In this document: one piece after another, positions 1 to 64,000 of the stretch | Position numbering within the stretch: position 1 is the stretch's first letter | Layout of the letters: each line of letters opens with the position of its first letter | From: Bdellovibrio sp. | GTDB taxonomy: Bacteria > Bdellovibrionota > Bdellovibrionia > Bdellovibrionales > Bdellovibrionaceae | DNA: 64,000 nucleotides | Direction: 5' to 3' | NCBI GenBank assembly: GCA_036677065.1 | Contig: JAKFBS010000008.1 | Span: 32,001-96,000, forward strand | The notes under the pieces: model-generated | Database searches by the model: none | Told to the model about the DNA's origin: nothing | Seen by the model: only the letters and a program-made list of their open reading frames with translations | Program-made: the position numbers and the translations under genes

Positions 1-41
1 TTTAATTCGCGTTCTGCTTGTTTAAGTACGACGACTTGCAA
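1..41 (-). CDS. 5' end of a gene running off the window (MQVVVLKQAERELK...), possibly a RelE/ParE/HigB-type toxin
   Basis: TTG start at 41, GGAGG SD at 47-51; N-terminus resembles RelE-family starts; only 13 codons visible. Confidence 0.4.
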   Translation of the reverse strand, partial: MQVVVLKQAEREL

Positions 42-54
42 ATAAACCTCCTAT

Positions 55-83
55 AAAATATAACGGTTTCGTTATATTGTCAA
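55..83 (-). promoter_or_regulatory. sigma70 promoter with palindromic operator in the spacer
   Basis: TTGACA-N17-TATTTT on - strand; 9-bp inverted repeat AATATAACG-N4-CGTTATATT at 57-78. Confidence 0.7.
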
Positions 84-193
84 CTTTAACACTTACTTGC
101 TGAAAACAGCGTATAAAGGCCTTTACGCTGGTTTTGTACCAAGGCGTCGTTGAATAGGATTAGAGCTTAGGTTTAGATTCTCCGAAATACGGA

Positions 194-931
194 CTAAGAA
201 GTATGAAGCCGAGCTGTAAACACAGGTTTACCATCAGCAGCGCGCACGCCTTGAAACTGCGTGATCGCAGAATCTGGAGCATTCGTTTTCTGTAGCGTGA
301 CTTTATCGCCTGATTTAGTTTCGGCTAAAAAATTAATTTCATATTTATTTAATTGCACATCACCTTTTAAGATCTCAAGCGGGATCGCATCTAAAATCCA
401 CTGGGCATATTTGGTGTTATTCACATGATTATTCATATCCAGATCACTGTTGCGCACTTCAAATTGGGTGATCTCGGTGACATCGGCTTGCCAAAGAATT
501 TTTTCAGGTAATTCAGTGCGGTTATGATCATCGCGAAATACCGCACCTAACTTATTTAAATCAGGGGCTACCATTTTACGGGTGTTCATATCGATCACTG
601 AAAAAGTGCTGGTGCATTCGCCGATTTTTGTATCGCCGTTAAAAATTTCGTAATCACGAAAAAAGAAAACATCTGAAGTCGGTGTGCGCAGCCAGGTTTT
701 AATAGTGATCGTTTCATTCCACTTAGGCCAAGCCGTCATAGTTAAACTTTGGCGGGTAAAAACCCAGCCCTGATGCGGTTCAAGGTGAGCCCGCATTTGG
801 CGGGCGTGCATCCAGCCGACGTCTTGAATAAAGTTAAGCAGCGAGTAAAGACCTGCGCGCCCGCGTAAGTTTACAAAGTAAGAGGCAATTTTATAATCTT
901 CAGACCAAGTGTGCGGTTTTTGTGAATCCAT
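194..931 (-). CDS. acyl-ACP thioesterase (double hot-dog)
   Basis: DLDMNNHVNNTKY motif, FatA-like architecture. Confidence 0.9.
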   Translation of the reverse strand: MDSQKPHTWSEDYKIASYFVNLRGRAGLYSLLNFIQDVGWMHARQMRAHLEPHQGWVFTRQSLTMTAWPKWNETITIKTWLRTPTSDVFFFRDYEIFNGDTKIGECTSTFSVIDMNTRKMVAPDLNKLGAVFRDDHNRTELPEKILWQADVTEITQFEVRNSDLDMNNHVNNTKYAQWILDAIPLEILKGDVQLNKYEINFLAETKSGDKVTLQKTNAPDSAITQFQGVRAADGKPVFTARLHTS

Positions 932-961
932 GACCTATTGGACTATTAAGATAAATTATCG

Positions 962-1552
962 TCAAATTATAACACGCCTAATGCGGCTCAGCTGCACCGG
1001 GGTTACTCCTAAATAACTGGCAAGCGTAACTCCAGAAATTTCATCCGCGATCTGAGAGAACTCTTGGCGAAAATTTTCAAATCTTTCTTTGCCCGTGGTT
1101 GATAAAAGCTCGATTTCACGTTTTTCTTTAAAGATAAAAACTGAAGTCAAAAAACGATTGTAAGCTTTCGAAAATTCGTGAGAAGTCTCAAGTAAGCTGC
1201 GAATGTTTTCGATAGGAACTTTAAGAAACTGAACATCAGATAAAGTCTGCACAAAAAATTTATTGGTGCCTTTATTAAAGGTCACATCAAAACTGCCAAT
1301 TAAAAAAGAATCTTTATAAAAGGCCTTTGTTACTTCGCGGCCAGCTTCTGTTACGACGTAATAGCGAACAATGCCTTCCAGCAAGTATAAAATATGGGTA
1401 ACAGTGTCACCCATTTTGATCAGATGTTCATTTTTAGCAGCTGAAGTGATTTCGCAATGGTCTAATAAAAGGTTTTGCTCGGCCTGACTGAGTTTACCCA
1501 GGGGGTCTAAGAAGTTTAGAAATTTCTGTTGGGCTGAATTGGGCTTTTTCAT
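962..1552 (-). CDS. Crp/Fnr family transcriptional regulator
   Basis: cNMP-binding-like N-terminus; C-terminal LASYLGVTPVQLSRIR HTH. Confidence 0.9.
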   Translation of the reverse strand: MKKPNSAQQKFLNFLDPLGKLSQAEQNLLLDHCEITSAAKNEHLIKMGDTVTHILYLLEGIVRYYVVTEAGREVTKAFYKDSFLIGSFDVTFNKGTNKFFVQTLSDVQFLKVPIENIRSLLETSHEFSKAYNRFLTSVFIFKEKREIELLSTTGKERFENFRQEFSQIADEISGVTLASYLGVTPVQLSRIRRVII

Positions 1553-1636
1553 AAATCTTTCTTTAAAACCTTATCATATGTTAACGATTTTACACCTTTC
1601 AAAATCTATTCTGTATCTGAAAGGCAGTGAAATAAT

Positions 1637-2083
1637 ATGAGTGCGACATTAAAACAAGTGCAGGATAAACAAACTTTACAGAATCCGGGGTGGACCGGTG
1701 TGTTTGATGTGACCAGTGATCTAACTAACGGGAGGGTAGGTCTTTATACAATGAGCTACGCGGCCGGAGCAAACGGAGCCGAACCCCACTATCATAAAAA
1801 AATGCTAGAGATCTTTAACGTTCTTGAAGGGGCTATAGCTATCTTAATTAACGGCGACTGGCGCGTGGTTATGGCGGGTGAAACTGTGGTGATCCCGACG
1901 ATGACCATTCATGCCTTTAAACCGTTGGCTGATCGCGGTTGTAAGATACAAATTCTTTTTACTCCCAATATTAAGCGCGAAGATTTTTTCTTAAATTTTC
2001 ATTTATACACCGGTGCCAGTGACAAAGAAAAATATGAATTCTGGGCCAAGTACGATCAATACCCAGCAAAGGAGCTTTTATGA
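1637..2083 (+). CDS. cupin domain protein
   Basis: PHYH...E.F.VLEG and GETVVIP...HAF cupin motifs. Confidence 0.85.
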   Translation: MSATLKQVQDKQTLQNPGWTGVFDVTSDLTNGRVGLYTMSYAAGANGAEPHYHKKMLEIFNVLEGAIAILINGDWRVVMAGETVVIPTMTIHAFKPLADRGCKIQILFTPNIKREDFFLNFHLYTGASDKEKYEFWAKYDQYPAKELL

Positions 2084-2502
2084 GCCAAACACAAATTAAA
2101 GATATTAATTACAGTGAAGGTTATGATTCGCGTGAATACGGATATTCACAAGCTGTAGCAGTGACATCGCCGCAAGAAATTTTATATATCTCGGGGCAAG
2201 TCGGAATTTTATTTGCAAATGAACAAAGATCATTTTCAGGCCAGATTGAACTGGCCTATCAAAATCTGGAAAAAGTTTTACAAAGTGCGGGCATGAGCTT
2301 CGCCAACGTGGTCAAGGTGACCGAGCTTGTGGTTGGAAATTCACTAGAAAGACTTGCAGCCGTTAATAATAAGAAAAAAAAGATCTTTGAAAGATTTCCG
2401 GCCAGCACGTATATTCCTGTAGATTCACTAGCTTTACCGGGAATGCTTTTTGAAATTGAAGCCATTGCCGTTCGAAGTTTTATAAATGTAGCTAGCTTGT
2501 AA
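2080..2502 (+). CDS. RidA/YjgF/UK114 family protein
   Basis: YSQAV, LYISGQV, PAST, L..PGMLFEIEAIA motifs. Confidence 0.9.
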   Translation: MSQTQIKDINYSEGYDSREYGYSQAVAVTSPQEILYISGQVGILFANEQRSFSGQIELAYQNLEKVLQSAGMSFANVVKVTELVVGNSLERLAAVNNKKKKIFERFPASTYIPVDSLALPGMLFEIEAIAVRSFINVASL

Positions 2503-2509
2503 AATTAAG

Positions 2510-3409
2510 TTATTTCAACAACGGAGCCGTTAAGCTGATCCACTCGGCGTAAGGCACAACGTTAGTGTAAACACCGACGTCGTCGCAAAGAGCGCTTCCG
2601 CGGCTGGTAACACCAGTTAAATAAAGTTTACCCTCGACAGTTGCGTAAGCTGGGCCACCAGAGTCTCCGTTGCAAGTGCCATGGCCTGTAGATTCATCAA
2701 GATGAAATTCAGTTTCTTGCACCGAAGAAATTAAAGCATGCGTTTGTCGCAATTGTCCGTCGCCGCCCATATCAACAGTTACACAATCTGTAAGTTCTTC
2801 GTCAAAGCAGTAGATTTCGCCGTAGTCGATGGCATCTTGAAGATCTTTTACTTTTTTCGGGTCAATAGGTTCAGTATAGACATTTGCAACACCAAAGCCC
2901 GCGACTGTGATATCAACGCCGCGTTTTAAAATAGAATCATCGCCTAGAATTTCAGCTGGATGATAACCTTCAGGCAAAGTGCCTTCGAATTTAATAAGGG
3001 CGATGTCGCCGATGTCTGTTTCTTTATCTTCATTGGCAGGGTCAAGATATATAGGATTTGCTTTAGCATCAGTCACATCGCGCTGATAGAACATCGTGAT
3101 CAGCTGGTTTTTTGTATCGATGACTTTGTCTAAATTAACGTTAAAAATGATTTTCATTTTAGACGGATCCGAGTTTATGCAATGAGCAGCCGTAAGAACT
3201 AAATTAGGCCCAATCAATGACCCTGTGCAGATAGCTTGGTATTCGCTGTCATAGATGCCGACGATGCTGTAGCTAAGTTCGGCTTTATCCAGAACGGGTT
3301 CGCCACCAATAATGGGGTTCAGGTTATTTTGCGTGATGCTTGGGCTTTGAGTTGCATTTTGGCAGGCCATTAGAAACATGAACGAAAGTGTGATTAAAAG
3401 AATTCTCAA
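2510..3409 (-). CDS. trypsin-like (S1) serine protease lipoprotein
   Basis: lipobox LMAC, IIGG, LTAAHC, DIALIK, GDSGGP. Confidence 0.95.
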   Translation of the reverse strand: MRILLITLSFMFLMACQNATQSPSITQNNLNPIIGGEPVLDKAELSYSIVGIYDSEYQAICTGSLIGPNLVLTAAHCINSDPSKMKIIFNVNLDKVIDTKNQLITMFYQRDVTDAKANPIYLDPANEDKETDIGDIALIKFEGTLPEGYHPAEILGDDSILKRGVDITVAGFGVANVYTEPIDPKKVKDLQDAIDYGEIYCFDEELTDCVTVDMGGDGQLRQTHALISSVQETEFHLDESTGHGTCNGDSGGPAYATVEGKLYLTGVTSRGSALCDDVGVYTNVVPYAEWISLTAPLLK

Positions 3410-3508
3410 TGCAGGGCCCCTCTTTTTAAGAATTTTTTATAAAGACGAACTTACTAAACAGCAAGAAAAATATGATATAATTTCAAAGTATATTGATGGG
3501 AGTTTAAA

Positions 3509-4273
3509 ATGAAGCTAGTCAGCTGGAATGTAAATGGTATTCGTGCCTGCGCTAAAGGCGGTTTTCTAAAATGGTTCGAAAAAGAAAATGCCGACATCAT
3601 CTGTGTGCAAGAAATTAAAGCTACGCCTGATCAGTTAGAAGATAATCTGAAAAATCCATTAAAGTATCACGCCATCTGGAACCCGGCGCAAAAGCCAGGC
3701 TACAGCGGCACCGCGATCTTTTCTAAAAAAGAACCGCTCAGTGTGCAATTGGGTTTAGGGGATGCGCAGTTTGATAATGAAGGCCGCGTGATGATTGTTA
3801 AATACCCGAAATTCACTTTAATTAATTCATACTTTCCGAATTCACAGCGCGAACATACGCGTCTTCCGTACAAATTAGCTTTTTGCAAAAAGTTTTTAAA
3901 AACCGCTGAAGACTTACGTAAAAAAGGCGAGAACGTAATTATGTGTGCTGATTGGAATATCGCGCATCAAGAAATCGATCTTAAAAATCCAAAGACCAAT
4001 AAAAAAAACGCAGGCTTTTTACCTGAAGAGCGGGCGTGGATGGATGAGATGATCAAAAAGGGTTATGTCGATGCGTTTCGCCAATTTGAAAAAGGCGGCG
4101 ATCATTACACGTGGTGGAGTTACCGCCCTGGCGTGCGTGAGAAGAACGTTGGGTGGAGATTGGATTATTTTATGGCGAATGGTGAATTCAGCGATCGCTT
4201 GAAGGCATCGTACCACCGTAACGAAGTTTATGGATCAGATCATTGCCCGGTGGTTTTAGAATTAAAGAAATAG
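3509..4273 (+). CDS. xth: exodeoxyribonuclease III
   Basis: SWNVNGIRA, QEIK, YTWWSYR, GWRLDY, SDHCP. Confidence 0.95.
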   Translation: MKLVSWNVNGIRACAKGGFLKWFEKENADIICVQEIKATPDQLEDNLKNPLKYHAIWNPAQKPGYSGTAIFSKKEPLSVQLGLGDAQFDNEGRVMIVKYPKFTLINSYFPNSQREHTRLPYKLAFCKKFLKTAEDLRKKGENVIMCADWNIAHQEIDLKNPKTNKKNAGFLPEERAWMDEMIKKGYVDAFRQFEKGGDHYTWWSYRPGVREKNVGWRLDYFMANGEFSDRLKASYHRNEVYGSDHCPVVLELKK

Positions 4274-4274
4274 C

Positions 4275-4637
4275 TTAGTGAACATACGATTTCACGGCGT
4301 TTAAAAACCTTTCAACATGGATGGGTTTTTCCAGTTGCGCAGCCACTTTCATAGCGGCGAGTGTTTCTTCGGGAATATTAGCTGCTGATAATAGAATGAT
4401 TGGAATAGAACTGATCTGGCTGTCTTTGCTGGCGTTATCGCAAAATGTTTTTCCGTCCATGACGGGCATCATGTAATCAAGGATAATCACTTTTGGTTTG
4501 TGACCTGATTTTAAAATCTCAAGTGCAGTTTTACCGTTTTCTGCCCGTTTGACGGTGTAGCCTTCGCCCTCGAGAAGTTCGGCGATGCATTCTCTTAAAT
4601 CTGGTTCGTCATCTATTAATAAAATATCTGATGTCAT
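4275..4637 (-). CDS. single-domain response regulator
   Basis: ILLIDD, D.MMP.MDG, KP receiver motifs. Confidence 0.9.
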   Translation of the reverse strand: MTSDILLIDDEPDLRECIAELLEGEGYTVKRAENGKTALEILKSGHKPKVIILDYMMPVMDGKTFCDNASKDSQISSIPIILLSAANIPEETLAAMKVAAQLEKPIHVERFLNAVKSYVH

Positions 4638-6871
4638 TGTGTTGGCAATTCTACGCTAAAGACAGAGCCTTGGTGAAGGGTACTTGTCACCCAAACTTTG
4701 CCTTTTAATGCGGTTACGATTTCGTTTACAATCCAAAGCCCTAAACCCAAACCTTTATAGCTGGTTTCGCTGACAGCGCGTTCGAATCTTTCAAAGATTT
4801 TTTTCTGTTTATCTTCGGCGATGCCGATACCCTGATCGTGAACTTCTAAAAGTACATTTTGATTATTGCGACGAAGATGAATTTCAATGGGTTTTTTGTC
4901 GCCGTATTTGATGGCGTTTAAAATTAAATTTGTAATAATCTGTTCAAGTCTGAACTCATCCCAAAGACCAGTGATATCGGGTTCAATTTTTTTAATTAAA
5001 ACACAGCCTAACTTGGTGATTTCATCTTCAAATTTTTTACTTACATTTTCAACTAAGTTAGAAATGTTAACGTTAGGTTTTAAGTCTAGACGCATATGCC
5101 CGGCACCTATGCTGGTTACATCGAGTAAGTTTTTAATTAGGCTTTCAAGACGATCACCTTGCAATTTAGTTTTTTCAATCTGGGCCAAAAGTTTTTCTTT
5201 ATCAATAACGCCATCTAAAGATTTTGCAATAACGTATAAAGATAACTGTAATGTCGTCAGCGGAGTTTTTAATTCATGGGTGGCCACGGCAATAAATTCG
5301 TCGCGGGCATTCAATGCGCTTTTAAGATTATTTTCTAGCAGTTTTCTTTCGGTGATATTTTGCAGGGTGCCAGCCAAGCGAATAGGACGGCCTTCAGAAT
5401 CCTGTTCAATGACTGCGCCACGCGCGACAAACCAGCGCGGGTCGTTGCCGTTAGCCAAGCCTTGAAGATCGACTTCGTACGCACCACCGGTAGCAAGGGC
5501 TTCAGCCACCGCAACACTTAGTCTTTTCCAAGACTCTTCGGTGTAGAGTTTTGACTGTTCAACAAAAGGCAGGGGTGCAGATTCAGGATCTAAACCCAAA
5601 ATATCATAGATTTCTTGCGACCAATGAACGGTGTCGGTTTTTGCATCCCACTTCCAGCTTCCCATTTGCGCTACGTGCTGGGCGTAAACCAGATCGGCTT
5701 CGTTTACGGCAATTCGTTCTTGGGCCAATTTAACCATTCTTGCAGTTTCAAAATGTCGTAAAATAATAGAAACCAGGTTGGCTGCATGTTCGATGGTCTG
5801 AATATCGCGGGCTGACGGAGAATGTTGTACGGCATGATAGATCGCAAACGTGCCCAGCACTTCACCGGTAAGGGATTTAATAGGCTGCGACCAGCAAGAA
5901 GCTAAGTTTGCAGCTTTTGCCAGTTCACGATAATTAGCCCAAAGCGGATCGTTTTGAATATCATCGACGATGATTCTTTTACCTAAATAAGCGGCTGTTC
6001 CGCACGAACCAGCACTGGCACCAATATCTAAATGCGGGATGGCTTCGTTGTAAAAGCTGGGAAGCTTAGGGGCATAGACTTTTTCAAAGCGCTTTTTATC
6101 TTTATCAAGAAACAAGATGCTGCAAGTTGTATCGGGGTTAAGATCTTCGAAAAAGCCGATCAAGGTTTTATAAATCTTATCTAGCGGTTCTTTGTTAGAA
6201 AGTAATGTTAAAATCAGATTTACAAAGTGCTCTTGTTGCGAATCTTTTTTTTGCAGTGCTTTGTTGGTTTTTTTTAGCTGCAATTGAAAAGCAATATTAT
6301 CCAGTAATTGCCGTTTTAAAAAAACGTACTGCAGCAGGGTATAGATAATAAAAACGGCATAAGTGACAAAAATATAATTCGAATGGGCGATATCACGATT
6401 TAGCGAATGAATAGATACGCCAATCAGTGACGCAAACACCATCGCCAAAGTCGGAAAAAACAGCGTCGCATCAAGAGCTAGGGTAAAAATTGAATTCGCG
6501 ATGAAGCCACCCAGAAATGCAAAAAGCACAAAATAATGCGGGCTTGTCGGTTCGATATTAAAAACAGTGATCGTCAGGATGAGCGCAAGTAAAATGGCAT
6601 TAAGCCAATGGGTCAGTTTTGTGATAAACCAATAGTTTTCGTTTTCTGAAGCTTCAAGAAATTTATTTGAATAATAAACGCGAACACCCAATGACAGAAC
6701 AGTGATCACAGAACAAACCAAGATTATGACCTTATAGGTGGGTATGGCGAAAGCAAAATACACTGATAGCAGAAGCAGAAATAAAGTCGCCAAAGAGGCT
6801 CTGACATTACGCTTTGCTATTTCTTTTTTAATCAGTAGCAAAGTCAGCTTTGCATCTGTCACTTCTGTCAT
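4634..6871 (-). CDS. membrane GAF/PAS sensor histidine kinase
   Basis: N-terminal TM helices, GAF (GSCGTAAY), PAS, HELKTPLT, NAIKY, DQGIGI, GLGLGL. Confidence 0.93.
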   Translation of the reverse strand: MTEVTDAKLTLLLIKKEIAKRNVRASLATLFLLLLSVYFAFAIPTYKVIILVCSVITVLSLGVRVYYSNKFLEASENENYWFITKLTHWLNAILLALILTITVFNIEPTSPHYFVLFAFLGGFIANSIFTLALDATLFFPTLAMVFASLIGVSIHSLNRDIAHSNYIFVTYAVFIIYTLLQYVFLKRQLLDNIAFQLQLKKTNKALQKKDSQQEHFVNLILTLLSNKEPLDKIYKTLIGFFEDLNPDTTCSILFLDKDKKRFEKVYAPKLPSFYNEAIPHLDIGASAGSCGTAAYLGKRIIVDDIQNDPLWANYRELAKAANLASCWSQPIKSLTGEVLGTFAIYHAVQHSPSARDIQTIEHAANLVSIILRHFETARMVKLAQERIAVNEADLVYAQHVAQMGSWKWDAKTDTVHWSQEIYDILGLDPESAPLPFVEQSKLYTEESWKRLSVAVAEALATGGAYEVDLQGLANGNDPRWFVARGAVIEQDSEGRPIRLAGTLQNITERKLLENNLKSALNARDEFIAVATHELKTPLTTLQLSLYVIAKSLDGVIDKEKLLAQIEKTKLQGDRLESLIKNLLDVTSIGAGHMRLDLKPNVNISNLVENVSKKFEDEITKLGCVLIKKIEPDITGLWDEFRLEQIITNLILNAIKYGDKKPIEIHLRRNNQNVLLEVHDQGIGIAEDKQKKIFERFERAVSETSYKGLGLGLWIVNEIVTALKGKVWVTSTLHQGSVFSVELPTQ

Positions 6872-6959
6872 TTTGACCTCGCGATCAAACTTAACATTGT
6901 TTTAGGTGTTTGCCTACGCCATCCGACAGAATTTTTACAAAACGGGGCAGGAGTGGACT

Positions 6960-7886
6960 TTATTTATTTAAGCACGGCGTCGGTATAAAATACGGCTGGC
7001 CGTTTTTATCAAGCATTGAAATTTTAACTTGCGCGGGGTTATTCAGATCGACTTCTTGATAATACTTACGGTATTTGCGACCTAATTTTTTACGAACTAG
7101 ATTTTCAAAGTACACTGCGCGGTATTCGGTGACGTCATTGGCCTCCATATCATCGCCAATAACGCCGCGACGATCGACAAGGCCACGTACGCTATCAAAG
7201 CTATGAAAAAGTTCATGCGCGAATGCTGCAACCGCAGGAACAGGGCGTGCGACATGATCGCTTTCAATATACATTGTGTCTTCAGCATTCGGGTCAAAGC
7301 GCACGAAACCGCCTGCTCCGAATTGTTGAAACGTGCGACGTGGGTCTGCACCTTTTCTTAAAGTCGCAAAGTACTGCATAGCCGTAGATTCATCTAAGCC
7401 TGAATTTGGTTTGCCAGTGCTTCCGACAAATTCAAAGCGCGGGCCGCCAGTTTGTGTAAGTGTGATGGGGTATAACCCTTGCTGTAATAACGAGATCAGT
7501 CTTTCACCTTCAGGAAGCGTGCGAAGTATTTCGATTAAACCTAGAACTGCTTTTGTGTAATCATCTGAAATCTTAGCGATCTGTTGGCCCTTATGATCGA
7601 ATAAGGTGCCATCGATATAGGTTATTAGTTTGTTATTTCTAGAATTTAAAATTTTAAGCGAATCTTTTTTTGGGTTTGATTTGACTAGATCGGGTAATAG
7701 GATTTTTTCATTGCCGTTACAGGTGTTTAATTCGATCGCGTCTTGGTTGATCGAGATTTTTGATTTTAATTCATCGTGCGTCCAATTGCGAGAATCATTG
7801 GCTTCGCGTATCTGAAGGGTGTAAGGCGCGGGTGGAGGGTTTTGTGCGAAAGCTGTTGCTGTGGCTAAGATTAGAATTAAAAACAT
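6960..7886 (-). CDS. secreted HEXXH zinc metallopeptidase (M91/NleD-like), paralogue 1
   Basis: signal peptide, HELFH, EYRAVYFEN.VR..LG..YR.YY. Confidence 0.6.
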   Translation of the reverse strand: MFLILILATATAFAQNPPPAPYTLQIREANDSRNWTHDELKSKISINQDAIELNTCNGNEKILLPDLVKSNPKKDSLKILNSRNNKLITYIDGTLFDHKGQQIAKISDDYTKAVLGLIEILRTLPEGERLISLLQQGLYPITLTQTGGPRFEFVGSTGKPNSGLDESTAMQYFATLRKGADPRRTFQQFGAGGFVRFDPNAEDTMYIESDHVARPVPAVAAFAHELFHSFDSVRGLVDRRGVIGDDMEANDVTEYRAVYFENLVRKKLGRKYRKYYQEVDLNNPAQVKISMLDKNGQPYFIPTPCLNK

Positions 7887-8707
7887 TAGTCCTCCGAACT
7901 TTCGAAAAGTATTTCTGTAATTTCTTTGTGGAAATCTCGCGGTTTCGGGGGATCAGCTCGGTGTTGGCCCATCCACCAGAACCCGGTTTCTTTAGCGATA
8001 AGCCATTTGTCGAAATCTATGAATTTTAAACGTTTGTTGGCGATCATGAAATCCATGTCCATGACTGTTAAGCCAAGATCTAGAAATGCGGTGGTGGCTT
8101 GTTCGATTTGTGCTTTCATCTGCGGAGTAGGTTCTACGGGTTTGTCTGGGTTGTGGCCTTTTTTATGATATTCAGGATGAATGCGCTCCATGATGACTAC
8201 TGCTGAATACGGTGTGGTTTGTATATTTGCTGATTCGAACCAGTGTGCTGCTTGGTTTTCTGCGGCGAATCCGTAAGGCTTGGGGCCGTAGCCAAGTGTG
8301 TGAACTGCGTCCATGACTGCGACTGATTGGTTTACTAATGCTTTTACAGCTTTTTGAATAGTTTCAGGTGTGGCTTCTGCTAATTGATTACGTAAAGACA
8401 TTGCGTAGTAAAATTTGACGACAATTGGTTGGCCCTTGTAAGTACCGAAACGGACTTCGCCGTCGGCGCCGCGCTCGGTATCTTTTAGGTTTGCTTCCCA
8501 TACGATGTCTTCAGGGCGTAGCTTTGTTTCGTATGTGAGGATTTCGGGATGGAATTTTCTAAGTTTAGTGTTGGCTTTTTCTAGGCGCGATTCGAAAGTT
8601 ATTTTTGTTACGGGAGCGGTTTTTTTAGCGTCTGAAAAAAGCGCTGAACATTGGTTTGCGAAAGATGGGGAACTTAGCAAAATAGGAAGTAACATTAAAA
8701 ATCTCAT
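7886..8707 (-). CDS. secreted protein-kinase-like fold protein
   Basis: likely start MRFL (8707) with signal peptide; GADGEV Gly loop, VVK lysine, IMERI hinge, IDFD. Confidence 0.55.
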   Translation of the reverse strand: MRFLMLLPILLSSPSFANQCSALFSDAKKTAPVTKITFESRLEKANTKLRKFHPEILTYETKLRPEDIVWEANLKDTERGADGEVRFGTYKGQPIVVKFYYAMSLRNQLAEATPETIQKAVKALVNQSVAVMDAVHTLGYGPKPYGFAAENQAAHWFESANIQTTPYSAVVIMERIHPEYHKKGHNPDKPVEPTPQMKAQIEQATTAFLDLGLTVMDMDFMIANKRLKFIDFDKWLIAKETGFWWMGQHRADPPKPRDFHKEITEILFESSED

Positions 8708-8870
8708 AATGAGACTGGCTGCAGATTGTGATGAGATTTTTACGAAGCTTTGCATACCCAAATTCTTTGCGAAGTTTGGGCCTGTTATAGCTGGTAGGTT
8801 ATATATAATAGGGCGTGAGTGAGAACTAACCGTTAAGTGACGCTATTTGTTTTACAGAATTGTGTTAATT

Positions 8871-9692
8871 CTAGCCAATGACACTTTTTTTATGATCGAC
8901 ATTATTAACTTTAAACTTTTTAATCACGGCGATAAATGCAGGACCATATTTTTGGTACTTCCTTGGACCGATAGTTTTTAACATCAGCGCATCGTTATCA
9001 GGCATAACCTGGGCCATTCTGTGCAATGTTTTGTCGTAAAATATCATATAAGCCGGATTGTTTTCTTCGCGAGCAATTCGTAGTCTTTCTTTTCGTAATT
9101 CTTCAAAAAGAAGATTGGAATCGTATGCATCAGTAGGTGAATCTGTAGTTACTATCTCTTCGTTATGATTGTTCGAGAGTTCGGTAGGTTTTTCTATTAC
9201 TCTAGATTTTTCAGAAAAAATTTGTTCCAACAAAATGCCGTCGTAGTCATTAGTTAAAATTTGTCTTTGATGTTTAGGGTGTGGGTATCTTCCTGTTTTT
9301 GTTCTTTTCCAGCTTAGCCATGAATGAAACAACTCGTGTTTATGGGAATCCATTAAACAGAGATTAATTATAGAATTGTCAGTTCTTCTGCCATTGATAT
9401 GATGGACAACCTCATTAGGTTTTAAATCACGATTCAAAAGTTGTTTTGCGATGTACCGATGTGCGAGTTCATTTTCTTTTACTAAAACTACATATCCTCT
9501 TTCGTTGACATATGTTTTCGAGGCTTGGTTGGATGTGATGTTCATCCAAATACACCAGACAATAAAAGCGAAGATACTTATGATTACATTTACATAAGCA
9601 GGTAAAGTTGAAGCTAGAAGTACAAGGCTGCTAATTGCTACAAGGGCAAATAGGGCTTTTACTTGTTTTATTGTTCGATTAAGCTTGCGCAT
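8871..9692 (-). CDS. membrane-anchored HNH endonuclease-HRDC fusion
   Basis: two N-terminal hydrophobic helices; AHR...VVHHING...DN...NL (HNH_3-like); C-terminal LFEELR..R..IAREEN.PAYMIF.DKTL..MA (HRDC). Confidence 0.8.
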   Translation of the reverse strand: MRKLNRTIKQVKALFALVAISSLVLLASTLPAYVNVIISIFAFIVWCIWMNITSNQASKTYVNERGYVVLVKENELAHRYIAKQLLNRDLKPNEVVHHINGRRTDNSIINLCLMDSHKHELFHSWLSWKRTKTGRYPHPKHQRQILTNDYDGILLEQIFSEKSRVIEKPTELSNNHNEEIVTTDSPTDAYDSNLLFEELRKERLRIAREENNPAYMIFYDKTLHRMAQVMPDNDALMLKTIGPRKYQKYGPAFIAVIKKFKVNNVDHKKSVIG

Positions 9693-9768
9693 GATAAGTT
9701 GCTTATCGAATTGTAAAGGTCTTATCTACATCGGACCTTTGTCTTGTAAATAATTTTAAATTGGGTCG

Positions 9769-10734
9769 CTATTTCAAGCATGGGGTCGGCATTAAATAAG
9801 GCTGACCTTTTTTATCAAGCATTGAATCTTTAGCTTGAGCGGGATCATTTATATCGATGTTTCCGTAATATTTACGGTATTTGCGACCTAGGTGTTTACG
9901 GATTACGTTTTCGAAGTACACTGCGCGGTATTCAGTGACTTCCGTGAACTCCATACCTTCGCCATTGACGCCACGACGATCCATTAGACCGCGTACGCTG
10001 TCGAAACCGTGAAAAAGTTCGTGGGCAAATCCCGCTAGTACTGGTGATGATCTTGTGACGTTATCGCTTTCGATGTTTGCTAAGTTTTTAATGTTTGGAT
10101 CGAAACGTACGAAGCCGCCGGCTCCGAATTGTTTGAATGTTCCGCCTTGTTCATCGCTTTTTCTTAAAGTTGCGAAGTGCTGCATGATCGGGGCTTCGTC
10201 GTAGCCTGAGTTTGGTTTTCCGGTGCTTCCTACGAATTCGAAGCGTGGTCCGCCGGTTTTAGTTAGGGTAATTGGGTAAAGCACTTGTTGTAATAATGAG
10301 ATAAGTCTTTTGCCTTCGGGGAATGTGCGAAGTTTTTCGAGGAAAGCTAGAACTGTTTTTGTGTAGCTGTCTGAGATTGTGTTTGGTGCGATTTGTTGGC
10401 CTGCTTCGTTGAATAAGATGCCGTCGATGTAGGTGATTTTTTTGTTTGTGGTGGCGTTTAGGATTTTAAGTGAGTCTTTTTTTGGGTTTGATTTAACTAG
10501 ATCGGGTAGAAGTAGTTTTTCATTTCCATTACATTTATTTAAATCGATTACATCTTGGTTGATTGAGATTTTTGCTTTGATTTCTTCGTAGGTGAAATTA
10601 CGGAAGTGGTCGTTTTCGAAGAGCATTAAGGTGTAAGGGCTGGGTGGAGGGTTTTGCGCGAAAGCCGCCGTGGTAGCGAAGCTGATTGCTATGGATAAAA
10701 GTATAAATCGAACTAAAATCATGCGGTCCCCCAT
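9769..10734 (-). CDS. secreted HEXXH zinc metallopeptidase (M91/NleD-like), paralogue 2
   Basis: signal peptide, HELFH; collinear with 6960..7886. Confidence 0.6.
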   Translation of the reverse strand: MGDRMILVRFILLSIAISFATTAAFAQNPPPSPYTLMLFENDHFRNFTYEEIKAKISINQDVIDLNKCNGNEKLLLPDLVKSNPKKDSLKILNATTNKKITYIDGILFNEAGQQIAPNTISDSYTKTVLAFLEKLRTFPEGKRLISLLQQVLYPITLTKTGGPRFEFVGSTGKPNSGYDEAPIMQHFATLRKSDEQGGTFKQFGAGGFVRFDPNIKNLANIESDNVTRSSPVLAGFAHELFHGFDSVRGLMDRRGVNGEGMEFTEVTEYRAVYFENVIRKHLGRKYRKYYGNIDINDPAQAKDSMLDKKGQPYLMPTPCLK

Positions 10735-10877
10735 AATTGAAAGTTAACAAATTATAGGGGCGGAAAAAATGGTTTGTATAGAATAATAATTTTAAAGCAT
10801 CTTGTTGCTCATTGCAGCAGGTGTGAGTTGAATGAATCAACCTTCAGACTTTTTAAGGTGTTATTGATCTAAGCTGT

Positions 10878-12239
10878 CTAGACATCTAAAAAAGACAGTA
10901 TTTCATCGCCGCATTGTGAGAATGCATCTGGTGATCCTTGAAAACAATAACCAATCGTTATTCCATCATGTTGGAATATATTAATTTTATTTCGCGATAG
11001 GATGCGTTTTTTTTCTGAAAGATGCTTCATAGACTCTATATAATTATCAGGTAAGATTGTTCTAGTGATCCCAAGTGATTGCCAGGGAATGTCATTTATT
11101 TGCATTCTAGCTTCGCCAGCTGAATCAAATTTATCGGGACTTAGAAATCCAATCCAAAGTATTTTGGTGTGAAGTCCAATTTCTGCACGATGCGAATGTG
11201 CTCGTTTTATTATTTCATTTACATGTTTATCGCCACCACTGTATCCAACTATAAGCAAAGTGTTACTATTTATTAAATCTTCAAACAGTTGAGTGAAATA
11301 TGTGGCGAATGGTTCGTGCAGAATTGCATCTGCTTTTCGTAAACCCGTAATCATGAGTTGGCTTATACCCTCAATGCCATCTTGGGCAAGATGGTTACCT
11401 ACGGCTGTAGTGGCTCTATTTTCTAAAGCTGTATCATGATCTGGCAGTCTTACGATCAAACCTCGTGAGTCGCCATTGCCTGAGTTGTATCCGAATCGAC
11501 TAGAGCCATGAAGCTGACAAAATAAATGCGCACGATAAGAAGAACGAATATCAATCGGATAAAATGACTCTTCTAAACTGGTCGGGCTAGATTTTTTAAA
11601 TCCGGAAACAAAGTTAATCCCACTATGTAATGGTAGTGTGTCATAATTTAATGTAAAGAGGCGAAGATAGCTTTTAGATGAAAGTTTTTTGAATAATTCA
11701 TTTAACGGGTCTTTCTCGAGAATTCCACTTTTTGTGATGTTCCTTTCTTCTATAGCAAAAATATCAAGAATGTATGTACAAGCATCAGAAGCGACTACAT
11801 TGTGAATGCGGTTATCCAACCCGATATGCTTTTCGGATATGGGAGTCAAAGGTCCCGAACCAACTTTAACATAATCGTTGGTCTCTTCTGATGCGCTTGT
11901 TGTATGATAATCTAAGCTTTGCGCAACATGAATAAGTCGTTCAAAATGCAAAAATGGTTCTGGGTTTTTAAACGATGGCATAAGGAAGTTATACAGCTCT
12001 TGAAAGTAAGGTGTTTGTCCTGTTAAACCATCTACTTCTGTCGCAATTTGCGGATATGAAAACACCATATTAGATTGCCGGGGCATATTATGCTTCGTCC
12101 AAGTTTTGAGTTTGTCTGTGACTGCAGTTGTTCCGCTTAAATGATTAACCGAAGCACCAGATCCAAGTAAAATGGTAGTCTGGTTGCCATGAATGGCTTT
12201 CGAGAAAAATTGAGCAAATTTTTTAGTGAAATGACTCAT
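10878..12239 (-). CDS. SIR2-family (SIR2_2-like) protein, probable NADase
   Basis: LLGSGAS, FTLNYD, QLHGS, LIVGYSGGD.HVN motifs. Confidence 0.85.
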   Translation of the reverse strand: MSHFTKKFAQFFSKAIHGNQTTILLGSGASVNHLSGTTAVTDKLKTWTKHNMPRQSNMVFSYPQIATEVDGLTGQTPYFQELYNFLMPSFKNPEPFLHFERLIHVAQSLDYHTTSASEETNDYVKVGSGPLTPISEKHIGLDNRIHNVVASDACTYILDIFAIEERNITKSGILEKDPLNELFKKLSSKSYLRLFTLNYDTLPLHSGINFVSGFKKSSPTSLEESFYPIDIRSSYRAHLFCQLHGSSRFGYNSGNGDSRGLIVRLPDHDTALENRATTAVGNHLAQDGIEGISQLMITGLRKADAILHEPFATYFTQLFEDLINSNTLLIVGYSGGDKHVNEIIKRAHSHRAEIGLHTKILWIGFLSPDKFDSAGEARMQINDIPWQSLGITRTILPDNYIESMKHLSEKKRILSRNKINIFQHDGITIGYCFQGSPDAFSQCGDEILSFLDV

Positions 12240-12495
12240 TGGATACCTGCTTTAGAAGTTAGTCAGAAAATTTCATCACATTTAATAAGATTTTAGAACT
12301 GTAAATTTCCATTTGCTTCATTAGATCGACCGTTTTTTATATTAATTATATGAGTTGCCAATTTTGAACCAAAAATAACAAGCGGTACAGACTAAGGTAG
12401 TTAGTGAGCAAAATAATCCTGAACATTTAAGTAAAACTCATATAAATATAGATATATTTATAATTTAGCGTAATTGCAGTATAGCAAGGCGATAT

Positions 12496-14301
12496 ATGTC
12501 CACAACAGCACGATTTAAGGTATTACGATCAAAGGAAATCGAAAAAATATTCAGCAGCAATAATTTGAAAGAATTGTGGCGAAGCGAGGTAAAAAATATT
12601 TTGCGTAAGCAGGATCTTTTGGATTTACATGATTACTACGATTTTAATCGCAGTATTCAGAGTCATGCCGCGGACATCGAAGCTGAAGTTTTAGGTGGAA
12701 GATACCGACCGGAACCTCCATTAGTCTTCAGATTGGAGAAAAAAATGGGCATATGTAGACATATGTGTTTGCCTACGCCAACGGACTCTTTGGTCTTTCA
12801 AGCTTTAACAAATGCACTAGAAAAAAAATTACTCGCTGCTGCTCCAAATACCAGATCTTTATTCTCTAGGACTCATGCTAGGTGGCAGCTACCTCATGAA
12901 CACGGCGAGCCAACAGATTACCCTTGGTTTATTAAATGGAAGCGTTTTCAAAAACAGATTTGGAATTTTTCTAAGGAATATGATTATTTAATTGTCACAG
13001 ATCTAGCAAACTATTTCGACTCGATAGGTCTACGCGAATTAAGAAATGTAATTGCAAGTCATGTTAAATCTGAAGAAGTAATTCTGGATCTTTTATTTAG
13101 AGTAATTGAAGGTATGAGTTGGAATCCAGATTATCTGCCAAATAATATGCGCGGATTACCTACTATCAATTTGGATGCGCCGAGGCTCTTAGCGCACAGC
13201 TATCTTTATGAAATCGATTCGGTCTTGGAAAGTTCGTCATCAGGGAGTTTTGTAAGGTGGATGGATGATATAAATATTGGAGTAAACGATAAGATTACGG
13301 CGAAAAAAATAATTTCACAACTGTCGGATGTATTGAAAAGCAGAGGACTATCCTTAAATGTTTCAAAAACTAATATTTTATCGACCGAGCAGGTTAAAGT
13401 CGAATTCATGGTAGATGAGAATACATATTTGGATGAAATTCAAAAAATAAAAAAGCCTACGCAGATTAAAATACGTGAATGCAATAAAAAGTTTAACAAA
13501 ACGCTGAAGGATTCAAGTCCTAAAGCTTGGCAGAAAGTAGTTAAAAGATATATCGCATTGGGCGGTACATATAAGCTGAAGTCATTGGATAAAAAAATTC
13601 CTGAATTGTTTTTTGATTACCCTGATATGAGATCGAACATTATTTCTTACCTTTCATCGCAAAATCCAGATACTGAGCGTTTGGAAATATGGAAATCATT
13701 AGTTAAAAACGAATACTTAGATGATATAACTCAATTTAATTTGGCAAAATTGTTTACACAATGGGAGTTGCCTATAAACAGTGAAATAAAAGACTGTATA
13801 CAGTTTTATATCGAGCAAACGCAGCATTCGGATCTATTCGGTGACCAGCTAGCTGGTTTGTGGGTAAGGGCTAAATATAGCGAACCAGAAGAGCTATTAA
13901 AATACTTTAAAAAATATGAAAATTTATGGAAACATAATAAGTTTCTCGCGCGACAAAACATTTCAGCAGTTGCGAGATTGCTTCCATGGAAAAAAAATGA
14001 AACTCAAGCTATACTGAATAGTTATGTAGTTAATAGTTCAAAAGATGTAAGTTCTGTTGCATCCAACCTGCTCAGTTTAAGTAATTTAGATGTGATTCCG
14101 AGAGACGTATCTTTATATGTATTCCCTACTTCGGGTCATAAAAAAAATTATCCATTGTATAAATATTTAATTTTATCAGCAGTGTTGACAAATGATTGCG
14201 CGAAAAACAATTCTGGAATTAAAGCTGGATTGAATAAATATATTACTGATCCTTGGTATAAGAAATGGATTAATGAGTACGCTTCGGGACACTCATTCTA
14301 A
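12496..14301 (+). CDS. reverse transcriptase, UG/Abi (DRT-like) type with long C-terminal extension
   Basis: K..G..R...LP...D.LVFQ, TDLANYFDSI, GLP...APRLLA, RWMDD, GLSLNVSKT; ~300-aa C-terminus that looks helical; no maturase or retron VTG motif seen. Confidence 0.9.
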   Translation: MSTTARFKVLRSKEIEKIFSSNNLKELWRSEVKNILRKQDLLDLHDYYDFNRSIQSHAADIEAEVLGGRYRPEPPLVFRLEKKMGICRHMCLPTPTDSLVFQALTNALEKKLLAAAPNTRSLFSRTHARWQLPHEHGEPTDYPWFIKWKRFQKQIWNFSKEYDYLIVTDLANYFDSIGLRELRNVIASHVKSEEVILDLLFRVIEGMSWNPDYLPNNMRGLPTINLDAPRLLAHSYLYEIDSVLESSSSGSFVRWMDDINIGVNDKITAKKIISQLSDVLKSRGLSLNVSKTNILSTEQVKVEFMVDENTYLDEIQKIKKPTQIKIRECNKKFNKTLKDSSPKAWQKVVKRYIALGGTYKLKSLDKKIPELFFDYPDMRSNIISYLSSQNPDTERLEIWKSLVKNEYLDDITQFNLAKLFTQWELPINSEIKDCIQFYIEQTQHSDLFGDQLAGLWVRAKYSEPEELLKYFKKYENLWKHNKFLARQNISAVARLLPWKKNETQAILNSYVVNSSKDVSSVASNLLSLSNLDVIPRDVSLYVFPTSGHKKNYPLYKYLILSAVLTNDCAKNNSGIKAGLNKYITDPWYKKWINEYASGHSF

Positions 14302-14361
14302 ATAGAATAATATTGTCATTATCTGGAGGAAGTGTGGATCGCACACGTAAACATATAACTA

Positions 14362-14967
14362 ATGGATGAACCACTTTATTTGCAAAGAAATTTTCAACAA
14401 AAAGAACATTTAGATTCTTTTTGCTCGGGAAATATTCGATTGGGCTTGGTGGAATCTTATAGGCTATCCACTGACGATACCAGGAAAAATCCGCGTGATG
14501 GGTATTTTTCAGGTGTGGTAAGCTCTTCAGACTCGAGAGCAGGTTTTTATAGCGCATCGTCACTTGGCCTTTTCTACATGCTATCATTTAGCACGCCTGA
14601 AACATCTAGTGTTGTTAGTGAAAAATACGGCTCACATTCAATTAGGATTCTTAATTATAAACTGCTTTTTCAGAAAATTATAAATCAGCTTGGAATTGAT
14701 TTTGTTGATTTTAACTTTCACAGCAGAGTTGAGTATAAAAATAATTTAGATAAACCACCAGAAACGTATGATTTATTTTTTACTAATGGAATATCTCATT
14801 CCGAAAATTGCGAGTATCGCTTTTTGTATCATCTAAAAAAGTGGCCTGAGCCAAATGCACATGCATTTCTAACAGTCTCTACTGATGCTCAAGCAACAGT
14901 AGAGGGGAGTATTCTTATTCCCAAATATATAACAGTTAATGATGTTGATATGAATGGAATTATATAG
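14362..14967 (+). CDS. hypothetical protein downstream of the RT (weak DUF2971-like motifs)
   Basis: 201-aa ORF co-oriented 60 nt after the RT; LSFS..., V.Y, EYRF motifs. Confidence 0.6.
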   Translation: MDEPLYLQRNFQQKEHLDSFCSGNIRLGLVESYRLSTDDTRKNPRDGYFSGVVSSSDSRAGFYSASSLGLFYMLSFSTPETSSVVSEKYGSHSIRILNYKLLFQKIINQLGIDFVDFNFHSRVEYKNNLDKPPETYDLFFTNGISHSENCEYRFLYHLKKWPEPNAHAFLTVSTDAQATVEGSILIPKYITVNDVDMNGII

Positions 14968-15203
14968 AGGCCCATCAAAATACCAAATCAAGTGATAGCG
15001 AACGATTTTCTGAATAGTGTGATTTAATGAAAGGTGCTTAAATTCGCTAATCTAAATTAAAAAAACGTAGCTAAAGTCTAGTACAGTAACCCGTCAAAAG
15101 GTGTAATTTTAAGTAAAAAAAATTAATTAATAAAAATCTATTTAGAGATTAGTAGTTTGTCCCGAAATGATAACTAGATAAGCGTCATTTAGAGGAGCCA
15201 CGG

Positions 15204-16001
15204 ATGAGCAACATTGTTGATTTAGAAAAATTATTTCACCGAAGCAAAGACCGCATCAAAGATTTGGGCGAAGTATTTACACCAGAATCGTATGTTGAAG
15301 ACATGCTAAATCTACTCACAAAAGATAAACGAGGTCTTTGGTCAGATGAAGAAGTATCTTTTTTTGAACCATGCTCAGGTCACGGAAATATTGTCCTGCC
15401 AATTTACAAAAGACGACTTGAAGGTATCTACAAAAAAGCTACCACTCAGGGCTTGAGGTCAAACGAAGCCGCCTGGTATGCAGTAGCCAATGCTCTCAAT
15501 ACGTTATGGGCAATAGATATCGATGCTAAAAATGTCGAGAACTGTCGCTCCCGCGTGTTGTCGGCAACTCTAGAATTTTTGAAAAGTAAGCTTGATATAA
15601 AAAATAATCACATCCTTTTGTCTAAAAAAAGAGACTTTTTCGCTCATGTATTGTCCGCAATTAAATGGCACATAGACGAAAACGAAACATTATCTGCATT
15701 GAGTAAATCCGAAACAGCAAAGGCCAGCGCTAATCTTACTAGATCAGGAGCTAAGTGGTACTCGCAAAACGGCCACAATCCAATGAACTTTGATTTAACT
15801 TGGGTCAGCTTTTATGAGTCTTGTGAATCAACTAACGCTGTTCCGTTAGAATTTGAACGCTCACTTCGCTTTATTGACGGAGTTCTTTCCGGCAAACTTA
15901 GAGGTCTAGAAGATTTTGAATTCGCTAAAGCAGTTATTGATGTGAACAAGGTTCAAGAGGTTGTTCGCAAGCCGAACAGATCTTTATCCGTAGGTGCATA
16001 A
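15204..16001 (+). CDS. SAM-binding DNA methyltransferase-like subunit (no NPPY)
   Basis: GEVFTP (motif X), FEPCSGHG (motif I), AIDID; SD GAGGAG. Confidence 0.8.
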   Translation: MSNIVDLEKLFHRSKDRIKDLGEVFTPESYVEDMLNLLTKDKRGLWSDEEVSFFEPCSGHGNIVLPIYKRRLEGIYKKATTQGLRSNEAAWYAVANALNTLWAIDIDAKNVENCRSRVLSATLEFLKSKLDIKNNHILLSKKRDFFAHVLSAIKWHIDENETLSALSKSETAKASANLTRSGAKWYSQNGHNPMNFDLTWVSFYESCESTNAVPLEFERSLRFIDGVLSGKLRGLEDFEFAKAVIDVNKVQEVVRKPNRSLSVGA

Positions 16002-17454
16002 GATGAGTGCTTTGGTTTTAAAACCCACAGCCCATGTTGTCGATGTTCTCGGCAATGTAATTGGCCGGGATCAGCCAATTCTTCGTATGGAGAAGGCCTT
16101 AGAAATGGTTTCTGTATTGGGCGAAGATGTTTTTTCCGACGACAATGTCGTTTTTTTTGATCCATTTTGCAAAGCTGGCGAGCTACTTTTGGCTTGCGCA
16201 TTTCATAGTTGTTGGTCCAAATCCAAAGGGAAATCCCAATTGTTGGATATGGAAATGGTCTTCAAAGAGATTTACCAATCCAATCGTTACTATGGACTTG
16301 CCCCAGACGAAAGACATCACCGTCTTAGCATGAGAACATTTTTAGGAAACACCCATTCTCACAACGAATCATTTAATCAGATTATTCGAGACGGGCATTA
16401 CTTATCAGAAATCGACGGAAGATTAGATAAAGAAAAATTTGAAAAGGAGTTCATTTCTATGATCGATTACATTGACCAAAAATCTAAAGGTAAAAAAATT
16501 ATTGCCGTTGGCAACCCACCTTACCAGGAGAATGATGGGGGTCATGGAGGTAGTGCAAAAGCGGTTTATAACTTGTTTACTGAAGCTTTGATGGATTCAG
16601 AAAAAATATCAGAATTTGTTCTAGTTATACCATCTAGATGGTTCACGACAGGAAAAGGCGCAAAGGATTTTAGAGAAAGAGTTATTAGATCTACTACTAC
16701 TAAAACTCTACATCACTTTCTCAACTCGAAGTCCGTGTTTCCAACTGTAGATGTTCAGGGCGGTGTCTGTTTCTTTCATCATAAGTCAGACTACAACGGA
16801 GAAACCCAGTTTATCATGGACGGAAGTTCAACGATGGTAAATCTAGGAAGATTCGATATTATTCTAGATGATCCAAATGGCTATGATCTTATTGCTAAAG
16901 TCAAAAAACACTGGTCTGGTGATTTTGTGTCAAAAATTGCATGGACAGTCAGACCCTGGGCTATTCGCACATATTACTTTGAAAGAAAGAAGCCACTACC
17001 TGATGGGCATAAGAATGCAGTGCCTTGCTTTTCCAAGCGAAGAAAAATAATGAATGCCGACATAAAAGATATACCAAAAAATATTGATAAAATTGAAGAA
17101 TGGAAAGTCGCTGTTCCGAAAGGCTATTCGCTTGGATCTCGCCGAGTTACTTTACCAACGACTCAATTTTTCATTGTTCCGAAGGGACACATTACGACCG
17201 AAACATATAATATCGTTGGATCATTTAAGAAGAAATCAGAAGCTGAAAACTTCAGAAATTATCTTGCAACTAACTTCGGTAGGTATTTCTTAGGACTTAG
17301 AAAGGTCACGCAAGATATATACAAAATGCAGTGGGACTGGATACCGTTGGTTGATGTTTCGCAAGAGTGGACTGATGAAAAACTCTTTAAGATGTTCAAA
17401 ATTACCAAAGAAGAGCAAGAGCATATTGCGAAGAAATTAAAAGAGTGGTCATAA
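15994..17454 (+). CDS. Eco57I-like N6-adenine DNA methyltransferase with C-terminal target-recognition region
   Basis: FFDPFCKAGE, VGNPPY, VIPSRW. Confidence 0.88.
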   Translation: MHKMSALVLKPTAHVVDVLGNVIGRDQPILRMEKALEMVSVLGEDVFSDDNVVFFDPFCKAGELLLACAFHSCWSKSKGKSQLLDMEMVFKEIYQSNRYYGLAPDERHHRLSMRTFLGNTHSHNESFNQIIRDGHYLSEIDGRLDKEKFEKEFISMIDYIDQKSKGKKIIAVGNPPYQENDGGHGGSAKAVYNLFTEALMDSEKISEFVLVIPSRWFTTGKGAKDFRERVIRSTTTKTLHHFLNSKSVFPTVDVQGGVCFFHHKSDYNGETQFIMDGSSTMVNLGRFDIILDDPNGYDLIAKVKKHWSGDFVSKIAWTVRPWAIRTYYFERKKPLPDGHKNAVPCFSKRRKIMNADIKDIPKNIDKIEEWKVAVPKGYSLGSRRVTLPTTQFFIVPKGHITTETYNIVGSFKKKSEAENFRNYLATNFGRYFLGLRKVTQDIYKMQWDWIPLVDVSQEWTDEKLFKMFKITKEEQEHIAKKLKEWS

Positions 17455-17457
17455 AAA

Positions 17458-19923
17458 ATGGAACAACTCGAACTCTATGCTTATACAACCGAAGAATACA
17501 TAAAAAAGGGTTGGATTAAGGTAGGTCATACAAAAGTCGGTGAAGAGCGGATTTGGAATCAGTTTGGGACATCCAATCCGGAGAATCCCGACTACCAAAT
17601 GATTGGCCTACTTACAGAGGGCTTTCGGGATCACCATATTCATGCTCAACTAATAAAAAATGGTTGTAAGAAAATCGAGAATGTACCAGGCCAAGAGTGG
17701 TTTGAAGCAAAAAATAAAAGTGATCCATTTAAAGATGTCCGCAGGGCTTATAACGAAATTGTAAATGGAAGCTCAAGAACTGAACACTACAAACTTCGCA
17801 AAGAACAATTGGGAGCCATAGATAAAGCAAGTAAATGGTTTAGTAAAGAATATCCCGCTGAAGTTATCGGTTCAGCGACACACTCGAATCGATTTTTAAT
17901 CAATGCTAAGATGAGATTTGGTAAGTGCTTTACCAGCATTCATTTAGCGAAAAGAATTAATGCGCGTAATACATTGATCGTCACCTATAAGCCCGATGTA
18001 ATTGGCGAATGGATTGATACCGTCAATGAACAGGTCGATTTTAATGATTGGACTGGAATTCGAGCAAAGCACAAACCGGACAGGCCCGCTGATCCAAGCT
18101 TAAATGAAGACGGCGAATTCCCACGAACAAGTGGACCCATAGTTTTGTGTGTTTCTTTGCAAGATCTTTGGATTGACGAAGATGGAAATACAAAAGATCG
18201 ACTTCATAAAATTTTAGAAATCGCGTGGGATCTAGTCATTTTTGACGAGGTTCATTATGGAAGTCGTACCGAGCGAGCTAAAAGTATTCTTGAAAAAATA
18301 GTAGGATCAACGACACATCGACTTGATTTGTCAGGAACGCCTTTTAGACTTATTGAGCAAGACGATTTTTCATCTCAGCAAGTTTACACATATAGCTACC
18401 TTGATGAGCAAAAAAATAAAAAAGCAGAGGTTGAAACTGACCCGCAGGAGCTTGGCGAAAAGGTGTATCGACTTATGCCTGACCTCAACATTTCGGCTAT
18501 TGAAATTACAGACGAAGACATTGCTGAACAGCGGGAGACATTCACTACGGACGATATTGATTTTTCTCTAAATAGGCTTTTTGAAACTAATGAAGAGGGA
18601 AAGTTCGTTTATGAAACCGCAGTTGATCACTTTATTGAGGGATTAACAAAGTCAGGACATGAAGCTCGCTCAATCAGCGTATTTGGAAAGCTTGGTTCTC
18701 AACTTGGATGCCCGGGATTAAAAAGGCATACTGTTTGGTGGATTAATCGTGTTGATTCAATCAAAGCGCTGATTGAAAAACTTGAGAATCACCACCACTT
18801 CTCAAAGTTTATTTTAATAAATGCTTCCGGAAGCGATGCTAAAAAATCTGATGACGATGACAAAATCATGGCCAAAGAAAAGTCATCAGTGCAGAAAGCT
18901 ATCAATTCAGCAAATGAAGATCCTACTAAACTAGGAACAATTACTTTCACTTGCGGAAGATTTCTTACTGGGGTCACTATCAGAGAGTGGGATAGTATCC
19001 TCATACTAAATGATATTCAGTCCGCGGAGTCTTATTATCAGGCGATATTTCGAGTTCAATCAGCATGGGTGAATGAAAAGGCAAAAGAGGTATTAAAGCC
19101 TAAAGCTTGGGTTTTCGATTTTGCGATAACTCGGTGTCTGCAAGTAACCTATGGCTGTGCGAGCAATATTGCCGATCAGGTTGATCAACAGGAAAGCTTC
19201 GAACAAAGGGTCGATATAAATAAAGACAATCTCGAAATTATAACTGAAGGTCTTTGCGACACTTTGAACATAAAGCGATTTTATGAAGGTAGCCTGGTCA
19301 GCACACCTACTACCGCTAAGGATATTTTTGAGGTTCTTAATCATGAGGGTTCTCGACTTGCTCTCGCTCGACGAATCACCTCAAATGTTTTAGTGAATTT
19401 TGGAAAATTAAAACTTTTGGAAGAATATCCTCACATACTCGAAATCCTTGAGAAAGTTAAAGGATATCGTACTAGTGAGTTTAGTGCCACAATTGAAGAC
19501 TTCGTGCAAATTGGAAGAGATGCGAGTGATTTAGAGCAAGTAAAAGCTGATCCCAATCTTACTCAAGATGAAAAAGAAAAAATTATCGAGGACTTTGCGG
19601 AAAAGGATCAAGACGAAGAAAGACAAACCAGAAAAAAATGGTATGCAACTCAGATTAAGCGACTCGCTATCTGTATGGCGGATTTCATCTATATGACCTA
19701 CGAACGAGAGTATAATATTGACGATGTCATCCAAACAAAATCTCCTCAGTTTTTTGAGGTAATGACCGGCATTTCCAAGAACGACTTTGTTGAACTTTGC
19801 GATAAGGGTTTTATGAATCGTTTCGCTCTCAATCGCATCGTTAGAGAGTTTCGAGATCAAGAAAACACTTCTATAAGTCCAGAAGAGTACATCCTTGAAA
19901 ATCTCAAAAAAATGGTTTCATAG
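17458..19923 (+). CDS. T5orf172/GIY-YIG-like nuclease fused to SF2 (ResIII-like) helicase
   Basis: N-terminal LYAY...WIKVGHT...ERI; AKMRFGKC Walker A variant, DEVH, LSGTP, GRFLTGV, Y.QAIFRVQ. Confidence 0.85.
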   Translation: MEQLELYAYTTEEYIKKGWIKVGHTKVGEERIWNQFGTSNPENPDYQMIGLLTEGFRDHHIHAQLIKNGCKKIENVPGQEWFEAKNKSDPFKDVRRAYNEIVNGSSRTEHYKLRKEQLGAIDKASKWFSKEYPAEVIGSATHSNRFLINAKMRFGKCFTSIHLAKRINARNTLIVTYKPDVIGEWIDTVNEQVDFNDWTGIRAKHKPDRPADPSLNEDGEFPRTSGPIVLCVSLQDLWIDEDGNTKDRLHKILEIAWDLVIFDEVHYGSRTERAKSILEKIVGSTTHRLDLSGTPFRLIEQDDFSSQQVYTYSYLDEQKNKKAEVETDPQELGEKVYRLMPDLNISAIEITDEDIAEQRETFTTDDIDFSLNRLFETNEEGKFVYETAVDHFIEGLTKSGHEARSISVFGKLGSQLGCPGLKRHTVWWINRVDSIKALIEKLENHHHFSKFILINASGSDAKKSDDDDKIMAKEKSSVQKAINSANEDPTKLGTITFTCGRFLTGVTIREWDSILILNDIQSAESYYQAIFRVQSAWVNEKAKEVLKPKAWVFDFAITRCLQVTYGCASNIADQVDQQESFEQRVDINKDNLEIITEGLCDTLNIKRFYEGSLVSTPTTAKDIFEVLNHEGSRLALARRITSNVLVNFGKLKLLEEYPHILEILEKVKGYRTSEFSATIEDFVQIGRDASDLEQVKADPNLTQDEKEKIIEDFAEKDQDEERQTRKKWYATQIKRLAICMADFIYMTYEREYNIDDVIQTKSPQFFEVMTGISKNDFVELCDKGFMNRFALNRIVREFRDQENTSISPEEYILENLKKMVS

Positions 19924-20031
19924 AACTTGGGGATATTTTAAATATCATTTGTGTAATCCAAAGGCTCTTGAGCTCGCACTGGATTTGAAAAAAAATATTC
20001 ACGCGGCGTTATCATTCTGCTTGTAGCGCAG

Positions 20032-20736
20032 CTATCGATTTATTTTGTACAAAGTATATTCGGGCTTCCACTGAGAGTAACTCTTTACGTTTATAAGCCA
20101 AAACTGAAGCTGATCAGTAATTATAGGAATTTTAAGTCTGAAATTATTTTGCTGATTGAGTTCGTTTGCAAACTTAGGGTGATCTCTAAAATTGGTTTCA
20201 ATCATCTCTAAATTATCACTAGCGTCCTCGCCAAACTCACTTAGTAAATTAGTAACTGGTACCTTTGTAAGTTTAACTAGTATTGGTGCGGGTGAAATAT
20301 CAAGCAAAGAGAAGATATGATGATATTTTTTGTACAGTGTCGTTCTAACCCCAGGAACATCTCGCCTTTCAAGTTCCCTCAATAAATCAATTGTGTAGGT
20401 CAATAACTCAGAACCATATTGCTTATCTATTGCATATTGAATTGCTGTTCTTTCTGACGGTGAAATATAGGTATCCCCATGCTGAAAATTCATACCACCT
20501 TTCGTAATTTTTTGATCTACCATTTTTCTAAAACTCACTTCGCGAATTACGAAAGTTTCAAAATCGCTAAGATGGATTTCACTTAGATTTAAAACTTCTT
20601 TAGCAATCTCAAGTATTTTCCAATCTGCTATCGGATTTCGCCCAGCTAATCCGTGATCAATAATACTATCTAAAAACAGACTTGAAGTGCCGTGGTATAG
20701 TGGGATGCTCAATAAACCATTTTCAATTATATTCAT
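20032..20736 (-). CDS. hypothetical protein with ADP-ribosyltransferase/KptA-like HGT motif
   Basis: LYHGTS...SI...GL and TYIS...A..YA. Confidence 0.5.
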   Translation of the reverse strand: MNIIENGLLSIPLYHGTSSLFLDSIIDHGLAGRNPIADWKILEIAKEVLNLSEIHLSDFETFVIREVSFRKMVDQKITKGGMNFQHGDTYISPSERTAIQYAIDKQYGSELLTYTIDLLRELERRDVPGVRTTLYKKYHHIFSLLDISPAPILVKLTKVPVTNLLSEFGEDASDNLEMIETNFRDHPKFANELNQQNNFRLKIPIITDQLQFWLINVKSYSQWKPEYTLYKINR

Positions 20737-20757
20737 ATGTCACCAAATAGTATATCA

Positions 20758-21753
20758 TCAGGCTGCATCTTCTGATTCACAATCAAACAATGATTTTTCA
20801 TCAGAAGTTCTTTTCCAGTTTGCACGTCCGTTAGTGGTCCGTCCCTTTACAACTGCTCCTGCCGCAGACGGTGATTTAAATTCCAAATCTCTAATTGTCT
20901 GAAATAGGTTTGGATTTGAAGCAGCTTTAACGGCATTTGAATTTACGATTTGTTTCCAAAGTTCGAAGTAGGAACTTTCTGGAAAACTATCAACAACTTC
21001 TTTTCGAATAAACGAACCGGCTTTTAATATGAACGAACCGTTATCTACTACCATTGTTGCTTTTTCGCCGTTTATGCACGTTTCACGTGGCAGGTTCATG
21101 TAAAATTCCATTCCATGGGTGACGTCGTAGTTTTTCTTGAAGTGATTGGGCGACTCACTTACTTCGGTTACGTTTTCTGAAATTGCAATTACATTGAATA
21201 ATCCAAGTCCGAGAGTTTCTAACGTGAAAATCATGTTACTAGCGAATTCTTCCATGGCACACATATCGGGCTCAGGTAATTTCGATCCAGGCGGAACTCC
21301 TTCATTCATTACTTTCAAAGTAGAAACTGATTGATTTGCGAGTTGATACATTTTGCTCTCAAGATATCGAACATGTGCTTTTGTTAAATCTCTACTTAAA
21401 AACACAATGAATGTATCCCACCAGTCTTTACTAGTGTGTTGATTCATTCTTTGTGACACCGTATCTGTTTCTCCAATATAAATATCTGTTAGTCCAGATT
21501 CTTCATTAGTACGAAGTAAAAAATAAATGCCGGTCTCAGTAAGCTCAGGAATATCTCTTAACTGTTTGAGATGGCTACGATTTCCTGTAAAAGCTTTACC
21601 GCTCCAATTAACCATTTCAATACTTCTAAGTGATCTTGGTGTATTTCCACGAACGTAAATTTTGATAATTTTCCCAGTTAAACTCATAGTGCCCATTTCG
21701 GAGTTTTTAGGCACGTTATTTAAAATAACGTAGTCCCTTGCGTATTTTATCAT
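20758..21753 (-). CDS. GIY-YIG nuclease with DUF4357-like C-terminus
   Basis: GIYFL...IYIGETD...R..QH..KDWW; C-terminal F.SPSAA..VV.GR..NG...WK; true start probably 21696 or 21687. Confidence 0.85.
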   Translation of the reverse strand: MIKYARDYVILNNVPKNSEMGTMSLTGKIIKIYVRGNTPRSLRSIEMVNWSGKAFTGNRSHLKQLRDIPELTETGIYFLLRTNEESGLTDIYIGETDTVSQRMNQHTSKDWWDTFIVFLSRDLTKAHVRYLESKMYQLANQSVSTLKVMNEGVPPGSKLPEPDMCAMEEFASNMIFTLETLGLGLFNVIAISENVTEVSESPNHFKKNYDVTHGMEFYMNLPRETCINGEKATMVVDNGSFILKAGSFIRKEVVDSFPESSYFELWKQIVNSNAVKAASNPNLFQTIRDLEFKSPSAAGAVVKGRTTNGRANWKRTSDEKSLFDCESEDAA

Positions 21754-21815
21754 TTCGAGACGTCATAATGCATTTTAACGATATTATTTTTTGCTGACAG
21801 CTATTTCGTTTATAA

Positions 21816-22241
21816 TTGAATGTTAGTGCTCGCATCAGTCGGGTTGAGAGGGTATGCATTATGGTTAGTTCTTTTTTTAATACAGTTAAACACTTTTCTC
21901 AGAATAAAATTAACGAAGTGAAAAGATATTTTTCTTCAGATCTATTCGAAGATGATTTAGATTTTTTAATAATTAATTTACAAATGTTTGATGTGGATTT
22001 AGAAGTCCCAGATTTTTCAAAACTAAATAAGCGAAAGCGAATAAATAGAAAAATAAAATTAGTTCAATCTAGCTTCAACCGGTTAAACATCACTTACGGA
22101 ACTATAGGCTTCGTACTAGGGGCAAAATTCGGTGGACCTAAAGTAGCTGGCATCGGCGCTTTGTTAGGTAGTGGAATCTTTGCTACTTGTTTGATCGCCA
22201 CACTAATGAATAAACATGAACTGGAAATTGTACCTGTTTAA
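21816..22241 (+). CDS. hypothetical protein with C-terminal glycine-zipper membrane segment
   Basis: GFVLGAKFGGPKVAGIGALLGSG; start uncertain. Confidence 0.45.
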   Translation: MNVSARISRVERVCIMVSSFFNTVKHFSQNKINEVKRYFSSDLFEDDLDFLIINLQMFDVDLEVPDFSKLNKRKRINRKIKLVQSSFNRLNITYGTIGFVLGAKFGGPKVAGIGALLGSGIFATCLIATLMNKHELEIVPV

Positions 22242-22282
22242 AAAAAATTGCTCGGGCACGCGAATCCAATCCCAAAAACCTA

Positions 22283-22600
22283 CTACTCCCCAAAATCCCC
22301 ATCATCCCGCGGATCATACCCATCATCACCACGACGAACAGGTCCAACCCAACCCTCAGGTGCGCCACCAAAGCGCCAGTAATACAATTCCTCAACCTCA
22401 AGGCGAGCCCATTCCATCTTACGCAAAAAAATCAAACTAGATTTCAAACTGGGGTTCTCGTTAAAACAACGAATATAAATCTTCTGACCAAGTTCAGACC
22501 AACCATACTCTTCAACAAGATCGCGAACCATCTTTTCTAAAGTAATACTAGCAGCAGGATATTTGTTATTGCGAGGTTTAGGTAATTTACGGTCGTTCAT
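22283..22600 (-). CDS. VF530/DUF2132 family DNA-binding protein
   Basis: TLEKMV..LV..YGW.ELG..I.IRCF...PS.KSSL.FLRK..WAR..VE.LY. Confidence 0.85.
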   Translation of the reverse strand: MNDRKLPKPRNNKYPAASITLEKMVRDLVEEYGWSELGQKIYIRCFNENPSLKSSLIFLRKMEWARLEVEELYYWRFGGAPEGWVGPVRRGDDGYDPRDDGDFGE

Positions 22601-22627
22601 TGTTAAACCTGAAAAAGAAGAAAAATT

Positions 22628-22703
22628 TGGATGGGGTAGGAGGACTTGAACCTCCGAATGATAGAATCAAAATCTATTGCCTTACCAACTTGGCGATACC
22701 CCA
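22628..22703 (-). tRNA. tRNA-Gln (anticodon TTG)
   Basis: TGGGGTATCGCCAAGTTGGTAAGGCA-ATAGA-TT-TTG-AT-TCTAT...GGTTCAAGTCC...TACCCCA-T-CCA; full cloverleaf with encoded CCA. Confidence 0.97.
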
Positions 22704-22978
22704 ACTGTCGAATGACGTGATCCACAAGTTAAATAAAAACAGCAGGTAACGCAAGAAAAAATAAAGCCCAAACTTAACTGAATAAGCTTGGGCTGGGTGT
22801 TCTATGGGGTGTATCTGGAAAGTTTATTGAGCAGGGTCTTTCTTTTTACTTGTGTCTTCACGAGGTGCTATAATTCTGACCACATCTAAACTTGGAATTC
22901 TCCCCCTATTGCATGCCTATCGGGCGACTTTAGTAACTCGGGCTTTCACCCAAGAGACTGACGAACCTTGCGGAACGC

Positions 22979-23299
22979 TTAATCATCACCTTGATAGGTA
23001 TGCGGAGTTTTCTGCCGTTTTAATGTCGTCAGAGTTTCTCCCATAGAACGTAGCTCATTTTCATAAGCCTCAAATACTAAATTTTCAATCGTTTCTCGGG
23101 TTTCTTGATTTAACGGATGCGCTATATCACGAAACTGGCCATCTTTACGCTTTTTGCTGGGCATGGCCACGAATAAGCCGCCGGGCCCTTGGATGACCTT
23201 TAGATCACGTACAACGAAACAATTTTCGATGGTGATCGTTACGTATGCCTTTAATCGATCCTCGTTAACCGGAAAGATTTTTACTTCTGTGATTTTCAT
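22979..23299 (-). CDS. spoVG: SpoVG family nucleic-acid-binding regulator
   Basis: MKITEVK...LKA...CFVVRDLKVI.G..GLFVAMPS......FRDIAHP; start moved to 23299. Confidence 0.95.
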   Translation of the reverse strand: MKITEVKIFPVNEDRLKAYVTITIENCFVVRDLKVIQGPGGLFVAMPSKKRKDGQFRDIAHPLNQETRETIENLVFEAYENELRSMGETLTTLKRQKTPHTYQGDD

Positions 23300-23501
23300 G
23301 GTGCCCTTCTTTAAGCCGTATTTCGCCGTGTTGGCTTGCGCCTTCATGACTTACTGTATCTACGTCTAGTATCGGGACCATGGTCTTGAGACTTTAAAAA
23401 AAATTACGCACTGAGATGAAAAAAAATCGCCAAAGTGTTTAGTCGTCTAAAACTTAAACACTTTGAGACAGTTTGTGGGTTACATAATTTTTATTGAGGA
23501 A

Positions 23502-24965
23502 TTATTTAAGATCGAAAGTGATCGCCGTAATACCACGGCCGCGGGCTACACGAATCGTGTTCGTGCCTTTTTTAATCGCCTTAATCGCTTGATCGGCGCT
23601 GGTCGGTTCAGTTTTATTAATCCCCAAAATCACATCACCCACACGAAGGCCAATGGCACTGGCAATAGAGCCACGATCAATCCAAGTGATCATCGGGTTT
23701 TTTACAGACGGCTCTAAGTTATAATCCTGTCGTAAAGCCTCAGTCATATCTGAAATTTTAACCCCGAAATTATACGGAGTATTGGTATTCGTCGAAGCTT
23801 TCGGGGCATCTTGTGGTTCGCTGTCTTGTTTTTGAAAAAGACTTAACAGTTTTTTCTCAGACGGGCGCTCATCAGCTGTTACATCAAAGTTCAAATTTTT
23901 ATCATTACGTAAAACTTTAAACTTAGCTTTTTTACCCGGTTCAAGATCGGCGATCGTGTTCATTAAATCTTGCGCGTCGCGAATTTTTTTACCGTTAATT
24001 TCTTGAATGATATCGTAAACTTTCATTCCCGCTTTTTTAGCTGGGCCGTTGCCTAAACCTAAAATCGCGCCGCCACGATATTCATCTAACCCCATCGCTA
24101 TGGCCGCACGGTAATCTAAATCACCTGGCTGAATGCCGATATAGCCTTTAGCTAACTGTTCGCCTTTTTCTAAAGCCGGAATAATTTTTTTAACTTCATC
24201 AATCGGAATCGCAAAACCAATGCCTTGGGCGCGCGCATCGATTGCCGAATTTACCCCGATCACAAAACCTTTGGCGTTGACCAGTGGGCCACCAGAATTA
24301 CCCGGGTTAATCGAAGCATCAGTTTGAATTAACGGAAATTTATTGATCTCGTTAATTGATCTGCCTTTTGACGAGATAATCCCTTTAGTCATTGAATGGC
24401 CGTGGCCGTAAGGGTTTCCGAACGCTGCAACCCATTCGCCGACTTGTGCATCTTCTGATGAGCCCATTGCAACCGCTGTTAATTTCACATCAGCTTTGAT
24501 TTTAATAAGAGCGATATCTGAACGATTATCGCGGCCGATCACTTCGGCTTTATAAGTTTTTTGATCGTTTTCGGCTAATTGCACTTCGACGATATCAGCA
24601 CCTTCAACCACGTGATTATTAGTTACGATTAAACCATCTTCGCGGATGATAAAGCCGGTTCCAAGGCCCATGCGGCGTGGTTTACCCGGTTGTTGCTGCT
24701 GTTGCATCGGTACGCCGTAGAATTGTTCTAACATTTCTAACATCGGGTCGCGGTACATGCGGCCGCGCGGAATCACAGAGGTTGAGATATTGACCACTGA
24801 AGGGTTTATCGCTTTGGCTAATTCAATAAAAAGATTTGCCGGCAGTGGTTCACCCAGTTTTAAAGCGGGTGGAGTTTTTTGAAAGGATTGCGCCGTGACG
24901 TTATGACCTTGAAATACAATGAATGCTGTTATTAGGGCTAATACAACTACAGTTAATCTTTTCAT
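23502..24965 (-). CDS. degP: Do/DegP/DegQ serine endoprotease with two PDZ domains
   Basis: TNNHVV, DIALIK, QTDASINPGNSGGPL. Confidence 0.9.
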   Translation of the reverse strand: MKRLTVVVLALITAFIVFQGHNVTAQSFQKTPPALKLGEPLPANLFIELAKAINPSVVNISTSVIPRGRMYRDPMLEMLEQFYGVPMQQQQQPGKPRRMGLGTGFIIREDGLIVTNNHVVEGADIVEVQLAENDQKTYKAEVIGRDNRSDIALIKIKADVKLTAVAMGSSEDAQVGEWVAAFGNPYGHGHSMTKGIISSKGRSINEINKFPLIQTDASINPGNSGGPLVNAKGFVIGVNSAIDARAQGIGFAIPIDEVKKIIPALEKGEQLAKGYIGIQPGDLDYRAAIAMGLDEYRGGAILGLGNGPAKKAGMKVYDIIQEINGKKIRDAQDLMNTIADLEPGKKAKFKVLRNDKNLNFDVTADERPSEKKLLSLFQKQDSEPQDAPKASTNTNTPYNFGVKISDMTEALRQDYNLEPSVKNPMITWIDRGSIASAIGLRVGDVILGINKTEPTSADQAIKAIKKGTNTIRVARGRGITAITFDLK

Positions 24966-24990
24966 AATACAGAGTCCTTTTTTGTTAGGC

Positions 24991-25239
24991 CTACTTTACA
25001 GAGATGAATTTATTTTTCAAATCTGTAATAACTGCGTCTAAGAAATTGGCTTCGTCGGCAGTTAAGTTATTTTTTGTTTTGTCTTTTAATAAAGATAATA
25101 AATCGATATTAAATCGGGCTAAAGGTTTATCGACTTCGGTTTTGCCAGTTTGTGGGTCTGCCTGCAAACCCATGGCCATAGCTGCTGATGAACCGATTGA
25201 CATAATTAATACGTTAAATGACGCTTCCATGTTTTCCAT
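24991..25239 (-). CDS. DUF1844 family protein
   Basis: A..MG...DP.TG...D...AR..ID.L..L..KT.NNL. Confidence 0.8.
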   Translation of the reverse strand: MENMEASFNVLIMSIGSSAAMAMGLQADPQTGKTEVDKPLARFNIDLLSLLKDKTKNNLTADEANFLDAVITDLKNKFISVK

Positions 25240-25248
25240 ATGATCCTT

Positions 25249-26007
25249 TTATATTCCTACGGCGTAACCTAAGAGATTTTTTTCTCTACTGGTAATGTTG
25301 GGGTGGAATTTTAAATTGTAAAGTTTAGGATTAATTTTTGATAAAATAGAGAAAAAATAAGTGCCTTCAAAAATTTTATCGTTATGCGATTGCAAGTAAT
25401 GCAGTTTATGTAAAAGCATTCCGAATTCAAAATGGCTGGCTTGTGAAACTGACAAAGCTTTGAGATCGGCTTTGTAAATTTCTTTAGATAACCCCAAAGC
25501 GTAAGCGATGGCGTTAAATAGCGGCGCCGATAATTTTTCTAAGGGAGCTAACGAAATATAAATTAACCCCAAAGTTTTTCGGGTTAATTTTGAATGCAGA
25601 AAACCATGGCTTAATAATAAATGGACGAATATTTTTTTCTCGTTCGCTGTAAGTTGTTCTAAAGTTTGGGCGTTTAAGAAAACAACTAATTGATTTGAAA
25701 ATTCGGGCCAGACCAGGGGCGGTGTTGGGCGGTCGGTCACAAACAGTCGAACTTCGCGAAAACCATAGGCCAGGGCGTGTTGTTTGAAAAGTCCAGTTAG
25801 TTTATGCGGATCGTTACCTAAGACTTCTTGAGCTTTGGTTCGTTCAATAAAGATTTGTAAGCCTCTGTGAAAGATTAGGTACAACAAAACTAAACATAAT
25901 AAAAATGCGACAAGCAGTCCGAGACGGCCACCAACTTGAAATCCGAGAATTAAAAAAATAAAACAACTGGCCGCACTGATAAGCCAGACTTGAGTCAGGG
26001 TCTTCAT
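25249..26007 (-). CDS. HtpX/M48-like membrane protein lacking HEXXH
   Basis: likely start MKTL (26007); 2 TM helices, AD..A and HP....R at HtpX-like positions; HLLLSH replaces HEXXH. Confidence 0.5.
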   Translation of the reverse strand: MKTLTQVWLISAASCFIFLILGFQVGGRLGLLVAFLLCLVLLYLIFHRGLQIFIERTKAQEVLGNDPHKLTGLFKQHALAYGFREVRLFVTDRPTPPLVWPEFSNQLVVFLNAQTLEQLTANEKKIFVHLLLSHGFLHSKLTRKTLGLIYISLAPLEKLSAPLFNAIAYALGLSKEIYKADLKALSVSQASHFEFGMLLHKLHYLQSHNDKIFEGTYFFSILSKINPKLYNLKFHPNITSREKNLLGYAVGI

Positions 26008-26082
26008 TCGATAATTTTTATGCGAGTTGAGGTTGAAATCAAGCCTATTTATGCCAAAATGTAAGCTCAACTTGGAGAGAGT

Positions 26083-27078
26083 ATGTCGAATATGGATGTT
26101 GCAGCACTGAATCAAGCCGTTAAAGAACAAAGTTTGTTCGTTATGCAGATGATGAACGAGATGAATAAAGTCGTCGTTGGTCAACGTGATATGATCGAAG
26201 GCATTGTGATCGGTTTATTAACCGGCGGTCATATTTTGTTAGAAGGTGTGCCGGGGTTAGCAAAAACCTTAACGATCTCAACCTTAGCGCAAACGATTTC
26301 ATTACATTTTCAGCGTATTCAATTTACGCCCGATCTTTTGCCGACTGATTTAATCGGTACCATGATGTTTAACCCAAAATCAGGCGAATTCACCGCGAAA
26401 AAAGGGCCGATCTTTGCCAATATCGTTTTAGCCGACGAAATCAATCGTGCGCCGGCGAAAGTGCAATCTGCACTTTTAGAAGCGATGGCCGAAAAACAAG
26501 TGACCATTGGTGATGTGTCTTACAAGTTAGATCAGCCGTTCTTAGTTATGGCGACACAAAATCCATTAGAGCAAGAAGGCACTTATCCATTGCCAGAAGC
26601 GCAAATGGATCGCTTCATGTTTAAGATTAATGTAACTTACCCAACCAAAGCTGAAGAATTAGAAATCGTAAACCGCATGGGAGTCAACGACCGCCCGGTG
26701 ATTCAAACTGTACTTTCAAAAGAGCAGTTAATCGCGACAATTAAAACAGTAGATCAAATTTACGTAGATCAAAAAGTGCGTAATTACATCGTTGATATCA
26801 TTATGGCGACACGTGAACCAAAACTTTACGGTTTAGGCCGATTAGAAAAGATCATCGCCGTCGGTGGTTCACCACGTGCTTCGTTATCGTTGATTCGCGC
26901 AGCCAAAGCGCACGCGTTCTTACGCGGCCGTGGATTTGTCACGGTCGAAGATATTAAATCAATTGTTTATAAAGTTTTACGTCACCGTTTAATTTTAACT
27001 TATGAAGCCGAAGCTGAAAATTTAAAACAAGACGATGTGATTAAAGAAGTTTTAGCTGCTGTCGAAGTATCTGCTTAA
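26083..27078 (+). CDS. moxR: MoxR family AAA ATPase
   Basis: LLEGVPGLAKT, RIQFTPDLLP, LADEINRAPAKVQSALLEAM, ATQNPLEQEGTYPLPEAQMDRF. Confidence 0.97.
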   Translation: MSNMDVAALNQAVKEQSLFVMQMMNEMNKVVVGQRDMIEGIVIGLLTGGHILLEGVPGLAKTLTISTLAQTISLHFQRIQFTPDLLPTDLIGTMMFNPKSGEFTAKKGPIFANIVLADEINRAPAKVQSALLEAMAEKQVTIGDVSYKLDQPFLVMATQNPLEQEGTYPLPEAQMDRFMFKINVTYPTKAEELEIVNRMGVNDRPVIQTVLSKEQLIATIKTVDQIYVDQKVRNYIVDIIMATREPKLYGLGRLEKIIAVGGSPRASLSLIRAAKAHAFLRGRGFVTVEDIKSIVYKVLRHRLILTYEAEAENLKQDDVIKEVLAAVEVSA

Positions 27079-27090
27079 TCTAGGACTCTA

Positions 27091-27978
27091 ATGGCTGAAC
27101 AACAACAGGTGCCCGCAGAAATATTAAAAAAGATCAAGCGCATTGAAATTGATACGCGCAAGATGGTGAATAATATTTTTGCCGGCGAATACCACACTAA
27201 ATTCAAAGGCCAAGGCATGACGTTTTCGGATTTTCGCGAATACGTGGCCGGCGATGACGTGCGAAATATTTCGTGGACGTTAATGGCGCGTGCGGGTAAA
27301 CCGTACGTCAAAACTTTTGAAGAAGAGCGCGAATTAACCATGATGATCGTGGTCGATGTGTCGGGTTCTCAGGATTTCGGCTCGCGCGATAATTTTAAAG
27401 GCGAAACTCTAGCTTATGTGGCGGCGACCTTAGCGTTTTCGGCGATTCGCAATAATGACCACGTGGGTTTATGCCTGTTTTCGGATGAAGTTGAACTTTA
27501 CGTTCCGCCGAAAAAAGGTAAACAGCATGTTTACCGCATTTTGCGTGAAATATTATTTTTCAAACCCAAATCAACAAAAACTAAAATCAGTTCGGCCTTA
27601 GACTTCTTGCGCGGAGTTTTAAAAAAACGCGCAACGATTTTTGTGTTAAGTGATTTTCAGGATCAGGGTTATGAAAATTCATTAACTTACTTAGAAAAAA
27701 AACACGAAGTCATCGCAGGGCTTGTAACTGATCCTGCAGAATTTATGTTTCCGGATGTGGGCTTAATTGATTTACATGATGCCGAATCGGGTGAATCCAT
27801 TTTAATCGACACCTCAAACCCTGCGTTTCGTGAAGAGATGCAAAGTAAATTTAAAAATGACTTTGAAAAATTTCAAAAAAATCTAAAACGTTCGGGCATT
27901 GATAGTTTTACTTTTGAAGCCGACGAAAACTTTCACAAATCATTATTAGCCTTTTTCAAAAGAAGGAAGTCTCGGTAA
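27091..27978 (+). CDS. DUF58 domain protein
   Basis: G.GM.F...REY..GDDVR.I.W; position after moxR. Confidence 0.92.
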   Translation: MAEQQQVPAEILKKIKRIEIDTRKMVNNIFAGEYHTKFKGQGMTFSDFREYVAGDDVRNISWTLMARAGKPYVKTFEEERELTMMIVVDVSGSQDFGSRDNFKGETLAYVAATLAFSAIRNNDHVGLCLFSDEVELYVPPKKGKQHVYRILREILFFKPKSTKTKISSALDFLRGVLKKRATIFVLSDFQDQGYENSLTYLEKKHEVIAGLVTDPAEFMFPDVGLIDLHDAESGESILIDTSNPAFREEMQSKFKNDFEKFQKNLKRSGIDSFTFEADENFHKSLLAFFKRRKSR

Positions 27979-28835
27979 TGGCTGATGTGAAGTGCACGGT
28001 TAACATTCCTGAGGTTTCAGATTTAAAGTCGCAAGAGCTGACGGTTGGTCGTCATTTTTTCTTATCGTGTGAAGGCACGTGGGATAAATCATTTGATTTT
28101 ACCAAAGCGCAGTTTTTAACAGACGAACAAACTAAATTTGTTTTTAAATTATTTAAAGCCGAAGCCCGAAGCACCGAAAGTTTTGAAGTCGATATGACTT
28201 TATATGCTGCTGGTCGTGTGCAGTTTCCGAATATGATTATTTCGGATGGCAACTTACAGATTTCAATGGGGCAACAAACTTTTGAAGTGGTTTCAGTTTT
28301 ACCAAAACCTGACCCACAGGCAAAAGAGCCACCTAAACCCTTCGGTTTTGCGATCAGCAGTCTGCACTGGCCAATGGCTTATACCGTAATTTTTGCAGCA
28401 CTCATCTTAGCGGTAATTGTACAGGCGATTATGCTGGCCGCCCGGTCACAGCGCTGGAAACGTTTAGCTGAAGTGGTGCTGGCGTACGATTCAGTTCAGG
28501 CCGCTGATAACCAGTTTTATAAAACCATTCGTGAAATCGAGAAAAAAGATTATCCGATTGCTGAAATTGAAAAAGCAGCCAAAGTTTATATCTTACGCCG
28601 GTTCAGTGTGCCTATTTTTAATTTAGATTTAAAAGAAACCATCAGTTTTATTAAAAAGCGTCATCCGCAATTAAAAGAGCTGCGTCGCCAGGTTTATAAT
28701 ATCGTTAAAGACATCGAAATTTTATCAAAAGATGCAAACATAACCACCGAACAAAAAACTAAATTTATCAGACGTTTTTATGAATTCATTAACCGCTGCG
28801 AAGCCACGGCAAAAACCAGAGGTTTCGGCAAATGA
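27978..28835 (+). CDS. single-TM hypothetical protein of the MoxR/Bat operon
   Basis: translationally coupled; one TM helix. Confidence 0.7.
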   Translation: MADVKCTVNIPEVSDLKSQELTVGRHFFLSCEGTWDKSFDFTKAQFLTDEQTKFVFKLFKAEARSTESFEVDMTLYAAGRVQFPNMIISDGNLQISMGQQTFEVVSVLPKPDPQAKEPPKPFGFAISSLHWPMAYTVIFAALILAVIVQAIMLAARSQRWKRLAEVVLAYDSVQAADNQFYKTIREIEKKDYPIAEIEKAAKVYILRRFSVPIFNLDLKETISFIKKRHPQLKELRRQVYNIVKDIEILSKDANITTEQKTKFIRRFYEFINRCEATAKTRGFGK

Positions 28836-29854
28836 CGATCTTTGGATTTATCTGGGCACAGCCCTGGGTCTTTTTACTGCTTTTATTATTACCGGTCATT
28901 TACTGGTTATATGCGCGTTCGCAAAAAAATAAAGCCACTTTTCAAATTAGCACCGTGCAATTATTTAAACCTTGGGCCGGCCGGGGTAAAGTGCAGCTGG
29001 TGCGTTTTAATACGCTGTTACTATTTATCAGTTTAGCGTTTATGATCGTGGCCTTAGCGCGCCCACAAACGCGCGATGAAAGAGTCAAACGCACATTAGA
29101 TGGTTTAGATATCGTGATCGTCTTAGATATTTCAGATTCGATGTTAATCGAAGATATGAAGCCGACAAATCGCCTAGAATCAGCCAAAGAAACAATCGCT
29201 AATTTTATTAAACAAAGATCTTCTGACCGTATTGGTATTGTGATCTTTGCCGGCGAAGCCTTTACCCTGGTGCCGCCAACTTTAGATTATCAGCTGATCG
29301 AACAGCGTATCGCCCAAATTAGAACCGCTCAGGCAGCGCGTATTAAAGATGGCACCGCGATCGGGGTGGCCACAGCTGCCGGTGCTGCCAGATTAAAAGA
29401 TTCACAGGCCAAAGAGCGCGTTATGATCTTTTTAACAGACGGTGAAAATAACTCGGGCATGATTGACCCTGAAACTGGGTTAGAGATCGCTAAAGGTTAC
29501 GGAATTAAAATTTATTCGATCGGTATTGGTAAATCGGGCCCGACAAAATTACCAATTTATTCAACAGATATGTTCGGTAATAAAGTTAAACGTTACCAGC
29601 CCTTTGAAAGCACCGTAAATGATGAGCTGTTAGGTTTAATGGCCTCAAGCACCGGCGGAAAATACTTCAGAGCCACACGTGAAGATTCATTAGCCGGCGT
29701 ATTTAATGAAATCAACAGCTTAGAGACTACTAAGATCGAAGATCAAAAATTTGTTCGCTATAATGAATTTTTCTATCAGTTCTTAATTTGGGGAATTATT
29801 TTATTTTTAATTAATCGCATTTTAAATTACTCATTTTTAAGACGGGGGCCCTAA
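28832..29854 (+). CDS. batA: BatA-like VWA domain membrane protein
   Basis: ALARPQ, DISDSM MIDAS, LTDGENN. Confidence 0.85.
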   Translation: MTIFGFIWAQPWVFLLLLLLPVIYWLYARSQKNKATFQISTVQLFKPWAGRGKVQLVRFNTLLLFISLAFMIVALARPQTRDERVKRTLDGLDIVIVLDISDSMLIEDMKPTNRLESAKETIANFIKQRSSDRIGIVIFAGEAFTLVPPTLDYQLIEQRIAQIRTAQAARIKDGTAIGVATAAGAARLKDSQAKERVMIFLTDGENNSGMIDPETGLEIAKGYGIKIYSIGIGKSGPTKLPIYSTDMFGNKVKRYQPFESTVNDELLGLMASSTGGKYFRATREDSLAGVFNEINSLETTKIEDQKFVRYNEFFYQFLIWGIILFLINRILNYSFLRRGP

Positions 29855-30915
29855 TGTCAGTCTTACGCTGGGGTAATGCATCGGCATTTAGTTTTTTAAT
29901 TCTTTTGGGCCTTTGGGTTTTAGTATATTTTTATTTCGAAAAAAATTCAGAAAAAAAATTAAACCAGGCTTTCGGTAAAAAAGTGGTGCCGTGGCTTCGC
30001 GCCAGTGTTTCTTTACCGAAACGCCGCTTACAATTATTTTTACAAGCCTTAGCCGGATTTTTTCTAATCACCGCGTTAGCTCGCCCGCAGATGGGGCAAT
30101 CTGAACAAGAAGTAAAATCTGAAGGTGTTGAACTCATGATCGTGGCTGACGTTTCAGATTCGATGTTAGCTGAAGATGTGCGCCCATCGCGTTTAGAACA
30201 AATGAAAATCGAATTAGCTAAACTGATGGATTTAATGCCGGGTAATAAAACAGGCTTAATCGCATTTGCCGGCAGTGCGGCGTTAATGTCGCCGTTAACT
30301 TCTGATCCGGGAGCGCTTAAATTATATATCTCGTCGTTAGATACGTACGCCGTATCGACGCAAGGAACCGCTTTTGAACCTGCACTGTCATTTGCTAAAG
30401 AGGCTTTTGAAAAAGGCGGGGTCACGCAATCTAATGATTTAAAAACCACACGCGTAATTATTGTAGCCTCAGATGGTGAAGACCAAGAAGAAGGTGCCCT
30501 TGAAGCCGCGAAAGCTTTGGCTAAAGACGGCGTTAAAATTATTTCTATCGCCTACGGCACTGAAAAGGGCGGCAGTATCCCGACGCGTGATCCGTTTGGT
30601 AATTTAACGGGCTCGAAAAAAAACAAACAGGGCGAAGTTATTATCACTCAGGTTAAAGGCGAATTTTTAAAATCTTTAGCCCAAGCCGGTGAAGGCAGTT
30701 TTTATTTCGCATCGGCCGAAGGCAGCCATTTAAAACAAATCGCCCAAGATATTAATCTTTATGAAAAAGCGCTGTTTGATTCGTCGATGGTTGTTCAATA
30801 CGACGAAAAATTTAGTTATCCGTTAGCTTTAGGTTTAGCGATTTTATTATTCAGTTTATTAATCAGTGACCGCAAAAAAGAACCCATCATGTGGAAAGGA
30901 CGTTATGAATTTTAA
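29854..30915 (+). CDS. batB: BatB-like VWA domain membrane protein
   Basis: ALARPQ, DVSDSM, SDGED. Confidence 0.8.
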   Translation: MSVLRWGNASAFSFLILLGLWVLVYFYFEKNSEKKLNQAFGKKVVPWLRASVSLPKRRLQLFLQALAGFFLITALARPQMGQSEQEVKSEGVELMIVADVSDSMLAEDVRPSRLEQMKIELAKLMDLMPGNKTGLIAFAGSAALMSPLTSDPGALKLYISSLDTYAVSTQGTAFEPALSFAKEAFEKGGVTQSNDLKTTRVIIVASDGEDQEEGALEAAKALAKDGVKIISIAYGTEKGGSIPTRDPFGNLTGSKKNKQGEVIITQVKGEFLKSLAQAGEGSFYFASAEGSHLKQIAQDINLYEKALFDSSMVVQYDEKFSYPLALGLAILLFSLLISDRKKEPIMWKGRYEF

Positions 30916-31678
30916 GTCTTTTCTTTTAGGTTTGGTTGTTCTGGCTTCGGCGACGGCAGTCGCGCAAGTGTCGGCACCGGTTGCAGCAAGTAATAAATTA
31001 CCGTGGCCAAGTTTAAGTTCGCTTTATTATGATTATAAAGCCCGTAGTGCGCTTAAAGATAAAAACCCCGAGATAGCGCTAGAATATGAATTAAAAATTT
31101 TAGAACATGATCCGCTTTCGATTCAAACCCATTCTAACTTAGGAATTATCTTTGATTCGTTACAGAAAAAAGACGAATCAGGGCAGTCTTTTGATTTAGC
31201 GCTGAATTTATTAGAGCGTTACAAAGATCAATTGTACCCAGGTGATATCTTTCAAATTTATTACAATTTAGGTTTACGTTATCACCAGGCTAAAGAAACC
31301 GAAAAAGCTTTAGAGTTTTATCAGAAAGCTTTAGATGTTAACCCGGCCTCGATAGAGACTAAGCACAATATCGAATTGCTGATTCAGCAACAGCAAGGCG
31401 GCGGTGGTGATGGTAAGTCTGATAAAAAAGACCAAGATGGTAAGGGTGAAAATAAAGACCCAAATGATGGCGAAGATAAAGAAAAGAACAAAGACAAAGA
31501 ACAAGAAAAAGATCGCCAGCAGACCTCTAAATATAAACCTCGCCCGTTTAAAGGCGAGCAGTTAAGCGAAGCAGATGTTAAAAAAATCTTAGGCGAATTA
31601 TCACAGCAAGATAAAAAAATTCGCGCTAATTATAATAAAAAAGATCGCAAAGAGGATAAAAATGCAAAAAATTGGTAA
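30905..31678 (+). CDS. batC: BatC-like TPR protein
   Basis: likely start 30905; TPR (YYNLG...ALEFYQKAL), charged linker, C-terminal Trp. Confidence 0.75.
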   Translation: MNFKSFLLGLVVLASATAVAQVSAPVAASNKLPWPSLSSLYYDYKARSALKDKNPEIALEYELKILEHDPLSIQTHSNLGIIFDSLQKKDESGQSFDLALNLLERYKDQLYPGDIFQIYYNLGLRYHQAKETEKALEFYQKALDVNPASIETKHNIELLIQQQQGGGGDGKSDKKDQDGKGENKDPNDGEDKEKNKDKEQEKDRQQTSKYKPRPFKGEQLSEADVKKILGELSQQDKKIRANYNKKDRKEDKNAKNW

Positions 31679-33638
31679 GAAATCAGTTCTTATTTTGTTT
31701 TTTCAAGTCTTCGCGGTGATGGCCTTTGCCGCCGAGACCTTAAAAGTTGAAATTCAGCCTGAATCAGTCGGGCTTGGTGATACCGTTCAGATTAGTTTAA
31801 CCGTGCAATCATCTGATGATTTTGAAATGAATGACCCGCAGCTTTCAGATATTGCGGGCTTAAAGTTTTTACAAGGGCAAAATGCCGGGCAATCTTCGTC
31901 AACGCGCATGAATTTTGTAAATGGCAAAACTGATTTTAGTAAAACAGTGTCGCAGCAATATATATTTCAGTTCGAAGCCGTTAAGGCGGGGATTGTTACC
32001 ATCCCGGCGATTACCGTTGAAGTGAATGGCAAACAAATCAGATCTGCGCCGCAAAAAATTTCTGTTTCACAAAATAGCCAAGCGCAAAGACAGCCGCGTC
32101 CAAACATTGCCGGCCGCCCACAATTTAAAGACGATGAAGATGACCCGTTTCAGGCTGATGAAGATATGTTTGCGCAATTAATGAAACAGCGTCAGAAAAT
32201 GTTAGAAGAAGTGCAGCGCCAGATGGGGCAAGGCCTGGGCGGCGGCAGAACAGCGCCGAATTTTAACCAGATGCCAAATAATCAAATCCCTTCGCGCACG
32301 ATTGAAAATTTAAATACCAACGAAGCTTTTTTTCTTTTATTAGAAGCCGATAAAAAAACAGTTTATGAAGGTGAACAAATCACCGCCACTTGGCATATTT
32401 ATACCCGCGGTAATTTAGATTCTCTAGATCGCGCAAAGTTTCCGGATTTAAAAGGTTTCTGGAAAGAAATCATCGAAGAAGTGCCGTCATTGCAATTCAC
32501 TGAAGAGATGGTGAATGGCCTGATGTACAAAAAAGCCTTACTGGCAGCGCATGCGCTGTTTCCGATTAAACCTGGAAAAACCACGATCGATGAATTTAAA
32601 ATTAAAGCCAAAGTTCGTCTGCCGACCCAGTTTGGCTGGGGTTCGCAACAGGAATACACCAAAGCCTCTAAGCGCGCAGAAATCACCGTGTTGCCACTGC
32701 CGACCGAGGGTAAACCTTTATCGTTTTCTGGAGCCGTCGGACAGTTTCAAATACAAACTCAAGTTGATGGCACGCAGTTTCCCGCAGGGCAGCCGATTTC
32801 ACTGCGTGTGCGTTTAGAAGGCCAGGGTAATGCCAAGGTGATCGAATTGCCTGAAATCAAATGGCCCGAGAATTTAGAAGTTTATGATACGAAAAGTGAA
32901 TCTAAATTTTTTAAAGATGGATTAAGTTTTAAAGAGTTTGAAATTTTAGTGATTGCGAAAAATCCTGGCGAAGTAAAGATTCCGCAGATTAATTTTTCGT
33001 ATTTTGACCCGACATTAAAACAGTACATCACAAAATCAACTGAAGAATTCAGCATTAATATCACTGAAGCGGTGAAAGGTTCTAGCCTTGCGCCACTTAA
33101 AGCCAGCGATAAAGTGGATGCCCAAAAAGCCGAAGCCGAAAAAGTATTTTTACCGGTCACAGAACTGAGTTCGTCATGGCTGCCAACCGCTGATGCAAAA
33201 CTTCCGATCTTAGCCAGCCTTTCGATGATTGCGATTATTGCGGTGATTGCCCAGTTTTTATTAGCTCTTAAAAATTTACGAATGGCGCCGCAATTATCTT
33301 TTAAAGTCGAAACCAAATTAAAAGTTTTAGAAGGTGCTGTTAAAAATAAAGATTACCGTTTGTTTGGTGCTGAATCGATTAATTTACTTTATTTAGTGAC
33401 GGCCCACTTGGCGCAAGAGCAGAGTGCCACGCAAGACTGGGCCGCATTGTTTTATAAAATGCCCGAAAACTACCGCCAAAGTTACGAGAAAAAATTGAAT
33501 GAACTTTTTGATTATTTTCAGATGGTGGGCTTTGCGCCAGAACCACTGCGTGAGCAGGCCCTTAGTCGTAATGCGCCTGAAGAAATGTTAAAAGAAATCA
33601 AAGCCACTACACTAAAAATTGTGTCTGAATTGCCGTAA
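31662..33638 (+). CDS. batD: BatD family protein
   Basis: signal peptide, YEGEQ, FSGAVGQF, G.GN, SYFDP....Y. Confidence 0.85.
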   Translation: MQKIGKKSVLILFFQVFAVMAFAAETLKVEIQPESVGLGDTVQISLTVQSSDDFEMNDPQLSDIAGLKFLQGQNAGQSSSTRMNFVNGKTDFSKTVSQQYIFQFEAVKAGIVTIPAITVEVNGKQIRSAPQKISVSQNSQAQRQPRPNIAGRPQFKDDEDDPFQADEDMFAQLMKQRQKMLEEVQRQMGQGLGGGRTAPNFNQMPNNQIPSRTIENLNTNEAFFLLLEADKKTVYEGEQITATWHIYTRGNLDSLDRAKFPDLKGFWKEIIEEVPSLQFTEEMVNGLMYKKALLAAHALFPIKPGKTTIDEFKIKAKVRLPTQFGWGSQQEYTKASKRAEITVLPLPTEGKPLSFSGAVGQFQIQTQVDGTQFPAGQPISLRVRLEGQGNAKVIELPEIKWPENLEVYDTKSESKFFKDGLSFKEFEILVIAKNPGEVKIPQINFSYFDPTLKQYITKSTEEFSINITEAVKGSSLAPLKASDKVDAQKAEAEKVFLPVTELSSSWLPTADAKLPILASLSMIAIIAVIAQFLLALKNLRMAPQLSFKVETKLKVLEGAVKNKDYRLFGAESINLLYLVTAHLAQEQSATQDWAALFYKMPENYRQSYEKKLNELFDYFQMVGFAPEPLREQALSRNAPEEMLKEIKATTLKIVSELP

Positions 33639-33712
33639 AACGGCACAGGTAAAATATAGTCTTGTAAACGCTGCTCTTCACTTGTAGCCTTAAATTTTGG
33701 GGGGAGCATCGC

Positions 33713-35086
33713 GTGCGACTAACATCTAGGTTATTATTGATGTCTTTATTATGTGTTTCATTTGGTTGTGTAACGAATTCTAAATCTACAGGACCGACAA
33801 CTGAGTATAATAAAGAAGGCGATCTAGAAAAATTTCGCGTCTCTGAAAGCGAAAAAGAAAGCGCGAAATCGACTAACGCTAAAATTTCTGAAAACCAAGA
33901 GCTTGAGACCATCCCCACAGAAATTAATGAAAAAGTTGAAATGTGGATCAAATACTTTCAGGGCCGCGGCCGTCCACACATGGAGCGCTATTTAGCCCGT
34001 TCTACGCGTTATGAAGCGTTAATGAAAAAAGTTTTACGTGATAATAAATTACCAGAAGATTTATTCTACATCGCTTTAATTGAATCGGGTTTTAGCTCTT
34101 CAGCAAGATCACATGCATCGGCTGTAGGTTACTGGCAATTTATCCGCGGTACAGGAAAACGTTATAAATTAGACATTAATAAAATGGTTGATGAGCGCCG
34201 CGATCCAGTTTTAGCAACGCAAGCGGCTGCAGAGTATTTCAGAGATTTGTACGGTATTTTTAACTCTTGGTATTTATCAATGGCTGCCTACAACGTGGGT
34301 GAAGGCCGTGTGATCAAAGCCGTTAGAAAATACAAAACAAAAGATTTTTGGGAACTTTCAAAAAACCGTAAAGCTTTGCCTGCAGAGACTGATAATTACG
34401 TTCCAAAATATATCGCTGCAAAATTGATTGCAAAAAATCCGGATAAATACGGATTTGAAGGTATCGATTACATGACACCTATTGAATTTGATCATGTAAC
34501 ATTAAAAGAGCCGGTTAATCTTCGTATCATGGCCGAAAAAATGAATTTCAATTACGAAGACTTTAAAGATTTAAATCCAAAATTCAAAGGTGAAATAGCG
34601 CCGCTTGATTTAACTGACAACACTTTAAGTTTACGTATTCCTGCAGGTACCTTAGAAGTAGCTACCTTAGCGGCGCAAAACTCGGTCGCTAGTCTTGTAG
34701 ATTTCGTGCCTGACCAGGTTGAAACCCAGCACTACAAAGTTCGCCGTGGCGACAACTTAGGTGCGATTGCCCGTAAGTACAGAACAACAGTGGCGTACTT
34801 ACGCGAATTAAATGATTTTTCACGTAAGAAAACTATCCGTGTCGGTCAAAAAATTATCGTTCCGGATCGCACGCCATTGATCGAACGCAAATCGACAAAA
34901 GAAAAGAAAAAAACGTCTTCAAAAAGCGTAACATCGAGCAAATTTTATGTGGTTAAAAGAGGCGATTCATTGGCCTCGATTGCTGACAGATATAACTTAT
35001 CTGTTATTGAATTAAGCAAGGCCAACAATATTAAGCGTAAGTCGAAACTACGCGCTGGCGTAAGATTAAGCATTCCTAGAATCTAA
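33713..35086 (+). CDS. mltD: membrane-bound lytic transglycosylase with LysM repeats
   Basis: lipobox, ALIESGF, A.GYWQF, DERRDP, AAYN.GEG, two LysM domains. Confidence 0.9.
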   Translation: MRLTSRLLLMSLLCVSFGCVTNSKSTGPTTEYNKEGDLEKFRVSESEKESAKSTNAKISENQELETIPTEINEKVEMWIKYFQGRGRPHMERYLARSTRYEALMKKVLRDNKLPEDLFYIALIESGFSSSARSHASAVGYWQFIRGTGKRYKLDINKMVDERRDPVLATQAAAEYFRDLYGIFNSWYLSMAAYNVGEGRVIKAVRKYKTKDFWELSKNRKALPAETDNYVPKYIAAKLIAKNPDKYGFEGIDYMTPIEFDHVTLKEPVNLRIMAEKMNFNYEDFKDLNPKFKGEIAPLDLTDNTLSLRIPAGTLEVATLAAQNSVASLVDFVPDQVETQHYKVRRGDNLGAIARKYRTTVAYLRELNDFSRKKTIRVGQKIIVPDRTPLIERKSTKEKKKTSSKSVTSSKFYVVKRGDSLASIADRYNLSVIELSKANNIKRKSKLRAGVRLSIPRI

Positions 35087-35092
35087 GAAACG

Positions 35093-35121
35093 AAAAAAGC
35101 AGCCTCAAAGCTGCTTTTTTT
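35093..35121. terminator. bidirectional intrinsic terminator
   Basis: AAAAAAGCAGC-CTCAAA-GCTGCTTTTTTT. Confidence 0.8.
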
Positions 35122-35190
35122 ATTCATTTTTTGCACTCTGTAGTTCAGCTAGCACCTGCTAGCTAAAACCCTGAGCGTCGGAAATTAAGC

Positions 35191-35235
35191 AAAAAAAAAC
35201 TCTAAACTTTGTCATCCACTGATAAGTTTAGAGTT
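35191..35235 (-). terminator. intrinsic terminator of the riboswitch-bearing RNA
   Basis: 12-bp stem AACTCTAAACTT/AAGTTTAGAGTT followed by a U-tract on - strand. Confidence 0.8.
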
Positions 35236-35314
35236 AAGGGGAATGAAACCAATCCATGAAATTAAATGTATTTGTTTTTCCTTCCATTGCAGTTTTCACC
35301 GCAGGTTCTTATAT

Positions 35315-35406
35315 CCTTTGGTAGCTGGCTGGCTTTTGCTGAATAAACAGCGAGCCCCTATAGCTTTGCGTCCCAGAGTTCCCTCTGGTTTGCCTTGAGG
35401 CAAAAG
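35315..35406 (-). promoter_or_regulatory. c-di-GMP-I (GEMM-I) riboswitch aptamer
   Basis: - strand reads AGGCAAACC-AGAG-GGAA-CTCT-GGGACGCAAAGCTATAGGGGC...GCCAGCCAGCTACC, matching the GEMM-I consensus; G at the ligand-specifying position 20. Confidence 0.92.
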
Positions 35407-35825
35407 AAGGATACGGAATTACCCGTATTCTTTTCAAACCGCTAGTGACCTCCTATTACGTAAGTAAAGAAATCAACTCGAAACCATTGCCTACACCATG
35501 TAAACCGGTTTCCGTCTGTTAAACGGTAAGATATTTTATTTATCGCAACGTCACTTTGGTGCTTTATCGTTATGATCGTGAATTCGCTTCATATAACGTC
35601 CCTCCATTAAAACTAACAACTGACCCAGGTTGACTTGGCCTTGCGACCTTTACCCGGCATACGTTAGAAAGCTTACTCAGCTTTGTTTGCTTGTATGAAT
35701 TAAGAATAGCCTGGGTGCGAATTGTATTTCCAATTTTTTTTGATTAATCTCAAAAAAGAATATAAAACGTCTCAAATTAATTATCTCAATTCTAGGAATT
35801 CGGCTGTGCCGATGCAGGAACAAAT

Positions 35826-37445
35826 ATGGTCGCTTTTAACGCCGTTACAAAACAAGTTGGTACTAAAATTTTATACGCAAATGGATCATTCCAAATTAAT
35901 CCTGGCGATAAAATCGGCCTGGTTGGCTCTAACGGTTCAGGAAAAACGACAATCTTTCGTTTAATTATGAACGAAGAGTCTCCTGATCAAGGCACTATCT
36001 CTAAACCTGAAAGAATTCGTATTGGTTATTTCTCGCAAAGTATCGAGAACATGAAAGGCCGTTCTGTATTGGCTGAAGTGTTAGCGAGCGGAGGCTTAGA
36101 TAAAGTAGTCGATATGATTAAGCACTACGAAGAGCGCTTACAAGATCCAAATCTTGGTGAAGACGAGATGATGGATGTCGTGGAAAAATACGGCGTGCTG
36201 CAAGAACAATTTGAAGCTGTTGGCGGCTATGATGTAGAACCGCGTGCTTCTGCGATCTTAGGCGGTCTTGGATTTTCTAAAGAAGATATGCAAATGGATA
36301 TCGGCCAGTTCTCGGGCGGTTGGAAAATGCGTGCAAGCCTTGCTAAGATTTTATTACTTATGCCTGATGTTTTATTAATGGATGAGCCGACGAATCACTT
36401 AGATGTTGAATCGATCGTGTGGCTTGAAGCTTGGTTAAAAGATTTTAAAGGCTCAGTACTCATGACTTCGCATGATCGTGATTTCATGAATAGACTTGTG
36501 ACTAAAACTATCGAGATCGCGAATAAAGCTATTACCGTGTACGGCGGTAATTACGATTTCTATGATAAAGAACGTCAAATTCGTAAAGAGCAATTAATCG
36601 CGCAAGCTCGTCGCCAAGACGATATGTTAGCTAAAGAAGAAGAATTTATCGCGCGCTTTGCGGCTCGTGCCTCGCATGCAGCGCAAGTGCAATCGCGTGT
36701 TAAAAAATTAGAAAAAATTGATCGCATTGAAATTCCACCAGAAGATCGCGCGATGGATTTCGTTTGGCCAGAACCACCACGCGGTGGCGATGAAGTTGTG
36801 AAGTTTGAAAAACTTGGCAAAACTTATCACTTAAAAGATGGCCGTGATAGAAACGTATTTAACAATGCCACGGCCTTAGTTAAACGTATGGACCGCGTAG
36901 CCGTAGTCGGTGTGAACGGTGCGGGTAAATCGACTTTACTTAAAATAATCACTAAGCAAACTGAAGCCAGTGCTGGAACTTGTACAGTTGGGCCTTCTAT
37001 TTCTGTAGGCTATTTTTCGCAGAACTCTTTAGATTTATTGAATCCAAATAACACCATCATGCAGGAGATGGAATCGCGTGTTCCGAATGCAACGATTGGT
37101 TCGATCAAAAGTTTATTAGGCGCGTTCTTATTTTCTGGTGAAGAAGCAGAAAAGAAAATTTCTATTTTATCGGGTGGTGAAAAATCACGCGTGATTTTAG
37201 CGTGTATTTTATCAGAGCCCGTGAATTTTCTAGTACTGGATGAGCCAACGAATCACTTGGATATTAAATCGCGTGAAGTCTTATTAAAAGCGATCAAAGA
37301 ATTTCCGGGAACAGTAATGATGGTATCCCATGATCGTTTTTTCTTACGTGAAATCACTACACGCGTGTTCGAGATCGATAAGAATCACTTAACGACTTAT
37401 GATATGACTTATCCTGAGTATGTAGAACGCGTTCACCACAATTAA
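35826..37445 (+). CDS. ABC-F family ATP-binding protein
   Basis: two ABC cassettes (GSNGSGKT, SGGWKMR, DEPTNHLD x2), no TM. Confidence 0.95.
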   Translation: MVAFNAVTKQVGTKILYANGSFQINPGDKIGLVGSNGSGKTTIFRLIMNEESPDQGTISKPERIRIGYFSQSIENMKGRSVLAEVLASGGLDKVVDMIKHYEERLQDPNLGEDEMMDVVEKYGVLQEQFEAVGGYDVEPRASAILGGLGFSKEDMQMDIGQFSGGWKMRASLAKILLLMPDVLLMDEPTNHLDVESIVWLEAWLKDFKGSVLMTSHDRDFMNRLVTKTIEIANKAITVYGGNYDFYDKERQIRKEQLIAQARRQDDMLAKEEEFIARFAARASHAAQVQSRVKKLEKIDRIEIPPEDRAMDFVWPEPPRGGDEVVKFEKLGKTYHLKDGRDRNVFNNATALVKRMDRVAVVGVNGAGKSTLLKIITKQTEASAGTCTVGPSISVGYFSQNSLDLLNPNNTIMQEMESRVPNATIGSIKSLLGAFLFSGEEAEKKISILSGGEKSRVILACILSEPVNFLVLDEPTNHLDIKSREVLLKAIKEFPGTVMMVSHDRFFLREITTRVFEIDKNHLTTYDMTYPEYVERVHHN

Positions 37446-38221
37446 ATTGATTCAACAACTTTTGCGGCAAGTTCTGCAAAAGTTTTTGCCTCTAAAGAAT
37501 CTGAATAACTTTCCATTAACGGAATTCCGGCTTCAGAACCTAAAGATATGCTTGGGTTAAAAGGCATCTCAATAAGCTTCGGAATTTTTTTCGCTGCTAA
37601 GAAAGAATCCATTTCACCTTTTGGAAATAGCTGCATTTTTTCGCCGTTAACTGGATTTAACATGTAAGACATGTTTTCAACCATACCTAAGATTTTAACT
37701 TGGGTGCGTTCGAACATGTCGATTGCTTTTTTCGCATCAATTAAGGCCACGTTTTGCGGTGTTGATACGATCACGGCAGCAGAGACCGGAATTTTTTGCA
37801 CCACTGATAATTGCACATCGCCTGTTCCTGGCGGCAGATCGATTACTAAGAAATCCAACTCGCCCCATTTTACATCGCGAAAGAATTGATCCATGGCTTT
37901 GAATAACATTGGTCCGCGCCAAACAATCGCAGCCCCTTCTTCAGCTAAGAAGCCGATGCTCATTAATTTAATTCCGTAACGTTCGATCGGGTTGATTTCG
38001 GTGCCGTTAGAAACTGTGGGTTTTTGGTTGATGGCTCCCATCATACGTGGGATCGATGGGCCGTAGATGTCGGCATCTAATAAACCAACAGAACCGTATT
38101 TACGTAAGGCTAAGGCCAGGTTTGTTGAAACGGTACTTTTGCCAACGCCGCCTTTTCCTGAGGCAACGACGATGATTTTTTTAACTCCGGGGATAGCCGC
38201 TTGGCGGTCGAATGGGTTCAT
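37442..38221 (-). CDS. mrp: Mrp/NBP35 (ApbC) Fe-S carrier ATPase
   Basis: SGKGGVGKST, DADIYGPS, WRGPM, DLPPGTGD; start probably 38221 (SD AAGGA). Confidence 0.93.
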   Translation of the reverse strand: MNPFDRQAAIPGVKKIIVVASGKGGVGKSTVSTNLALALRKYGSVGLLDADIYGPSIPRMMGAINQKPTVSNGTEINPIERYGIKLMSIGFLAEEGAAIVWRGPMLFKAMDQFFRDVKWGELDFLVIDLPPGTGDVQLSVVQKIPVSAAVIVSTPQNVALIDAKKAIDMFERTQVKILGMVENMSYMLNPVNGEKMQLFPKGEMDSFLAAKKIPKLIEMPFNPSISLGSEAGIPLMESYSDSLEAKTFAELAAKVVESI

Positions 38222-38290
38222 GACAGTCCTTGTATCGGGCATTGCCGAATTCTCGTTTACAACTAATAGAAGTAAATTAATAATAACAAA

Positions 38291-38713
38291 GTGATCAATA
38301 GCCAACTGCTTTTATTCTTAAACTTAGTATTCGGCGTACTTTTAGTGCTGTATTTTGTTTTAGGGCGTCCTAAGCCTAAACAGCCGACAAAGTTGAACAT
38401 GCGCGCCAAAGATTCTGGCGATAAAAAAACGCAAGTTTTAGAGCCCGAAAGCCCAAAGACTTTGGCAGTTCAACAAGCAGAACCGCGTGAAGTGGGTCGC
38501 TCTGGCGGGAGTCGCTCGCTATCGGTGATTTTTATGTATAACGGGCACGATTGGGAAGCCCATGATGTGTTGGGTGTGCCGCAAGGGGCATCGATGCATG
38601 AGATTACAAAAGTTTACCAAGAATTAGTGAAAAAAACCGACGCCCGTTCGTTACAATTTTACGAACAAGCGTACAATGCTATTTCGATTCGTCACCGGAA
38701 ACATCGGCTGTAG
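38291..38713 (+). CDS. membrane protein with degenerate J-domain-like C-terminus
   Basis: N-terminal TM; HDVLGV...AS..EI...Y..L without HPD. Confidence 0.6.
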   Translation: MINSQLLLFLNLVFGVLLVLYFVLGRPKPKQPTKLNMRAKDSGDKKTQVLEPESPKTLAVQQAEPREVGRSGGSRSLSVIFMYNGHDWEAHDVLGVPQGASMHEITKVYQELVKKTDARSLQFYEQAYNAISIRHRKHRL

Positions 38714-39356
38714 CTGTTTTAAGTTCAGCTTGTAGAAGTAAAACCTGCGCTTGTTCAAGCGAAGTCTCGGTTAATTTTAATGTGCTTTTTTTCTCGTCGT
38801 AATCTGTAGTTTCGTTTTCTAAAATTCCGGTTTGCATGCCGATTTCAGCTAAGATCATGAAATGATTTTGTGAAGGTAAACTTACTTTTGACCAAACAGC
38901 CTCTTCAGCGCGACCTGCTTTTAAAGCCATAAGTGATTCGTAGGTATAAAGCTTAGCCGTTGCTTCAGCGGCGACTTCAACTGTTTGTGATGCTGTTTCA
39001 ACTGTTGCTGAAACTGAAACGCTGGCGTGCTTATTGATTGTTGCAGGCATGTATTCAAGTACAACCACTTTGCCTTCCATTAACATATAGACAAGTCGGT
39101 TCTGTGTTAATAAGTTTTCAGCCTGTTCGCGTTTTTCAGAAGAATCTAATTTTGCGATGAGCATTTTTTTAAAAGAAATATTTTCTGGTGAATTTTGATG
39201 TTCTGTTTTTGTGATGTCAATTAAGCCATCAATCGCCACAACCTGACTTGCGATTTTTTTATTAGGCTTTGCCGGGCGCTCTTGTGCTTTGCCACAACCT
39301 GTGAAATTGATCACGGCCATTACTGCTAGAGTTGAAAAGATAATTAGGTTTTTCAT
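38679..39356 (-). CDS. hypothetical lipoprotein
   Basis: lipobox FTGC. Confidence 0.7.
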   Translation of the reverse strand: MKNLIIFSTLAVMAVINFTGCGKAQERPAKPNKKIASQVVAIDGLIDITKTEHQNSPENISFKKMLIAKLDSSEKREQAENLLTQNRLVYMLMEGKVVVLEYMPATINKHASVSVSATVETASQTVEVAAEATAKLYTYESLMALKAGRAEEAVWSKVSLPSQNHFMILAEIGMQTGILENETTDYDEKKSTLKLTETSLEQAQVLLLQAELKTATADVSGDESK

Positions 39357-39372
39357 GTTACACCTTCTTTAG

Positions 39373-40251
39373 TTAAAGCGATAAATCTATTCCAAGACCA
39401 ATTGTCGAAGTCTCTTTGTCGAAAGCTTTTAAGTTATTTTCATAAGTCGTATCTTTTAAAAGTGCCGCGCGGTTGTAGTGGTAAAGTGAGAATCCAACAG
39501 TGTCATTCACTTCATAAGCAATACTTTCTACTAATAAGAAGCCAGAACGCACCACATCTTCATAAGAATAAGCGCTGGTGAACTGAAACTTTGTGGCGAT
39601 CGAAATCGGATCAAAATTGTAGCCCGCTTTAAAGGTTTGTACGATTTTGTATTCAGTGGCCGGTTCGCCATTTACACGCGTTGTGTATTTGTTGGTGTAA
39701 TAACCGTAAGCGACCGAATAAGACATGCTTAGTTTTGGAATATCTAAGGCTTTGCTATCAAGACTGATTAACAGACCCACGTTATTTACTAATTCGATTT
39801 CACGATTTTCACGAGATTCTTTTGATAACGGAAGCTCAACAGATGTGTAGGGTGAAAATTTTAAAGCTGAAAATTTCCAACCATCGTATAAAAGTGAAAA
39901 TACGCCATCGGCAATGCCCGAACCTGTGCTTGGAGCGTTTAAATCATAGCCATAAAACAGGTCTGCACGAATTGAGAAATCCCAAAAAATAAATTTAGGA
40001 ACCACGGCTAAACCAAGACCGCGCGATCTAGCACCGTTTGAATTTTCTTCGGCACTTTGTTCGTAAGCTAAACTTATAGCTGTTGAAAATTTAAACGGAG
40101 ATTTTACCACGGCAGGGTCATCAACATCCGGGTACGATTTTGGTGCGGCCATTTGTTTTTTGCCTGTCGTCGCCGTGCGCGCAAAACTGATTTGCGCGGC
40201 AAAAATAACACCCAAAATTGCAACTAGAGATAAAATCAGATTCCGCTTCAT
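39373..40251 (-). CDS. putative outer-membrane beta-barrel protein
   Basis: signal peptide, amphipathic beta-strands, terminal IGLGIDLSL. Confidence 0.6.
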   Translation of the reverse strand: MKRNLILSLVAILGVIFAAQISFARTATTGKKQMAAPKSYPDVDDPAVVKSPFKFSTAISLAYEQSAEENSNGARSRGLGLAVVPKFIFWDFSIRADLFYGYDLNAPSTGSGIADGVFSLLYDGWKFSALKFSPYTSVELPLSKESRENREIELVNNVGLLISLDSKALDIPKLSMSYSVAYGYYTNKYTTRVNGEPATEYKIVQTFKAGYNFDPISIATKFQFTSAYSYEDVVRSGFLLVESIAYEVNDTVGFSLYHYNRAALLKDTTYENNLKAFDKETSTIGLGIDLSL

Positions 40252-40368
40252 GGGGTGGTGGCTCCTTATGCTTGAATCTAATTACAAATTTAAGACCTGG
40301 TTATGGCTATTTAACGACGTTTGACACACTGATAGCGTCAAACTTTTTTACAGCTTCCCAATTAAGGC

Positions 40369-41409
40369 TTAATTAGCCATTTTCAGGGTTTCTTGATTCT
40401 GAATTTTATTCTGCAATTCTTCACGGCGCAGCAGGTGAACGATCAGGTTGTCATAAGCGTGATGCATAACTTTTCTGTACATTCTGGTATTCAAATGAAA
40501 AGCATCGCGCAGAATAAATAACCAGTTAACCATGCTTTTTTTGCTGGTTTGAATGCAGACATTACCACCGGCACAACCTGGATCATTCATCGGTGAAATT
40601 TCTGCGGGAGTTGCCGTCAGTTTTGCGGCAAAGCCTTTTTCAGGTACACCGTGATAATACTGCGAAAGGCCAATGCTATGAATGAAGAAAATGTTTTTTC
40701 CGTTAACAAGTTTAGCCGCGTGTTCAGTAAATTGAACTAAAAGATTGTTCATGCGTTCTGGTGCGGGCTCATGCATGCGTTTATGGATTTTTCGATACAG
40801 AGGAAGCGTAAACTTGATCGTAAAATTTGGAAAATCATAACCCGCTAAAATAATTGTTAGATCAGGGCGAACTGCCAGATAGCTATCCATGATATTTTTC
40901 AGAGTTTTTGTTGTAGTTTCAAAAAGTTGCAGCTCTTGCTCAGGCGTAAAATCTTGGTTCCAGTTGCGCATCAGATCGTTTCCGCCAAGAGATAAATATA
41001 AGTATTTAATACGCGGAGTATTTTTTAAGTATCTAAGAGTTCGTTTATGAGATCTGGAAGCAGGCCATTCGGCAGCGGTTAATCCAGTTCTTGAAGTTCT
41101 CCAGCAGCGATTGTCTTCGACCAGTGGGGCTTTTTTATCACGGATCATTTTGCCCATGCTATTATAAACGCAGGTAAAAAAAGCCCAGCTATCGCCGGCA
41201 ATTAAAATTTTACTTTTTTTAGAATCTATTTCACTTTGGCTTTCAATATCAAAAGCGGCGTCATCAGAGTCATGAAGCTGATCAATTTGTTCAATAGCCG
41301 TAGCTTCAGAAAAGCTAATTTCTGAATTGGCAAAGGCTGCAGAGGCCATGCAGATGATAATAAAAGTCGATAGAACGTACTTCACGGATAAACTTGGTGC
41401 TATTTTCAA
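40369..41409 (-). CDS. secreted SGNH/GDSL hydrolase
   Basis: GDSWA, LGGND, DAFH. Confidence 0.8.
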   Translation of the reverse strand: MKIAPSLSVKYVLSTFIIICMASAAFANSEISFSEATAIEQIDQLHDSDDAAFDIESQSEIDSKKSKILIAGDSWAFFTCVYNSMGKMIRDKKAPLVEDNRCWRTSRTGLTAAEWPASRSHKRTLRYLKNTPRIKYLYLSLGGNDLMRNWNQDFTPEQELQLFETTTKTLKNIMDSYLAVRPDLTIILAGYDFPNFTIKFTLPLYRKIHKRMHEPAPERMNNLLVQFTEHAAKLVNGKNIFFIHSIGLSQYYHGVPEKGFAAKLTATPAEISPMNDPGCAGGNVCIQTSKKSMVNWLFILRDAFHLNTRMYRKVMHHAYDNLIVHLLRREELQNKIQNQETLKMAN

Positions 41410-41479
41410 ACCATGGTTAAAAGCTGGTTAAATTGCTTAAAAGCAAAATCGGTGTGTGTAAAGTAGACGAAGTGACAAT

Positions 41480-41854
41480 TTACTTTTGTTGAGCTTTGAA
41501 ATCTTTGAGCTGAGTGTTCATCGTTTTTAATCTTGAAGAGAAAGATTCAAGCATTGACGAAGCCCATAATGGAAGATCATTTAACATGATGTTGTAACCT
41601 TCTTCAGAAATTTTCATTAATTTACAATCTGTAGCTGCTTGCGCGCTGGCTGTACGGGCCCCTTTATCAATCAATGCAAATTCTCCGAATGTTTCACCAG
41701 GGTTCAGGGTTGCAAGTTCAACTTTTTGCCCAGTTTTATTTTTTGAAAAAATTTTTACGGTGCCTGATTCGATAATATAGAAATGAGCTTCAATATCGCC
41801 TTCAAAAAAAATAAAATCGCCGGCTTTAAAAGATTCTTTAGTAATTGAACTCAT
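41480..41854 (-). CDS. cyclic-nucleotide-binding domain protein
   Basis: GETFGEFAL....RTASA. Confidence 0.9.
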   Translation of the reverse strand: MSSITKESFKAGDFIFFEGDIEAHFYIIESGTVKIFSKNKTGQKVELATLNPGETFGEFALIDKGARTASAQAATDCKLMKISEEGYNIMLNDLPLWASSMLESFSSRLKTMNTQLKDFKAQQK

Positions 41855-42029
41855 GATGGACCTCTTCGAGATGTTGATGGCTTTTATAATATAACTAAAC
41901 TTGATTTTGGTAAATCATATTGTCAGCCAGCCTTTGGTCAAGGGGCAGCCAATCAATGCGTTGCGAGCTAGCAGTCTCGAGACTGTTTTATCCTTCGTTT
42001 ACCTCTGTAAAAAGGGTACCATATCACCT

Positions 42030-44486
42030 ATGGTGTTATTCAGCTTGTTCAAGTTTTTATTTTCGTTAGCTTTTGCATTTTCTAGTAAGCCAAATTCGCA
42101 TTTTCTTGAAGGCAAAAATACTGACACGCCAAAAACAATTTCTACAATTAAAACTGATATCTCAGCAGTCCATTTGAATACAGAGCAAATTAGTTCTTTG
42201 AAGGGTGATAAATCTTATCAAGAGTTTTTAAAAGAAAATCAGCCGTTAGTAGACGCATTTTCTGAATTCACGAAAAAAAGTCAGAACGTAAATAACGCTA
42301 TTGAAAAAATCAAAAAATGGAATCCGCCGCAGGCCATCTTAAATAATTATAAAGATTATTTCTTATCTACATGGTCAGGAAATTATGATGATGTGTATAA
42401 ACACTATCTGGCCCTCAAAAAAGAGAAAAAATTTATTCGCATTCGTTTAGAATTAATTGTGTTCTTAATTAATTCTCCGGTTGAGCAATTAAAATTTGCC
42501 AATGCAGTGCCATTTATTAAAACCGAATCACGTGCGATCTTGCGCCAACTGCGCGGTTCATCTGAGGGCGAAGTTTTTGAAGAAGAGTATTTAAAATGGC
42601 TACAAAGAAATAAATACTTTGATGAAATCTGCTACACTGAGCGCGATCGTTGGATCGCAGAACCTGGAATTGATTTCGTTGAATTAACTACGGCGACAGA
42701 AAAATGCCCTGTAGCTTTAGATGATTTTTTAACCCGCATGCGCAGACTTTTGTTTGCCGCTAAAGAATTTCAGGCCTTACGTGAAATTGAATTGTTTTCA
42801 GCTTATGCCAAGTTACAAAACTGGGAGCGCACTTATGTTCGCGCAGTTTATGATTCAAATCAGGGCGATCCGGTAACTGCTTTTAAAAATTTAGCAAAAT
42901 ACGAAAAAGAGCTTATGGAGACTGATTATAAAGATAATTATTTCTTTATTGCTCAGCGTGCCGGCGAATTAGAAAAAGCTGAGCAGATCATCGCTAAAAT
43001 TTTAACAAAAACAAAAAGTCGTAAAGAATTTGAAGAAATGAAATTTCAGCAGGGCTTTTTATTGTACCAAATTAAAAAATACACCCAAGCCCATGCGATC
43101 TTTGATGAGTTATACAAAGCTCATCCCTATAAGAAAAAGAAAAGACGCGGACGTCCTTCGCGTGATTTTGATCAAATTGCCTGGCTGCGGGGATGGACTT
43201 TATATCTTGATGGCCAATACAAAAAAGCTTTAGGTGCCTTTGAAGACACCGTGCCATTTGCCATTGATGAAGCGCGATTAGCCTACTGGGTGGCTGATAC
43301 AAGACTTAAATTAGGCAGCGAAAGTTCAGCGATCGCGGGCTTTAGAACTTTGTCTGCGCCGGTGTTGGCACAGAAATCATTTTCTTATTATAATTTATTG
43401 GCCTGGCTTCGTTACGAAAATATGAAAAAAGAATTTCAAGATAACGGTGTTTTAAAAAGCATCGCGCTTGTTGCAAAAATGAACAAAGGCCCGTTTCCGG
43501 TAGCTTCTGAAACACAAAGCTATTCGCAAATTATGGAGTCATACAGCTTTTTTGATCAAACATCTTATGAAACCGATGAAGGCGAAGTTCAATTAGCCAA
43601 TTCTGAAAACGAAGTTATTCAAAACACAGATACCGCGGGTATTGAAGTATCTTCTGAAAAAGATTTGACAGCCCAAATTAACTGGTCAAAATTTTTAATT
43701 CTGCAAAATGAACCAGATTTAGCCCGCTGGCATTTATATGAAATCGAAAAAAAGATTAATACGCGTAAAAAAGCCGAAGTCTTGGCGCAATTTTACCTGT
43801 CCCAAGAATTTTATTACCGGGCGCTATCGTTAATGGATCGGTTCTCGCAATCTGATAAAACTTCGTTACAAATTAAAGCAGATCCCGTGATGTGGGGTTC
43901 ACTTTATCCAGAGGCCTACAAAACAAAAGTATTTCAGTACGCCGAAAAAAGAAAAATCGACCCGTATTTGATTTTATCGATTATGCGAGCTGAAACACGC
44001 TACAAATCTGATGCTATTTCACCGGTGGGTGCCGTGGGATTAATGCAGTTTATGCCGTATTCGGCACAAAAAGTGGCTGATATCACCGATCAAAAAATTC
44101 AAACCGAGCAATTATTTTCTCCTGAAAAATCAATCGAGTTTGGTGCGGCTTATTTAAAAAAATTATCATTAGAGCTGGATAACCAGAAACCGCTGGTTGC
44201 AGCTGCCTACAACGGTGGCCCGCACAGAGTAAAAGCGTGGATGCGAAATCTGGGGCAGTTAGAATTTGATAAATTCATCGAACATATCCCATTTGTCGAA
44301 ACAAGAACCTACGTTAAGCGCGTTCTGACTTACCGTGCGACTTACGATAAACTGTATAACAAATCGATCGAGCTGGATAAATACACGTATTTATTAAATC
44401 CAATCCCGATGAAATTAAAAGAGCCGATTTCACTAAAAGAAGAATGGGAACCATTCCGCTCTGAATTTCGCCAAATGCAAAACTAG
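42030..44486 (+). CDS. slt: Slt70-like soluble lytic transglycosylase with TPR-like N-terminus
   Basis: IMRAET, SPVGAVGLMQFMP, AAYNGGP, IPFVETRTYV; start probably 42030. Confidence 0.88.
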   Translation: MVLFSLFKFLFSLAFAFSSKPNSHFLEGKNTDTPKTISTIKTDISAVHLNTEQISSLKGDKSYQEFLKENQPLVDAFSEFTKKSQNVNNAIEKIKKWNPPQAILNNYKDYFLSTWSGNYDDVYKHYLALKKEKKFIRIRLELIVFLINSPVEQLKFANAVPFIKTESRAILRQLRGSSEGEVFEEEYLKWLQRNKYFDEICYTERDRWIAEPGIDFVELTTATEKCPVALDDFLTRMRRLLFAAKEFQALREIELFSAYAKLQNWERTYVRAVYDSNQGDPVTAFKNLAKYEKELMETDYKDNYFFIAQRAGELEKAEQIIAKILTKTKSRKEFEEMKFQQGFLLYQIKKYTQAHAIFDELYKAHPYKKKKRRGRPSRDFDQIAWLRGWTLYLDGQYKKALGAFEDTVPFAIDEARLAYWVADTRLKLGSESSAIAGFRTLSAPVLAQKSFSYYNLLAWLRYENMKKEFQDNGVLKSIALVAKMNKGPFPVASETQSYSQIMESYSFFDQTSYETDEGEVQLANSENEVIQNTDTAGIEVSSEKDLTAQINWSKFLILQNEPDLARWHLYEIEKKINTRKKAEVLAQFYLSQEFYYRALSLMDRFSQSDKTSLQIKADPVMWGSLYPEAYKTKVFQYAEKRKIDPYLILSIMRAETRYKSDAISPVGAVGLMQFMPYSAQKVADITDQKIQTEQLFSPEKSIEFGAAYLKKLSLELDNQKPLVAAAYNGGPHRVKAWMRNLGQLEFDKFIEHIPFVETRTYVKRVLTYRATYDKLYNKSIELDKYTYLLNPIPMKLKEPISLKEEWEPFRSEFRQMQN

Positions 44487-44533
44487 GAGTTTCTTGTGCT
44501 CTATAGGTGCATTTTTAAGTGCCTATTAAAAGA

Positions 44534-44590
44534 CGCTCAGGGTTTCAGTTAACATTGTTGACTGAAACCCTGAGCGCCGGAAAATAAGCA
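44534..44590. repeat. REP-like extragenic palindrome; partial second copy at 35144-35191
   Basis: perfect 16-bp IR CGCTCAGGGTTTCAGT/ACTGAAACCCTGAGCG; 44565-44590 matches 35166-35191 at 24/26. Confidence 0.7.
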
Positions 44591-44645
44591 TAATTCTAAC
44601 TTTTCGCTTCTCATGAATGAAGAACGCGTTGTAACCTAAAGCCTG

Positions 44646-45251
44646 ATGAGTTTAAGTTTTAAACGACTTCTTTTTGCGGCATTGCTAACTACAGCGGTAT
44701 TCGCCGGATCATCATTAGCGTTCGCGCAGCAGAATAAAGATAAATACTCAGTGACTGTTGATGGAGCTGCTCTAGCGCAGCAGGGATTTGGTTTAAAGGT
44801 TGATTACGCCTTTAATGAGAACATCACGACAGGGGTATTCGGAAAGCAGTATAAATCCGACTCTGAAGGGTTTATTATTCGCAGTAAAGACCCGAACAAG
44901 TATGAATTTGCAGAGGTCGGAATGTCGATCACATATTATTTCAATTCAGTTTTTGCGAGCGGTCTTTACACGTCTTTGGGGTATGCAGCAGGTGTAAATA
45001 ATATTACTTACAACGATCCAGTTTACGGGGTTTCTTCAGATGAAGATTCTGACACTGGTGTGCAAATTAAAGTGGGTTATCAGTTTACCGGAGAACTAAA
45101 TAAGAATCACACTTCGCTCTTTCAATTTGGTTTTGGTTACGGGGCAGCCGGCGAGGGTCATTGGGCCAATGAACAAGCTCTTATTCAACAGGTCGAAACT
45201 CAATTAGACCCTGGAATGCTTCTGGATTTTAATTTAGGAATGACATTCTAG
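44646..45251 (+). CDS. small outer-membrane beta-barrel protein
   Basis: signal peptide, C-terminal FNLGMTF. Confidence 0.65.
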   Translation: MSLSFKRLLFAALLTTAVFAGSSLAFAQQNKDKYSVTVDGAALAQQGFGLKVDYAFNENITTGVFGKQYKSDSEGFIIRSKDPNKYEFAEVGMSITYYFNSVFASGLYTSLGYAAGVNNITYNDPVYGVSSDEDSDTGVQIKVGYQFTGELNKNHTSLFQFGFGYGAAGEGHWANEQALIQQVETQLDPGMLLDFNLGMTF

Positions 45252-45348
45252 ATCAGGCTCATAATTACAGTCACTTTGTCAAAAAAGTCGACAAACTGAT
45301 GTTTTGTAGTCGTTTTTAGGTTGGCATGCAGTTGCATCATCCCTGCGT

Positions 45349-46062
45349 ATGAAAAGCTTTGCGGTTTTAGTTCTACTTGTATTCTTGCAGTCGTTGCCAG
45401 CTTTGGCCGGCCAAACCTCGTGCGAAGCCAGCAAGAAGAATCTTCTATCTGATGATCTTTTAAAAAAGCTTACGGTTAAAGTTTGCCCACCTGAAAATAC
45501 TTCAGATCCTGATGTCTATATGGAATACGACAGAGCCTATGAATCATCGACGGCCAGCGAATTTCTGGTTTATCAATACACCGACAAATGCTTTGATAAA
45601 ATTAATCGCGAATTATTTAAAACTACAGAGCAAAATCCCGATGTTTTGCAATTAGCCGAGCAATTAGACGCAGTTCTTTGTGATTACCCAATCAGTGAAA
45701 AAGAAGTTTTTCGCGGAGCCAATTTGCCTGAAGCTGTCGCTGAGAAATATCACGCTTCAGAAGAAGTTAGCTTTCCGGCTTTTTCGAGCACGTCGATGGC
45801 ATTCAATGTGGGGTGTGAATTTGCAAAAAAAGGAAATACCTTATTTAAAATCGTTTCGAAATCAGGGCGTGTTGTTGAAAATCAATCTAAACACGATCAA
45901 GAGGCTGAAGTTTTATTTCGCATGAATGCGCACTTTAAAGTAAAAGTCGCGGCATCAGGCTTTCAGGCAACAACCATGTCAGGTTGTAAAGGCATCAGTA
46001 ATTATTTTGAATTAGAAGAAATTTACACCGACGAGATGAAGCCGTTCGTATGGCCATATTAA
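45349..46062 (+). CDS. secreted ADP-ribosyltransferase (R-S-E clade)
   Basis: signal peptide; VFRG, FSSTS, QEAEVLF. Confidence 0.85.
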   Translation: MKSFAVLVLLVFLQSLPALAGQTSCEASKKNLLSDDLLKKLTVKVCPPENTSDPDVYMEYDRAYESSTASEFLVYQYTDKCFDKINRELFKTTEQNPDVLQLAEQLDAVLCDYPISEKEVFRGANLPEAVAEKYHASEEVSFPAFSSTSMAFNVGCEFAKKGNTLFKIVSKSGRVVENQSKHDQEAEVLFRMNAHFKVKVAASGFQATTMSGCKGISNYFELEEIYTDEMKPFVWPY

Positions 46063-46118
46063 AGGTAGGCCGTTCCTTTTTGGGGAGCGGCGTGACATGA
46101 AATAGGACCTGGCACCAA

Positions 46119-47219
46119 TTAAACGTTAAACTTGAAGAAAAGAATGTCGCCGTCTTTGACGATGTACTCTTTGCCTTCAGAGCGGTATTTGCCGGCTTCT
46201 TTAACCGCTGCTTCAGATTTTAAATTAAATAAATCTTCGCAGTGGTAGGCTTCGGCACGGATGAAACCTTTTTCGAAATCAGTATGGATTACACCGGCAG
46301 CTTGTGGGGCTTTGAAACCAGTTTTAATGGTCCAAGCACGCACTTCTTTTTCACCAGCTGTAAAGTATGTGGCTAATCCTAATAAAGCATAAGCTTCGCG
46401 GATTAGACGGTTTAAGCCTGGCTCTGTAGCGCCTAATGAATCTAAGAAATCTTTGCGCTCTTCAGGAGGTAACTGAGAAATCTCGGCTTCCATCGCAGAA
46501 CAGATCATAATTGTTTTATTGTTTTCTTCAGCGGCGCGTTTTTCAACTGCGCGTACCCAGTCATTACCACCGGCAGCGAAATCTGTATCAGATACGTTAC
46601 AAGCATAAAGAACTGGTTTAGAAGTTAATAAGTGCATCTCGCGAGCGTAAGGGGCTTCAAGATCATTCAACACAACTGAACGAGCAGGTTTACCTTGCGC
46701 TAAAGCTGCATGAAGACGTTGTGTCACATCAAGATCCATTTTTACTTTTGGATCTGAAGATGTTTTTGCCATCTTTTCGACTTTTTTTAATTTTTTATCA
46801 GCGTTATCAAAGTCAGCTAACATTAATTCAGTGTTGATCACATCAACGTCGCGAAGTGGATCTACTGAACCAGATACGTGAATAACATTTGGATCATCAA
46901 AACAACGAACCACGTGAACGATAGCATCAGTTTGTTTGATGTGACCTAAGAATTGATTTCCTAAACCTTCACCTTGGCTTGCGCCTTTTACGATACCGGC
47001 GATATCAACGAATTCCATTGTTGTTGGAATTATGCTTTGTGGTTTTACGAAAGCCGTAATTTGATCAAGACGAGAATCTGGAACGATCACGATACCCACG
47101 TTTGGATCGATTGTGCAAAACGGGTAGTTCGCAGCCTCGGCTTTTGCAGAAGTTAAAGCATTAAATAATGTAGATTTACCTACGTTTGGAAGACCTACGA
47201 TACCAACTTGTAAAGCCAT
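46119..47219 (-). CDS. ychF: redox-regulated ATPase YchF
   Basis: GIVGLPNVGKSTLFN, NYPFCTIDPN, DIAG, TGS-like C-terminus. Confidence 0.98.
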   Translation of the reverse strand: MALQVGIVGLPNVGKSTLFNALTSAKAEAANYPFCTIDPNVGIVIVPDSRLDQITAFVKPQSIIPTTMEFVDIAGIVKGASQGEGLGNQFLGHIKQTDAIVHVVRCFDDPNVIHVSGSVDPLRDVDVINTELMLADFDNADKKLKKVEKMAKTSSDPKVKMDLDVTQRLHAALAQGKPARSVVLNDLEAPYAREMHLLTSKPVLYACNVSDTDFAAGGNDWVRAVEKRAAEENNKTIMICSAMEAEISQLPPEERKDFLDSLGATEPGLNRLIREAYALLGLATYFTAGEKEVRAWTIKTGFKAPQAAGVIHTDFEKGFIRAEAYHCEDLFNLKSEAAVKEAGKYRSEGKEYIVKDGDILFFKFNV

Positions 47220-47265
47220 GACTTGTTCCTTTGCGTGTCTTCGACACGACTTCTACTCAGAAAAA

Positions 47266-47847
47266 CTAAGGCTCGAGCTTAACAGGTCCGTTGAACTTTG
47301 TTGAGGCTTTATTTATGCCTTCTAATATAAAGGATTCGATGGCATCTGATGCAGTCTCTAAAACCTTATCTAGGTTTGTTTGCTCTTCTTTTGAGAAGTT
47401 TCCTAAGACGTAGTCAGCTAGCGCGAAATCAGGATGAGATGGGCGCCCCACGCCTAAACGAAGGCGAGCATATTCTTGAGTACCTAAGAGCTGGGTAATG
47501 CTTTTTACGCCGTTCTGGCCGCCAGCGCTGCGGTTAAATTGCATTTTAATTGTTCCAAATGCGAAATCCACTTCGTCGTGAACTACAAGTAAGTTAGCGC
47601 GATCAATTTTATAGAAATTCATTAACGCTACAACTGATTCGCCAGACAAATTCATAAACGTCTGAGGTTTGGCTAAGAGAACCTCTTTACCTTCGATTTT
47701 GAATTTTTTGGTCATCGCTTTGTGCTCGTCGCGCCAGTCAGCGCCACCTAAAGATTTTAACCAGTAGTCAGCGGCCATGAACCCAATATTATGACGGGTC
47801 ATTGCGTATTTAGAACCTGGATTTCCTAAGCCTGCGATTAAGTACAT
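47266..47847 (-). CDS. pth: peptidyl-tRNA hydrolase
   Basis: GLGNPG..Y..TRHNIGF, KPQTFMNLSG. Confidence 0.97.
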   Translation of the reverse strand: MYLIAGLGNPGSKYAMTRHNIGFMAADYWLKSLGGADWRDEHKAMTKKFKIEGKEVLLAKPQTFMNLSGESVVALMNFYKIDRANLLVVHDEVDFAFGTIKMQFNRSAGGQNGVKSITQLLGTQEYARLRLGVGRPSHPDFALADYVLGNFSKEEQTNLDKVLETASDAIESFILEGINKASTKFNGPVKLEP

Positions 47848-48014
47848 ATTCTAAATGTAACTTAAGCAGCTTTATATTAGCAATAGCTGCCGCAGCGATC
47901 GTCCAAAATGTAGACGAAACTAGCATTTTTTCACGACTCGCAATCAACACAACAAATTTTAATTTTTGCTGCTATAAATCCATCCATACAAATAAAAAAC
48001 TAACAGGAGAATTT

Positions 48015-48401
48015 ATGAAATCTTTAGCGATGGCGCTATTAGTATTGGGTTTTGCACAAGCTGGCTTTGCCGTTGAAACACAAGAATTAAAGTGTGCTGA
48101 TCAGGCCGTAAAAGCCGCGACTTTAAATAACTTTAAACGTTTTAATGCTTCGACTGGTTCATGTGGCGCGAAACTTTTAACAGCAGGAGATTATTTAGAA
48201 ACATACTTAGTTTGTGTAAGTGATGAAACTGAACCATCTGAGTGGATTGTGGTTATGTCTAAAAAGGGCGACAAATGTAAAGTCAAATATGCTGATAATC
48301 AGTATGACTCTGAAACACCGAACTTTGAATCAAGCGAAGGTTTATTAAAAACTGTAGAGTGTTCAATTGATTACGGTGATAACAAATTAGTTTGTAAGTA
48401 A
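48015..48401 (+). CDS. small secreted Cys-containing hypothetical protein
   Basis: strong SD, signal peptide, 6 Cys; sits antisense between pth and rplY. Confidence 0.75.
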   Translation: MKSLAMALLVLGFAQAGFAVETQELKCADQAVKAATLNNFKRFNASTGSCGAKLLTAGDYLETYLVCVSDETEPSEWIVVMSKKGDKCKVKYADNQYDSETPNFESSEGLLKTVECSIDYGDNKLVCK

Positions 48402-48440
48402 TTTCGATTTTAAATTTAGAAACTCTGTTTTGAAGTTCAA

Positions 48441-48478
48441 AAATAAAAAAGGCGATGTTTCCATCGCCTTTTTTATTT
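48441..48478. terminator. bidirectional intrinsic terminator
   Basis: AAATAAAAAAGGCGATG-TTTC-CATCGCCTTTTTTATTT. Confidence 0.85.
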
Positions 48479-48513
48479 GTAACGCTTCGCCTATCAGATA
48501 GGGAACTGTTACC

Positions 48514-49200
48514 TTATTTTTTTGCTGCTGGTTTAGCTGCTGCTGGAGCTTTCGCGCCTGCTGCTGCCGCTGGAGCTTTTCCACCCGCTGCTGCTGCTGG
48601 AGCTGCTGCCGCTGCAACAACTGGTGCTGCAACAACTTCGTCTTCTTGTTCAACAACTGCTGCGATTGTAACTTCAGGACGAGAGATAAGTTTAACTCCC
48701 GCTGGCATTGTTAATTCAGAAGCATGTAATGAATCGCCTACGCCTAAGTTAGATACGTCTAAAGTTAAGAAATCAGGGATTGCTGTTGGTAAACACTCAA
48801 TCTCAACTGAACGCATAACGATATTTAATAATCCGCCTTCAGCAAGACCGATCGCTTTACCTTCGATTTTGATCTCTACAGATACGCGAACTGCTTTGTT
48901 CATGTCTAATGCGAAAAAATCAACGTGTTCTGGACGACGAGATAATGGGTTAACTTGTACAGATTTAATTAAAGCAACTTTACCGTTTAATTTAGAATCA
49001 GAAGATTTTAAAGTTAATAAAGCATTCTCGTAAGCACGAGTGTTGTATTTTAAGATATCATTTACGTGTACAGATACGTTTTGGTTTTCCATAGCTCCGT
49101 AGATTACGGCTGGAACCATTTTGTTAACGCGTAATTCGCGTGAGTTAGCACGGCCGATTTCGCGAGTTGTAACTGTTAATTCAATTCTTTGTTTGCTCAT
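48514..49200 (-). CDS. rplY: 50S ribosomal protein bL25/Ctc
   Basis: VPAVIYG, HVDF, L25 C-terminal domain; start MSKQ at 49200. Confidence 0.95.
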   Translation of the reverse strand: MSKQRIELTVTTREIGRANSRELRVNKMVPAVIYGAMENQNVSVHVNDILKYNTRAYENALLTLKSSDSKLNGKVALIKSVQVNPLSRRPEHVDFFALDMNKAVRVSVEIKIEGKAIGLAEGGLLNIVMRSVEIECLPTAIPDFLTLDVSNLGVGDSLHASELTMPAGVKLISRPEVTIAAVVEQEDEVVAAPVVAAAAAPAAAAGGKAPAAAAGAKAPAAAKPAAKK

Positions 49201-49241
49201 CTTGTTTCCTTGCGTGTCTGCGACACGACTCTCTCTTTGTA

Positions 49242-49281
49242 CCACTTACTCATCAGGCGAAATTGCCTTACTCATCGGTGG
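49242..49281 (-). promoter_or_regulatory. putative bL25-binding leader (5S rRNA loop E mimic)
   Basis: CCAC-C-GAUGAGUA-AGGC-AAUUUC-GCCU-GAUGAGUA-A-GUGG upstream of rplY. Confidence 0.6.
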
Positions 49282-49298
49282 AGTTTGTTTTTATAAAT

Positions 49299-50258
49299 CT
49301 AGTCGAAAAGTGAACTCACTGAATCGTGGTCGTGAATTCTTCTGATCGCTTCAGCTAAAACGCCAGCCACCGAAATGACTTGGATTTTACTGCATTTTTT
49401 CGCCTGCTCAGATAAAGGAATTGTGTCAGTCACAAATACTTTTTCAATGGCACTTTCTTGTAAACGGCTAATAGCCGGTCCAGAAAATACCGCATGCGTA
49501 GCAACGGCGAACACCTGTTTTGCACCATTTTTAAGGAGGCTGTCAACAGCTTGTGTTAGCGTTCCAGCCGTGTCGATCATGTCATCCACGATCACTGCAA
49601 TTTTACCCTGAACATCGCCGATTAAATGCATCGCTTTAGCTTCGTTTGGAGCGGTTCTGCGCTTGTCGATAATGGCCATAGTCGAACCAATTCGTTTAGA
49701 GAAGGCGCGAGCGCGTTCAACGCCTCCGGCATCGGGACTTACGGTCACAAAACTATCACCATCACCGTAAGCGTCTTTCCAGGCACGGGCCATGGTCGGA
49801 ACTGCGAATAAGTGATCCACTGGGCAGTTGAAAAAGCCTTGAATTTGGGCAGCATGAAGATCAACTGATACTACGCGATCGGCTCCTGCTGTTGTGATTA
49901 GATCGGCCATACATTTTGCTGTGATCGGCGCTCGTGGTGCAACTTTACGATCTTGGCGGGCATAACCGTAATACGGAATGACGGCCGTGATTGAAGCGGC
50001 AGAAGCGCGTTTAAGGGCATCAAGAATAATAAATAATTCCATGTAAGATTGATTTACTGGCGGACAAGTACTTTGGATCACAAAGATATCTTTTCCGCGC
50101 ACTGATTCGTGAATTTCGACTTGGATTTCGCCGTCAGAAAAGCTTGTGACTTTGCTTTCTCCGAGCGGAATTCCTAAAATACTGCAGACTTGTTTTGAAA
50201 GTTCGAGGTTTGTATTACCTGCGAACACCTTAAAATTTTGGTTTTTTGCATCTGTCAT
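49299..50258 (-). CDS. prs: ribose-phosphate pyrophosphokinase
   Basis: FSDGE, PYYGYARQDRK, DLHA.QIQGFF, VDDMIDTAGT. Confidence 0.98.
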   Translation of the reverse strand: MTDAKNQNFKVFAGNTNLELSKQVCSILGIPLGESKVTSFSDGEIQVEIHESVRGKDIFVIQSTCPPVNQSYMELFIILDALKRASAASITAVIPYYGYARQDRKVAPRAPITAKCMADLITTAGADRVVSVDLHAAQIQGFFNCPVDHLFAVPTMARAWKDAYGDGDSFVTVSPDAGGVERARAFSKRIGSTMAIIDKRRTAPNEAKAMHLIGDVQGKIAVIVDDMIDTAGTLTQAVDSLLKNGAKQVFAVATHAVFSGPAISRLQESAIEKVFVTDTIPLSEQAKKCSKIQVISVAGVLAEAIRRIHDHDSVSSLFD

Positions 50259-50282
50259 TAATCCCCCTATGACGTTTTGCAG

Positions 50283-50894
50283 TTACTTTGCTGAATTCAA
50301 TTTCGAAATAAATTGATTTAGCGCTTGAGCTCTGTGCGAGTGCTGGATCTTATAACCGGGACCCAGTTCTGCCAGAGTTTTAGTTTCATTTTCAGGAACA
50401 AATACCGGATCGTAACCAAAGCCCATTTGTCCAGTGGCCTTTGAACTGATCACGCCTTTCATAACGCCTTCGAAAATCCATTCTTGCCGTCCGCCCGGCG
50501 CATTATCGGGTGTAAGTACAACCGTCACACATTTAAACTGGGCTGTGCGCGGTGAAATATTTCTAATTTGCATCATCTTTAAAAGTTTTGCGACGTTCTC
50601 AGAGTCAGCTGCGTTTGCACCTGCGTATCTTGCTGAGTGAACGCCGGGAAGATTATTTAAACCAGTCACTTCAAGACCTGCGTCTTCACCTAACACAAAA
50701 GCGTCAGGCTTAATGGCTTTTAATGTTTTTGCTTTGATACGCGCATTATCTAAAAAAGTTGCGCCGTCTTCTGGGCGGGCCGTGAAACCTTTGATTTCGC
50801 CTTGATGAAAAAGTTGAATCTCTGGCAATGCACGCAAGGCCATTTTGTATTCTTCAAGTTTACCTTTGTTGCCAGTGGCGATCCAAAGTTCCAT
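50283..50894 (-). CDS. rdgB: non-canonical purine NTP pyrophosphatase (Ham1 family)
   Basis: ATGNKGK, NA.IKA, PGVHSARY, GFGYDPVF, SHR. Confidence 0.93.
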   Translation of the reverse strand: MELWIATGNKGKLEEYKMALRALPEIQLFHQGEIKGFTARPEDGATFLDNARIKAKTLKAIKPDAFVLGEDAGLEVTGLNNLPGVHSARYAGANAADSENVAKLLKMMQIRNISPRTAQFKCVTVVLTPDNAPGGRQEWIFEGVMKGVISSKATGQMGFGYDPVFVPENETKTLAELGPGYKIQHSHRAQALNQFISKLNSAK

Positions 50895-50896
50895 CG

Positions 50897-51667
50897 TTAG
50901 GCCTTAACCAGCGGATAATATTCGCCGATAATTTTTTGTTGGTATTCAAATAATTCTTTGCAGCCGTGTTCAGCGATCGTCATCATGTCAAACAATTGTT
51001 GACGTGAGAATGTGCCTTCTTCGGCTGTGCCTTGCACTTCGATAAATTCATTTTTGTTCGTCATCACGAAATTCATATCGGTGCCGATATCAGAGTCTTC
51101 ATCGTAATTTAAATCTAAGATAGGAATTAAATTATTTTTATCATCTTCAAAAAGACCCACAGAAATTGCAGCGACGTAATGTTTGATCGGATTAGTTTTA
51201 ATTTCGCCAAGCGCTTGTAATTTTTTACACGCTAAAGCTAACGCCACGAAACCACCAGTGACAGCCGCGGTGCGAGTTCCGCCGTCAGCATTGATCACAT
51301 CACAATCGATGATGATTTGTTTTTCGCCTAAGTTTTTTAACTCAACACATGAACGAAGACTGCGTCCAACTAATCTTGAAATTTCTTGCGTACGACCACC
51401 ACTTGCGGTTTTTTCGCGTTTCATGCGTGTGTGAGTAGAACGCGGTAACATGCCATATTCAGCAGTGACCCAACCAGCCCCAGAGCCTGCAAGCCATTGC
51501 GGAGCTTTCGATTCGTAAGTCGCTGTACAAAGTACGCGGGTGTTTCCGAATTCAACTAAAGCAGAGCCTTCAGCGTAGTCTGAAACATTCGCCGTAATTT
51601 TAATTTGGCGAAGTTGATTGTGAAGACGTTTGTCGGCGCGAACGAAGTGTTGAGATGGATTTGTCAT
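50897..51667 (-). CDS. rph: ribonuclease PH
   Basis: GWVTAEYGMLPRST, GRTQEISRL.GR, ADGGTRTA. Confidence 0.97.
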   Translation of the reverse strand: MTNPSQHFVRADKRLHNQLRQIKITANVSDYAEGSALVEFGNTRVLCTATYESKAPQWLAGSGAGWVTAEYGMLPRSTHTRMKREKTASGGRTQEISRLVGRSLRSCVELKNLGEKQIIIDCDVINADGGTRTAAVTGGFVALALACKKLQALGEIKTNPIKHYVAAISVGLFEDDKNNLIPILDLNYDEDSDIGTDMNFVMTNKNEFIEVQGTAEEGTFSRQQLFDMMTIAEHGCKELFEYQQKIIGEYYPLVKA

Positions 51668-51709
51668 GCTTGATATAACACTAAATCCTCGAGTGAAAGT
51701 AAAGGGAAT

Positions 51710-52414
51710 CTAGAGTGAATTTTTATAAGCGTAAATACTTTTGACGATCGTTTCAGCAATCTCTTGTTGACGCTCTTCGGTGAGGAGCAGTTTCGCTTCG
51801 CTTAAATTAGAAATATAGCCAATTTCAATCAGCGCAGAAGGCATTGTGGTTTTCTCGATCACGAAAAATGGCGCGCGTTTAATTACAGTTTTAGAGTCTG
51901 ACCCTAGGGCTTTGACTTGGTTTTGCAAAATTTGATTAAACTTAAGACTCTGTCTGGTTTGGCCAAAGCTTGTCAGATCGCCAATAATTTTTTTTACTCC
52001 GGTCGAGGCTTCAATCGCAGGCATTTTTATAGCGTAAACACCTTTTTTAAAATAGAACTCCATGCCGCTTACATAACTTGCCTGTGAAGAGTTAGCGTGA
52101 AGACTAATAAAAAGATCAGCGCTTTGTCGTTCGGCCACTTTTACGCGATTTTCTAAGGATAAACTTTTGTTTGTTTCACGAGTGAGAATCACTTCGATAT
52201 TCTGTGAGAACTGGCTTTGAATCAGGCTCTGGATTTTTTGCGCTACTTTAAGCGTAATGTCAGACTCTTTGAAAATTCCGCGCACAGCCCCAACGTCGAC
52301 CCCACCGTGTCCCGGATCAATCACCAATACAAAAGGTTTTGCGACTGGTTGAGCGATATTGGCCCGAGCCGTCAGAGTGAATAGTAAAATTGGGATAAGT
52401 AATGCGTATCGCAT
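51710..52414 (-). CDS. N-acetylmuramoyl-L-alanine amidase (Amidase_3)
   Basis: IDPGHGG, LFISLHAN, LIEIGYISN. Confidence 0.92.
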   Translation of the reverse strand: MRYALLIPILLFTLTARANIAQPVAKPFVLVIDPGHGGVDVGAVRGIFKESDITLKVAQKIQSLIQSQFSQNIEVILTRETNKSLSLENRVKVAERQSADLFISLHANSSQASYVSGMEFYFKKGVYAIKMPAIEASTGVKKIIGDLTSFGQTRQSLKFNQILQNQVKALGSDSKTVIKRAPFFVIEKTTMPSALIEIGYISNLSEAKLLLTEERQQEIAETIVKSIYAYKNSL

Positions 52415-52454
52415 TTCTTAATTTAAGCATTTTTTTGGGCGTATGAGATAAGAG

Positions 52455-52509
52455 AAAAAAAAAGACGGCCAGGTAAAGGGGGGGGATGCCTAGCCGCCAT
52501 GGGGGGTGC
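52455..52509 (-). ncRNA. putative ~55-nt C-rich small RNA
   Basis: starts at the expected +1 of a sigma54 promoter; 10-bp stem with C8 loop and U9 tail. Confidence 0.6.
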
Positions 52510-52520
52510 TTTTATATAGA

Positions 52521-52535
52521 GCAATAGTGTGACCA
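52521..52535 (-). promoter_or_regulatory. sigma54 (-24/-12) promoter
   Basis: TGGTCACACTATTGC = GG-N10-GC with TTGC. Confidence 0.65.
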
Positions 52536-52666
52536 AGTTTTAAAGCAATTTATACGATTTGAGCTGTATATCCACTGGACAGTGACGCGAAACGCGCGTC
52601 ACTGGATGCTTGAGGCGGAATAGGTCGAAAAAAGCTGGTTCTAAGTTTGCTTTTTAATTTGCGTAT

Positions 52667-53530
52667 ATGCAGTTGATTCAAAAAATGCCTTTTTCTGAAT
52701 TCAAAGCCCGCTTATCGAGTGCGGTTTCTAATGCAAATAAGCATGATATTTTTGTTATGGCCAGTTCTTTGGCCTATACGACAGCGCTGGCGCTGGCTCC
52801 GTTTTTGTTAATTACTTTATCGTTTGCATCATTACTGTCGCCAGACTTGCAGCAAAATATTTACGAAGGATTAACAACCGCGGTCGGTGAAAAAATTGCG
52901 GGAACCATATTGGCGATGATTGAAAGTGCAGACAGTAATCCAAAACTTTCAGGAATATCCGGAGTGATCGGGGTTATTGTTTTAGCTATTTCAGCTTCGG
53001 CTATTTTTTCGAATCTAAAAATCGCTTTAGATAAAATCAATGAACACGCTTTTGCCAAAGACCCCAGTGGTTTCTGGATTTTTGTTAAAGGTAAATTGTT
53101 TTCGATGGGCTTAGTTTTTGGTTTTGCCTTTTTATCAGTGGCCTCTTTAGTTTTTACCATGGTGATTGCGATTATTTATCCAGAAGGCATGGGTTTTTTT
53201 TGGGGCTTAGTCTCGTTTGCCGTTAATTTTAGTTTATTTGCCTTGGTGTTTAGTGCCATTTACCGGTTTGTCCCGACAGATAAGGCGACTTATAAAAGTT
53301 GTATCATTTCAGGCGTGATCAGTACGATTTTTTATTTAATCGGCAAACGGGTTATTGGCTTGTATCTGGGAAATGCAGGACTTGAGTCCTCATACGGGGC
53401 TGCGGGGTCGTTAATTGTGTTATTAGTATGGGTTTATTACACCGCTTTAACTTTACTTTTCAGTTACGAATTCACTCGTGACGTCATTCTTAAAAAAGAT
53501 TTAACAGATAATTCGCAAATAGAAACATAA
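52667..53530 (+). CDS. YihY/virulence factor BrkB family membrane protein
   Basis: ASSLAY...LALAP, YGAAGSLIVLLVWVYY. Confidence 0.92.
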   Translation: MQLIQKMPFSEFKARLSSAVSNANKHDIFVMASSLAYTTALALAPFLLITLSFASLLSPDLQQNIYEGLTTAVGEKIAGTILAMIESADSNPKLSGISGVIGVIVLAISASAIFSNLKIALDKINEHAFAKDPSGFWIFVKGKLFSMGLVFGFAFLSVASLVFTMVIAIIYPEGMGFFWGLVSFAVNFSLFALVFSAIYRFVPTDKATYKSCIISGVISTIFYLIGKRVIGLYLGNAGLESSYGAAGSLIVLLVWVYYTALTLLFSYEFTRDVILKKDLTDNSQIET

Positions 53531-53644
53531 TGTTTTGAAGGCTCATCTGGACTTAGGTGTTTAATTGAAATCAAGAAGTATTCAATTTCAAGAAGCAGGG
53601 CTATTATGAATAGATAAATTCATAGAGTTTTAAGGGGTTATTAT

Positions 53645-54880
53645 ATGTTCTCGATGCAAAAAATCGTTCTGTTAATTTCAATTGTTTTTTTATTTCAGGG
53701 TGTTAGCCAAAGTGTACAAGCAGCAGATGCAACTGACACGCAAATTCAGGCTGAAGAAGCTATTGGTGACGCCGCTGAAGCAAAAGTAAATGCAGCTGAT
53801 GCTAAAAAACGTTTAGAAGAAGAAAAGAAAAAGCATGATCAGGTTTTAAATGATGCTAAAAAAGCTTTAGACAAAGCCCGCGGTGCCGAAGCTGAATCTA
53901 AAAAAATGACGGCGCAATATGAAAAAGAACTGGCGCAAATGCGTCTTGAAATGTCTGAGGCTGAAAGGCAGCAAGCGCAATCAGTTAAGCAACAGGCTGA
54001 ATTCGAAGCTAAGACAAAATCGTTTAATGAAAAAATTGAAGCTTTGAAAAAGCAAACGGCCGAATCAAAAGAAAAAACAAAAGCAGCCCAAACGGCAGCC
54101 CGTGATGCTGAAAAAACCTGGAAAGACACTGAAAAAGAAACTTCTAAATCGCAAGATGAACTAGCAAAAGCGATTAAAGAAACGGCTGAACAACAGAACG
54201 AACAAAGAACATTACAGCAAAATTTAGTTAAAGCACAGGCGCAGTCACAAAAAGCGCAAGCTGAATTAAAAATGAACGAAGCAAAGCTTACTCAGGAAAA
54301 AGCGCGTTCAGAAGCTGAAAAAAAGAAAAATGAAGCTGAAACAGCAAAACACAAATCGTTAATTGATACAGCACAGGCAAATGTTGATCGTTTAAAAGAA
54401 GAAGTGAAAAAAACAGAAACAGAACAAAAAGAATCGCAAGCCAAATTAAGCGAAGAAAAAGAAAAATTCTCAAGCATTCGCAAAGAAGAAGATAAATTAA
54501 AAGAGCAAAACTTAAAGTCTCGTGCTGAATTAGAAAAAACTAAATCGGTTTTTCTAAAAGAAAGCGCACAATTTAACACCGAGTCGAACCAGCTGAAAAA
54601 GTCGCAAGCTTCGTTAGAAGCCGAGATTAAAAAGAACCAGGCTGAGATCGAACAGATGAAAAAAGATACAGAAAAAAACAAGCAAGAGCGCGAAGCTTTA
54701 GCTGCGGCAGTTGAAAAGTTCAAAGCTCAGGCCGAAGAAAGCAAAGTTAAATCTGAAACTGAAAGAGCTAATGCTGAAGCTGAAAAAATGAAATTAGAAG
54801 CTGAAAAGATCAAAGCTGAAACTGTCGGTTATGATGCTTCAAAGCTTCCGACGGCACCAGCTAAGAAAAAGAAAAAATAA
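53645..54880 (+). CDS. secreted long coiled-coil protein
   Basis: signal peptide; A/E/K/Q-rich heptads. Confidence 0.75.
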   Translation: MFSMQKIVLLISIVFLFQGVSQSVQAADATDTQIQAEEAIGDAAEAKVNAADAKKRLEEEKKKHDQVLNDAKKALDKARGAEAESKKMTAQYEKELAQMRLEMSEAERQQAQSVKQQAEFEAKTKSFNEKIEALKKQTAESKEKTKAAQTAARDAEKTWKDTEKETSKSQDELAKAIKETAEQQNEQRTLQQNLVKAQAQSQKAQAELKMNEAKLTQEKARSEAEKKKNEAETAKHKSLIDTAQANVDRLKEEVKKTETEQKESQAKLSEEKEKFSSIRKEEDKLKEQNLKSRAELEKTKSVFLKESAQFNTESNQLKKSQASLEAEIKKNQAEIEQMKKDTEKNKQEREALAAAVEKFKAQAEESKVKSETERANAEAEKMKLEAEKIKAETVGYDASKLPTAPAKKKKK

Positions 54881-54902
54881 TACTTTTCGCAGGGAGCAAC
54901 CT

Positions 54903-55490
54903 ATGTGGGCTTTACATAATTCTTTAAAAGGGTGGACTCTTTATTCATTGGCTGAGCGCGAAGTTCAGTTGTTGATTAACACGCTCTCAAGTAACGAAAT
55001 AAAGCTTGTGAAAGTCTGTAAACAGCACGACAAAGAATGGCATAAAGTTTCACGTGAACAATTTCCTGAACTTTATGCTCCTGTCGGAAAATTCGAAGAA
55101 GGTTATCCGGCATTAAATGCAGATGCAGCCGTTGAAAGCACTGATACTGATTATTTCGTCGTAAAAACTAAAAAAGTATTGCACCCGCGTTTGCATGACC
55201 GCATTGAAAAAGAATTTAATGTCACTGTTCTGGGGCAAAATCAAAATTTTAACACCACGACAATTGATTTATCTGAGGGCGGAATACATTTTAATGATCT
55301 GATTCCAGCCTGGGTTTCGGGATATTTTATCGTCCGCATCACAGACACGAGCGATGGTAACGTTTATTCAGTGATGTGTTCATTAGTTGAAGACCAAAAA
55401 GAGAAAAAGCGCGTGCAGGTCATGTCAGAAGAGTCTGACCCGCAATTTATGCGCTTCAGAAACTGGTTAGACAGTTTGCGCACTGTTTAG
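54903..55490 (+). CDS. PilZ domain (c-di-GMP receptor) protein
   Basis: RLHDR (RxxxR) and DLSEGG (DxSxxG); start probably 54903. Confidence 0.8.
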   Translation: MWALHNSLKGWTLYSLAEREVQLLINTLSSNEIKLVKVCKQHDKEWHKVSREQFPELYAPVGKFEEGYPALNADAAVESTDTDYFVVKTKKVLHPRLHDRIEKEFNVTVLGQNQNFNTTTIDLSEGGIHFNDLIPAWVSGYFIVRITDTSDGNVYSVMCSLVEDQKEKKRVQVMSEESDPQFMRFRNWLDSLRTV

Positions 55491-56612
55491 TTTTGCGCTT
55501 GTAGATTCCATAATTAAAGTTCTGGTCGGGAAGGCGAAATCAAGTTTTGTTTCCTGTGCTAGTTTCACTATATCCAATAAAAATTGATGCGAAAATTGAA
55601 ACTCTGTCTCATGCGGTTGGATGGCAAAATGAAAGTTAATCAAGATATTCTGCGAGCTCTCTGCTAATTCGTGAAATTGAACCACAACGCGGTCTGGATT
55701 AATGCGTGGGTCTTGTTTAAGACGGTAGCGCACTTGATCGCAGAAATGGGCGATTTGCTCTGGAGTTGTCGAATACGTAAAACCCAGGATATGGCGAAAT
55801 CTGCAAATGCCGCGACGTTCAGTCACATTGTCGATTTTTTCTTTGGCCACAACCGAGTTTGGTAGGGTGATAACCGTATTTGTAAAAGATCGAATTCGTG
55901 TAGATCTAAAGCCAACTTCTTCAATGGTGCCTTCAACATCAATGATTTTAATGTGGTCGCCGACGCGAAACGGAGTATCCAATAAAATCGTGATTGTACC
56001 AAAGAAGTTTGCAACGGTGTCTTGAGCTGCGAACGCTAAGGCCACGCCCCCTAAACCAAGGCCGGCTAAGATCGCTGTAACATTCACGCCGAAATTTTGT
56101 AAGATCACCAGCGTTCCGATGATGATGACCAGGCCTTTTAAAGACTTGGTCGCTAACGGGGCCAGTTGATCGCCGATTTGTGATTGTTGTTTATGGGCTA
56201 AGTGATCGATCAGTAATCCTGACGCGTCAGCAGCAAAATAAGCTAGGCGCAGAACATGAAGACCCAGGGTAACTTTTAAAAGTAATAACAAATACTTTTC
56301 AAAGTTTGCTGGTAAGTCTAAATTTTCAACCAGTGCCATTCCGATAAGGGCTGCTAAAATCCAACTTAAGCCACGTTCAATGTTTTGCTGAATGAAATAA
56401 GTAAAAAATGTGCGTTCTTCAGAAAGATGAATTCTTTTTTTAGCTTTGTGTAAAAGAATTCGCACAAGTTTGTTGATAATTAAAACCAGCAATACAGATG
56501 CTGCCAGCGCCAGCCACTTCCAATTTGCCATGACAACGATTTGACTGTTTAAAAGTTCCTGCATTTCTAAAGAGATAAAATTTGCAGAAGTCTGAAAAAT
56601 ATTACTATCCAT
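55467..56612 (-). CDS. MscS family mechanosensitive channel
   Basis: LGLGGVALAFAAQDTVANFFG, PFRVGD, FAFPT. Confidence 0.92.
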   Translation of the reverse strand: MDSNIFQTSANFISLEMQELLNSQIVVMANWKWLALAASVLLVLIINKLVRILLHKAKKRIHLSEERTFFTYFIQQNIERGLSWILAALIGMALVENLDLPANFEKYLLLLLKVTLGLHVLRLAYFAADASGLLIDHLAHKQQSQIGDQLAPLATKSLKGLVIIIGTLVILQNFGVNVTAILAGLGLGGVALAFAAQDTVANFFGTITILLDTPFRVGDHIKIIDVEGTIEEVGFRSTRIRSFTNTVITLPNSVVAKEKIDNVTERRGICRFRHILGFTYSTTPEQIAHFCDQVRYRLKQDPRINPDRVVVQFHELAESSQNILINFHFAIQPHETEFQFSHQFLLDIVKLAQETKLDFAFPTRTLIMESTSAKLNSAQTV

Positions 56613-57360
56613 AAATAAGCACCATAATTCCAAGCACTATACGATAAAAACCAAACCACTTAAACCCATGTTGCGAAACAAAAGCGATAAAACCTTTGAT
56701 CGCAAGCCAAGCGAAAATAAAAGATAAAATGATTCCCACAGCTAAATGAGGCGCGTTACTGGCATCGATAATATGACGAATTTTCCAGGCTTTATATAAA
56801 GTCGCGGCTGTCAGAGTGGGTACGGCCAAGAAAAATGAAAATTCGGCAGCCTCTGATTTTTCGTAACGTAAGACTTGTGCACCTAAAATTGTAGCTCCTG
56901 ATCTTGAGATTCCCGGAATTAAAGCTATGCATTGAATAAGCCCGATTTTAATTGAATCCGGAATGCTAATATTGCCTTTGCCATCGATAGGTTTGATATA
57001 CAAATCAGCGATCACAAAAATGATTCCGCCGATCACCAGCGACCAGGCAACAATCACTGTGCTATCAAGCCATTGATCGATCACATCTTTTAATAAAAAT
57101 CCGGCGATAAGAACAGGTAGTGAGCCGAACGCAATTTTTTTATAAAAATTAATATCAATTTTAATAAAACGCGGAAAGTACATCACGACAACAGCCATGA
57201 TGGCGCCAAATTGAATAATAATCTGAAACGCTTTAAGAAACGCGTCAGATGTTAATCCTAAGAAGTGCGATGTTAAAATAAGGTGACCTGTAGAACTTAC
57301 GGGTAAAAATTCTGTAAAGCCTTCGACGAGAGCTAGTATGACGACGTGTAGATAAGACAT
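56605..57360 (-). CDS. uppP: undecaprenyl-diphosphate phosphatase
   Basis: EGFTEFLPVSSTGH, PGISRSGAT. Confidence 0.97.
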   Translation of the reverse strand: MSYLHVVILALVEGFTEFLPVSSTGHLILTSHFLGLTSDAFLKAFQIIIQFGAIMAVVVMYFPRFIKIDINFYKKIAFGSLPVLIAGFLLKDVIDQWLDSTVIVAWSLVIGGIIFVIADLYIKPIDGKGNISIPDSIKIGLIQCIALIPGISRSGATILGAQVLRYEKSEAAEFSFFLAVPTLTAATLYKAWKIRHIIDASNAPHLAVGIILSFIFAWLAIKGFIAFVSQHGFKWFGFYRIVLGIMVLIYG

Positions 57361-57543
57361 ATATATAGAGTGTTTCGTGCAGATCGTGCGACCTCAACCA
57401 AAGTCCAGCTGCGTTAGTTTATTATTTTTTTAATTTTTTCTTGTTTTAGGGGTCCATCGGGATACGATTCTTGAAAGAAAAAATGGTTCCAAGTTGGAAC
57501 CTAAGCAAATTTGCTAAAAAAATGTTTCACCAAGGAGAGGGAA

Positions 57544-59070
57544 ATGACATCTAAACTAGCTACAAAAGTATTGTTGTTAGCTGCTTCATTAGGACTTTCG
57601 TTATCAGCTAACGCTGGCGAATTTCTAGTAAAGTACAAAAACGAAAAAGCAGTGAACAATATCGTGTTCATGCAAAACGAATCAAATGGTCTTCAAGTAA
57701 GATCAATGCACAAGCCTGGAAAACTTTTAAAAGTAAGCATCAACGAATTTCAAAAAGTTCGTGTGTTAGCTGAAATCTTAAGAGATTCAAACGTTGAGTA
57801 CGTTGTACCTAACTTCAAAATCAAAGCTTTCTCTACTCCTGTAGATTTCATGGGCCTGAAGGAACAATACGCTTTAGCAAAAGTTAATGCTCCACAAGCT
57901 TGGGCAAAAGCTGGCAACAAAGGTAAGAAAACTGTAACTGTTGCAGTTATCGATACTGGTATTGATTACAACCACAGTGCTTTAGCACCGAACATGGTTA
58001 GTGGTATCGATTACCGTGATAACGATAATGATCCAATGGATTTAACTGGCGCACAAAATCCAGGTCACGGTACTCACTGTGCTGGTATTATCGGTGCAAC
58101 TGGTTTAGTCGATGGCGGTATCCAAGGTATTTCTCCTGAAGTACAAATGATGCCAATCCGTTTCTTAGGCGCAGATGGTTCTGGCGATTTAGATAACGGT
58201 ATCAAATCTATCGATTACGCTATTGAAAAAGGCGTTCAAGTTATTTCTGCTTCTTGGGGAGCTGCAGTTCCAACTGCTCAAGCTCAACCATTAATCGAAG
58301 CTGTTAAACGTGCTGACGCTGCAGGAATTATCTTCGTAGCTGCTGCTGCGAATGATGGTAAAAATAACGATAACGTAGCAATGTATCCTACAAATGCTAA
58401 CACACCTAATATGATCGCGGTTGCTGCATCTAATTCTTCTGATGCAAAACCATCTTGGTCAAACTACGGTAAAGCGATGGTTTCTATTGCTGCTCCAGGT
58501 GATGCGATTATGTCGACTTTACCTTCGAACAAATACGGAAATTTATCTGGTACGTCTATGGCAACTCCGTTAGTAGCTGGTTTAGTAGCTTTCTTAAAAG
58601 CTCAAGACCCTACTTTAACTGGTGCAGAGATTCGTTCATTAATGCAAGCTACTGGCGCAAAAGTACAAATCGAAACTGCATGTAACTGCCGTATCGATGC
58701 TTTAGCTTCTGTAACTACTTTATTAGACAAACAATCTTGGATGGTTCCGGCTGCGGCTACTGTAGCAGTAGATGCAACTCAACAATTCGCAATGAAAAAT
58801 GCTTCTGGTGCAGTTAAGTTTGAATCTTCTGATGCAAACATCGCTACAATCACTGAAGAAGGTTTATTAACTGGTAAAGTTCAAGGTACAGTAACTATTA
58901 AAGCTACTGATGCTTCTGGCAGATCAGTTTCTTCATTAGATATCAATGTTGGAAAAACTGAATCTTCTAATCCAGGTGGCCCTGGCGAAGGTGAATGTCC
59001 ACTTGGTGATCCAATGCTTTGCCAAATCATGTGCGGTATCATGCCTGAACTTCCATGGTGTGCTAAGTAA
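57544..59070 (+). CDS. subtilisin-like (S8) protease with Ig-like domain and Cys-rich tail
   Basis: VAVIDTG, HGTHCAG, GTSMATP; Big_2-like domain. Confidence 0.95.
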   Translation: MTSKLATKVLLLAASLGLSLSANAGEFLVKYKNEKAVNNIVFMQNESNGLQVRSMHKPGKLLKVSINEFQKVRVLAEILRDSNVEYVVPNFKIKAFSTPVDFMGLKEQYALAKVNAPQAWAKAGNKGKKTVTVAVIDTGIDYNHSALAPNMVSGIDYRDNDNDPMDLTGAQNPGHGTHCAGIIGATGLVDGGIQGISPEVQMMPIRFLGADGSGDLDNGIKSIDYAIEKGVQVISASWGAAVPTAQAQPLIEAVKRADAAGIIFVAAAANDGKNNDNVAMYPTNANTPNMIAVAASNSSDAKPSWSNYGKAMVSIAAPGDAIMSTLPSNKYGNLSGTSMATPLVAGLVAFLKAQDPTLTGAEIRSLMQATGAKVQIETACNCRIDALASVTTLLDKQSWMVPAAATVAVDATQQFAMKNASGAVKFESSDANIATITEEGLLTGKVQGTVTIKATDASGRSVSSLDINVGKTESSNPGGPGEGECPLGDPMLCQIMCGIMPELPWCAK

Positions 59071-59103
59071 TTGTAAAATTACTTAACTAACAAAGTTAAA
59101 AAT

Positions 59104-59136
59104 AAAAGCCAGTCGCAAGACTGGCTTTTTTGTTTT
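59104..59136 (+). terminator. intrinsic terminator
   Basis: AAAAGCCAGTC-GCAA-GACTGGCTTTTTT. Confidence 0.85.
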
Positions 59137-59259
59137 GGAACAGAATCTTATTCAACTGGACTGGACCAACAAACAAAATTTAGGACTATTGCTCTAATTC
59201 TTAATATTCTGATCCGACAGGTGTGTGTTTACATAAATAAACACCAACAGAGGATAAAG

Positions 59260-60300
59260 ATGAAAAGTCACATCGCCATATGCGCTATTCTTATTTCAGC
59301 CGTTTTTCAAACGGGCTGTTCGAAAGATTCTGACGAAAAAAAATCTAACGAAATCCATAGTTACACTGATTTAACAGACTTGGTTGATGAAAATTATATC
59401 GCCATGGACCAAATCGAAAAGGCACAAAATTCAGATGATCCTTCAATGGATATCGAAGACCATGTCGAAGTCATGAGTAAGAAAGATAAAATTCTTATCG
59501 TCGGCGACAGTTGGGCTTCGTTTCCATGCGTGTATAATTCAATGGGTAAAATGATTCGTGATGTGGATGCCGATATTATTGAAGACAATCGCTGTTTACG
59601 CACGACTAAACTTGGCGTTGCGGGTTTTGAATGGATTGGTTCAAAGCAGGATTTAAAAGTGATCGAATTTTTAAAAACGACACCGCGGCTGAAATATCTT
59701 TATCTTTCAATGGGCGGAAACGATCTGATGGCCGTGTGGAATAAAGATTTTACATCAGAGCAAGAGACTGTAGTTTACAAAGAAATTAATAGCACTGTGC
59801 AAAAGATCATGGATCGCTACTTGGCGGTGCGCCCTGATCTAAAAATTATTTTAACGGGTTATGATTATCCAAATTTTAAACCGAATCATAAATTTCCGTT
59901 GTATCGAAAAATTTTTGAAAGAATGCGTAGTCCAACTCCGGCAAGATTAAATCCGGCCTTAGCAGGATTAGCACGGTCAATGATGAAACTGGCTGACGGA
60001 AGAAATATTTTTTACATTCAGCATATGGGCGTAGCCCAGTATTACGATGGTGTTAAAGAACATGGTCTGGACGAAGAAATGACCCTATCGCCAAATAAAA
60101 TTTCAACGTGGCAAAACCCCGGGGCGATGGGCGGAAACATAAATCTGCCGAGCAGTAATAAAAGTATGATCAACTGGTTATTTTTAGTTCGGGACGCTTT
60201 TCACCTAAACACAAGAATGTATAGAAAAGTTATGCGCCACACTTATGACAACCTTTTGTCGCACGTGATTGAACAAGACCGTCTAGCTTCGTCAAAATAA
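59260..60300 (+). CDS. SGNH/GDSL hydrolase lipoprotein, paralogue of 40369..41409
   Basis: QTGC lipobox, GDSWA, GGND, DAFH; start 59260. Confidence 0.8.
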   Translation: MKSHIAICAILISAVFQTGCSKDSDEKKSNEIHSYTDLTDLVDENYIAMDQIEKAQNSDDPSMDIEDHVEVMSKKDKILIVGDSWASFPCVYNSMGKMIRDVDADIIEDNRCLRTTKLGVAGFEWIGSKQDLKVIEFLKTTPRLKYLYLSMGGNDLMAVWNKDFTSEQETVVYKEINSTVQKIMDRYLAVRPDLKIILTGYDYPNFKPNHKFPLYRKIFERMRSPTPARLNPALAGLARSMMKLADGRNIFYIQHMGVAQYYDGVKEHGLDEEMTLSPNKISTWQNPGAMGGNINLPSSNKSMINWLFLVRDAFHLNTRMYRKVMRHTYDNLLSHVIEQDRLASSK

Positions 60301-60320
60301 AAAAATAAATTACCAAAATA

Positions 60321-60358
60321 AAACAAAAAAGCCAGTCAGACGACTGGCTTTTTTGTTT
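60321..60358 (+). terminator. intrinsic terminator
   Basis: AAAAAAGCCAGTC-AGAC-GACTGGCTTTTTT. Confidence 0.85.
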
Positions 60359-60459
60359 CTAAATGACGATTAAAAACAGTGGCTGCGATTGACGTCTTAT
60401 TCTGAGATTTCTCCTCTGAAAACCTTTAGAAATCGGCAATTTACGCCGATCAAGATGAC

Positions 60460-63400
60460 GTGAAATACTCACGTTGGTTGAAAACTGAAAATTTGTTTTT
60501 CATTTTTGCGTTTATTTTTTTAAACGCGCTAGCTGCTATTGCAGGGCCAAGCCGCACAACCTATCAAGCAAAAATTATTAAACCTGATGGTTATCCTCTT
60601 GAATCAGTCAGTGTAAATTTTAAATTTACAGTACTGGATCCAGCAGGGGCTTGTATTTTATATTCTGAAACTTATTCGTCAGTGAACATGGCTAACACAG
60701 GTGGATTAATTTCTTTTTCACTGGGTTCGGGCGTAAAAGTTTATCCGGTGTCGGCGACAACTTTTGAAAATGTTTTTTCTAACATCACGCCAAATTTAGC
60801 GTGTGATGCTGGTGGGCCGCCAAGTTATTCACCGGCAGCAAGTGATATTCGTAAATTAGTGATGCAGTTTCACGATGGTAACGGCTGGCAAACATTACCG
60901 GCGATGAGCATCAACGCCGTACCGTACGCTCTGTATGCCAATGATGCAGAAAAATTAAATGGCAAAACTGACGCTGACTTTGTGCAAGTATCAACACTGC
61001 CAATGACCTGCGGAGTAAGTGAAGCGTTACGTTTTAACGGCGCAGCCTTTTCTTGTATCGCGGTGGGTGATGGCGCAACAGTCGTGACATCGGGTTCAGT
61101 GATTACAGCCCTCGGGTATACTCCGGCAGACGGCGCGAGTGTGACAATTCTTACTTCGTCGTTAAGTTCGACAAACTCTGACGTGTTGGCGGTGTCGTCG
61201 ACAGTTTTTTCTGTTTCTTCAACTGTGTCTGGTCTTTCAGCGTCTATGTCTGCGATTATTTCTTCGCAGTGGACATCCAGTGTTTCAGATATTTTTTATG
61301 CTTCAGGTCGCGTCGGTGTGGGTACATCAGCACCATCTGCCACATTTGATGTTGGCGGTTGGCCAGAAGCACCGGTAAATTTATCTGGAACTAATTCAAA
61401 TTTTTCTGGAAATATTTATGTCGGTAATTCTGGTGTAAGTGTACCGCGCACGCGCTTAAGCGCTAATGTGAACGGCGGCTTTATGCAGTGGAACAGAATG
61501 TTAACCACTTCGGGCGCAGCACAAATGGATGCAACAAAACCTTCATTTAATTTTGAAATGAATGGCACAACTGACCGCTTTGCTTTTCAAAGAGCAGCAT
61601 CAGGCAGTTCAACGTTAGTTGATTTAATGACAATTGCGGGATCTGGTTATGTCGGTATCGGTACGACAACGCCAGTCACAAAATTAGATGTGGCCGGTGG
61701 TATTCGTATCGGTTCAGAAGCCGCAACTTGTGCTCCGGCTTTAGCTGGTACCTTACGCTATAACGCAGGAGTTGTTGAGTATTGTAACGGAACTTCTTGG
61801 GCTGCATTCGGTATATCTGGTGCAGGAATTCTTGCAATCAATGGCTTAGTTTCGGGTTCGCAAACTTTTGCATTTGGTGCCACAGGAAATTCACCAAATG
61901 TTTCATCTGTTGGTTCAGTTCATACTTTTAATTTTCCGTTTGCTTCTGTTGGTACAACAACAGCGGGTGTAATTTCAAATGCAGATTATTTAAATTTTTC
62001 GAATAAAGTAAATGCGACCAGCGCTGCGGTGATTTCGGCATTAGGGTACACTCCGGCAAACAGTGCTACCCTTGGTTCTTTAAGTGCTGTTAATTCAATT
62101 GATTTAAGTTCAGTTGCAGCTTCAGGAACTTTACCTGCCACAAAACTTGCAGATGTGGGATCTGGCGTAACATCAGGGGCGCAATATACAAAAGTAACTG
62201 TAGATGGCAAAGGCCGTGTGGTGAGTGGGTCTCAACTTTCTGCGGGTGATGTGAATTCAGCTTTAGGTTATATAGCGGCTGCGAGTGGATCATTTACTAG
62301 TTCGCAATGGATTACGAGTGCTACATCTATATATTACAACACAGGAAACGTTGGTATTGGTACAACGAATCCAATCTCTAAATTACATATCAGAACTGAG
62401 AATGATTCGCCGGCATTCAATCTTGAAAATGCAAGTTCAAGTTCATCACAAATCCCACGATTTATTATGACGAACTATGTAGGTTCATCAGGTGGGCAGA
62501 ATCAAATCGTCATGCAAAGAGCGCGTGGTTCGTCGACAGGTCCATTAGAAAATGGCGCGAACTCCATTATGGGTTCTATTATTGGTAAAGGCTGGGATGG
62601 TGATTCATGGGCAGCCGGTGCAAAAATTGAATTTGAGAGTGAGGCATTGTACTCAACAACTTCAACACCGGGATTAATTCGTTTCTATACAAGTCCTACG
62701 GGATCTTCAGATTCTCCAGCAGAGCGTATGGTCATAAACTCTGCCGGAAACGTCGGTATTGGCACAAGTTCTCCGGTCTATAAATTAGATATTGATGTAC
62801 TGAATGCAGATCTTCGCGTGAAGAATTCTGGTTCGTCTGGATACCCAGTGCAGTTTATGGATTCATATAGCGACTTTGCGTCGTGGGCTGGCGCAGCACT
62901 TATTATGCGTCGGGCGCGTGGAACTGAAGCAGCTCCCGCTTATGTAAATTCTGGCGATTCGTTAGGTTATATTGCATTTCGCGATCACCTTGGTGGTGGT
63001 GGCGCATTGATTGGAACAATGGCCACAGAAGCTCATTCTGCTACCGCAAAAGGGACTTCACTTATATTTCAAACAAATGCAAATGGCGTTGTCGCTGCGA
63101 CTGAAAAAATGCGCATTGATGGTTCAGGCAATGTTGGTATTGGAACAACCACTCCTTCAGCAAGATTGCATTTAGCTGCAGGATCTACTTCAAATGGACC
63201 ATTAAAATTTACTTCAGGAACTTTACTGACTTCACCGCAATCAGGTACGATGGAATACGATGGCGGTGGATTTTATTTAACTGATGGGGCTGGAAATCGT
63301 CGTATGATTGCGACAGGTTCTAGTTCTGGATCGTTAGATAATGCTTCAATTATTAATTCGACTGGAAATATGAATTTAGTTCCGGTGGGATCAGTAATTG

Positions 63401-64000
63401 TATCTAGCACTATAGCTTCAACAAATTCACAAACTGGTGCATTGATTGTAAAAGGTGGCTTAGGTGTTGCCGAAAATATTTATTCATCAGGCACAATTAT
63501 AACTTCTTCAGATATTCAAGGGGCTTCAATCACGGCAACAAATGCAATGATTACTCCATATATTTATGGATCAACAGTGTCTGGTGGTTCATTAGGTCTT
63601 GAATCTACAACACACGCAAATAAAGGTAATATTACTTTAAATACACTGGGTGGAAATGTTGGTATCGGCACGGCAGCTCCGGGGGCAACTTTAGATGTTG
63701 CCGGAGTGATTCGTTCGACGCGACCTAATTTTGCCAAACTAAGTTTAAATAATACTACCACACCGCAGGAGTGGTGGGTGCAAAACAATAACTCGAAATT
63801 TTCTATTACTGATGTAACCTCGGGTTCGGTTGATCGTTTGACTATCGATAAAGCCGGTAATGTTGGTATTGGTACAGCGGCTCCGTCTGGTAAATTAGTC
63901 GTAACACATGATTCAACTGTGTTTGGTATTACAAGTGCGACAGCGACATTCGATGCGCCAGGCACGGCAGCAACTGATTATTCATTATTCTTACGTTCAA
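60460..64000 (+). CDS. giant secreted tail-fibre-like adhesin (partial; not in the ORF track because it has no stop in the window)
   Basis: GTG start, signal peptide, TYQAKIIKPDG N-terminus, seven G.VG[IV]GT repeats, ALGY.[PA] repeats, YTKVTVDGKGRV; frame open where checked, including the window end. Confidence 0.85.
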   Translation, partial: MKYSRWLKTENLFFIFAFIFLNALAAIAGPSRTTYQAKIIKPDGYPLESVSVNFKFTVLDPAGACILYSETYSSVNMANTGGLISFSLGSGVKVYPVSATTFENVFSNITPNLACDAGGPPSYSPAASDIRKLVMQFHDGNGWQTLPAMSINAVPYALYANDAEKLNGKTDADFVQVSTLPMTCGVSEALRFNGAAFSCIAVGDGATVVTSGSVITALGYTPADGASVTILTSSLSSTNSDVLAVSSTVFSVSSTVSGLSASMSAIISSQWTSSVSDIFYASGRVGVGTSAPSATFDVGGWPEAPVNLSGTNSNFSGNIYVGNSGVSVPRTRLSANVNGGFMQWNRMLTTSGAAQMDATKPSFNFEMNGTTDRFAFQRAASGSSTLVDLMTIAGSGYVGIGTTTPVTKLDVAGGIRIGSEAATCAPALAGTLRYNAGVVEYCNGTSWAAFGISGAGILAINGLVSGSQTFAFGATGNSPNVSSVGSVHTFNFPFASVGTTTAGVISNADYLNFSNKVNATSAAVISALGYTPANSATLGSLSAVNSIDLSSVAASGTLPATKLADVGSGVTSGAQYTKVTVDGKGRVVSGSQLSAGDVNSALGYIAAASGSFTSSQWITSATSIYYNTGNVGIGTTNPISKLHIRTENDSPAFNLENASSSSSQIPRFIMTNYVGSSGGQNQIVMQRARGSSTGPLENGANSIMGSIIGKGWDGDSWAAGAKIEFESEALYSTTSTPGLIRFYTSPTGSSDSPAERMVINSAGNVGIGTSSPVYKLDIDVLNADLRVKNSGSSGYPVQFMDSYSDFASWAGAALIMRRARGTEAAPAYVNSGDSLGYIAFRDHLGGGGALIGTMATEAHSATAKGTSLIFQTNANGVVAATEKMRIDGSGNVGIGTTTPSARLHLAAGSTSNGPLKFTSGTLLTSPQSGTMEYDGGGFYLTDGAGNRRMIATGSSSGSLDNASIINSTGNMNLVPVGSVIVSSTIASTNSQTGALIVKGGLGVAENIYSSGTIITSSDIQGASITATNAMITPYIYGSTVSGGSLGLESTTHANKGNITLNTLGGNVGIGTAAPGATLDVAGVIRSTRPNFAKLSLNNTTTPQEWWVQNNNSKFSITDVTSGSVDRLTIDKAGNVGIGTAAPSGKLVVTHDSTVFGITSATATFDAPGTAATDYSLFLRS

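Follow-up and report, generated by a model that had tools for sequence, protein, structure and literature searches.

The class 1 Abi reverse transcriptases (RTs) AbiK, AbiA and Abi-P2 perform protein-primed, untemplated DNA synthesis, according to the available part of PMC12632851, which also describes DRT10, a system of UG17 RT, SLATT and ncRNA in which the class 2 RT shows tight RT-SLATT co-evolution and the ncRNA is required. Sir2 proteins are NAD+-consuming effectors of defence systems, as stated in the accessible part of PMC13069673. The UG13a group was named by Mestre et al. 2022 (PMC9226505), where it is separated from UG13b by length and where, in the text available, its defence prediction is given as “inconclusive”; the corresponding PADLOC model is PDLC03749 RT_UG13a. 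This was the only paper found in our literature search on UG13/UG13a. Membership in UG13a by itself gives no mechanism.

A 64,000-nucleotide stretch of Bdellovibrio sp. DNA (hereafter, the window) contains three adjacent genes: a SIR2 gene (10878–12239, minus strand, 453 aa), an RT gene (12496–14301, plus strand, 601 aa) and a small ORF (14362–14967, plus strand, 201 aa). The SIR2 and RT genes diverge from a 256-nt AT-rich spacer (12240–12495), and the 201-aa ORF follows the RT on the same strand after 60 nt; these positions and spacers are exactly as given in an earlier, sequence-only reading of this DNA. That reading proposed that the three genes form one system, with the RT gating the SIR2 protein and/or the 201-aa ORF, and named independent neighbours as a fallback. 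We find the fallback likely (probability of roughly 0.7): each of the three genes would be a module of its own, and their proximity would result from stacking in a variable defence island.

The island, which holds the three genes together with other defence-type genes, extends approximately from 6300 to 22300, and its right boundary is a tRNA-Gln gene (22628–22703, minus strand). An R-M-like operon (15204–19923) and PDC-S14 (20758–21753) are located in the same island. The closest same-genus genome (G137) is syntenic with the window at 200–6265 and 22282–23803 and carries ca. 9.4 kb of different cargo between the syntenic blocks; the locus is a variable slot adjoining tRNA-Gln, the cargo of which is swapped in that genome.

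The SIR2/RT spacer shows no sign of a structured RNA: its RNA fold z-score is +0.88, and 162 of 200 shuffles fold as well or better. No Rfam family, including group II intron and retron msr/msd, was matched at E ≤ 1 in the region 9000–17000. Promoter-like sites are not enriched between 10500 and 15400 (15 observed vs. 18.4 in shuffles), no terminator-like site was found between the RT and the 201-aa gene, and there is no cas gene among the scanned flanking ORFs.

A UG13a-type reverse transcriptase

The best PADLOC match of the RT is RT_UG13a (E 2.4e-194, 645.6 bits), with RT residues 3–593 aligned to model positions 2–587 of 589, and the result was reproduced in a whole-genome profile search. 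The runner-up model, RT_UG21, scored 133.4 bits and was followed by UG19 and UG20, while the UG13b model (430 positions) gave merely 115.5 bits; the length of 601 aa likewise fits the UG13a side of the UG13a/UG13b split. By its sequence, the RT can be assigned over its full length to UG13a, a named UG/Abi group, in agreement with the proposed UG/Abi type. Pfam RVT_1 matches residues 158–301 (38 bits, cut-off 29.6). The RT core spans approximately residues 20–340 and is followed by a conserved C-terminal extension of ca. 260–300 aa running to residue 601, as had been pointed out from the sequence. Motif C is WMDD (residues 255–258); D169 of motif A and W255-M256-D257-D258 are invariant in 22 aligned homologues. 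The 119 RT homologues listed are 556–641 aa long, all but three having at least 593 aa, and their alignments span 92–100% of the RT. The C-terminal extension is conserved in homologues of 595–641 aa, the alignments of which cover 97–100% of the RT, apart from two less extensive ones (92 and 94%).

The RT is thus similar to other UG13a proteins in its full-length profile match, its size of ca. 600 aa, its RT core with a conserved C-terminal extension and its intact motifs A and C; the group is patchy across many phyla and has no fixed neighbour. It differs in its identity to the retrieved members, which is 31–47% over the full length (44–47% for the best, with no relative above 47% full-length identity found), and in its tree position, an isolated long branch close to the base of the main clade. 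The tree, which is midpoint-rooted, contains UG13a-like RTs only, namely the window RT and those of 59 of the 80 UG13a loci described below; the other 21 loci, with RT translations outside 540–700 aa, and other UG groups were left out. A search of 181 further genomes from the family did not find the RT.

VTG and NAxxH are signature motifs of retron RTs. Neither is present in the window RT, which scored 19.5 bits with the retron St85 RT model (cut-off 235), and the Rfam search gave no match. A group II intron is rejected by a TIGR04416 score of 80 bits (cut-off 300) and the lack of an Rfam intron match at 9000–17000, and a DGR by the lack of a template/variable repeat in the same region, where the search yielded just three direct repeats, all of them short, AT-rich and of low identity. 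The statement that retron, intron and DGR features are missing is therefore borne out by motif, Rfam, NCBIfam and repeat searches. The RT also scored below the NCBIfam cut-offs for Drt5 (48.9 vs. 550 bits), Drt4 (31.7 vs. 450 bits) and Drt3a (30.2 vs. 200 bits). Like AbiK, AbiA and Abi-P2, it combines an RT core with a C-terminal non-RT domain in one large polypeptide, no RNA component was detected here, and the runner-up PADLOC groups UG21, UG19 and UG20 are placed in class 1 in the available text of Mestre et al. (PMC9226505), where this class is characterised by an alpha-helical repeat (alphaRep) domain at the C-terminus. It differs from them in that sequence similarity is confined to the RT core (46.7 bits for AbiA vs. 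the NCBIfam cut-off of 250).

The SIR2 and 201-aa proteins

The product of the SIR2 gene was assigned to the SIR2 family from the sequence, and this is confirmed by a match to Pfam SIR2_2 (PF13289; 31.9 bits vs. the gathering cut-off of 24.5) and by the GSGAS (position 26), NYD (198) and LHG (243) motifs. N198, D200 and H244 are conserved without exception across 14 members of the family, and the catalytic core is, by these residues, intact. Only 15 other relatives were found among 5.8 billion clusters, and 389 further genomes from the class were searched without finding the gene. We consider the protein a predicted NAD+ hydrolase, a stand-alone member of a rare family of ca. 400–460 aa. It did not match housekeeping sirtuin families in NCBIfam. 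Its matches to the PADLOC SIR2 and Aga_SIR2 models are partial (ca. 60–170 residues, best E 6.4e-9), and among solved chains its profile retrieved 8w9l_A and 8yhx_G weakly (E ~1e-5).

Relatives with 26–32% identity were located in six metagenome loci, closer ones (P0123–P0133, 34–62%) lying outside this comparison. Their neighbours are varied and of restriction type (DpnII REase, Mrr, SNF2 helicase with Eco57I-type MTase and MZB, YaaC, LexA), all six readable loci have a defence-island context, and neither an RT nor a relative of the 201-aa protein is present in any of the six. The SIR2 protein shares this context, the SIR2_2-type domain and the conserved GxGxS, N-x-D and H with the SIR2 NADases of defence systems (Thoeris ThsA, DSR1/2, SIR2-HerA and pAgo-associated SIR2). 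Unlike those, it is a short stand-alone protein with no SLOG, HerA, Argonaute or TIR partner nearby, is covered by PADLOC models only in part and matches solved chains weakly. Thoeris was rejected, there being no ThsA among the 22 PADLOC families matched by the SIR2 protein at E ≤ 0.1 and no TIR in the scanned flanks; a pAgo-associated SIR2 of the SPARSA type was rejected as well, with an Aga_SIR2 match limited to residues 292–353 and no Argonaute among the neighbours.

The 201-aa protein has no Pfam, PADLOC or NCBIfam match, in agreement with its description as an ORF lacking annotation. A phmmer search over 1.84 billion representatives retrieved 16 distant relatives (best E 4.1e-31), which define a family of ca. 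180–240 aa with invariant F20, G23, R26, G28, Y33, R41 and G90, and the AF2 model is confident (pLDDT 86.4, pTM 0.84). From the relatives and the model, the ORF is a real gene. Foldseek gave no fold match at E ≤ 0.001. The best structural match (VIA) has Z 3.5 and rmsd 3.1 Å over 79 aligned residues; no chain reached Z 5, and Z under 8 may reflect merely a common arrangement. By title, ca. 14 of the 50 weak structural rows listed are ADP-ribosyltransferase-type proteins (Tpt1/KptA, DarT, diphtheria-toxin-like toxins, PARPs), and four further rows, which we take to be ART-like, would bring this to ca. 18 of 50. The model thus gives a weak lead towards an ADP-ribosyltransferase-like fold, although with the low Z and the empty Foldseek search it differs from established proteins of that fold.

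Members of the 201-aa family were inspected in four other genomes, the closest relative (P0138, 38% identity) lying outside this neighbourhood comparison. In G140, two tandem copies follow a PD-T4-6/Stk2-like Ser/Thr kinase gene after a 43-nt gap, HipBA is located nearby, and neither the window RT nor the window SIR2 has a relative in this genome. In G309, the member lies 66 nt behind YafQ-like and HTH genes and ahead of an integrase; in G364, it is 185 nt behind BrnT; and in G319, it is at a contig end, divergent from its neighbour. The gene is therefore co-oriented with, and closely downstream of, an enzyme or toxin gene in four of five contexts (the window, G140, G309 and G364), and an RT adjoins it in none of the four other genomes. 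The protein stands for a rare family that lacks annotation and, despite the confident model, an evident structural counterpart; its members occur in mobile and defence settings, behind varied toxin and defence genes.

Neighbourhoods of UG13a reverse transcriptases

The check set beforehand for the one-system proposal was whether close RT homologues are accompanied by either of the two neighbouring genes. We compared 80 UG13a loci from 80 species, with 398 ORFs within 3.5 kb of their RTs, and found co-occurrence with neither. A tblastn search of both proteins against the 80 loci gave no match at E ≤ 0.1 (one chance-level row had E 0.14), and the family profiles of the SIR2 protein and the 201-aa protein found no relatives among the 398 ORFs (best E 0.47 and 1.5, respectively). 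The proposal that the RT gates either neighbour is thus not upheld. The window RT resembles DRT10 in being a UG-family RT beside a separate effector gene, which is the design that had been proposed; it differs in co-occurring with neither neighbour and in lacking a structured RNA.

As can be seen from BLAST clustering of the flanking ORFs, no family is present in more than four loci, those in four all represent Nostoc synteny, and no neighbour is conserved beyond one genus among the 80 loci. PADLOC models were matched by 28 of 127 immediate neighbours, i.e., in 26 of the 73 loci with a callable neighbour, and belong to many unrelated systems: type I REase and specificity subunits, DrmMI, type III MTase, SLATT, TIR, one ThsA1-like SIR2, PD-DExK/NucC, dGTPase and several PDC candidates. 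Since defence genes are present in 26 of 73 loci and there is no fixed partner, a stand-alone defence role of UG13a is supported, and the group is a reasonable candidate for testing. Effector-type genes adjoining the RTs (SLATT in two loci, TIR-like in three, SIR2 in one and PD-DExK in two) are scattered across the RT tree. Such recurrence would be expected of a “one RT, swappable effectors” design, although genes of these types are frequent in defence islands.

Independent modules or one system

Relatives of the three genes never adjoin each other elsewhere (in none of the 80 UG13a loci, the six SIR2 loci or the four genomes with the 201-aa family), which makes it likely that they are independent neighbours. 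Because the RT is a long solitary branch with best relatives at 44–47% identity, a lineage-specific partnership would escape this comparison. One alternative would be a two-gene operon in which the 201-aa protein serves the RT as effector or accessory factor, the SIR2 gene being an unrelated neighbour. The common strand, the short gap with no terminator-like site and the position of the 201-aa family behind enzyme or toxin genes speak for it, as does a small (100–300 aa) co-oriented ORF directly downstream of the RT in 22 of the 80 UG13a loci. However, these 22 ORFs have no detectable similarity to each other, except for the near-identical L040/L041 pair, or to the 201-aa family, whose other members adjoin no RT in the loci examined; we regard the operon as rather unlikely. 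A system of all three genes, in which the divergently encoded SIR2 NADase is gated by the product or activity of the RT and the 201-aa protein may or may not take part, could draw on their physical adjacency and common spacer and on one UG13a locus (L069) where a ThsA1/Dsr2-like SIR2-domain gene of another subfamily lies 211 nt upstream of the RT on the same strand. SIR2, TIR and SLATT effectors are, furthermore, known as partners of other sensors, and effector swapping is described for AbiA and UG23 in the available text of Mestre et al. (PMC9226505). Against this, the SIR2 family is found in none of the 80 UG13a loci and an RT in none of the six SIR2-family loci, a SIR2 of any type makes up just one of the 127 immediate neighbours, and transcription from the spacer, which has no structured RNA, is divergent rather than operonic. 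No RT-SIR2 pairing was found in the literature, judged by titles and abstract starts; the RT itself belongs to a named group. Taken together, such a system appears quite improbable.

Equally improbable is that at least one of the genes has no defence function, being for instance a domesticated cellular RT or a regulatory SIR2 deacylase in a generic variable region. The “inconclusive” prediction in the available text of Mestre et al. (PMC9226505) and the 99 of 127 immediate UG13a neighbours with no PADLOC match would allow it, but the distribution is patchy and horizontally scattered, the island adjoins a tRNA gene, has its cargo exchanged in the nearest genome and also holds R-M-like and PDC-S14 genes, and the SIR2_2 type fits PADLOC defence models, not NCBIfam housekeeping sirtuins. 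An unlikely but more far-reaching possibility is that UG13a RTs are sensors that recruit adjacent effectors. The RT here would then have captured two partners that use NAD: the SIR2 NADase encoded divergently from it and, downstream, the 201-aa protein, whose fold would be new and distantly ADP-ribosyltransferase-like. In a sister genome, this small module would serve a Ser/Thr kinase as well.

If the three genes are independent modules, the UG13a RT would be a self-sufficient enzyme of anti-phage defence or abortive infection that, by analogy with class 1 Abi RTs, probably makes non-genomic DNA without a dedicated ncRNA. The SIR2 protein, which belongs to a very rare family of ca. 450-aa stand-alone proteins and has its catalytic core intact, would both sense infection and respond to it by depleting NAD+. 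The 201-aa protein would form a third, small module similar to a toxin or an effector. The locus then illustrates how a plausible-looking “new system” becomes defence-island stacking once co-occurrence is examined. A counterpoint is the arrangement of the RT and 201-aa genes on one strand with a gap of just 60 nt; as no terminator-like site was found in this gap, the two may be co-transcribed.

The reverse transcriptase and its two neighbors

The SIR2 gene occupies positions 10878–12239 of the minus strand and encodes a 453-aa protein, the RT gene lies at 12496–14301 of the plus strand (601 aa), and the gene of the 201-aa protein follows at 14362–14967 on the same strand. The SIR2 and RT genes diverge from a 256-nt spacer, 60 nt separate the RT gene from the 201-aa gene, and a gap of 236 nt precedes the next ORF. 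These positions and both spacers agree with the sequence-only reading, which had also identified the genes correctly as a SIR2-family gene, a UG/Abi RT and an ORF without annotation. The 453-aa protein scores 31.9 bits with the Pfam model SIR2_2 (threshold 24.5) and carries the motifs GSGAS (at residue 26), NYD (198) and LHG (243), which confirms its family. The RT passes the threshold of RVT_1, has WMDD as motif C (residues 255–258), and continues past its core for ca. 260–300 residues, the C-terminal extension of about 300 aa described earlier. Neither VTG nor NAxxH was found in its sequence, and no DGR-like repeat pair was detected between positions 9000 and 17000; the RT is thus free of retron VTG and DGR repeats, as had been claimed. 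Likewise, intron RNA and maturase are absent, since Rfam families gave no match at E ≤ 1 in the same region and the NCBIfam maturase score was far below its cut-off.

The PADLOC-DB model RT_UG13a matched the RT with 645.6 bits (E 2.4e-194), residues 3–593 aligning to model positions 2–587 of 589, and a whole-genome search returned the same single match. The next PADLOC models were UG21 (133 bits), UG19 (128) and UG13b (116). Scores were far below the NCBIfam cut-offs for Drt3a, Drt4, Drt5, AbiA and retron RT. UG13a is a group named by Mestre et al. 2022 (PMC9226505), where phylogeny and length serve to divide UG13 into UG13a and UG13b and the defence prediction for UG13a is given as “inconclusive”; the main-text passages of that paper on UG13, its supplementary neighbor-cluster table aside, name no partner gene for UG13a. 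Full-text searches for UG13/UG13a reverse transcriptases returned this one relevant paper, and the newest named DRT that we found is DRT10, which corresponds to UG17 (PMC12632851). Based on the full-length match, the published naming and the sub-cut-off NCBIfam scores, we assign the RT to a described group with an “inconclusive” defence prediction; it is neither an unrecognised type nor a characterised DRT. The UG/Abi assignment of the sequence-only reading stands. Judged by its sequence, the RT is a new, divergent member of UG13a.

A structured RNA upstream of the RT gene was considered and dropped because Rfam gave no match and the fold z-score was +0.88. Promoter- and terminator-like sites found by pattern scan were no commoner than in shuffled sequences and were uninformative.

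Genes adjoining UG13a reverse transcriptases

A protein search retrieved 526 relatives of the RT at E ≤ 0.001, the best 120 of which are mostly 595–640 aa long, 37–44% identical and spread over many phyla. An alignment of 22 relatives (A1) was used to collect loci from a one-genome-per-species collection, which yielded 80 UG13a loci from 80 species (31–47% RT identity over the full length, up to 52% in partial matches). With the SIR2 and 201-aa proteins as tblastn queries, these loci gave a single row, at chance level (E 0.14). A simple ORF-calling script then collected the ORFs that are 80 aa or longer and lie no more than 3.5 kb from an RT (n = 398), and these were clustered by BLAST. No family was present in more than four loci, the four-locus families were all due to synteny among Nostoc genomes, and neither the SIR2 nor the 201-aa protein joined any cluster. 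Family profiles of the two proteins (A2 and A3, respectively) did not match any of the 398 ORFs, the best E-values being 0.47 and 1.5. A small co-oriented ORF lies directly downstream of the RT in 22 loci; these ORFs show no mutual similarity except in one near-identical pair of loci. The sequence-only reading had proposed that the RT product may gate the SIR2 and/or the 201-aa protein as one anti-phage system, and had made this proposal depend on co-occurrence of RT homologues with either neighbor. No such co-occurrence was seen in the 80 loci by tblastn or profile search, and a joint system of RT, SIR2 and 201-aa protein is thus unsupported.

The immediate upstream and downstream ORFs (127, from the 73 loci with a callable neighbor) were compared with PADLOC at E ≤ 1e-5. 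Matches were obtained for 28 of these ORFs, in 26 of the 73 loci, and they belong to many unrelated systems. Among them are type I restriction enzymes (2), specificity subunits (2), DrmMI, a type III methylase, RT-associated SLATT proteins (2), TIR-like proteins (3, one of them weak), PD-DExK/NucC-like nucleases (2), a dGTPase, several PDC candidates and one ThsA1/Dsr2-like SIR2. These data support defence islands as the habitat of UG13a, a point that could not be settled in PMC9226505, and show that UG13a has no fixed partner. In a phylogenetic tree constructed with FastTree from 60 RTs (that of the window and those of 59 loci, the other 21 being left out for RT translations shorter than 540 or longer than 700 aa), the window RT forms a long solitary branch, and the loci with effector-type neighbors are scattered over the tree.

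The ThsA1/Dsr2-like SIR2 is located 211 nt upstream of the RT on the same strand (L069, 511–3051), on a contig of only 3.2 kb. One of the two RT-associated SLATT genes lies 68 nt downstream of the RT on the opposite strand (L010, 7853–8485), and the other 344 nt upstream on the same strand (L044, 2290–2985).

Families of the SIR2 and 201-aa proteins

The SIR2 family is very rare: 15 other proteins were found among 5.8 billion clusters, 26–62% identical and mostly 400–460 aa long. Residues N198, D200 and H244 are invariant in the family, and G26, G28 and S30 are almost so, by which the catalytic core appears intact. Searches of 181 other genomes of the same taxonomic family and 389 of the same class recovered no member, and viral contigs contained no relative. 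A metagenome scan retrieved six loci with SIR2 relatives of 26–32% identity (closer kin, at 34–62%, lie outside this set), and an RT or 201-aa relative was present in none of the six. The SIR2 genes are accompanied there by DpnII-type and Mrr-type restriction enzymes, a YaaC-like protein, a LexA-like repressor, an SNF2 helicase with an Eco57I-type methylase and an MZB/DUF559 protein, and unannotated ORFs. The setting at these loci is again a defence island with variable company, which would fit a SIR2 module that stands alone. At one locus (L085, 53–9332), genes for the MZB/DUF559 protein, the SNF2 helicase, a 1309-aa Eco57I-type methylase and a SIR2 relative (30% identity) follow one another in the same orientation, the methylase and SIR2 ORFs overlapping by 4 nt; this run may be a larger helicase–methylase system with a SIR2 tail.

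The 201-aa protein had no match in Pfam, PADLOC or NCBIfam, and a word-index search found no relative. An exhaustive phmmer search of 1.84 billion representatives retrieved 16 relatives, the best being 38% identical (E 4.1e-31), with an N-terminal signature in which F20, G23, R26, G28, Y33 and R41 are invariant. Whole-genome searches revealed the family in four further genomes of the class, in none of which does an RT lie beside it. In one, of the same genus (G140, locus L093, contig C6, 8967–11556), a 391-aa Ser/Thr kinase gene is followed after 43 nt by two tandem paralogues of 223 and 226 aa, which are themselves 20 nt apart. The kinase matches PADLOC mad6, Stk2 and PD-T4-6, and a HipBA pair lies just beyond the paralogues; kinase and paralogues may form a module of their own. 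Neither the RT nor the SIR2 of the window was found in this genome. In G309, the family member stands behind YafQ-like and HTH genes and ahead of an integrase; AbiEii and an IS are close by. At L101 of G364 (7529–8762), the ORF behind a BrnT toxin gene is not a short BrnA-type antitoxin but one of 256 aa, which resembles the family in its N-terminal part (E 1.6e-7). In G319, the gene lies at a contig end.

AlphaFold2 with the 16-sequence alignment produced a confident alpha/beta model of the 201-aa protein (pLDDT 86.4, pTM 0.84). Foldseek found no match to this model at E ≤ 0.001 in BFVD or the PDB, and in an exhaustive VIA-align search the best Z was 3.5, no chain reaching Z ≥ 5. By title, about 14 of the 50 listed weak VIA-align rows are ADP-ribosyltransferase-fold proteins, including Tpt1, DarT, diphtheria-toxin homologues, pertussis S1, PARPs, Scabin and CARDS; four more, which we take to be ART-like, would raise this to about 18. 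An ADP-ribosyltransferase-like fold is only a lead from the predicted model. The family profile returned from PDB sequences one chance-level row alone (E 0.22). DUF2971, suggested by an ESM Atlas score of 0.91 and carried by 21% of one cluster, was dropped because none of the 16 family members matches it in Pfam at E ≤ 1.

The island and the reading of the three genes

Flanking sequences 200–6265 and 22282–23803 are syntenic with the closest same-genus genome (G137) at 93–95% nucleotide identity, and between them ca. 16 kb in the window stand against ca. 9.4 kb of other cargo in that genome (L102, 2330–11776). The latter encodes a 1514-aa SF1 helicase with an MTES_1575/DUF559 nuclease domain, HSDR_N, MAPEG and glyoxalase-like proteins. 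A tRNA-Gln gene (22628–22703, minus strand) marks the right edge of the variable slot, and a search of 181 other genomes of the family did not recover the RT. Such a pattern is typical of variable defence hotspots that fill by horizontal transfer. Downstream of the 201-aa gene, three plus-strand ORFs at 15204–19923, joined by an 8-nt overlap and a 3-nt gap, encode a 265-aa protein with weak N-terminal methylase matches, an Eco57I-type methylase of 486 aa and a ResIII helicase of 821 aa. The 486-aa and 821-aa proteins align with separate sections of a single PADLOC type IIG model (PDLC03626), in the order opposite to that of the model, and the operon resembles an R-M-like system that has been split or rearranged. 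A PDC-S14 candidate follows (20758–21753, minus strand; 331 aa, GIY-YIG and DUF4357, PADLOC E 2.5e-79), adjoined by an unannotated 234-aa ORF at 20032–20736.

We consider it probable (ca. 0.7) that the three genes share no system and that an ordinary defence island holds the RT side by side with two rare modules of one gene each. A two-gene operon of the RT and the 201-aa gene is unlikely by comparison; in its favor are their co-oriented 60-nt junction and the position of the 201-aa family directly behind another enzyme or toxin gene in four of five contexts. A system that joins the RT to the SIR2, with or without the 201-aa protein, is also unlikely and draws on the effector-type genes that recur next to UG13a RTs. 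No close relative of the window RT was found, which leaves some room for either arrangement. That one or more of the three genes are not defence genes at all is likewise improbable.

Under the preferred reading of stacked modules, the UG13a RT would act alone. Its chemistry may be AbiK-like, i.e., protein-primed, untemplated DNA synthesis as described for AbiK, AbiA and Abi-P2 (PMC12632851); we hold this tentatively, at somewhat under even odds, as the likeliest chemistry because the spacer shows no structured RNA and the named groups closest to the RT belong to class 1. For the SIR2, the predicted role is NAD+ depletion upon infection, as outlined for Sir2 domains in PMC13069673; the 201-aa protein would form a small toxin- or effector-like module of its own.

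Contigs of four groundwater sequencing runs contain pieces identical to the island at low depth. In one run (X2), the depth over 5000–10705 and 22118–24000 is much higher than over 10706–22117, a stretch that no contig spans; this difference is not taken as evidence that a related strain lacks the island. In the left part of the island, an HNH + HRDC gene (8871–9692, minus strand) is flanked by Peptidase_M91-like paralogues (6960–7886 and 9769–10734). In related-strain contigs of the same run (depth 11–13), position 8859/8868 is joined directly to 9773 and the HNH-HRDC gene is missing; this gene behaves like a mobile insertion.

Follow-up and report, generated by a model that had tools for sequence, protein, structure and literature searches.

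Autoregulation by ribosomal protein bL25 is documented only for gammaproteobacteria with a short L25, according to PMC4408793 and to PMC10931766, which restates it. As described in PMC4408793 and PMC7247131, the L25-Gammaproteobacteria leader (RF03131) is an irregular hairpin just upstream of rplY, with bL25 as the proposed ligand and translational feedback as the proposed mechanism. In E. coli, L25 lowers the expression of its own mRNA about threefold, and leaders of this type are confined to families that have a short one-domain L25, a weak Shine-Dalgarno sequence, and a stand-alone gene (PMC4408793). Hairpin HII of E. coli has a GUCG loop, and the authors see no resemblance to loop E of 5S rRNA (PMC4408793). 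As for the gammaproteobacterial hairpin, its likeness to loop E could be neither suggested nor excluded by the authors (PMC4408793 and PMC10931766).

The leaders for L20, S15, and S4 imitate rRNA (PMC7247131), and the element that we describe here resembles them in placing an rRNA site on varied scaffolds across lineages and in its narrow distribution. No L25 leader is among the 20 new motifs listed in that study, and "Bdellovibrio" is absent from four of its supplements, as far as these are searchable. Another study (PMC11109978) reports 30 ribosomal leader candidates; L25 or rplY is absent from its main text, and its supplement may hold an rplY motif. In the literature searched, which lay outside most subscription papers, we found no description of a loop-E mimic in an rplY leader.

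A doubled loop-E-like sequence between prs and rplY

In the window (the whole 64,000-nt stretch of DNA that was analysed), the genes around the hairpin are arranged on the minus strand in the order rph, rdgB, prs, rplY, a small ORF on the opposite strand, pth, and ychF. The gene just upstream of the hairpin (49299..50258, minus strand) is prs, which encodes ribose-phosphate diphosphokinase (TIGR01251, above the cut-off). The preliminary description had placed the hairpin upstream of rplY, and this is correct: the product of the downstream gene (48514..49200, minus strand) matches TIGR00731 over residues 8-183, with 143.5 bits versus a cut-off of 73.1. It is a long two-domain bL25 of 228 amino acids if translation begins at the ATG at 49200. 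We rejected an upstream start, the GTG at 49245 in the ORF listing, which is out of frame in several relatives. Residues R13, R21, Y34, H92, and D94 of the protein align with R9, R18, Y31, H88, and D90 of E. coli, which we take to be the residues that contact 5S rRNA. The protein is 89-96% identical to proteins in Pseudobdellovibrio, Bdellovibrio sp., or Bdellovibrionota records, and the organism is close to Pseudobdellovibrio.

The hairpin (49242..49281, minus strand) lies within the 98-nt gap between prs and rplY and is present as a single copy. The stop codon of prs is 17 nt upstream of it, at the far end of an A-rich linker (49282..49298, minus strand) that is predicted to be mostly unpaired. 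No terminator or promoter was predicted between prs and the hairpin, and the hairpin is probably co-transcribed with the two genes. Metatranscriptome contigs from three runs (shares 0.07-0.17) extended over portions of the coding sequence of rplY, as far as 49194, and the leader was covered by none of them.

On the minus strand, from 49281 to 49242, the hairpin reads CCAC C GAUGAGUA AGGC AAUUUC GCCU GAUGAGUA A GUGG. The two copies of GAUGAGUA (5' strand at 49269..49276 and 3' strand at 49247..49254) face each other in an 8x8 internal loop, with the AGGC/GCCU inner helix and the 6-nt terminal loop (49255..49268) on one side. On the other side, a mismatch of C49277 with A49246 separates the loop from the outer helix. 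So the 8x8 loop and both helices were described correctly at the outset, but CCAC/GUGG closes the loop only via a C.A mismatch. The 40-mer has a folding energy of -12.3 kcal/mol in the loop-E register (z of -3.07; 1 of 200 shuffles was equally good), and the hairpin is also the minimum-energy fold within contexts of 112 and 146 nt.

In E. coli, 5S rRNA has GAUGGUA at positions 72-78 and GAGAGUA at 98-104. The same two strands, which the preliminary description had named as bacterial loop E, are found in this genome's own 5S rRNA (genome G000). The 5' loop strand of the hairpin equals 72-78 with one A added, or GAUG(A)GUA, and the 3' strand equals 98-104 with one U added, or GA(U)GAGUA. Going by sequence and register, the oppositions G.A, A.U, U.G, and G.A are read inward from either end of the loop. 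The series corresponding to G72.A104, A73.U103, U74.G102, and G75.A101 is thus present twice on a helix, head to head, as had been proposed. These equivalents presumably have the non-canonical geometry that is known from the loop E literature, so that the loop would resemble loop E in shape as well.

Compared to the bL25/TL5 site in 5S rRNA (G72-A78/G98-A104), the hairpin is identical at 72-75 and 101-104 and has equivalents of U77.A99 and A78.G98 at the other end. In contrast to that site, it has eight oppositions instead of seven, an exact two-fold symmetry, and no G76.G100, and the outer closing pair is usually C.A. Native loop E has seven non-Watson-Crick pairs (PMC1976436), and the full series of seven, with G76.G100, is not found in the 8x8 loop. 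Paired RATGAGTA words that are 10-60 nt apart occur once in the 3.39-Mb genome, versus 0.15 expected by chance. The doubling alone is therefore only mildly unusual, and the case rests on position and conservation.

We compared the locus to known families as well. Rfam had nothing near the gathering score in 46000-53000 or 49150-49350 (a match to sR53 was rejected, at 11.8 bits versus a cut-off of 49). RF03131 had no match with E of 10 or less in G000, where 150 of 1072 candidates were scored, and none in 49150-49350. These searches, like those of the literature, agree with the statement in the preliminary description that no such leader was known in this lineage. The element is similar to the RF03131 leader in that a hairpin precedes rplY, the proposed ligand is bL25, and translational feedback is proposed; it differs in having an explicit loop-E sequence, a long two-domain bL25, and a gene that lies behind prs. 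The terminal loop (AAUUUC, variable among relatives) is unlike the GUCG loop of E. coli HII, and the E. coli rplY leader does not pass the half-site rule that is described below. A weak Shine-Dalgarno sequence of the GAGAG type is a feature of RF03131; the likely Shine-Dalgarno sequence here is AAGGA (49207..49211, minus strand, 6 nt upstream of the start codon), and L002, the closest relative, shows only GAGAG.

From the end of the hairpin it is 30 nt to the Shine-Dalgarno sequence and 41 nt to the AUG, and both of these are predicted to be largely unpaired. An 18-nt dispersed repeat hairpin (49212..49229, minus strand) lies between the element and the Shine-Dalgarno sequence; it is not a conserved part of the element, and it pushes the element away from the start codon in this genome. 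The repeat is of the GTCGTGTCGNAGACACGC type, with a three-base loop, and has 10 copies in G000, including another in the window at 47233-47250 (minus strand). Six of the 10 copies are followed, after 9-26 nt, by the ATG of a gene for at least 200 amino acids. These genes include rplY and ychF and, judging by their sequences, what look like eno, dapD, alanine dehydrogenase, and an outer-membrane protein. The repeat is multi-copy in 6 of the 52 genomes searched from the genus, all of them with the double form of the rplY hairpin, and is single-copy in two more (the reversed control gave 0). Its stem shows an exchange of TG/CA to CG/CG. It could be either a REP-like element or a translation-start signal.

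Conservation and covariation in close relatives

Among the 52 genomes from the genus, 49 have a match to rplY, 48 of these were examined, and 46 could be scored (two leaders were too short). Eight of the 46 leaders have the double form, 22 have a forward single form (see below), and 16 have neither. The double form is also found between prs and rplY on two metagenome contigs, for a total of 10 sequences. Across these 10, 14 of the 16 loop bases are invariant. Only the equivalent of G72 varies, and it changes to A in both halves; an A at this position occurs in the actual 5S rRNA of G151.

The stems are more variable, and they covary. Among eight distinct close relatives, three of the four inner-helix pairs are changed on both sides, and the four outer-helix pairs are constant if L008 is set aside. 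L008 keeps the loop on largely replaced, longer stems. Overall, 3 of the 8 stem pairs covary without L008 and 5 of 8 do with it, and none of 500 shuffles matched the number of changed cells. In L224, the first pair of the inner helix is replaced by an A.C mismatch. The distance to the start codon also varies: the gap from hairpin to AUG is 13-17 nt in six double-form relatives that have no repeat hairpin in between, and 36-42 nt in this genome and three relatives that have a repeat-like hairpin there. The loop is intact in all four of the latter.

In a tree built from bL25 and Prs, the nine close double-form sequences form one clade (support of 0.999). Its sister is L008 together with L129, in which the element is absent (joint support of 0.913). 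This tree was built without five loci with short proteins (L068, L267, and L269-L271), and it is not suited to showing whether the element arose more than once in different genera. A model of the double form (R1) had seven strong matches in 151 genomes from the family, all to training members, as well as two weak 22-nt matches (E of 0.02-0.04). The symmetric form is restricted to a narrow lineage and is not a leader of the Bdellovibrionota as a whole: none of 65 genomes from other orders pass even the half-site rule described below, which asks for a single site. The covariation that the preliminary description had suggested checking across rplY leaders of that phylum was seen for the stems in close relatives.

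A pattern scan of metagenomes gave 32 loci. Two of these are located between prs and rplY; no match to bL25 was seen for the remaining 30, several of which are tandem repeats. At one metagenome locus (L198, 1201-1248, minus strand), a well-formed symmetric GAUGAGUA/GAUGAGUA hairpin is upstream of an ORF that looks HNH-like, with no bL25 gene nearby. This hairpin could reflect chance or another use of the motif.

Half-sites on other scaffolds and specificity for rplY

At least six other scaffolds in relatives carry half of the loop, RAUG opposite AGUA on a helix, in front of rplY. These are forward, strand-swapped, or close to a complete 7x7 loop E. (For L126, which is forward, and for L015, L021, and L032, the register was taken from alignments, as it was in the comparison to the loop E strands; the register of L108 is uncertain.) In the other large clade of the genus, RAUG and AGUA appear in the 5S order on a helix of three pairs whose end lies at the Shine-Dalgarno sequence, and 4 of the 11 pairs of this forward single form are changed on both sides among 21 distinct sequences. 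The order of the strands is swapped in other genera of the family: g20 (7 of 7 leaders), g21 (10 of 10), g26 (7 of 8), and one g180 genome. In g26, two named loci (either among these or of the same type) and L303, a case of a second rplY-bearing contig, show the same hairpin by eye. Further versions occur in families f10 (4 of 5 leaders) and f12 (three leaders). The helix next to the equivalent of G72.A104 is paired in all of the groups, and its bases differ among them.

The full 7x7 loop E, with A.A instead of G76.G100, is present in 14 leaders (10 from g21 and 4 from f10), five of which have A98. In G190 (L309 and L360), an A at the equivalent of position 98 is found both in the 5S rRNA and in the mimic in the rplY leader; this is a single case. 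In g21, the start codon supplies, with its A, the last base of the loop (the A78 equivalent), and the Shine-Dalgarno sequence supplies the helix; the g26 hairpin encloses the Shine-Dalgarno sequence. More generally, the module either overlaps the Shine-Dalgarno sequence or the start codon or lies directly next to one of them in g21, g26, g180, and the forward single form.

To count these modules, we used a half-site rule: RATG and AGTA, in either order, on a three-pair helix, at most 130 nt from the start. Because the rule was set after the first leader data had been inspected, and because the relatives are not independent, we read the following counts as enrichments and not as probabilities. 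Of 130 distinct rplY leaders, 42 pass (shuffles: mean of 2.6 and maximum of 7), and 43 of the 2658 ORF starts of G000 pass, rplY included. Among further leaders from the family, 16 of 55 pass (shuffles: mean of 0.9 and maximum of 4). These 55 are what is left of 60 after removing two duplicates and three short regions, and they are deliberately rich in three genera with known matches; outside those genera, 2 of 38 pass. Of 84 later leaders (with one duplicate dropped), just one passes, and it is one of four from the genus; none of the 65 from other orders and none of the 15 further ones from the order do. The rule finds nothing upstream of the neighboring genes prs (0 of 92) or pth (0 of 94). 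A AATGAGTA word upstream of eno was rejected as it is at the end of the preceding gene and the partner strand is absent. Across the genomes searched, the element is patchy and is confined to part of one order.

rplY itself is not universal in the phylum. We found no match to bL25 in 38 of 151 genomes (families f22, f23, f29, and others), including all 11 from f22 and all 7 from f23. Families such as these may have lost rplY lineage-wide.

Proposed feedback by bL25 and other explanations

The hairpin is a real, covarying RNA element that is specific to rplY. It lies directly 5' of a ribosomal protein gene, is single-copy, and copies an rRNA site at the level of sequence, as do other leaders that mimic rRNA. 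We estimate a probability of about three in four that it is a feedback operator for bL25 that acts by rRNA mimicry, as the preliminary description had proposed. The part of that proposal that concerns a copy of loop E tied to rplY is borne out by the comparative evidence, and we infer the binding of bL25 and the resulting repression. Surplus bL25 would bind the hairpin in the way that it binds 5S rRNA, and translation of the bL25 gene would decrease. Bound bL25 would stabilise the hairpin beside the ribosome binding site (or on top of the site, in relatives), so that initiation would fall. Repression is readily envisaged if the ribosome binding site lies within the module, and it is plausible with a gap of 13-17 nt. 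In this genome, occlusion is not obvious because of the distances of 41 and 30 nt and because the start region is predicted to be largely unpaired; here and in the three relatives with long gaps, control may work through a standby site, may be reduced in strength, or may operate in some other way. Also, the validated operator of E. coli does not look like loop E, so bL25 does not need a loop-E mimic, and this counts against the proposal.

Most likely, the hairpin would accommodate a single bL25 at once, which could bind in two equivalent orientations. Of the two copies, the inner would be the better candidate for the primary site because it is closed directly by Watson-Crick pairs. The most serious alternative is that two molecules of bL25 fill two true sites at once, giving a steeper, cooperative response. 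The constraint is the same in both halves (only G72 to A is allowed), and both halves of L008 are closed by Watson-Crick pairs. But the half-sites share the central pairs, so a steric clash seems likely; C.A closes the outer copy in 9 of the 10 sequences; and single half-sites suffice in other genera. Also, the loop corresponds to native loop E with a base added to each strand, which makes "two sites" uncertain: one protein would explain the conservation, and the symmetry may serve to reproduce the two ends of a single loop E and not to provide two sites. We consider simultaneous binding unlikely. It is equally unlikely that the dyad is a natural two-site operator for two bL25 proteins, with a sharper switch, within a set of seven or more half-site scaffolds before rplY in one order.

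Or, bL25 might bind but tune the stability or processing of the mRNA or the coupling of prs to rplY, or control might have decayed here after the repeat was inserted. The 41 nt to the AUG would fit with this, as would the location of the element in the probable prs-rplY transcript, just past the stop codon of prs. On the other hand, the modules of g21, g26, g180, and the forward single form are on or adjoining the Shine-Dalgarno sequence or the start codon, and the loop has remained intact in 4 of 4 genomes with a repeat-like hairpin downstream. We think that a role other than repression is unlikely.

It is less likely still that the hairpin is a structural RNA element or the site of another protein, with its likeness to loop E being a common stable non-canonical stack. 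The half-site is short, and the 1.6 kb of metagenome sequence that contains the symmetric hairpin at L198 has no bL25 gene. However, the half-site is strongly enriched at rplY and not at neighboring genes, full 7x7 copies of bL25's target occur in two groups, and there is a single copy per genome. A DNA-level operator with direct repeats for a transcription factor (GATGAGTAAG repeats with a 22-bp period), or a terminator (a U-rich run comes after the hairpin when the plus strand is read), is very improbable, as the period is 46 bp in L008, changes in the spacer preserve pairing and not sequence, the word is split between the strands, in one order or the other, in the single forms, neither a terminator nor a promoter is predicted at the site, and there is no convergent gene; covariation largely refutes the operator. 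We also rejected a hammerhead core or a C/D box (kink-turn), with motifs CUGAUGA or RUGAUGA, which are broken in L008, L126, L127, and L224.

If bL25 feedback by rRNA mimicry is correct, then bL25 autoregulation extends to the long two-domain form of the protein, and this would be the first plain mimicry of 5S rRNA in an mRNA among the papers that are searchable. The set of scaffolds amounts to a natural mutagenesis of the bL25 site and suggests that the minimal unit is a half-site of four pairs placed on a helix of three. It also shows how fast such regulators are gained, rearranged, and lost.

Other conserved structures were seen near rplY. In g17 and two neighboring genera (L069, L072, L075, L076, L084-L093, L318, and L331), a different conserved hairpin of the CUCUAUYGGACUAGAAGG type lies over the Shine-Dalgarno sequence of rplY; this is possibly a second, unrelated bL25 leader. 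Some rplY leaders from f12 (L027, L038, L039, L041, L049, L117, L118, and L285) have a two-part motif in which GGCGGAYARAGCG and CGCUGGGAAACGCYCC flank an insert that varies; the motif immediately precedes the Shine-Dalgarno sequence and is another candidate leader. In the window, a hairpin flanked by an A-tract and a U-tract (48440-48480) lies between rplY and a convergent ORF of 128 amino acids (48015-48401). It is likely a bidirectional terminator that separates rplY from pth.
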